A stretch of DNA of 25,225 bases from an uncultured archaeon (GTDB lineage Archaea > Asgardarchaeota > Lokiarchaeia > Sigyniarchaeales > SOKP01), in contig CAZALK010000029.1 in NCBI GenBank assembly GCA_964486045.1, positions 741-25,965 of the forward strand, in the 5' to 3' direction. Numbering within the stretch: position 1 is the first letter of the stretch; every line of letters begins with the position of its first letter. Shown in pieces: positions 1 through 25,225 of this stretch. The translations under genes and the position numbers were made by a program. The notes beneath the pieces are model-generated. The model was not told the DNA's origin. It worked only from the letters and a program-made list of their open reading frames with translations, and ran no database searches.

Positions 1-295
1 ATAATACTGCAGGATGGATTGTTAATTTTACAAGACTTGCTAGTTTGGATTGGACAAACATAACTTTAACAGAATCCCAAATAACAGATTTACAAAATTA
101 TGTTTTAATTGGAAGTTCAAACAAAATAACTTTAGATTATACAAATATTACAAATATAGGATTATTTAATCAAACAACTTTAGCCTTATCCATTAACACA
201 ACAAATAATATTCAAAATCTTTTAGGGGGTTTACCTATATTAAATAATACTGCAGGATGGATTGTTAATTTTACAAGACTTGCTAGTTTGGATTG
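1..295. repeat. Terminal overlap, identical to 24931-25225 (circular contig, unit length 24,930 bp)
   Basis: Both copies run ataatactgcaggatgg...gctagtttggattg, and the fibre reading frame continues across the join. Confidence 0.93.
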
Positions 296-2129
296 GACCA
301 ATGTAACAATAACAGAAAGTCAGATAAGTGATTTAGTTCATACAGTTAATGGAACAAATATCAATGTCTTAGATGTCAATGCAAGTTCTGCAACAATTCA
401 TGGCGACTTGAATATAACAGCTAACTTAACTGTTAGAAAAAATATTGATATTACGAATGGTAGTTTATTCCAACCAGTTTATCCAAGTGATGATGGTTTG
501 GTTTTATATATGCCCTTCTCAGAACCAGATGGTTCAACACAACTTGACAGAAGTCCTTATGGAATTGATGGGACTGTTTCTTCTGGAGTCAATTGTAATA
601 TTACTAATGGAAAGTATGGAGGTGGTTGTCATTTTAATGCTGTTGATACAAATAGTCGGATTCGACTTTTAGGGGAAGGTGCTACTTTTTCATCAGATAT
701 TTTTACTGCAGAAGCATGGATTAGGCAAGATGCACAATTTATTGGTTCTTTTGGATATATTATAGATAATCAAGACTCACCTAACGATGGTTGGGGTATA
801 GCTATTGAAAGTGGAAATAGAGTTTTTTGTAATTACAATTTGCCTTCTGTAATTGGAACGACTGTTCTCTCGATTTCGGGGGATACATGGTACCATGTTG
901 CTTGTGTTTCTGATGGTGTGAATCTAACTGTTTATGTTAATGGAATTCAAGAGGGTGTTGGAGCAGTAAGTGGAAGTATAAGTGAAACTGCAGATGCTAC
1001 TATTGGTAGGAGAACTACTGCAGGTGCAAACAGTGTTATTAATGGATCATTAGATGAAGTAAGGGTATATGTAAGAGCTTTAACAGCAGAAGAAATAAGA
1101 ACACATTATTTAAGAGGGCAAGGTTTTGGGGCTTCAGGTGCAATTACTGCTGATAAGTTTAGGGTTGTGAATACTTCTGGGAATATTAATTTTATTGTTG
1201 ATGAATCAGGTAATGTAGGAATAGGAACAACCAGTCCTCAAAATAAATTAAATGTTGTTGGAAGTTTTAATGTTTCAAATTCAACAGGTTTTTTAGGATT
1301 GTATCAAGGTAGTGATGCAAAAGTTGGAATCGGGACAGCAACTCCAGATAGAAATTTAGATGTTGAGGGTACAGGAGCAGTTTTAATTAAAACACAAAAT
1401 GGGGTTGCTAGTACATTGTATGGTGTGAACTCAGTTAATTTCGGAATTGTAGGAACATTGAGTAACCATGATTTTAGAATTTTTACTAATAATATTGTTA
1501 AATTCGTTGTAGAAGCAGGTGGCAACGTTGGGATTGGGGATACAACTCCAGATGCAGAATTAGATATTGTTGGAGATAGTTCTACTACAACAGACCCTAT
1601 TTTAATAGTTGATTCCTCAGGTTCTTCATCAGTTATTTTTTTGACAACTAGTGAAATACATCGTGGAACTGTGAGAGCTGATATTTCAGGAAATATTGTT
1701 TTAAATGCACAAGGTGGTAATCCTTATATAAGATTAAATGATGGTGTTCCTAATAGTGGTGCAGGTACTCAATATTTTTGTAGTGATTCTACAGGACAAG
1801 TAACAGTCTCATCATCTTGTGGTTCTTCTGCTCTAATAAAGAAAAACATAACTAATTTAGTAATTGATACTATGTCTATAATAAATCAGTTAGTACCTAG
1901 AAAATATCAATGGATTGGAAATAATGAAATCTCTATAGGATTTATCGCTCAAGAAATGGAATTTATATTGCCAGAAGCAATAGTCTATGACCAAGGAGGG
2001 AATGTAAGCGGATTTAATTATGATGTTGTTACAGCTTTAAACGTTAAGGCAATTCAAGAACTAAAAGCAGAGAATGATCTATTGAAATCAGAGTTATGTA
2101 AAAAAGACGTTACTTATGGTTGGTGTTAA
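3..2129 (+). CDS. C-terminal part of 1245-aa secreted fibre/adhesin (starts at 23322): LDWTN modules, LamG domain, GNVGIGT repeats, C-terminal peptidase S74-like intramolecular chaperone
   Basis: Frame is open from base 3. LamG motifs: GLVLYMPFSE, FTAEAWI, WYHVACV, YVNG, GSLDEVRVYVRALTAEEI. S74-like tail: SSALIKKNI, IGFIAQEM, YDVVTALNVKAIQELKAEN. Many N-x-S/T sequons. Confidence 0.85.
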   Translation, partial: NTAGWIVNFTRLASLDWTNITLTESQITDLQNYVLIGSSNKITLDYTNITNIGLFNQTTLALSINTTNNIQNLLGGLPILNNTAGWIVNFTRLASLDWTNVTITESQISDLVHTVNGTNINVLDVNASSATIHGDLNITANLTVRKNIDITNGSLFQPVYPSDDGLVLYMPFSEPDGSTQLDRSPYGIDGTVSSGVNCNITNGKYGGGCHFNAVDTNSRIRLLGEGATFSSDIFTAEAWIRQDAQFIGSFGYIIDNQDSPNDGWGIAIESGNRVFCNYNLPSVIGTTVLSISGDTWYHVACVSDGVNLTVYVNGIQEGVGAVSGSISETADATIGRRTTAGANSVINGSLDEVRVYVRALTAEEIRTHYLRGQGFGASGAITADKFRVVNTSGNINFIVDESGNVGIGTTSPQNKLNVVGSFNVSNSTGFLGLYQGSDAKVGIGTATPDRNLDVEGTGAVLIKTQNGVASTLYGVNSVNFGIVGTLSNHDFRIFTNNIVKFVVEAGGNVGIGDTTPDAELDIVGDSSTTTDPILIVDSSGSSSVIFLTTSEIHRGTVRADISGNIVLNAQGGNPYIRLNDGVPNSGAGTQYFCSDSTGQVTVSSSCGSSALIKKNITNLVIDTMSIINQLVPRKYQWIGNNEISIGFIAQEMEFILPEAIVYDQGGNVSGFNYDVVTALNVKAIQELKAENDLLKSELCKKDVTYGWC

Positions 2130-2888
2130 ATGAAAAAACTATTATTAATAACATTAATAACATTAATCTTATTTGTTAATTTAGCTTCTTCACAAGTGCA
2201 AACAATAAAGCCGATTAAATCTGGAGATCCTGCAAACTTAATCCAAGTTTGTGATAATTGCACGTTTGTAAATTTAACTAAAATAACTTATCCAAATTCC
2301 TCTTTCGCCTTGAGGGGCCAGTTTGGAATGACAAAAAGTGGTACTGAATATAATTTCACTTTTATAAATACAACAACAATAGGGTTCTATATCTATACAA
2401 GTTGCGGAGATCTCAATGGGGTAACAACCTGCTCAAGTGTGCAATTCGAAGTTACTAAATCGGGATTCGGTCTTGATATTTCTGAGGCGGTTATCTTTTT
2501 TATTTTAATTTTTATAAGTTTTTTCTTGTTTGCGTTTTTCCTTTGGGCTTCAATAGTTATTCCTTTTCCAAATGAAATAGAAATAGATGAGAAATTTAAT
2601 AAGATGGTTACAAAAGTAACAAGAACAAAATATATAAAATTAATTGCAGTTTGGTTCACGTTAGGTTTTTTTGTATGGTTTTTAAGTTTGATTTCTGCAA
2701 TCGCCAATAATTTTATTAATCTTGATATCCTAGTGAATCCAATAGTTAATATTTATATATTATTTTATATGTTACTATGGGGCTATACAATTATAGTCCT
2801 TCCCCTAATGTTGATTTTATGGTTCAAGGACCTTTTCATAAACAAGGAGATTATTAAATTTGGGAAAGCTTTCATCAACCAAAAGTAA
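2130..2888 (+). CDS. Secreted membrane-anchored protein (signal peptide, small Cys-containing beta domain, 3 TM helices); probable virion/envelope protein
   Basis: MKKLLLITLITLILFVNLASSQ signal peptide, sequons, three hydrophobic C-terminal segments; start abuts the previous stop (TAA ATG). Confidence 0.8.
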   Translation: MKKLLLITLITLILFVNLASSQVQTIKPIKSGDPANLIQVCDNCTFVNLTKITYPNSSFALRGQFGMTKSGTEYNFTFINTTTIGFYIYTSCGDLNGVTTCSSVQFEVTKSGFGLDISEAVIFFILIFISFFLFAFFLWASIVIPFPNEIEIDEKFNKMVTKVTRTKYIKLIAVWFTLGFFVWFLSLISAIANNFINLDILVNPIVNIYILFYMLLWGYTIIVLPLMLILWFKDLFINKEIIKFGKAFINQK

Positions 2889-3096
2889 AAAGAATGGCGG
2901 AGTGCCTTCAAGAATGGGATATAAATTCCACGAAGCAATCGAAGATATAAAAGATAAAAGATTAAAGAAAGGTATGGATAGAGGGAGAATATCGACGGAG
3001 AAAGTAACAAATTTAATTATTAAGCATAATAGTTGGAAAGGAGTTTCTGATGATATTATTGAAGCAGATGAGGCGGAGGTTGAGAAGTATGGTTGA
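2860..3096 (+). CDS. Small hypothetical protein, possibly RHH-like DNA-binding (start uncertain)
   Basis: Fills the gap between neighbours; strand-helix-helix-like pattern VPSRMGYKFHEAIEDIK...ISTEKVTNLII. Confidence 0.55.
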   Translation: MGKLSSTKSKKNGGVPSRMGYKFHEAIEDIKDKRLKKGMDRGRISTEKVTNLIIKHNSWKGVSDDIIEADEAEVEKYG

Positions 3097-3097
3097 T

Positions 3098-3640
3098 ATG
3101 AAAAATAAGAGGGGGCAGTTGACAATAATGATTGTATTTTTTATTTTCTTTGCCTTTGGTTTAATATTATTCTCAGGAATAAAATTATTTATTGTAAAAG
3201 AATTTCAAAATTTACTTAGTGGGATTGAGTTTCAAATAGGAAACGTTAGTTTTAATCAAACATATAATCAAACTTTAGCGCCTGCGTTAGATACGTTTGT
3301 GAGATCCTCAGATCAAGCAGGAGTGTTTTTAATATTTGGAATGATCGTTATAATGTTGTTGATAGGGTTTTTATCACAGAAGAATAATAGAATGTGGATT
3401 GCGGCGGATATTTTTATTGTGGTAATCAGTTTTATTTTAGCTGTTTATTTATCGAGAACCTTTGATGCATTTATAAATTCAAGTAGTGCTTTTTTGAATA
3501 TATATTCTGTAGATCTAGAGAGATCCTCCACGCTTATTTTAAATCTTCCATACCTAATTCCAATAGCAGGAATCTTAATTATGATTGCTACTTATGGGAT
3601 TAGAACTAAAAGGAGGGAGCCGAACGTTTTTTTAGAGTGA
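3098..3640 (+). CDS. Multi-pass membrane protein with class III (pilin/archaellin-type) signal peptide
   Basis: MKNKRG-QLTIMIVFFIFFAFGLILF followed by three more hydrophobic segments; alternative start 3089 behind GGAGGT. Confidence 0.75.
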   Translation: MKNKRGQLTIMIVFFIFFAFGLILFSGIKLFIVKEFQNLLSGIEFQIGNVSFNQTYNQTLAPALDTFVRSSDQAGVFLIFGMIVIMLLIGFLSQKNNRMWIAADIFIVVISFILAVYLSRTFDAFINSSSAFLNIYSVDLERSSTLILNLPYLIPIAGILIMIATYGIRTKRREPNVFLE

Positions 3641-3647
3641 TGTTTAA

Positions 3648-6600
3648 ATGAAAAGAATATTTATATTAATGTTTTGTATAATTTTATTAGTTGGAACCGT
3701 TAGCGCTTTTGAATGGGATAATGTTAAAAGTTATGATGAAGTAACAAATCAAATAACTATTAAAAATTCTCTTTTAGGAATTCCTTTAGACAAAATAGCA
3801 GACGTTAAACTTTTAGATAATACTTATTATTGTTCTATCCACTGTGAGGCAAACTTAGAAGTTAATCTGAATGTTGATTATGTTAACCCTTTAAAGAATA
3901 TTAATATTTACGATCTAACTCAAACAACTAGAAGAGAGATAGACAGTACTCAGTTATTATTAAGGACTACGAGCTACGAGATTGATGTCCCTAATATAAT
4001 TAGGGATTGTAAAAAAGGAGTTAATGAATATGGGGCCTGTGAAGAAATCCAAAACGGAACAATAAAAGAAACTAAATGGAACTGGGAAGAATACAACGGG
4101 GAGGATCTTCTGGCGGGACAATATTTCTTTAAAGTAAAAGGTAAAAAACAATTTGGAGATAGTGCGGATTGGACTTTAAGCATGATGGGAATTGAAACAA
4201 CAGAATGGGCCAACTGGGAGGCTGGATGGAATGTTGGTTTACTAGCTTATTATAATTTTACATCTGTAACAGAACAAATAGATCCCCCAACAAATAATTT
4301 AATTGTAAAAACAGGGGATCCACAATTTTTAATAAACGGATCAACATTTGTTATAACAAATAATCAAAGCGGTTACTTTAATTCAAGTACCCCTGATGGT
4401 TGGGTTATCAATAATTCCTTTGGATGGAATACAACTAATAATATAAGTTTTGGGGGATGGATAAAAAAACCTTCAACGGACGGTGGAAATCGTGTCTTTT
4501 CAAAAGGGGCCAACGGCATGGGATTCCATGATAGCGAGTATATTTTTGAGGACAGTATATCAACGACATTCCTAGGGGGTGCGACAACATCTTTTGCGGG
4601 ATTTAATGAATGGATATTTTTCATTACTGAAAGAAATAGCACTAGCACTTGTATTTGGGTTAATGATACTTTAACAACTTGTGGAGTAGCGAGGGCTAGT
4701 CCAGAGAATACAGCTTTCATGGATTTAGGATCAACGTCAGAGGACGTTCATGTCTATGTGGATGAATGGTTTATTTATAATAGAACTTTAACAGCTACTG
4801 AAAAAACAGATATTTATGATGGCGGGACTGGAACAAGTAGAGATCTTCAATTAAGTTTAACAACCTCTTTAGTTTCTCCTGCTAACGATACAAACTTCAC
4901 AATAGGGGAAGTTAATTTTGAGGCAAATGCTACACCAAAACAAATAAGCATTTCTAACATGACTTTATTTATATGGTACACTAATAATAGTTTGTTTCAC
5001 AGTAACTTTACAAATGTAACGGGGACAGTTGAGAATGGGACCAGTTGGAATATAACAAATTTAGGACAGGGGCGTTTTCTTTGGAATGTTTTCTCAGAGG
5101 GGACCTCTGGTTTTTCAGATTGGGATATAAATAGATCCTTTGGAGTTGATACAATCCCCCCATTAATTAATGTAACCTCTCCTCGAGAAACGTTTAACTT
5201 TGGTTTTGTTGGACAGAATCTTTCATTAAATTGGACTATTGCAGATACAAATCTAAACGCTTGTTGGTTTGAATATAATTTAACAAATACTACTTTAACT
5301 TGTGGAGATAATAATCTCTCTTTTATTTCAACGATCCAAACTAACTTAACTGTTTATGCTAACGATACTTTTGGGAATCTTAATTCTAATTTTACTCAAT
5401 GGGATTTTAGAATTTTAGAAATAAATCAAACCTTTAACAATCTAACAATAGAAGGATCGACAGAGACATTTAATATAACTGTCTTAACTAATGAAACAAC
5501 TTTAACAGTAGTAAACTTAAATTATAATGCGAGTATCTTCTCTGGAACTATTTCTAACCTCGGGGATGACTTTTATTTTATCACAAGAACAATGAGCATA
5601 CCTAATTTTAATGAAGAGTCTAACGTTTCTTTCTTCTGGGAGTTTACAGATTCTAGTAGTTTTGAGGCCAACTCGACATTAAATAATCAAACTGTGCAAG
5701 TAATAACTTTAGATAACTGTGGATCTAATACAGTTTTGATTTATAACTACACTTTAAGAGATGAAGAAAACCAATCAATAATAATAAATAATTTTACAGA
5801 GATAGAAATTAATATAGATTTCTTTAGTGAGGATCGTAGTGTTGATATTTTAAATTTTTCTAGGAAATATGAAGAGATAAATCCTGCACAAGTTTGTTTA
5901 AATATAAATCTTTCAAGCACTAAATACTCTATTGATTCAATAGTTAAGTATCAAGAAACAGAATCTTATGTTATTGAATATTATAATATCCAGGGGTTTA
6001 TTCTTCAAAATTCAACTATACCTCAGGATATAGGTTTGTTTGATCTTACTACACCAGACTCCACAGACTTTCAAATTACTTTTAAGGATGAAAATTTTGT
6101 GCAAGTTCCAGATGCATTAATCCAAATTCAAAGACAATATATTTCAGAGAATAACACTTTCAAAATAGTGGAACTTCCTAAGACAGATGCTAATGGGGAA
6201 ACCATAGGTCACTTTGTTAGAAATGATGTTGTTTATAATCTTATTGTTATAAAGGAGGGGGTTATTTTAGGAACCTTTAATAATATTATCGCTTTCTGTG
6301 CAGACTTCACTATTGGAGACTGTCAAATTTCTCTAGATGCACTGACTTCATCGACGTTAACTTTTAATTATGATGAAACAACAGGGTTAGTCTTTCCAAA
6401 TTATCCACTCTTTAACTCCACTACGAATCAGGTAACTTTCCAGTTCTTAACTGTTGATGGTAGTGTGCAAACAGTGAGGTTAAACGTTACTAGGAATGAT
6501 GTATTTGGAAATATTACTATTTGCGATGACGTATTAACAACAGCAGGGGGAACTCTTGCGTGTACCGTTCCAAGTGTAGGAGATACTTTATTAATTGCAA

Positions 6601-6887
6601 CAGTTTCCACAGGAGGGGACTCTGTATTATTATCGAATATTGATATTGATAATGTAAACTTTGGAAGTACAGGATATATAGTTTGGTTCTTCTTGAGTTT
6701 GATATTAATATTAATGGTTGGGGAAACTAAAACAGGAGTTTTTATTGCGATGTTTATAAGTTATTTAGGGGCCGTGATGTTGGGAGTGATAGAGAGGACA
6801 CTCTTTGGAATAGGCTCTGCGGGAATCTGGATCATTGTAATCACCTTAGTAGGTTTATTTAAATTAAATAAGGATAACAGACAATAA
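3648..6887 (+). CDS. 1079-aa secreted glycoprotein with LamG-like and Ig-like domains and ~3 C-terminal TM helices; probable receptor-binding/terminal spike protein
   Basis: Signal peptide; GLLAYYNF...SFGGWIK...VDEWFIYNRTLT (LamG-like); dense sequons; hydrophobic C-terminus, an architecture like fusellovirus VP4. Confidence 0.8.
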   Translation: MKRIFILMFCIILLVGTVSAFEWDNVKSYDEVTNQITIKNSLLGIPLDKIADVKLLDNTYYCSIHCEANLEVNLNVDYVNPLKNINIYDLTQTTRREIDSTQLLLRTTSYEIDVPNIIRDCKKGVNEYGACEEIQNGTIKETKWNWEEYNGEDLLAGQYFFKVKGKKQFGDSADWTLSMMGIETTEWANWEAGWNVGLLAYYNFTSVTEQIDPPTNNLIVKTGDPQFLINGSTFVITNNQSGYFNSSTPDGWVINNSFGWNTTNNISFGGWIKKPSTDGGNRVFSKGANGMGFHDSEYIFEDSISTTFLGGATTSFAGFNEWIFFITERNSTSTCIWVNDTLTTCGVARASPENTAFMDLGSTSEDVHVYVDEWFIYNRTLTATEKTDIYDGGTGTSRDLQLSLTTSLVSPANDTNFTIGEVNFEANATPKQISISNMTLFIWYTNNSLFHSNFTNVTGTVENGTSWNITNLGQGRFLWNVFSEGTSGFSDWDINRSFGVDTIPPLINVTSPRETFNFGFVGQNLSLNWTIADTNLNACWFEYNLTNTTLTCGDNNLSFISTIQTNLTVYANDTFGNLNSNFTQWDFRILEINQTFNNLTIEGSTETFNITVLTNETTLTVVNLNYNASIFSGTISNLGDDFYFITRTMSIPNFNEESNVSFFWEFTDSSSFEANSTLNNQTVQVITLDNCGSNTVLIYNYTLRDEENQSIIINNFTEIEINIDFFSEDRSVDILNFSRKYEEINPAQVCLNINLSSTKYSIDSIVKYQETESYVIEYYNIQGFILQNSTIPQDIGLFDLTTPDSTDFQITFKDENFVQVPDALIQIQRQYISENNTFKIVELPKTDANGETIGHFVRNDVVYNLIVIKEGVILGTFNNIIAFCADFTIGDCQISLDALTSSTLTFNYDETTGLVFPNYPLFNSTTNQVTFQFLTVDGSVQTVRLNVTRNDVFGNITICDDVLTTAGGTLACTVPSVGDTLLIATVSTGGDSVLLSNIDIDNVNFGSTGYIVWFFLSLILILMVGETKTGVFIAMFISYLGAVMLGVIERTLFGIGSAGIWIIVITLVGLFKLNKDNRQ

Positions 6888-7315
6888 TGGCGCAATTCGA
6901 AGTAACGTTTAATAATTTTCTGTGGCTAGGTTTATTTGTAGTTGCCTTTTTTAGCTTTGCTATTATTATTCAGGAAGATAATAATGCACCTCAAAAGTTT
7001 GGGGATGATCCTCTTGTTAACATGTCCTTCCAAAATCTAAGACAGAATATAACAACGTACCAGAATGATAGCGAGATACAATATAGTTTATTTAACGACG
7101 AGAAACCTAGACAAACTTTAACTTCGATTGTTCTATTTACAATTATCTCCTCTGGAAAAACCTTTGGCTCAATAATTATTCAAACCTTTTTCATCTTAAT
7201 TAAATTCCCATTGCTGCTTTTTGGTATTGATCCAACAATCATATCTATTCTAGTTACATGGTTGTCAATATTATTAATCATTGGGCTATGGGCCTTATAT
7301 GTGAGGGGATCCTAA
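6887..7315 (+). CDS. Membrane protein
   Basis: 142 aa with N- and C-terminal hydrophobic segments; TAATG overlap with the upstream gene. Confidence 0.8.
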   Translation: MAQFEVTFNNFLWLGLFVVAFFSFAIIIQEDNNAPQKFGDDPLVNMSFQNLRQNITTYQNDSEIQYSLFNDEKPRQTLTSIVLFTIISSGKTFGSIIIQTFFILIKFPLLLFGIDPTIISILVTWLSILLIIGLWALYVRGS

Positions 7316-7654
7316 ATGGTGTGTCAAGGTATAGAGATAATGGGGATTACGATGAACTTTGCAGATTTCTTAGTCTTTCCTACAACTTGTTTCTATCATT
7401 TCTGGTCTGTAATTTTTGCAGGGCTTTTTATTCTTCTAACTCTATTTTTATATAACAAGGAAAGGGAAGATATAATTAAGCCAGATATTATAAGCAGTGC
7501 GGGAACTGCGGCGAGTGCAGTTTGGTTGTTAGCATTGATTGGAACATTGATAACAAGTACCCAAGATTCTATCCCAATGGTACAAGTAGATATATTTATT
7601 TACATAACTGGTATTTGGATAACTATATCAGGGATCTGGTTCTTTAAGAAGTAA
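7316..7654 (+). CDS. Membrane protein (3 TM)
   Basis: 112 aa, three hydrophobic segments, abuts the upstream stop. Confidence 0.8.
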   Translation: MVCQGIEIMGITMNFADFLVFPTTCFYHFWSVIFAGLFILLTLFLYNKEREDIIKPDIISSAGTAASAVWLLALIGTLITSTQDSIPMVQVDIFIYITGIWITISGIWFFKK

Positions 7655-7698
7655 TTCAAATCGTTAAGAGATCTTACAGTCACAGGGTTCCTATGGCC

Positions 7699-7720
7699 TG
7701 TTTACAAGAAGATTTTTAAA
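7699..7720 (+). promoter_or_regulatory. Archaeal promoter: TGTTTACAAG box + TTTTTAAA TATA box
   Basis: TATA 7713-7720 lies 22-29 nt before ATG 7742; the same box recurs at 8077. Confidence 0.6.
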
Positions 7721-7741
7721 CAACTTATTCTTAAATATAAC

Positions 7742-8056
7742 ATGGGCCTTTTCAGAAAGAAGAAATCTATTAAATTTGAATTTCCGCAATCATCTATAAA
7801 AACAAATCCAAATATCTTGAGAAAAGCCACCACACGATTTAGTTCTACGGGAAATAATGTTTTTGTAGGTTACAAGGTTGGTGCGGGAAAATTCGCAAGA
7901 AGACTTAATGATCCAAAAAAAATATCTGAATATTCTAGTAAGTTATTGAAAATGAAAAAAGGATTTACGGGTAAGGGAGAAGATAGAGGAGTCCAATCAA
8001 CACCATTATATATAAATAGAAATAAATTATCTAAATTAAGATCACGGCGCTCCTAG
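7742..8056 (+). CDS. Small highly basic protein, candidate virion DNA-binding protein
   Basis: 104 aa, K/R-rich with few acidic residues, directly upstream of the capsid-like genes. Confidence 0.7.
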   Translation: MGLFRKKKSIKFEFPQSSIKTNPNILRKATTRFSSTGNNVFVGYKVGAGKFARRLNDPKKISEYSSKLLKMKKGFTGKGEDRGVQSTPLYINRNKLSKLRSRRS

Positions 8057-8076
8057 AGCCTATTTCTCGTATACGT

Positions 8077-8145
8077 TGTTTACAAGCCTTTTTAAAGAAA
8101 ACCTTATTAAATAGTTTATGAATGTTTATTCTATGAAAGGGGGTG
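8077..8145 (+). promoter_or_regulatory. Promoter/leader of capsid-like gene: TGTTTACAAG, two TATA boxes (8089-8096, 8104-8111), SD-like GGGGGTG (8139-8145)
   Basis: Motifs read directly from the sequence; the SD-like element ends 6 nt before GTG 8152. Confidence 0.55.
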
Positions 8146-8151
8146 GTTTAA

Positions 8152-8496
8152 GTGGTTAAAGGAATGGATGTTAGAAAATCAGTATTGTCCTTCGCGTTCA
8201 TCGCGTTCACATTACTTGGTGTTTTATTTGGAATGAATATCATGGCCTTCATCTTTGGAAATCTTGGACCTACCCAGGCAGGATTAACAACTGGTACAGT
8301 TGCCTTTAATGTTAGTCAAAGTATTCAAAATTATTCGCTTGTTTCCATTGAAACATATGCAAGTAATTCCAACACCCAATTTACTACTTTATCAGTAGCT
8401 ATAACCTTGGTTATATTGTTAGCTGTGTTTGCGTTCTTCTGGTTCTTCTTCATGGGAAGTCAGGGAGGAAAAGGTAGTGGTAATTTCGGGAGTTAA
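8152..8496 (+). CDS. Putative major capsid protein, short form (two hydrophobic helices with a short sequon-bearing loop; spindle-shaped-virus VP1/VP3-like)
   Basis: GTG start; hydrophobic N- and C-terminal helices, sequons NVS and NYS, Gly/Lys tail; paralogue of 8561-9178; own promoter and terminator. Confidence 0.65.
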   Translation: MVKGMDVRKSVLSFAFIAFTLLGVLFGMNIMAFIFGNLGPTQAGLTTGTVAFNVSQSIQNYSLVSIETYASNSNTQFTTLSVAITLVILLAVFAFFWFFFMGSQGGKGSGNFGS

Positions 8497-8677
8497 ACAC
8501 ACTTTATTTTTTTTAATTTTTTTATTTTATTGAGAGAGAGAAAAACAATCAAAACAAAAAATGGTTCAAGGAATGGATGTTAAAAAATCAGTATTGGCTT
8601 TTGCAGGTATAGCCTTTCTACTGTTAGGTGTCTTATTTGGAATGAATATCATGGCCTTCATCTTTGGAAATCTTGGA
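8224..8677 (+). repeat. 45-bp identical direct repeat (8224-8268 / 8633-8677) shared by the two capsid-like genes
   Basis: ttatttggaatgaatatcatggccttcatctttggaaatcttgga occurs in both. Confidence 0.9.
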
Positions 8678-9132
8678 AATGTTAATAATTTTAAGGATCT
8701 AACTGGTACGATAGACAATGAAACAGATGCTTTTCTGAATAGCACTTTTGCCGCCGTTTATAATCTCTCTGTTAATGCAGATTCTAATTTTGCAGGGGGT
8801 TTCATTGTAACAGAAGCTTATTCGATTAATATTTCTAGTGGAGCCACACTCTTACTTATCCCTGCCGCTAATTATACTGTAGAGGCCACACTTGGAACGT
8901 TGACAAATGCAACGGCTACGGCTTACCCTAATGTTACTTTTAGCGGAACTTATTTATTTAAAGGGACTCCAGAACTTATAAGTCAGGGAGTTAATAATTA
9001 CTCGCTTGAATCAATAGAAACATATGCAAGTAGTTCCAACACCCAATTTACTACTTTATCAGTAGCTATAACCTTGGTTATATTGCTAGCTGTGTTTGCG
9101 TTCTTCTGGTTCTTCTTCATGGGGAGTCAGGG
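8350..9132 (+). repeat. 116-bp direct repeat (8350-8465 / 9017-9132, 3 mismatches) shared by the two capsid-like genes
   Basis: gaaacatatgcaagta...ttcttcttcatgggRagtcaggg, compared by eye. Confidence 0.9.
8503..8531 (+). terminator. Oligo-T archaeal-type terminator between the capsid-like paralogues
   Basis: T8 and T7 runs starting just after the stop at 8496. Confidence 0.65.
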
Positions 9133-9178
9133 TGGAGGAAGAAGTAAGGGAAATCCTAGAAAGGGGAACTTTAATTAA
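8561..9178 (+). CDS. Putative minor capsid protein, long form (same two helices plus ~86-aa sequon-rich beta insertion)
   Basis: N- and C-terminal parts nearly identical to 8152-8496; the insertion carries NET, NST, NLS, NIS, NYT, NAT and NVT. Confidence 0.65.
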   Translation: MVQGMDVKKSVLAFAGIAFLLLGVLFGMNIMAFIFGNLGNVNNFKDLTGTIDNETDAFLNSTFAAVYNLSVNADSNFAGGFIVTEAYSINISSGATLLLIPAANYTVEATLGTLTNATATAYPNVTFSGTYLFKGTPELISQGVNNYSLESIETYASSSNTQFTTLSVAITLVILLAVFAFFWFFFMGSQGGGRSKGNPRKGNFN

Positions 9179-9179
9179 G

Positions 9180-9368
9180 ATGGCGAGTAAAAGTTTAGAT
9201 CAATTAAGAAAAGAAGCTAAGGATTTAGCAGAAAGGAGAAAATTGATGGATGAAATAGGGCGTTTAAAAGCTAAGCCTGTTAAGCCTAAACCACCAACAA
9301 AGGGCCAGAAAGCCTTTAGAACATTCTCCAGGGGAATGGATAATTTTGCGAGATCTATGTTTCAATAG
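9180..9368 (+). CDS. Small basic protein (62 aa, MASKSLDQLRK...)
   Basis: ATG 9180 just after the upstream stop; the track's 9096 start overlaps the capsid gene and is unlikely. Confidence 0.7.
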   Translation: MASKSLDQLRKEAKDLAERRKLMDEIGRLKAKPVKPKPPTKGQKAFRTFSRGMDNFARSMFQ

Positions 9369-9408
9369 GTTTAGTTAACTTTAAAAATCTTATTTGTTAT
9401 ATTTTCTA

Positions 9409-10101
9409 ATGGCCACAGACTTATTAGGTACATTAGGACTAGGCGGGGCGTTTAATGTTTCAGGGGTTTTTTCTATAATCTTAAATATCATTCTTATTGT
9501 TGGAGTTGTTGCTATTTTTGGAGGGATTTTTTATGCAATGTATAAGTTTAAAGGATCTGGAAAATCAGATCTCAAACAAATATGTTGGTATGAGGAAGTT
9601 GCAGATAATCTTTTAGAGTTAGACATAGATAAAGCTAAAGAAATTACAGTTCCAGGAACAAATTTAAAAGTATTTTATGTTAAGGCTAAGGATCTTTGGT
9701 TGCCTCGTTTCTCGAGGGGAATGTCAAAGAGTAGATATTATGTTGCAATAACTCCAGATAGAGAAATAGTTAATTTTACATTAGGAAGTCTTTCAAAAGA
9801 TAGAAAAAACTCTGGCTTACATTACGATCATACGGATATGAGATGGGCCGCAGAAAATACCAGGGAGTTTATTAAAAGAAATTATAGAGATAAGGCTACG
9901 CCCTGGTGGAAGGAGTATAAAGAAATTATCAGCGTCGCTATTTTATTATTATTAATGACGTTCTGTTTTGTGATTATAATATTCTTCTTTAGAGATCTTG
10001 CAGCCGATTTAGGCCAGATAACGGGAACTGTTGGAGGTTATATTGATAAATTAAACGCCTGTAATCCTCTGCAAAGTGGAATAACATCTGCACCAAGTTA
10101 A
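9409..10101 (+). CDS. Membrane protein (N- and C-terminal TM helices flanking a soluble domain)
   Basis: ATG 9409 lies 22-29 nt after TTTAAAAA (9380-9387); two hydrophobic segments. Confidence 0.8.
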   Translation: MATDLLGTLGLGGAFNVSGVFSIILNIILIVGVVAIFGGIFYAMYKFKGSGKSDLKQICWYEEVADNLLELDIDKAKEITVPGTNLKVFYVKAKDLWLPRFSRGMSKSRYYVAITPDREIVNFTLGSLSKDRKNSGLHYDHTDMRWAAENTREFIKRNYRDKATPWWKEYKEIISVAILLLLMTFCFVIIIFFFRDLAADLGQITGTVGGYIDKLNACNPLQSGITSAPS

Positions 10102-10102
10102 A

Positions 10103-10582
10103 ATGATTAAAGAAATAATATATCTTGCGATAATTTTTTCAGCAATCGCAATAGTTTATAAAATAGTTACAAAAGAACTTCAAGATAGAAGAGAGAATAG
10201 ACAAATTGATAAAGTTCTAAAAGATCCTAAACTACTATTATCAAAATTGAAGAATCCAGAAATAAGGATAGGGGGAGAGATGGTTCAGATTAATAAGATT
10301 GTCGACGATGGAGAGGTTATTAAAATTGAAGGTAATGAGGCCAATCCAGAGCCGCAAGAACCAGAAGAGATCCGAGACATGGGCTTTAGGGCTAGAATGA
10401 AAAGGGGATTTAGGAAAACATTTTATAAAACTCAGAAGATAAAACCTATTGTTTTAGAGGGGCCTATTAAAATTACTAGAACAAAAATAGAGGTTCCCAA
10501 AGAACCTAAGCAAAATAAGAAAGATGAAAAGCCAATGAAGGGGAAGGTTAAAGGAAAATCAGAGAAGAAAAAAAAGACGTAA
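10103..10582 (+). CDS. N-terminally anchored protein with basic low-complexity tail
   Basis: N-terminal TM, K-rich C-terminus, tight gene packing. Confidence 0.75.
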   Translation: MIKEIIYLAIIFSAIAIVYKIVTKELQDRRENRQIDKVLKDPKLLLSKLKNPEIRIGGEMVQINKIVDDGEVIKIEGNEANPEPQEPEEIRDMGFRARMKRGFRKTFYKTQKIKPIVLEGPIKITRTKIEVPKEPKQNKKDEKPMKGKVKGKSEKKKKT

Positions 10583-10963
10583 ATGAAAAATATATTTAAA
10601 ATTATTAGTGAAGAAATGTTAAATTTTTTTAACAGGGATTTTAAAGAAGAGAATAAAAGATTTTGGAAGTTAACGCAGTTAGACAGAATTGAATATAATC
10701 TTTGGTACAGAACTATTGAAGAAAGATTTACTTTTCATACTATCTCTTTAATATATACTTTTATTTATTTACTTTTTTACTTTTTTACTATTTTGCTTTT
10801 AATTTATGTTGCTTTTGAGAATGTGGACTTGTTTGAAAAGATCCCTCTTTTAGTAACTGTAATTAAATATGTTATTTTCTTCTCGATAATTTATGATATT
10901 TTTACATTCTATAGGAGATATAGGGCCTTTGAGAAATTGAGAAAACATTATAAATTATCATAG
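10583..10963 (+). CDS. Membrane protein (2 TM)
   Basis: 126 aa, abuts the upstream stop, two aromatic-rich hydrophobic segments. Confidence 0.7.
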   Translation: MKNIFKIISEEMLNFFNRDFKEENKRFWKLTQLDRIEYNLWYRTIEERFTFHTISLIYTFIYLLFYFFTILLLIYVAFENVDLFEKIPLLVTVIKYVIFFSIIYDIFTFYRRYRAFEKLRKHYKLS

Positions 10964-10972
10964 GAGTAAGAA

Positions 10973-11194
10973 ATGAAAACAAAAATAGAAAGAGAAGTTA
11001 GATCCGCAGCTATAACCAGGGCATTAAGGGAAGATCCAACAATGCCCGAGGACGCTTTAGATGTTAGTGATAATGATTCCTGGATTCCCTGTTTAAAATG
11101 CGGATCTGAATTAACCCAGGAGAGAAAAGCTTTTTTTGTTTGTGTAAATTGTGGCCAAGAATTTATTGGAGATGAAGAGGACATGAGGAAATGA
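10973..11194 (+). CDS. Zn-ribbon protein
   Basis: CLKC...CVNC; GGAG upstream. Confidence 0.75.
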   Translation: MKTKIEREVRSAAITRALREDPTMPEDALDVSDNDSWIPCLKCGSELTQERKAFFVCVNCGQEFIGDEEDMRK

Positions 11195-11358
11195 TAAAAA
11201 TAGAAATCTCAACAGACGGAAAAAGGGTTTATGATGGTTATGATGAGGATAACCCCACAATGAAAGAATGTTCTTTGATATTATATCGTCTTGAACAAAT
11301 TAAACTTAATTTATTGGCCAAGGAATTTAAAAGTGAATTTGAAGTTAGTGAGGATTAA
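11191..11358 (+). CDS. Hypothetical 55-aa protein (MIKIEISTDGKRVY...), not in track
   Basis: ATGA overlap with the upstream gene; open to TAA 11358. Confidence 0.65.
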   Translation: MIKIEISTDGKRVYDGYDEDNPTMKECSLILYRLEQIKLNLLAKEFKSEFEVSED

Positions 11359-11360
11359 TA

Positions 11361-11531
11361 ATGGTAACAAGTTCTACAAGGCAAGGTTTTTATTTCTTAT
11401 TTATAATTTTAATAATGTTTGTAAGCCAGCTTTTAGATTGGTTTGGGTTCTATGAAGCATTTGTTATTATTGCTCTGTGTGGGATGGTGCTTAAGTTAAC
11501 GGATATTGAGGAAGCTATACGAGAAAAGTAG
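11361..11531 (+). CDS. 56-aa two-TM membrane protein (MVTSSTRQGFYFLFII...), not in track
   Basis: Starts 2 nt after the upstream stop; its TAG directly abuts the left inverted repeat. Confidence 0.65.
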   Translation: MVTSSTRQGFYFLFIILIMFVSQLLDWFGFYEAFVIIALCGMVLKLTDIEEAIREK

Positions 11532-11771
11532 GCCATAGGAAGTCCGTGAGTGCATGTTCTTCTATCGAGTTGATATATTACTAAGGGGGATTTATCCCTA
11601 AAAACCCTAACCTCACTTTCCTATGGAACTTATGAAAAATTAAAATAACTTTTATTGAAAATATTTTTTATCGTCGATAAGAAAAAGTGGCCAGAGATCT
11701 CCTGGAGATCTTGCAGCTGCAATCGAAGGACCATAATCCTTAACCATGATTTCGTGTGGAAAGCAGGAGAT
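11532..11771 (+). repeat. 240-bp inverted repeat, left copy (IR-L)
   Basis: Reverse complement of 16173-16412, with one mismatch (11756/16188). Confidence 0.95.
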
Positions 11772-11778
11772 TATTATA

Positions 11779-11799
11779 GGGCCTGATAATCACAGGCCC
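11779..11799. other. GC-rich hairpin next to IR-L, possibly the 3' end of the leftward transcript
   Basis: gggcctg-N7-caggccc. Confidence 0.4.
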
Positions 11800-11840
11800 C
11801 AGTGGTTTGGATTCGCAATACATTTGGGGAATATTATTTT

Positions 11841-12044
11841 TTATTTATCTTTTTTTACAAATTGTTTAAACAATTTAGATACTATAATAATTGCTCCAGA
11901 AACATTCAGAAAAACTAATACAATCTTAATTAAATATAATTTATCTCCTGTAAGTCCAACAATAAATCCAACAATAAAATTTAAGATTAATAATACTGAT
12001 GCTACAAAAAATATCTTATTTATTTCTAATATTACTTTAAACAT
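11841..12044 (-). CDS. Small two-TM membrane protein
   Basis: 67 aa, two hydrophobic segments, basic tail; last gene of the leftward operon. Confidence 0.6.
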   Translation of the reverse strand: MFKVILEINKIFFVASVLLILNFIVGFIVGLTGDKLYLIKIVLVFLNVSGAIIIVSKLFKQFVKKDK

Positions 12045-12059
12045 TTTATTCTCACTTTT

Positions 12060-12202
12060 CTAAGAACTCCAATTCTTACCTATCCTTTTTAATTCAACTA
12101 ATCTTAACTTTTTCCATTCATCAGCTTCCATCACATTAGGATTTTTATTTTTTTAAGATTTTGATATTGCTCTTCATCAGTTAAATCTTTATGTATTGAC
12201 AT
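12060..12202 (-). pseudogene. Possible small gene interrupted in an A7 run, or two tiny coupled ORFs
   Basis: One extra A at 12148-12154 gives a single 47-aa ORF filling the gap. Confidence 0.3.
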
Positions 12203-12458
12203 CTTCTTTTGGTTCAAAAGTAACTCCCTCTTCTGGAACGTATTCTTCTGAATATTTATTCTTTTTATGTAAAACATCTCTTCTCTCTTTAAGTATTGAT
12301 TCTGGCGAAGGCATCTTTCCATTAAAGTCTATGAAAATACTAAATCCTAATTTCCTTAAGACTGTTATCATGTAGAGCCACAAATATTTATTATCTCTGG
12401 TCCTCTTATCCTCTTGCAGTGTTGCCTCAACAGCCTCGATTAATTTCATTTTCCACAC
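12189..12458 (-). CDS. Hypothetical protein (start may be 12449)
   Basis: 89-aa ORF in a tightly packed leftward operon. Confidence 0.7.
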   Translation of the reverse strand: MWKMKLIEAVEATLQEDKRTRDNKYLWLYMITVLRKLGFSIFIDFNGKMPSPESILKERRDVLHKKNKYSEEYVPEEGVTFEPKEDVNT

Positions 12459-12640
12459 TCCTTAATCATATTTTCTTTTTCTATTATAGCATCCTTTAAA
12501 ATCTTATCAAGTTCTTCATTAGTAACATCATGTTTTTCAATCAAACCAGATAGTAAAGTTCCATATTGGGTCACTTTATCTTGTAGAAATTTAATTACTC
12601 TTATTGTTCTTTTTGCTTCCTGAATAATTAAATCACTCAT
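12446..12640 (-). CDS. Hypothetical helical protein
   Basis: 64 aa, overlapping both neighbours. Confidence 0.7.
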   Translation of the reverse strand: MSDLIIQEAKRTIRVIKFLQDKVTQYGTLLSGLIEKHDVTNEELDKILKDAIIEKENMIKECGK

Positions 12641-12780
12641 TGATATTTCCCCTCTAAATATTTCATTGCTTGATAATCTGTTAGATAATTTTGTAATGTA
12701 AAATATTCTAAGATCAGGGGTGTTACTAAGTTATCGTCCCTGTTGTGGCTTAGATCCAATAATTTATTTAAAGTTTTCAT
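12637..12780 (-). CDS. Hypothetical 47-aa protein (MKTLNKLLDLSH...), not in track
   Basis: ATGA overlaps at both ends. Confidence 0.6.
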   Translation of the reverse strand: MKTLNKLLDLSHNRDDNLVTPLILEYFTLQNYLTDYQAMKYLEGKYQ

Positions 12781-12932
12781 TCAACATAATCCTCCAATAC
12801 ACAACATAAATTATAAACAAAGCTTCCATCTTTTTGGGAATCTTCATTCTCAAATAAAACCTGGCCTAACTTTTTGAATTGTTCTTTAGTAAGTTGCAAA
12901 TATTTTTTTCCTTCAATTTCTATAATTTTCAT
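12777..12932 (-). CDS. Hypothetical 51-aa protein (MKIIEIEGKKYLQLTK...), not in track
   Basis: ATGA overlaps at both ends. Confidence 0.65.
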   Translation of the reverse strand: MKIIEIEGKKYLQLTKEQFKKLGQVLFENEDSQKDGSFVYNLCCVLEDYVE

Positions 12933-13171
12933 TTGATTAATTTCTTTTTTAATTCCAAAAAATCTTTAATCTTACATTCAATATCCTGGTCTTTATTCTT
13001 TTCTAAGATCCCCATAGCAAAATGTTTAGAAAACCAATCATCAAGAATTTTTTCTTTATTTTTTAATTCTGGAAGTTGTAATAAAAAAGTTCTTGCGCCG
13101 ATGGTAGATCTCTTCGCGATCAGACTAATAACTTCATCCCTATCTTCTTTTGTTAAAATATATTTTTTCAT
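12929..13171 (-). CDS. Hypothetical protein
   Basis: 80 aa, ATGA overlaps at both ends. Confidence 0.7.
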   Translation of the reverse strand: MKKYILTKEDRDEVISLIAKRSTIGARTFLLQLPELKNKEKILDDWFSKHFAMGILEKNKDQDIECKIKDFLELKKKLIK

Positions 13172-13344
13172 TTTCCTAACAGTATTGTTATTCTATTTCC
13201 AGATCCTCTCCTTCTACCCTTTGGTTTCAAACGCCTAAAGCAAGGATCACAGTGAGGCACTCCATTCAATACGGCCTCGGCAATCTCACCGCATTGACAT
13301 ATCTTTTTTAACTTAACTATCTGTAGGTATTCTTGTCTATGCAT
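13168..13344 (-). CDS. Small Zn-finger protein with basic tail (track start 13368; 13344 more likely)
   Basis: CQC...CDPC; GGAG upstream of ATG 13344. Confidence 0.65.
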   Translation of the reverse strand: MHRQEYLQIVKLKKICQCGEIAEAVLNGVPHCDPCFRRLKPKGRRRGSGNRITILLGK

Positions 13345-13780
13345 TTTTATCTCCTTTAACTTTTTCAAATGCTTCCAATATCAGAGTCATAGCAGGGATC
13401 CCTAAAACTATTGATTGATTCTTAGCAACAACTTCCGCATCGACGTTTCGCCCCTCTTTTATCATTCTTGAAAGATTGTCTATAATTATTGGCCTTCTTT
13501 CTTGCTTCTGTTTTCTCCACTCTTCTAACTTCTGCAAGTTATCTACTATTTCATTTTCCTTAACTTCTAGTTCTGAAATTTCATTTATCATATGTTTTTT
13601 ATTTCTTCTTAAAGTTTTTAGCCTCTTAATTGGATTAATATTTTCATCCCAAGAATTAACTAGGAATTCAATAAACTCCCCTTGCTTCATACCATTTATA
13701 TTTGATGCTTGTTCTACTAACCTAATAACATCATTATTCAAATTAAACGTTTTGTGTGATGAATCAGGTTTTTTTCTCAT
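13337..13780 (-). CDS. RHH-like DNA-binding protein with coiled coil
   Basis: KTFNLNNDVIRLVEQAS..GMKQGEFIEFLV (strand-helix-G-helix), then a heptad-like stretch. Confidence 0.65.
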   Translation of the reverse strand: MRKKPDSSHKTFNLNNDVIRLVEQASNINGMKQGEFIEFLVNSWDENINPIKRLKTLRRNKKHMINEISELEVKENEIVDNLQKLEEWRKQKQERRPIIIDNLSRMIKEGRNVDAEVVAKNQSIVLGIPAMTLILEAFEKVKGDKNA

Positions 13781-14055
13781 TGTTTCTTGATCCTTCTTTT
13801 AATATCTCTATCCAATATCAGAAATGCAATAAGAACAACCAACAAAGCTCCAGGAATAGCTAAGAAAAAAAGTTCAGTCATTTTTCTTGAACCCCTTTGT
13901 TTTTCTTTCGCAAAATATAATTTACACTCTTCACAGAAATAACATTCTTCCTTGGAATTAGGTATTTTTATTGTCTTAAATTTTCCAATACATCTTGGAC
14001 AGTGTATCTTTCCAGTTTTCTTATTCTTTAATAACTTATACCTTTTAATTATCAT
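13777..14055 (-). CDS. Zn-ribbon protein with C-terminal TM helix
   Basis: CPRC...CEEC, then MTELFFLAIPGALLVVLIAFLIL; start chosen after the upstream stop. Confidence 0.6.
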   Translation of the reverse strand: MIIKRYKLLKNKKTGKIHCPRCIGKFKTIKIPNSKEECYFCEECKLYFAKEKQRGSRKMTELFFLAIPGALLVVLIAFLILDRDIKRRIKKQ

Positions 14056-14056
14056 T

Positions 14057-14314
14057 TTATTCATCCTTCTCCTCACTCTCTTCTAGATCTGTTGTTTTCC
14101 ATCTACACTTAAGGCAGAGATCATTTAAAATCATTCTAGAATAATCATTGCAGACCTTACATCTCCCTGTATTGTAAGAGTCCCCTGGATAAAACCACCG
14201 CATACTTTTTTTAAATGTTCTCCCTCGATAGAGGGCTACCAAAATACCTAAAACCCAGAGACAAAATATAAATAGGGAACCGTTAATTAAAATAAATAGA
14301 TCTGTTTGAATCAT
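14057..14314 (-). CDS. Membrane-anchored Zn-finger protein
   Basis: N-terminal TM; CKVC...CLKC. Confidence 0.7.
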   Translation of the reverse strand: MIQTDLFILINGSLFIFCLWVLGILVALYRGRTFKKSMRWFYPGDSYNTGRCKVCNDYSRMILNDLCLKCRWKTTDLEESEEKDE

Positions 14315-14466
14315 TTGAGTTTCTTCTGCTCCCTTCTACCTTTTATTTCCATAAGTTCTTTATGTTTTTTTGAATTCAAATGGACATACATTAATTTTTC
14401 AGCATGCAGTTTAGATTTTCCCTTGATCCTTGCCCCACATTTACAATCTATAAATTTATCTTCCAT
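14311..14466 (-). CDS. 51-aa C2H2-type (U1/matrin-like) Zn-finger protein, not in track
   Basis: MEDKFIDCKCGARIKGKSKLHAEKLMYVHLNSKKHKELM...; ATGA overlap with the next gene. Confidence 0.7.
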   Translation of the reverse strand: MEDKFIDCKCGARIKGKSKLHAEKLMYVHLNSKKHKELMEIKGRREQKKLK

Positions 14467-14468
14467 TT

Positions 14469-14606
14469 TTATTCTAAAATAATTCTACGAATTCCCCCTT
14501 TATTTCCTATCAAAATAATCTCACTGATTCCTTCAACTCTTTCAAAGCTTTCTATAGAATCCCCTGTTAATTCAATCAAATCTCCCTTACTATTTTTTGC
14601 TTTCAT
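14469..14606 (-). CDS. Hypothetical 45-aa protein (MKAKNSKGDLIELTG...), not in track
   Basis: Fills the operon gap; stop lies 2 nt before the next ATG. Confidence 0.6.
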   Translation of the reverse strand: MKAKNSKGDLIELTGDSIESFERVEGISEIILIGNKGGIRRIILE

Positions 14607-14621
14607 TTTCTTATTTATTTT

Positions 14622-14879
14622 TTATAATTCTTTTAATTCTTCTTTTAATTTTATGAACATTATTTTTAGAAATGGAAAATTATAATCATCAAAACGATCT
14701 CTGTAGTCTTCCCAAACCTTATTTAATTTTTCATCAATATGATCCAAGATTTCTATTTTTGTTTTTTCACGAGAAAATTTAGTCAAACGCAATAATTCTT
14801 GAAATTGTTTTGGTTTCAGTTTAGGGGAAAAATTCTCTTCAAATAAAATTTCTTGTTCAAACTCTTTTATTGTTTTCAT
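14622..14879 (-). CDS. Hypothetical helical protein
   Basis: ATG 14879 (MKTIKEF) lies just after the upstream stop. Confidence 0.7.
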   Translation of the reverse strand: MKTIKEFEQEILFEENFSPKLKPKQFQELLRLTKFSREKTKIEILDHIDEKLNKVWEDYRDRFDDYNFPFLKIMFIKLKEELKEL

Positions 14880-14880
14880 G

Positions 14881-15066
14881 TTATTTTTTCCTTTCCTGAT
14901 ATACAATATTTAAACCAATTACTCCTAGAAGAATTGTAATAGTTCCTAAAAATTTGTATACCGTTTTATAATAATGATTCTCTGGAACCAAAATAAAAAT
15001 AGTTCCTAGGCCCATGCAAATTAATAAAACACTAACTCCTAATTTAAAAGTAACTTGTTGTTTCAT
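14881..15066 (-). CDS. Small two-TM membrane protein
   Basis: 61 aa, two hydrophobic segments. Confidence 0.65.
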   Translation of the reverse strand: MKQQVTFKLGVSVLLICMGLGTIFILVPENHYYKTVYKFLGTITILLGVIGLNIVYQERKK

Positions 15067-15188
15067 CTAGCAAACCCCCCTAACCTTGGACGCAAACCAG
15101 GAAAGAAAGCCTGCCTCCAATCCTCGGCAGTATCTATCCTAGTTGCATCATCACAATCATTTAAGATCTCTTGTGCAGATTCATTCAT
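15063..15188 (-). CDS. Hypothetical 41-aa protein (MNESAQEILNDC...), not in track
   Basis: Overlaps both neighbours (8 nt and ATGA). Confidence 0.55.
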   Translation of the reverse strand: MNESAQEILNDCDDATRIDTAEDWRQAFFPGLRPRLGGFAR

Positions 15189-15387
15189 TGTCTAGCTCCT
15201 GGAAGTTCAAAATAACAACTTGCTTATAGTCAGATGTTTTCTCTATCTCTTCCTTCATTGCTTTTGTAACGTCAGAATAACTCTTTCGGGTTATTCTTTT
15301 ATCTGTGAAAACTGTTGCATTTCCAAAGCGGCTTCCAATCGCAACATAACTCACATGATAGCAGTATGTTTCTTTATTTAATCCCAT
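15181..15387 (-). CDS. Hypothetical protein, first gene of the leftward operon
   Basis: ATG 15387 lies 22-29 nt from TTTATAAA (track start 15393). Confidence 0.7.
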   Translation of the reverse strand: MGLNKETYCYHVSYVAIGSRFGNATVFTDKRITRKSYSDVTKAMKEEIEKTSDYKQVVILNFQELDNE

Positions 15388-15408
15388 AACCATTATAGTA
15401 TTATAGGG

Positions 15409-15428
15409 TTTATAAATCTTCTGTTTCC
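15409..15428 (-). promoter_or_regulatory. BRE/TATA promoter of the leftward small-gene operon
   Basis: - strand reads GGAAACAGAAGATTTATAAA; resembles GAAGATTTTTAAA at 7708-7720. Confidence 0.65.
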
Positions 15429-15494
15429 ATTGGAACTCTCACTTCTTCCAGATCTGATTTTGTATTGTATGTATTATACGTATAGTAATACATA

Positions 15495-15515
15495 TAATAA
15501 TAATAATAATAATAA
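15495..15515. repeat. (TAA)7 microsatellite in AT-rich non-coding region
   Basis: Read directly from the sequence. Confidence 0.85.
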
Positions 15516-15848
15516 GGGGTTCTTCCAATTCGGTAACTCATTGATCTCATAATGCTAACATTGTAAATACAATACTCTTATTATATGATTTCTCTATTTT
15601 CCATAAGAAACAGAGGTTAGACAATACTCACTTTCTCAAGATCGTATGTATAATTATCTCTAATATTTTTCATGTGTTCAAGTGTTAATGGCTTTAGTAA
15701 AACTGATCGGTATACCAGTAATAAAACCTTCTTGTAACAATATCTTTTAACAATTCCTTCTTAAAGCTTGTATTAAATACAAATGATTATCATTAATGCT
15801 TATCTTCCCTTATTTTTTTGAAGATATAAGCCTCAATATGAAGGTCTT

Positions 15849-15987
15849 CGGATTTGTGGCCCTGGATCAATTAAGAAGAATTTGGCTCACTACGTTCGCG
15901 GATTTGGAGATAGGGGGGGTTCCTCGCGCATGCGCGAGGTTTGGAAACGGCGAAGCCGTTTCTTATATGACTCCGCCACAAAATCCG
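15849..15987. other. GC-rich multi-hairpin element; candidate replication origin or packaging signal
   Basis: 18-bp palindrome 15922-15939; 8-bp stem with GAA loop 15944-15962; enclosing stem 15849-15860 / 15975-15987. Confidence 0.55.
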
Positions 15988-16030
15988 TATTAATAAAAAA
16001 GAATAAAAAGGCCTGGTAGTTCTAAAATCT

Positions 16031-16168
16031 ATGAGTGAAACAATCCATTTTGACCATAAAGGGAAATATCTCTGCAACTGGGCCACGCTTGCAAACAAGG
16101 ATAAGCTTTCAAAGAACTGGCGAAAAGTTACTTGTAAGAATTGCCTAAAGACTAATCTCTATCGTTAA
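16031..16168 (+). CDS. 45-aa Zn-finger protein (H...C...VTCKNC), not in track
   Basis: MSETIHFDHKGKYLCNWATLANKDKLSKNWRKVTCKNCLKTNLYR; ends 4 nt before IR-R. Confidence 0.65.
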   Translation: MSETIHFDHKGKYLCNWATLANKDKLSKNWRKVTCKNCLKTNLYR

Positions 16169-16172
16169 GTAG

Positions 16173-16412
16173 ATCTCCTGCTTTCCATACGAAATCATGG
16201 TTAAGGATTATGGTCCTTCGATTGCAGCTGCAAGATCTCCAGGAGATCTCTGGCCACTTTTTCTTATCGACGATAAAAAATATTTTCAATAAAAGTTATT
16301 TTAATTTTTCATAAGTTCCATAGGAAAGTGAGGTTAGGGTTTTTAGGGATAAATCCCCCTTAGTAATATATCAACTCGATAGAAGAACATGCACTCACGG
16401 ACTTCCTATGGC
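16173..16412 (-). repeat. 240-bp inverted repeat, right copy (IR-R)
   Basis: Reverse complement of 11532-11771; begins 5 bp downstream of the recombinase stop. Confidence 0.95.
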
Positions 16413-16417
16413 TTATT

Positions 16418-17326
16418 TTATTTCTTCATAAGCCTTTCTTTTAATTTTTCTTTATCTATATGCGTGTAGATTTCTGTAGAAGTTATAGAGGAATGTCTTA
16501 ATATCTCCTGGACTTCCCGCATATTCAAACCCTTTTCATTTAGTAGATATGTGGCCCATGAATGTCTTAACCTATGGGGCCTAACAATAGTTTCCTCAAT
16601 AAGTGAGCCTTCATTTCCTTTTTTTGTAATTCCCGCAGTAACACCCGCCTCCTTTAGTTTTTTTCTCCATGAGAGGGCTTTATTAGCCAAATAAGTTATA
16701 TTGTCTGGAAGTTTGTCTATAAACAAAAATGATTCAGGAGATCTCAGTTTATTATTTTCTCTTATGTATCTTGCAATTCTAACCATCAACTCAGGGGGAA
16801 CTAATGCAATTCCTTCTTTATCTCCCTTCCCAAATACCCTACACTCGCCCATCTTAGAAACATCCTTTTTCCAGGCTTCCCAATCGAATGATATAACTTT
16901 TATTTTTAGAAGTTCTCCAAGTCTTAAACCACAAAAGAAAGTTATTAGGATCATTATTTTATCTTTTTCATCTGTGAATATTTTCTCCAGTTCTAGAACC
17001 TCTTCTCTAGTAAGTGGTTTAACTAGCCTGTATTTTTTATGTCCTGTTATAGAGGGCAATTCTATCTCTAGAATATTTTCTAATGCTTCAGAATTAATAT
17101 TAAGTTCCTTATGATTTCTTAATAGATATGCTTTTAAGTTTCTTAAGAAACTTCTGGAAGATGGGTTTTGATTTCCTTTCTCTGAAATGAAACGCCCAAC
17201 AGTTTCATTATTAAATACATCATAAGTATTAAACTTTGTAAAATAATAAAGGTACTCTCTAATAGTTCTTTCCTTAAGATTTTTATTAACTAGCCAGGAT
17301 CTAAACCTATCTATAGGCACGTTCAC
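16418..17326 (-). CDS. Tyrosine recombinase, XerA/XerC/D-like
   Basis: Intact catalytic set: CGLRLGEL (R), GKGDK (K), PHRLRH (HxxR), LRHSS (H), TEIYTH (Y); 302 aa with no extra arm-binding domain. Confidence 0.95.
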   Translation of the reverse strand: MNVPIDRFRSWLVNKNLKERTIREYLYYFTKFNTYDVFNNETVGRFISEKGNQNPSSRSFLRNLKAYLLRNHKELNINSEALENILEIELPSITGHKKYRLVKPLTREEVLELEKIFTDEKDKIMILITFFCGLRLGELLKIKVISFDWEAWKKDVSKMGECRVFGKGDKEGIALVPPELMVRIARYIRENNKLRSPESFLFIDKLPDNITYLANKALSWRKKLKEAGVTAGITKKGNEGSLIEETIVRPHRLRHSWATYLLNEKGLNMREVQEILRHSSITSTEIYTHIDKEKLKERLMKK

Positions 17327-17558
17327 TTTCGAGTACCATCCTTTTTTTACTTAAGATCCTTTTCAATAAGAAGATTCCAACAACTCCAAAGATAATGAAG
17401 AGCCAGTTTTTTATAATAAATCCAAACATGAAATAGAGAGACTTGCCTAGTAGCCAGAAAACCCCAAAGATTACTAGGCCCAATAAAATAGCCATGATAT
17501 AATATGCTGTAAAGGATTCGTTCTTTGGATTGATTGCATCGGGGCTAAGGATCCTCAT
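17307..17558 (-). CDS. Small two-TM membrane protein co-transcribed with the recombinase
   Basis: 83 aa, hydrophobic, overlaps both neighbours. Confidence 0.7.
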   Translation of the reverse strand: MRILSPDAINPKNESFTAYYIMAILLGLVIFGVFWLLGKSLYFMFGFIIKNWLFIIFGVVGIFLLKRILSKKRMVLESERAYR

Positions 17559-17815
17559 GTTTTTATTGGGAGTTTGTAAGGTAACTGTTTAATTTGTGCA
17601 TGGGATTTTATTTCTTTTATCTCTATTTTCTCTGTTGGGGGAATATTAATTTCCTTAGTGTACTGGTTTTTTGTTTGTTTTTCTTGTGGTACACTGGGTT
17701 TGGGTACACTGATTAAACGTTTTATTGTATCTTCAAAGTCTTCCCCTTCCTGTTTCTCTCGACGGAGAAAGGATTTAAATTCATTACTTATTTTTATCTG
17801 TCCTTCCTTAGGCAT
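17555..17815 (-). CDS. RHH DNA-binding protein (archaeal VapB/DUF217-like N-terminus), probable autorepressor
   Basis: QIKISNEFKSFLRREKQEGEDFEDTIKRLI fits the TIxISxExxxxLxxxKxxGESFxDxIxRLI pattern. Confidence 0.75.
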   Translation of the reverse strand: MPKEGQIKISNEFKSFLRREKQEGEDFEDTIKRLISVPKPSVPQEKQTKNQYTKEINIPPTEKIEIKEIKSHAQIKQLPYKLPIKT

Positions 17816-17816
17816 C

Positions 17817-17864
17817 AGTACACCAGTACACTATGGTATTTAAATATGAGTACACCAGTACACC
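17817..17864 (-). promoter_or_regulatory. TATA box flanked by two tandem pairs of AGTACACY operator repeats
   Basis: Repeats start at 17817, 17825, 17849 and 17857; TTTAAATA (17837-17844) lies 22-29 nt from ATG 17815. Confidence 0.8.
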
Positions 17865-17990
17865 AAGCCCTTTATCCTGTTAACCGATTAACTTCTGAGG
17901 CTTTAGAATAAATAGATTGCAGAATAAAAATAGTTGGCCGTCCAAAAAAGTACATATATAAAAACTTATTGAGTTAAGTTTGATATAAAA

Positions 17991-18905
17991 CTAAACACTG
18001 GGGACTAATGATTTTATGGAAGCATTAAGGTTATTATGGATGGCTTTATTTTCACTTCTAACTAATTGCATGACAGTCTTACCTATTTTTTTATCCATAA
18101 GCATTATATTTAATTCAGTGTTTACTGAACTATACTTTTTGCCGTTGAAGTAGCATACATGAATCAATCCTTCTTTTGTAAATTTTCCTTCAAGTAATTG
18201 TTTATAAATTTTTTCTATAAATGTTAGTGGTATTTCCCCTGTTTCCTTGTTGAAACTCTCTGCACGCCTTACCTTCTTAACTTCCTTATAAACTATCTTC
18301 TGTTTCACAGTCATATCATTAAAATATAAATAGCCTCTAAAGGTGCTAAGCTTGTGATATTGTGGTTTAAAATCTGGATCCTTTTGAATTCTCTTACCCC
18401 ATTTCTCCTCGACCTTTTTATTATAGGGTGCATCCCATTTATCTTGACTATAAAGTCTCCCTTGTAGGGGCATGTGAATAATAGCAACTCCCCTCTCAAC
18501 TATATGTAAATGCATAAAATACAAATCTCTTAGATCTTTATCTAGAGAAAAGAAGTTTGGAATGGCTGAACCAAGAACATTAAAGTTATCTCGATAATTT
18601 GTTATTATTTTTATAAGTTCTTGCTGAACCGATAGATTGAAGTTCCTTTTATAACTGGAATTTATTGCCTCATCATCCCAACAGGAACCATACATTTGAT
18701 TTTTAAGGAGTTTGATTATTTGCTCCCTTTGATAAACTTGATGTTTCCAAGGATTAAATTTTGGAATTCTATGAAAGATTTTTCCCGCGCATGTACTTTT
18801 CCCATTACCTCTATCTCCACTGAAAGCTAAGTTAGCGTCGAATTCATTCCCTTGTCTTTCTTTAATAATATCAACTATCTCTTTTATTGTCCATGTAATT
18901 TTCAT
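17991..18905 (-). CDS. P-loop ATPase, probable morphogenesis/genome-extrusion ATPase
   Basis: Walker A GDRGNGKST; Walker B SCWDDEA; downstream R...PNFFSLDKDLR segment reminiscent of pI/Zot-like and spindle-virus ATPases. Confidence 0.8.
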   Translation of the reverse strand: MKITWTIKEIVDIIKERQGNEFDANLAFSGDRGNGKSTCAGKIFHRIPKFNPWKHQVYQREQIIKLLKNQMYGSCWDDEAINSSYKRNFNLSVQQELIKIITNYRDNFNVLGSAIPNFFSLDKDLRDLYFMHLHIVERGVAIIHMPLQGRLYSQDKWDAPYNKKVEEKWGKRIQKDPDFKPQYHKLSTFRGYLYFNDMTVKQKIVYKEVKKVRRAESFNKETGEIPLTFIEKIYKQLLEGKFTKEGLIHVCYFNGKKYSSVNTELNIMLMDKKIGKTVMQLVRSENKAIHNNLNASIKSLVPSV

Positions 18906-18907
18906 TA

Positions 18908-19456
18908 TTAACCCCTAGTTGTTGCGTTTTTTATAACTTGTTTTTTATAAGCTATTGGATCAAATTCTTCTTTATCTGTGAATATCAAATGATTTTTATT
19001 TAATGGATCATTTAAATCCGCTTTTATTTCACTTAGTCTCTCGAGAATCTCTGAAAATAAAACCTCCTCAATTCTAATCGTACTAATTTTAGTAATTTGA
19101 TTATAACTTTTTTTATAGAGTAGGGGGGATATTCTTTTTATTATGTTAAGTTTCTTTTCGAAATCTTCAAGTTTTTCTTTAGTTCCAGATTTTTTCATTG
19201 CAAATCTGCAATTTTTACATATCTTTCTTAACTCATGTATTAGTCTTTTTAATCCAGAGAGCCTTAATTGTTCTTGAGGCATCCCGTAACTCATCAACTC
19301 TTCAAAGATATCTTCGTAACCAAATGCAGCAATGTCCTCGTAAACTTCACATCGGACCATAGGTTTCATTATTTTTTCTTTAGAGAATTCGGCAGCAACA
19401 TTCCAGTTTCCAGTTTCAGAAATCATAAAGCCTTCATCAGAATCTCTTTTTCCCAT
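18908..19456 (-). CDS. Hypothetical helical protein co-transcribed with the ATPase
   Basis: 182 aa; stop lies 2 nt before the ATPase start. Confidence 0.8.
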   Translation of the reverse strand: MGKRDSDEGFMISETGNWNVAAEFSKEKIMKPMVRCEVYEDIAAFGYEDIFEELMSYGMPQEQLRLSGLKRLIHELRKICKNCRFAMKKSGTKEKLEDFEKKLNIIKRISPLLYKKSYNQITKISTIRIEEVLFSEILERLSEIKADLNDPLNKNHLIFTDKEEFDPIAYKKQVIKNATTRG

Positions 19457-19470
19457 AATTATCTATATTA

Positions 19471-19496
19471 GGAAAACTTTTAAATGTTACTTTCTT
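19471..19496. promoter_or_regulatory. Bidirectional TATA element between divergent genes
   Basis: CTTTTAAAT 19477-19485 lies 21-29 nt from both ATG 19456 (-) and ATG 19507 (+), with purine-rich BRE-like runs on each side. Confidence 0.6.
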
Positions 19497-19506
19497 ATGG
19501 AATAAC

Positions 19507-20121
19507 ATGGAAAAAGAGGGAATGATAGAAAATAAAATAAACGAAAATCTTATTTTCATAGTAATTCTAATCTTATCTATAATTTTAACTTCTTATCTCA
19601 TATTAAATTATAGTAAATCTCAATTAGAAAGTGAAATAGAGGGGATAGAAGAATTTAATAAATATTATTTTAAGGGTGTAGCAGAATTTAATGATGGAAT
19701 CTTTGATAACTTTAATGCTGAATCTAATTACAATTTATGGTCTTTTTATTATGATGAAGGATATTTCTTAGATTCTATTGAATATTGTGTTAGTGCAAGG
19801 GACCTATATGCTTCTGCAAATTCATACAATCAAGATTCTATATCTAATTTTGAAGAAGCAGATAAAATAGCAAAAGAAAAATATAAAGAATTAATATTTT
19901 ATTATATAAAGGCGTCAGACCAGGCTATTGAAATTAATTGGGCAATGTATGAAGCTTGTGAATATTTTGAAGGTGCATCCGATTCTTACTCTAAAGAGTT
20001 ATGGGATTCTGGAGATGCAGAATTAGAAATTGGTAATGAAAAAATTGAGTTACATGATAGTTTAATTAGAGATTATAATAAATATGTTTCTAAAATAGAA
20101 GTTTTAGAAGAAAAAATTTAA
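19507..20121 (+). CDS. Membrane-anchored acidic all-helical protein
   Basis: One N-terminal TM; Y/E/D/A-rich amphipathic helices with two internally similar halves (EYC/EAC). Confidence 0.8.
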   Translation: MEKEGMIENKINENLIFIVILILSIILTSYLILNYSKSQLESEIEGIEEFNKYYFKGVAEFNDGIFDNFNAESNYNLWSFYYDEGYFLDSIEYCVSARDLYASANSYNQDSISNFEEADKIAKEKYKELIFYYIKASDQAIEINWAMYEACEYFEGASDSYSKELWDSGDAELEIGNEKIELHDSLIRDYNKYVSKIEVLEEKI

Positions 20122-20146
20122 GGAAGGAGACTTTAAATAAATTAAA

Positions 20147-22654
20147 ATGGTATCATTAAGAGAAAGAATAAGAAGAAGGTTCAAACCAAAGCCTAAGCCA
20201 GAACCAATTCAGAAAGGTAGACCTGTTTTTAAAAAAACTGAAAAGCCAAGTCCTAGAGGGATAGTAGCGCCTGCAAAACCTATTCAAAAATTTGTACCTC
20301 AGAGAGATGTTAGAACATTTGTTTCTGGAGGGGGAGCCTCGCGACCTAGACAAGATGCACCAGTTCCAACTCCACCACCCCCAATAAAACAACCTTCTCT
20401 CACTGCTGCACAAGCTACGGGCGTAGAGGCTGAAAGAATGAGGGAAACGGCAAGAGGTTTAACACCTTCGCAGGCAGTAGCCTTAGAAGCTAGAAGAAGA
20501 AGATCATTAAGAATAAGACTGCCTCCTGCAAGACCAAAAATAGATTTTAAGAAGGCAATTAGTAAAGGAGTTGATGTATTGGGGACAAAAGCATTAGTGT
20601 TATCCTTGAAATTAAAAACGAGAAGAGAAGAATTAATTCAAGAAAAATTAGAATTGATTAAACAAAAAGGATTAAAGGCGCCATTTTCAAGAGAAGGAAA
20701 AAAGATTGATAAACAATTACAAAATATTGCTGTTGCAGAATCACTTGTTCCTTTTGCGTTATTACCTTCCGCTCTTAAATTCCTTGTTAAAAATCCAAAA
20801 GAGATAAAAAATATCCCCTCTGGCGCTAAACAAGCTCTTATTAAAGAGGGTAAGGAAACTGGAAGACTTTTATTAATAAGTCCTTCCGCAGGATTCGTTA
20901 AAATTGGAACAGAGATTTATACTTTTAAAGGAACTGGGAAAGCCATAAGTCTTACTGGAAAAGTTTCTGGGAAAGCAATAACTAGAATAAGTCCTAAATT
21001 TAAAAAGATAAAAAATTCAGAAATAATAATTCCTTCTAAACAACCTGGAAAAGCTATTTCTTTAAAAATATCTGGTCCAGTATCAAAAATAAAAACTTCC
21101 TTAAGGGAACAAGCAGAGTTAGCGGGAAAACAGACCCTTGCAGTTTCTGCACAAGCAGACAGATTAGTTAATTTTATCAAAACAAAAAGGGTAGTCAGAA
21201 AACCAATACCTAATGAAGAGTTGTTAAAACCAGTTACTAGAAAACTTTTATCTAAGTTTGATGAGGGAAAGATAAGTAAGAAACAATTAATAGACCTAGA
21301 CAATAGAATAAGAACAGAAACAAGGGGGGGAGGTTCTTTATTGGAGAGATCTTTTTTTGCAAGCCCTAAAGGAAAGTTAAGAATTTCTAGGTTAGGGCAA
21401 GAATCTAAGGATGCTTCACTATTAGATATTTTGAAAGGAGATTTTACATTTAGAACACAGAAGCCACAAATATTAATTTTTGAAGATATTAAAGTTCAAA
21501 AATTTCCAAAAGAATTAAAGACTGTTGAAAAGAAATTAAAAACTGGAAAGGCCCTAACAAAATTAGAAACACAAAAATTATTAAAATTCCAATTAAAAGG
21601 ATCAGGGAAGTTTAAACCAATAGGCGCATTATCAAAAGAACCAGAAATTACATTATCTCCCCGTGAGATAATTAAAAAGGGAAAAGTAGTGGCTGTTACA
21701 ATAATAAATGGAAAAAGAGTACCAATAGTTCGTGCGACAGTTATAAAATCTAAACCAGAAACTAAGAAATTATTAAAAAAAGCTAATGAAGGAAAAATAA
21801 AAACTTCTGAATTAAAAAAACTGAGAAAGAATTTAAGAAAGGAAACAGGGTTTAAATCATTATTATCTCGATCTCCAAAACGAAAGCCTATTGTCCGTGT
21901 TAAAAAGATTGGTTTAACTACAATTTCAAGATCAAGAAGGGGAAGAAAACCAAGAACGGGTAGTAGACCTAGAAGAACTATCAGACCTGGACTTCCAAGA
22001 CTTCCAAGAGTTCCAATCCCTCCAAGAAGACCTAGATCTCCAAGAGTTCCAAGAGTTCCAATCCCTCCAAGAAGACCTAGATCTCCAAGAAGGTTAGGTA
22101 GAATTTCTAGACCTTCTTCTTCCACTAAAAGGGGGGTTCCTCGTGGTGGGAGGAGAGTTGAGGCAATTAAAGAAAAAGAAATAATAACCATATCTTCTAA
22201 GAAAAAGAAAAAATTCTCTAAGCCTTCAAAACTTAAACAAGGTTACCAGGCATTTGGAAAAGATAGGGGAAGATCCATAAACTTAAACCCTAAGAAGCTA
22301 TTAAGTAAGAGGCACGCTTTGGATAGGGCTGCAAGAGCAATAGACAACACAACTTCTAAGACATTAAAAATAGTTCCAAAAGGAAAGGTCAAAAAATTAG
22401 GGACTATAAGGAAAAGTGAGAAAGGATATTTTGGAAGAACAAAAAATAAATTCAGAGAGTTTAAAATTAGAAAGAGGAAAGGAATCAAAACCCCAAATAA
22501 ATTTATAGAAAAAAGAAGATTTGGAATTGATACACGTGGAGAGAAAAGACAACTATCCCTCGCTAAGTTTGCTAAACAACAAGGATTCACTAGAAGGAGA
22601 AAAACATTTAAGAAAAATAAACAAAGTAAGAGATCAAGAAGGGGTAGAAGATGA
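20147..22654 (+). CDS. 835-aa extremely basic protein; candidate genome-condensing/internal virion protein
   Basis: K/R-rich throughout, no Cys or Trp seen, Pro/Arg repeats, no signal peptide. Confidence 0.8.
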   Translation: MVSLRERIRRRFKPKPKPEPIQKGRPVFKKTEKPSPRGIVAPAKPIQKFVPQRDVRTFVSGGGASRPRQDAPVPTPPPPIKQPSLTAAQATGVEAERMRETARGLTPSQAVALEARRRRSLRIRLPPARPKIDFKKAISKGVDVLGTKALVLSLKLKTRREELIQEKLELIKQKGLKAPFSREGKKIDKQLQNIAVAESLVPFALLPSALKFLVKNPKEIKNIPSGAKQALIKEGKETGRLLLISPSAGFVKIGTEIYTFKGTGKAISLTGKVSGKAITRISPKFKKIKNSEIIIPSKQPGKAISLKISGPVSKIKTSLREQAELAGKQTLAVSAQADRLVNFIKTKRVVRKPIPNEELLKPVTRKLLSKFDEGKISKKQLIDLDNRIRTETRGGGSLLERSFFASPKGKLRISRLGQESKDASLLDILKGDFTFRTQKPQILIFEDIKVQKFPKELKTVEKKLKTGKALTKLETQKLLKFQLKGSGKFKPIGALSKEPEITLSPREIIKKGKVVAVTIINGKRVPIVRATVIKSKPETKKLLKKANEGKIKTSELKKLRKNLRKETGFKSLLSRSPKRKPIVRVKKIGLTTISRSRRGRKPRTGSRPRRTIRPGLPRLPRVPIPPRRPRSPRVPRVPIPPRRPRSPRRLGRISRPSSSTKRGVPRGGRRVEAIKEKEIITISSKKKKKFSKPSKLKQGYQAFGKDRGRSINLNPKKLLSKRHALDRAARAIDNTTSKTLKIVPKGKVKKLGTIRKSEKGYFGRTKNKFREFKIRKRKGIKTPNKFIEKRRFGIDTRGEKRQLSLAKFAKQQGFTRRRKTFKKNKQSKRSRRGRR
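22002..22090 (+). repeat. 45-bp tandem duplication encoding PRVPIPPRRPRSPR
   Basis: 22002-22045 is identical to 22047-22090. Confidence 0.9.
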
Positions 22655-23319
22655 GTGAAGGAGATCCCTATGAAAACGACGAATTTGTTCAGGAATTATT
22701 GGCCCGTGAAAAAAATTCTCAAAATGAAATACTAAGATTACAAGGCGTCGTTAATTCTTCTGGCGTTGCAAGTCCACAGGGAAATTTAATTCAGTATCAA
22801 CTAGATTCTTCAGAGATGTTAGAGAAGTTAGAACATTTCTATAGGGGCGATTATATTGGAATCTGTAAGGAAGGAGAAAATAAAGGGGAACAGATGTGGA
22901 TAAGTCCAGACAATAAAGATTTAATACCTCTTAATGAATTTGGTGTTAACTCCATGATGGAAATCGTAACAAAATATATAGATAAAAATACATCGTTATC
23001 TTATTATTCAGAAGAGAGAATTTATGAGATCCTTGCAGACTTAGGGGATGAAATGGTTTTAGTTCTTTTCTGTAATTATGAAAAGATGGGGATGGATACT
23101 TATTTTAAGAAAACTAAATTTAGGGTTATGATTCTCACAACTCTCCACATGATTGAATCTAATTATAGAAGAGCAATAAGGGGAAAAACTATGGAAGATC
23201 TTAACCAGTCCAAAATAGTGACTCAGTCCGACATGGTGGGCGCTAGGGCGGGGATGGGTGTTGGAGGGCCTGCTAAAAAGAGTTATGGCTTTCTTGATCC
23301 TCGAAGGTATATGAGGTAA
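22651..23319 (+). CDS. Hypothetical soluble protein of the structural arm
   Basis: 222 aa, ATGA overlap, GGGGT upstream; no motif confidently recognised. Confidence 0.8.
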   Translation: MSEGDPYENDEFVQELLAREKNSQNEILRLQGVVNSSGVASPQGNLIQYQLDSSEMLEKLEHFYRGDYIGICKEGENKGEQMWISPDNKDLIPLNEFGVNSMMEIVTKYIDKNTSLSYYSEERIYEILADLGDEMVLVLFCNYEKMGMDTYFKKTKFRVMILTTLHMIESNYRRAIRGKTMEDLNQSKIVTQSDMVGARAGMGVGGPAKKSYGFLDPRRYMR

Positions 23320-23321
23320 AA

Positions 23322-25225: not shown

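What the first reader, a model, noticed from the sequence alone, without database searches (positions are those of the whole stretch)
11532..17326. 2-micron-plasmid-like flip system in an archaeal virus: 240-bp inverted repeats, adjacent tyrosine recombinase and asymmetric candidate origin
Seen: two 240-bp IRs (1 mismatch) divide the circle into 4401-bp and ~20-kb unique regions; an intact Xer-like recombinase ends 5 bp from IR-R; the candidate origin is ~185 bp from IR-R but ~4.1 kb from IR-L; no tRNA-derived attP is evident. Established: the yeast 2-micron circle has two long IRs, the tyrosine recombinase Flp and an origin close to one IR, so recombination during replication turns theta forks into a double rolling circle (Futcher model) using host enzymes only. 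Inference: this recombinase flips the 4.4-kb segment, giving A/B isomers, and may amplify the genome rather than integrate it. I know of no such system described in archaeal viruses, but cannot search the literature.
Basis: partly seen in the sequence, partly recalled or inferred. Interest (0 to 1): 0.92.

Follow-up and report, generated by a model that had tools for sequence, protein, structure and literature searches.

The report
Flippable cargo segment in archaeal virus
A 24.9-kb circular, spindle-virus-like element from marine sediment carries two near-identical 240-bp inverted copies of the conserved DNA element that normally sits once behind its recombinase gene, and the 4.4-kb accessory module between them lies back-to-front compared with the closest relative, so it probably flips; nothing supports the proposed yeast-plasmid-style copy-number amplification.

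Summary
Two 240-bp inverted repeats (one mismatch) bracket 4,401 bp on a 24,930-bp circle, and an intact XerA-like tyrosine recombinase ends 5 bp from one repeat.

- The repeat unit ("E") is a conserved element. It is seen once, directly after the recombinase stop, in four loci from three related viruses, at 79% identity over 237 nt where the recombinases share only 60%.
- Only this genome has a second, inverted full copy. One more distant relative (L054) has a weaker 79-nt pair, also with one arm on the recombinase stop.
- Two cargo genes inside the segment have collinear homologues next to E in relative L217, and one of them also in L065. There they lie on the strand opposite the recombinase, here on the same strand with reversed order. 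The assembled genome is therefore the flipped isomer of the relatives' layout.
- In another clade of the family, the slot after the recombinase holds an initiator-type tRNA-Met gene. The enzyme family is therefore basically an integrase with an adjacent attachment site.
- The candidate origin is not conserved, and no replication gene was recognised in the window.
- Invertible segments are already known in haloarchaeal viruses.
- An earlier scan note on another genome (e1-3413794) recorded the integrase–tRNA-Met module, not this repeat system.

The parts
11532..11771 (+). IR-L: the distal, inverted copy of element E. The outer domain faces the morphogenesis genes and the inner domain faces the segment.
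   Evidence: 240 bp, 1 mismatch. The E profile hits it at E = 4e-72. On the window + strand it has the same orientation relative to the cargo as E has in L217.
16173..16412 (-). IR-R: the copy of element E at the family's native position, 5 nt after the recombinase stop and in the same orientation relative to the recombinase as in L217, L218 and L065.
   Evidence: 79% identity over 237 nt to L217/L218; E = 9e-76.
11772..16172 (.). 4,401-bp segment between the repeats. It is self-contained: about 13 small minus-strand ORFs (11841-15393), one small plus-strand Zn-finger-like ORF (16034-16168) and a 640-nt divergent intergenic region. It sits in the family's hypervariable cargo slot.
   Evidence: ORF list. 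No confident Pfam or PHROG family. In relatives the distance from the recombinase to the w9394 homologue varies from 0.5 to 8.7 kb and holds unrelated cargo.
12189..12458 (-). Cargo gene w12189 (89 aa), used as an orientation marker.
   Evidence: Homologues in L217 (9325-9591, minus strand, 51%, 1e-20) and L065 (1359-1628, minus strand, 47%, 2e-20). There they lie on the strand opposite the recombinase, here on the same strand.
13168..13368 (-). Cargo gene w13168 (66 aa), the second orientation and order marker.
   Evidence: Homologue in L217 at 10656-10817, minus strand, 54%, 5e-19. In L217 it is farther from the recombinase than the w12189 homologue, whereas here it is nearer.
16418..17326 (-). 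XerA-like tyrosine recombinase/integrase (302 aa) with a complete catalytic set.
   Evidence: PF00589. PHROG integrase. NCBIfam XerA_Arch at 124.6 bits, below the cut-off of 220. Best PDB matches are archaeal XerA, 4a8e and 5hxy. Invariant R, K, HxxR, H and Y.
16362..16376 (-). 15-mer AGTTGATATATTACT inside each repeat copy (also at 11568-11582 on the plus strand). It is the most widely conserved recombinase-proximal motif and a candidate part of the recombinase site.
   Evidence: Exact copies occur next to the recombinase stop in L065, L085 and L054 (the second, inverted copy in L054 lies in its arm 2). Copies with up to 2 mismatches lie at the stop in L031, L048, L066 and L086. There are only three other such hits in 773 kb of relatives.
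7647..7699 (+). C1: a degenerate third copy of the outer ~55 nt of E. It lies right after the stop of gene 7316-7654 and upstream of the capsid genes, the same position as arm 2 of relative L054.
   Evidence: pair I2, 53 nt, 72%; alignment; L054 arms.
15849..15987 (.). Its function is unknown.
   Evidence: Folds with z -2.4 (+) and -3.6 (-). No Rfam match. No counterpart in relatives.
11361..11531 (+). Last gene of the morphogenesis-side block (56 aa). Its stop codon abuts IR-L, as the recombinase stop abuts IR-R.
   Evidence: A homologue lies 330 nt after the recombinase in L009 with no repeat or segment in between.
17991..18905 (-). P-loop ATPase (Walker A GDRGNGKST) with Zot/pI-like features. 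Together with the two-TM capsid-like proteins at 8152-9178, it marks the element as a wyrdvirus-like spindle-type virus.
   Evidence: comparison with bioRxiv 10.1101/2021.07.29.453957. It is conserved in 34 of 43 related loci.

Best explanation
The element is a circular, wyrdvirus-like (spindle-type) archaeal virus or episome. Behind its XerA-like integrase gene sits a conserved 240-bp non-coding element, E. E has an outer hairpin domain with the family's recombinase-proximal 15-mer, an AT/T-rich centre with T-runs in both directions and one hairpin-plus-T terminator-like site, and an inner domain of dyads. E is most likely the enzyme's cis-acting site region (att/dif-like).

The related viruses sampled so far show E once. 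This genome has a second, inverted full copy at the far end of a self-contained 4.4-kb accessory-gene module. Recombination between the two copies turns the module around. It could be carried out by the recombinase, if its core site lies in E, or by host homologous recombination across 240 identical bases. The assembled sequence shows the flipped state relative to the ancestral layout.

Because both copies carry the same T-rich, terminator-like centre and the module has its own divergent promoter region, flipping should be largely expression-neutral. It is then a structural isomerism like that of 2-micron or plastid genomes, not a phase-variation switch.

Shown: the repeats, the conservation and native position of E, the intact recombinase, and the reversed polarity relative to the closest E-bearing relatives.

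Inferred: that E is the recombinase's substrate, that inversion produced the present state, and that flipping still goes on.
For: - Near-perfect 240-bp repeats with unique flanks and no other copy in the assembly.
- E is conserved at 79% over 237 nt directly after the recombinase stop in L217/L218, whose recombinases are only 60% identical. Its outer domain is also present in L065 and L221. A non-coding stretch more conserved than the neighbouring gene implies function.
- The 15-mer inside E sits at the recombinase stop in a second clade. L054 has two inverted copies in 79-nt arms, 4.1 kb apart, an independent second case of an inverted pair anchored at the recombinase.
- The type of downstream element follows the recombinase tree (19 changes against 35 for shuffled labels). 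Kinship alone can also produce this.
- In the tRNA clade the same slot holds a tRNA-Met gene, the classic attP position.
- Cargo genes w12189 and w13168 are collinear with homologues beside E in L217, and w12189 also in L065. Their strand, and in L217 their order, relative to the recombinase are reversed. Flipping the segment in silico restores the L217 order recombinase-E-w12189-w13168.
- The catalytic residues are intact.
- The closest solved and curated relatives are archaeal XerA enzymes. From my own knowledge, these act on simple sites without accessory proteins.
- A review reports that archaeal tyrosine recombinases catalyse inversions, and that the pTN3 integrase recombines any identical segments of 104 bp or more (PMC8371274).
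Against: - There is no read-level evidence.
- The assembled orientation across a 240-bp repeat could itself be an assembler's choice. If so, the 'inverted relative to relatives' argument falls, though the repeats remain.
- The comparative argument rests on two small genes (about 50% identity), one 13.7-kb contig (L217) and one 2.4-kb contig (L065).
- The recombinase's core site has not been located.
- The nearest relative by recombinase (L164, 70%) has no E in the 0.8 kb after the gene. E is therefore not indispensable next to this enzyme.
- How the second inverted copy arose is unexplained. Site-specific insertion would give direct repeats.
- One mismatch in 240 bp fits a very recent duplication as well as homogenisation by frequent recombination.
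Confidence: 0.48

Rival explanations
1. 2-micron-type amplification. The recombinase flips the segment during bidirectional replication from an origin close to IR-R. This turns converging forks into a double rolling circle and raises copy number using host enzymes only.
For: - The geometry resembles the yeast plasmid: a circular genome, two long inverted repeats, and a tyrosine recombinase beside one of them.
- A structured GC-rich cluster lies 186 bp from IR-R.
- No replication protein was recognised in the window, so reliance on host replication is plausible. One relative encodes an MCM helicase, which suggests theta-type replication in the family.
Against: - The origin is only a guess. The hairpin cluster has no counterpart in any relative and no Rfam family.
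- The turning points of cumulative GC skew coincide with gene-strand switches at about 11.5 and 19.5 kb, not with the cluster.
- The repeat pair is not a family trait: the full E was found twice only in this genome. Amplification by this route cannot be the family's replication strategy.
- The recombinase is XerA-like and not an Flp relative. In relatives it sits in an integrase-tRNA layout.
- No partition or recombinase-control genes were recognised.
Confidence: 0.06
2. Static rearrangement. The second copy of E and the reversed module are the scar of a one-off event, such as an inversion-duplication by template switching or illegitimate recombination between co-infecting relatives. The recombinase works only as an integrase or dimer resolvase, with E (or part of it) as attP or dif, and the segment no longer flips at a meaningful rate.
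For: - The family context points to integration: a tRNA-Met gene directly after the recombinase in 14 relatives and a 3' tRNA fragment in L005.
- The region after the recombinase stop is a rearrangement hotspot whose breakpoints fall exactly at the stop codon.
- One mismatch in 240 bp fits a recent duplication.
- The assembler produced one unbroken path through both copies rather than breaking at them, as expected if one orientation dominates.
Against: - In a replicating circular genome, 240 identical bases in inverted orientation are a good substrate for homologous recombination. They are also a substrate for the recombinase if its site lies in E, so complete stasis would need explaining.
- No attB or integrated copy was found. 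There is no match in the host-bin genome, none of substance in 400 Asgard genomes, and all family members in 185,579 species genomes sit on virus-sized contigs of 21-34 kb.
Confidence: 0.3
3. E is not a recombination site. It is a duplicated functional cassette kept identical for its own sake, for example a bidirectional terminator with a small RNA or 31-codon micro-gene, or a replication origin. Any inversion is then a side effect of homologous recombination.
For: - Each copy lies between convergent genes. It contains T-runs in both directions and one hairpin-plus-T terminator-like site.
- The plus strand of IR-L folds modestly better than shuffles (z -2.5).
- The inner domain holds a 31-codon frame that stays open in L217 (read from the alignment).
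- An AT-rich centre flanked by dyads is also what an archaeal origin looks like.
- L164 lacks E after a 70%-identical recombinase.
Against: - There is no Rfam family even at a permissive threshold. The opposite strand does not fold better than chance (z -0.3).
- The closing stem is not kept in L065.
- A 33-nt block is identical between the window and L217/L218, including the would-be synonymous positions. That argues for a DNA-level site rather than a peptide.
- E always abuts the recombinase stop, the position taken by the tRNA attachment gene in the other clade.
Confidence: 0.12
4. Assembly artefact. The repeat pair or the join across it is a chimera of strain variants, or an arbitrary resolution of a collapsed repeat.
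For: - The contig comes from a metagenome bin with 7.8% contamination and sits on a scaffold with an N100 gap.
- The orientation of a segment between inverted repeats cannot be decided without spanning reads.
Against: - Both copies have four different unique flanks, and a private mismatch separates them.
- All sampled 31-mers of 10800-17400 are present in run X1, and 90% in a second sample.
- The repeat unit is a genuine conserved element in independent assemblies.
- The contig broke in the adhesin repeats, not at the inverted repeats.
Confidence: 0.04

Closest known systems
Yeast 2-micron circle (Flp/FRT, 599-bp inverted repeats, Futcher amplification)
   Same: A circular dsDNA element with two long, near-identical inverted repeats that split it into two unique regions. 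A tyrosine recombinase gene lies in a unique region. The enclosed and outer regions carry complete transcription units, so flipping is expression-neutral.
   Different: - The recombinase is XerA-like and not Flp.
- The target site within the repeat is unproven, and the origin is unknown.
- No Rep1/Rep2/STB/Raf-like control was recognised.
- The repeat pair is not conserved in the family.
- Isomers and amplification have not been observed.
- The repeats are 240 bp, and the two unique regions are very unequal (4.4 and 20 kb).
Invertible tail-fibre region of haloarchaeal myoviruses phiCh1/phiH1 (Int1, ORF34-36) (PMC6210493; Klein et al. 2012, cited in PMC8371274)
   Same: An archaeal virus with a XerD-type tyrosine recombinase and inverted repeats bounding a few-kb invertible segment. 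Inversions are visible when related genomes are compared.
   Different: - There the recombinase gene lies inside the segment. The repeats are clusters of short repeats within two tail-fibre genes, and inversion swaps fibre C-termini (phase variation).
- Here the recombinase is outside the segment, the repeats are non-coding 240-bp units, and no gene is split or re-coupled.
Invertible L segment of Halobacterium virus phiH (flanked by ISH1.8) (PMC6210493)
   Same: A large self-contained module of an archaeal virus, bracketed by long repeats, that inverts and behaves as a semi-autonomous unit.
   Different: - There the repeats are copies of an insertion sequence, and the segment can circularise as a plasmid.
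- Here the repeats are copies of the recombinase-adjacent element, and no transposase is present.
Integrase-attP modules of archaeal integrative elements (attP in a tRNA gene next to int) and XerA/dif
   Same: The recombinase has the full catalytic set and its closest relatives are XerA enzymes. In 14 relatives an initiator-type tRNA-Met gene follows the gene, as in int-attP modules. E occupies that slot here. From my own knowledge, its 240 bp is about the size of a complex attP.
   Different: - No tRNA or tRNA fragment lies in E.
- No attB or provirus was found.
- The putative site is present twice, in inverted orientation.
- The score is below the XerA equivalog cut-off.
Homology-driven inversions by the pTN3 integrase of Thermococcus, and plastid-type inverted-repeat flip-flop
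   Same: Identical segments of about 100 bp or more in inverted orientation suffice for inversion, either by a tyrosine integrase with relaxed specificity (PMC8371274) or by general recombination.
   Different: Those cases concern chromosomes or organelles, whereas this is a small viral genome. No activity data exist for this recombinase family.

Membership tests
2-micron-type flip/amplification system | Circular dsDNA replicon with two long inverted repeats that separate two unique regions | tested here: met
   24,930-bp circle; 240-bp repeats with one mismatch; unique regions of 4,401 bp and about 20,049 bp.
2-micron-type flip/amplification system | Flp-family recombinase | tested here: not met
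   The protein matches PF00589 only and is closest to archaeal XerA. No Flp family appears among the Pfam hits.
2-micron-type flip/amplification system | The recombinase target site lies inside each inverted repeat | tested here: inconclusive
   The repeat contains the family's recombinase-proximal 15-mer and is the conserved element adjacent to the gene. No core site with inverted arms and a 6-8-nt spacer could be defined in E, and no binding or cleavage data exist.
2-micron-type flip/amplification system | Replication origin close to one repeat | tested here: inconclusive
   A GC-rich hairpin cluster lies 186 bp from IR-R. It is not conserved and the skew is uninformative. Origin mapping cannot be done with these tools.
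2-micron-type flip/amplification system | A and B isomers coexist, and copy number is amplified through recombination during replication | not testable with these tools
Tyrosine recombinase superfamily (Phage_integrase, PF00589) | Catalytic domain with R, K, H-x-x-R, H/W and the nucleophilic Y | tested here: met
   PF00589 at 76.7 bits against a cut-off of 27.1. R135, K167, H251, R254, H278 and Y287 are invariant in 30 sequences.
Archaeal XerA (NCBIfam NF040815 equivalog) | Score above the curated equivalog cut-off | tested here: not met
   124.6 bits against a cut-off of 220. It is XerA-like, not XerA.
Integrase with attP in a tRNA gene | A tRNA gene or 3' tRNA fragment adjacent to the integrase, and a matching attB in a host genome | tested here: not met
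   No tRNA in the window. No host match. The feature is met in 14 relatives of another clade, so it defines the family's likely ancestral mode, not this genome.
Recombinase-driven invertible DNA segment (inverton in the broad sense) | Two inverted copies of a site bracket a segment next to a site-specific recombinase | tested here: met
Recombinase-driven invertible DNA segment (inverton in the broad sense) | Both orientations are observed | tested here: inconclusive
   The opposite polarity relative to the recombinase is seen in relatives L217 and L065. It was not seen within one population, and the assembled orientation was not verified by reads.
Wyrdvirus-like spindle-type archaeal viruses | His1/SSV-type two-TM capsid protein(s), a pI/Zot-like morphogenesis ATPase without a TM domain, an adhesin, and a conserved morphogenetic block | tested here: inconclusive
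   - Two paralogous proteins with N- and C-terminal hydrophobic helices.
- A P-loop ATPase whose nearest Atlas clusters include Zot on 18% of members.
- A fibre-like 1,245-aa protein with PHROG tail-fibre hits.
- Conserved synteny across more than 40 loci.
- No direct sequence comparison with the named wyrdvirus contigs was possible.

The most novel reading that the evidence does not exclude
An archaeal virus uses a XerA-like recombinase and two inverted copies of its 240-bp site region in the way the yeast 2-micron plasmid uses Flp/FRT. It flips a module that carries the origin during replication, and so amplifies a genome that encodes no replication proteins of its own.
Probability: 0.06. 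Interest if true: 0.85.

Novelty: new variant of a known kind. Interest (0 to 1): 0.45.

Why it matters
If the segment really flips, this would be an archaeal virus outside the haloarchaeal myoviruses with a recombinase-linked invertible module. It would also be of an unusual kind: a whole self-contained accessory cassette bounded by full copies of the integrase-adjacent element, rather than a gene-swapping switch.

It also defines a large, poorly described family of 18-34-kb sediment elements. More than 1,000 recombinase homologues were found. In this family the sequence just after the integrase stop codon is the hotspot where cargo is exchanged.

Three clade-specific types of adjacent element occur there: an initiator tRNA-Met gene, a GTGAGAG motif, and the E/15-mer element. 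That gives concrete candidate sites for biochemical work on archaeal XerA-like integrases.

The amplification idea would be important if true, but it currently rests on geometry alone.

Tried and rejected
The three runs found are stored as k=31 contigs, which cannot phase a 240-bp repeat anyway.
- Other assembly of the same virus: a 100%-identical recombinase on a 6,557-bp contig (P0001) could not be fetched.
- attB and provirus search:
  - No second hit of the repeat, and no spacer-like hit, in the 5.18-Mb bin.
  - In 400 Asgard genomes, nearly all matches were chance hits to the AT-rich centre. A 35-nt match inside an aminotransferase gene of one genome was not reproduced: the four other short hits to the same block lie in unrelated contexts. 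This was rejected as an attB.
- RNA families: no Rfam hit at gathering or permissive thresholds.
- Phage records and IMG/VR: no DNA match in phage records. In IMG/VR the recombinase alone found nothing. The profile found only five family members, none with E, and the 26-nt E block had no exact match.
- Transposon reading: no target-site duplication at the outer repeat borders (read), and no transposase among the segment's ORFs. Rejected.
- Insertion of a circular satellite by site-specific recombination: this would give direct, not inverted, repeats. Rejected on logic.
- Integron-like cassette reading, prompted by earlier scan notes: only one segment is present, the arms are 240 bp and the interior has many genes. 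It was not pursued further.
- Dif-like core: a plausible 7+6+7 site follows the 15-mer in the L054 clade, but no equivalent could be defined in E.
- tRNA-based host link: the relatives' tRNA-Met genes have no match in this bin.
- The careful tree search did not finish in time, so the quick tree was used.

Full report

Yes.
- The repeat finder reports one outstanding inverted pair: 11525-11771 and 16173-16419, 247 nt, 99%, with 4,401 nt between the arms.
- A pairwise alignment shows an exact core of 240 bp (11532-11771 and 16173-16412) with a single mismatch at 11756.
- The next-best inverted pair in the window is 53 nt at 72%.
- The window is G000:C29:741-25965. Its first 295 nt repeat at its end, and the 640 nt before the scaffold's N100 gap equal window 24291-24930. 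The molecule therefore assembles as a 24,930-bp circle, divided by the repeats into 4,401 bp and about 20,049 bp.
- The 302-aa ORF 16418-17326 (-) is a tyrosine recombinase (PF00589, 2.4e-21; PHROG integrase). Five nucleotides separate its stop codon from the repeat end.
- The catalytic R135, K167, H251-x-x-R254, H278 and Y287 are invariant in an alignment of 30 homologues.
- ARAGORN finds no tRNA.

**2. What is the element?**

- The bin is a 5.18-Mb, 31% GC Loki-lineage Asgard MAG with 7.8% contamination.
- Nothing else in the bin matches the window: there is no second copy of the repeat, no spacer-like hit and no related element. The host assignment therefore rests on binning only.
- The genome encodes two paralogous small proteins with N- and C-terminal hydrophobic helices.
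- It encodes a P-loop ATPase (GDRGNGKST) whose nearest language-model clusters include Zot/pI-type assembly ATPases.
- It encodes a 1,245-aa fibre-like protein.
- That is the gene set described for wyrdviruses, the spindle-type viruses of Asgard archaea (bioRxiv 10.1101/2021.07.29.453957).
- The recombinase has more than 1,000 homologues at 50-70% identity, on sediment contigs that are typically 18-34 kb.
- I collected 84 related loci from metagenomes and species genomes and seven more from other assemblies.
- They share one architecture:
  - a leftward block of homologues of w22651 and w20147;
  - then the w18908 homologue, the ATPase and the recombinase, reading rightward;
  - then a hypervariable stretch of 0.5-8.7 kb;
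  - then the 3' end of the morphogenesis operon (homologues of w9394, the capsid genes, w7316, w6887, w3648, w3050 and w2130), converging on the recombinase.
- The hypervariable stretch carries unrelated cargo: methyltransferases, a reverse transcriptase, helicases, AAA ATPases and wHTH proteins.
- Homology between this genome and the relative with the closest recombinase (L164, 70%) stops exactly at the recombinase stop codon.

**3. What is the repeat unit?**

- In L217/L218 (recombinase 60% identical) the 240 bp directly after the stop codon are homologous to nearly the whole repeat: 79% over 237 nt, with the same orientation as IR-R and the same inner boundary.
- One block of 33 nt is identical between them and the window.
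- L065 (64%) and L221 (63%) share the outer ~100 nt.
- A profile of the element (E) finds it only in these four loci and twice in the window.
- E is therefore a conserved, normally single-copy, non-coding element attached to the recombinase gene. IR-R is the copy at the native position.
- A 15-mer within E (AGTTGATATATTACT) is also found at the recombinase stop in a second clade, in the opposite orientation. There are only three other hits at up to 2 mismatches in 773 kb of relatives.
- In a third clade the slot holds a full tRNA-Met(CAT) gene with the A1:U72 pair typical of archaeal initiator tRNAs. It was seen in 14 loci, and L005 has only a 3' fragment.
- A fourth clade has the motif AAAGTGAGAGTT there.
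- The element type follows the recombinase tree: 19 changes against a shuffled mean of 35.3. Kinship alone also produces such clustering.
- An integrase followed by a tRNA gene is the textbook int-attP layout (PMC8371274).
- The most economical reading is that whatever follows the stop codon is the enzyme's site, and that E is the site region of this sub-clade.
- Alternative roles for E are not excluded: terminator, small RNA or micro-gene, or origin. E contains T-runs in both directions and one hairpin-plus-T terminator-like site, and an AT-rich centre between dyads.

**4. Does the repeat pair occur elsewhere?**

- Of 48 metagenome and genome-collection loci with at least 1.5 kb after the recombinase (33 of them with at least 4.5 kb), only L054 has a significant inverted pair with one arm at the stop codon: 79 nt, 81%, 4.1 kb apart, each arm holding the exact 15-mer. 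Neither L216 nor L217 has one.
- L054's near relative L085 lacks the second arm.
- In L054 the second arm lies just upstream of the capsid genes.
- The window has a degenerate third copy of E's outer ~55 nt at the equivalent place (7647-7699).
- So the IR-recombinase linkage is not a conserved system. Inverted secondary copies of the recombinase-proximal element have arisen at least twice.

**5. Has the segment been inverted?**

- Two segment genes have homologues beside E in the E-bearing relatives.
- L217 reads: recombinase (+), E, then several genes, the w12189 homologue (9325-9591, minus strand, 51%), then the w13168 homologue (10656-10817, minus strand, 54%).
- L065 reads: recombinase (+), E, then the w12189 homologue (1359-1628, minus strand).
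- A six-frame comparison shows that the window's IR-L plus cargo is collinear with L217's E plus cargo. In the window, however, the recombinase is attached to the other end.
- Relative to the recombinase, the cargo genes are therefore on the same strand instead of the opposite one, and in reversed order.
- Flipping the segment between the repeats in silico reproduces the L217 order.
- Caveats:
  - It rests on two small genes and two contigs.
  - The orientation of a segment between 240-bp repeats in a short-read assembly depends on spanning pairs that I could not inspect.

**6. What could not be tested**

- The runs that hold the element are stored as k=31 contigs, which collapse the repeat.
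- A second assembly of the same virus (P0001) is withheld.
- Whether both isomers coexist today is therefore open.

**7. The amplification hypothesis**

- Its specific requirements are an origin near one repeat and recombination during replication. Neither has support beyond geometry.
- The hairpin cluster has no counterpart in any relative and matches no RNA family.
- The turning points of cumulative GC skew coincide with gene-strand switches.
- The enzyme is XerA-like: NCBIfam XerA at 124.6 bits against a cut-off of 220, and PDB 4a8e and 5hxy as best matches. It is not Flp-like.
- Its family context is integration.
- Most members of the family manage without any repeat pair.
- I put this reading at about 6%.

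**8. Integration was not confirmed either**

- No attB was found in the bin or in 400 Asgard genomes. Nearly all matches were chance hits to the AT-rich centre, and one 35-nt match in an aminotransferase gene was not reproducible.
- All family members in the 185,579-species collection sit on virus-sized contigs.

**9. Comparison with known systems**

- Inversion by a XerD-type recombinase is established in the haloarchaeal viruses phiCh1/phiH1, where it swaps tail-fibre genes.
- The phiH L segment inverts between IS copies (PMC6210493; PMC8371274).
- The claim that no such system is known in archaeal viruses therefore holds only for the amplification aspect.
- The present case differs from phiCh1:
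  - the recombinase is outside the segment;
  - the repeats are full non-coding copies of the integrase-adjacent element;
  - the segment is a self-contained cassette, so inversion should not change expression.
- In that respect it works more like the 2-micron or plastid isomerism.
- The wyrdvirus and Asgard-virome papers I could search do not mention such repeats or inversions.

**10. Verdict**

- Inversion is plausible and has comparative support (about 0.5).
- Amplification is unsupported.
- I rate it a new variant of a known kind (a recombinase-associated invertible segment) in a little-studied virus family, of moderate interest.

Noticed in passing
L004, L008, L010, L012, L014-L018, L022-L024, L040, L084 (20-180 nt after the recombinase stop, opposite strand): Fourteen related elements carry a complete tRNA-Met(CAT) gene with an initiator-type A1:U72 pair directly after the integrase gene, and L005 has only a 3' fragment. 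This is the likely attP of that clade. Several of these contigs are about 18 kb and look like complete episomes.
   Followed up: partly
window 7647-7699: A degenerate third copy (72% over 53 nt) of the outer part of the repeat unit lies right after the stop of gene 7316-7654 and upstream of the capsid genes. Arm 2 of relative L054 (11868-11943) sits at the same position.
   Followed up: partly
L086:8277-9332 (-): A 352-aa reverse transcriptase (PF00078, 5e-22) lies in the cargo slot of a related element binned with an unclassified archaeon. It may belong to a diversity-generating retroelement or a defence/anti-defence system.
   Followed up: no
L216:4443-6662 (+): A related 29.5-kb element encodes a full MCM helicase (MCM_OB, MCM, MCM_lid) in a second variable region. 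This suggests that replication modules are swapped in and out in this family, as reported for wyrdviruses.
   Followed up: no
related loci, within 30 nt after the recombinase stop or just upstream of its start (for example L009, L012, L029, L061, L016): The 12-mer AAAGTGAGAGTT recurs at the borders of the recombinase gene: 19 of 42 occurrences lie within -40 to +200 nt of the gene end. Near-variants occur in the window at 15434 (-) and inside the repeat (AAAGTGAGGTTA). Its function is unknown.
   Followed up: partly
window 16198-16293 (+) and 11651-11746 (-): The inner domain of each repeat copy holds a 31-codon ATG frame (MVKDYGPSIAAARSP...). It stays open, with substitutions, in L217. But a 33-nt block is identical including third codon positions, so a DNA-level site seems more likely than a peptide.
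   Followed up: partly
whole window / bins of relatives (L084-L087): The host is uncertain. Relatives are binned with a Woesearchaeota MAG, an unclassified archaeon and even a CPR bacterium. This bin has 7.8% contamination and no CRISPR spacer or other sequence link to the element.
   Followed up: partly
window 17991-18905 (-): A conserved 304-aa protein has Walker A GDRGNGKST and Zot/pI-like features but no Pfam, PHROG or NCBIfam hit. It is probably the morphogenesis ATPase of the family.
   Followed up: partly
L054, L085, L086, L049, L050 and others, 15-45 nt after the recombinase stop: In the 15-mer clade the motif is followed by a dif-like arrangement (CAACTTT - 6 nt - AAAGTTG in L054). 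It is a candidate core site for these XerA-like enzymes.
   Followed up: no
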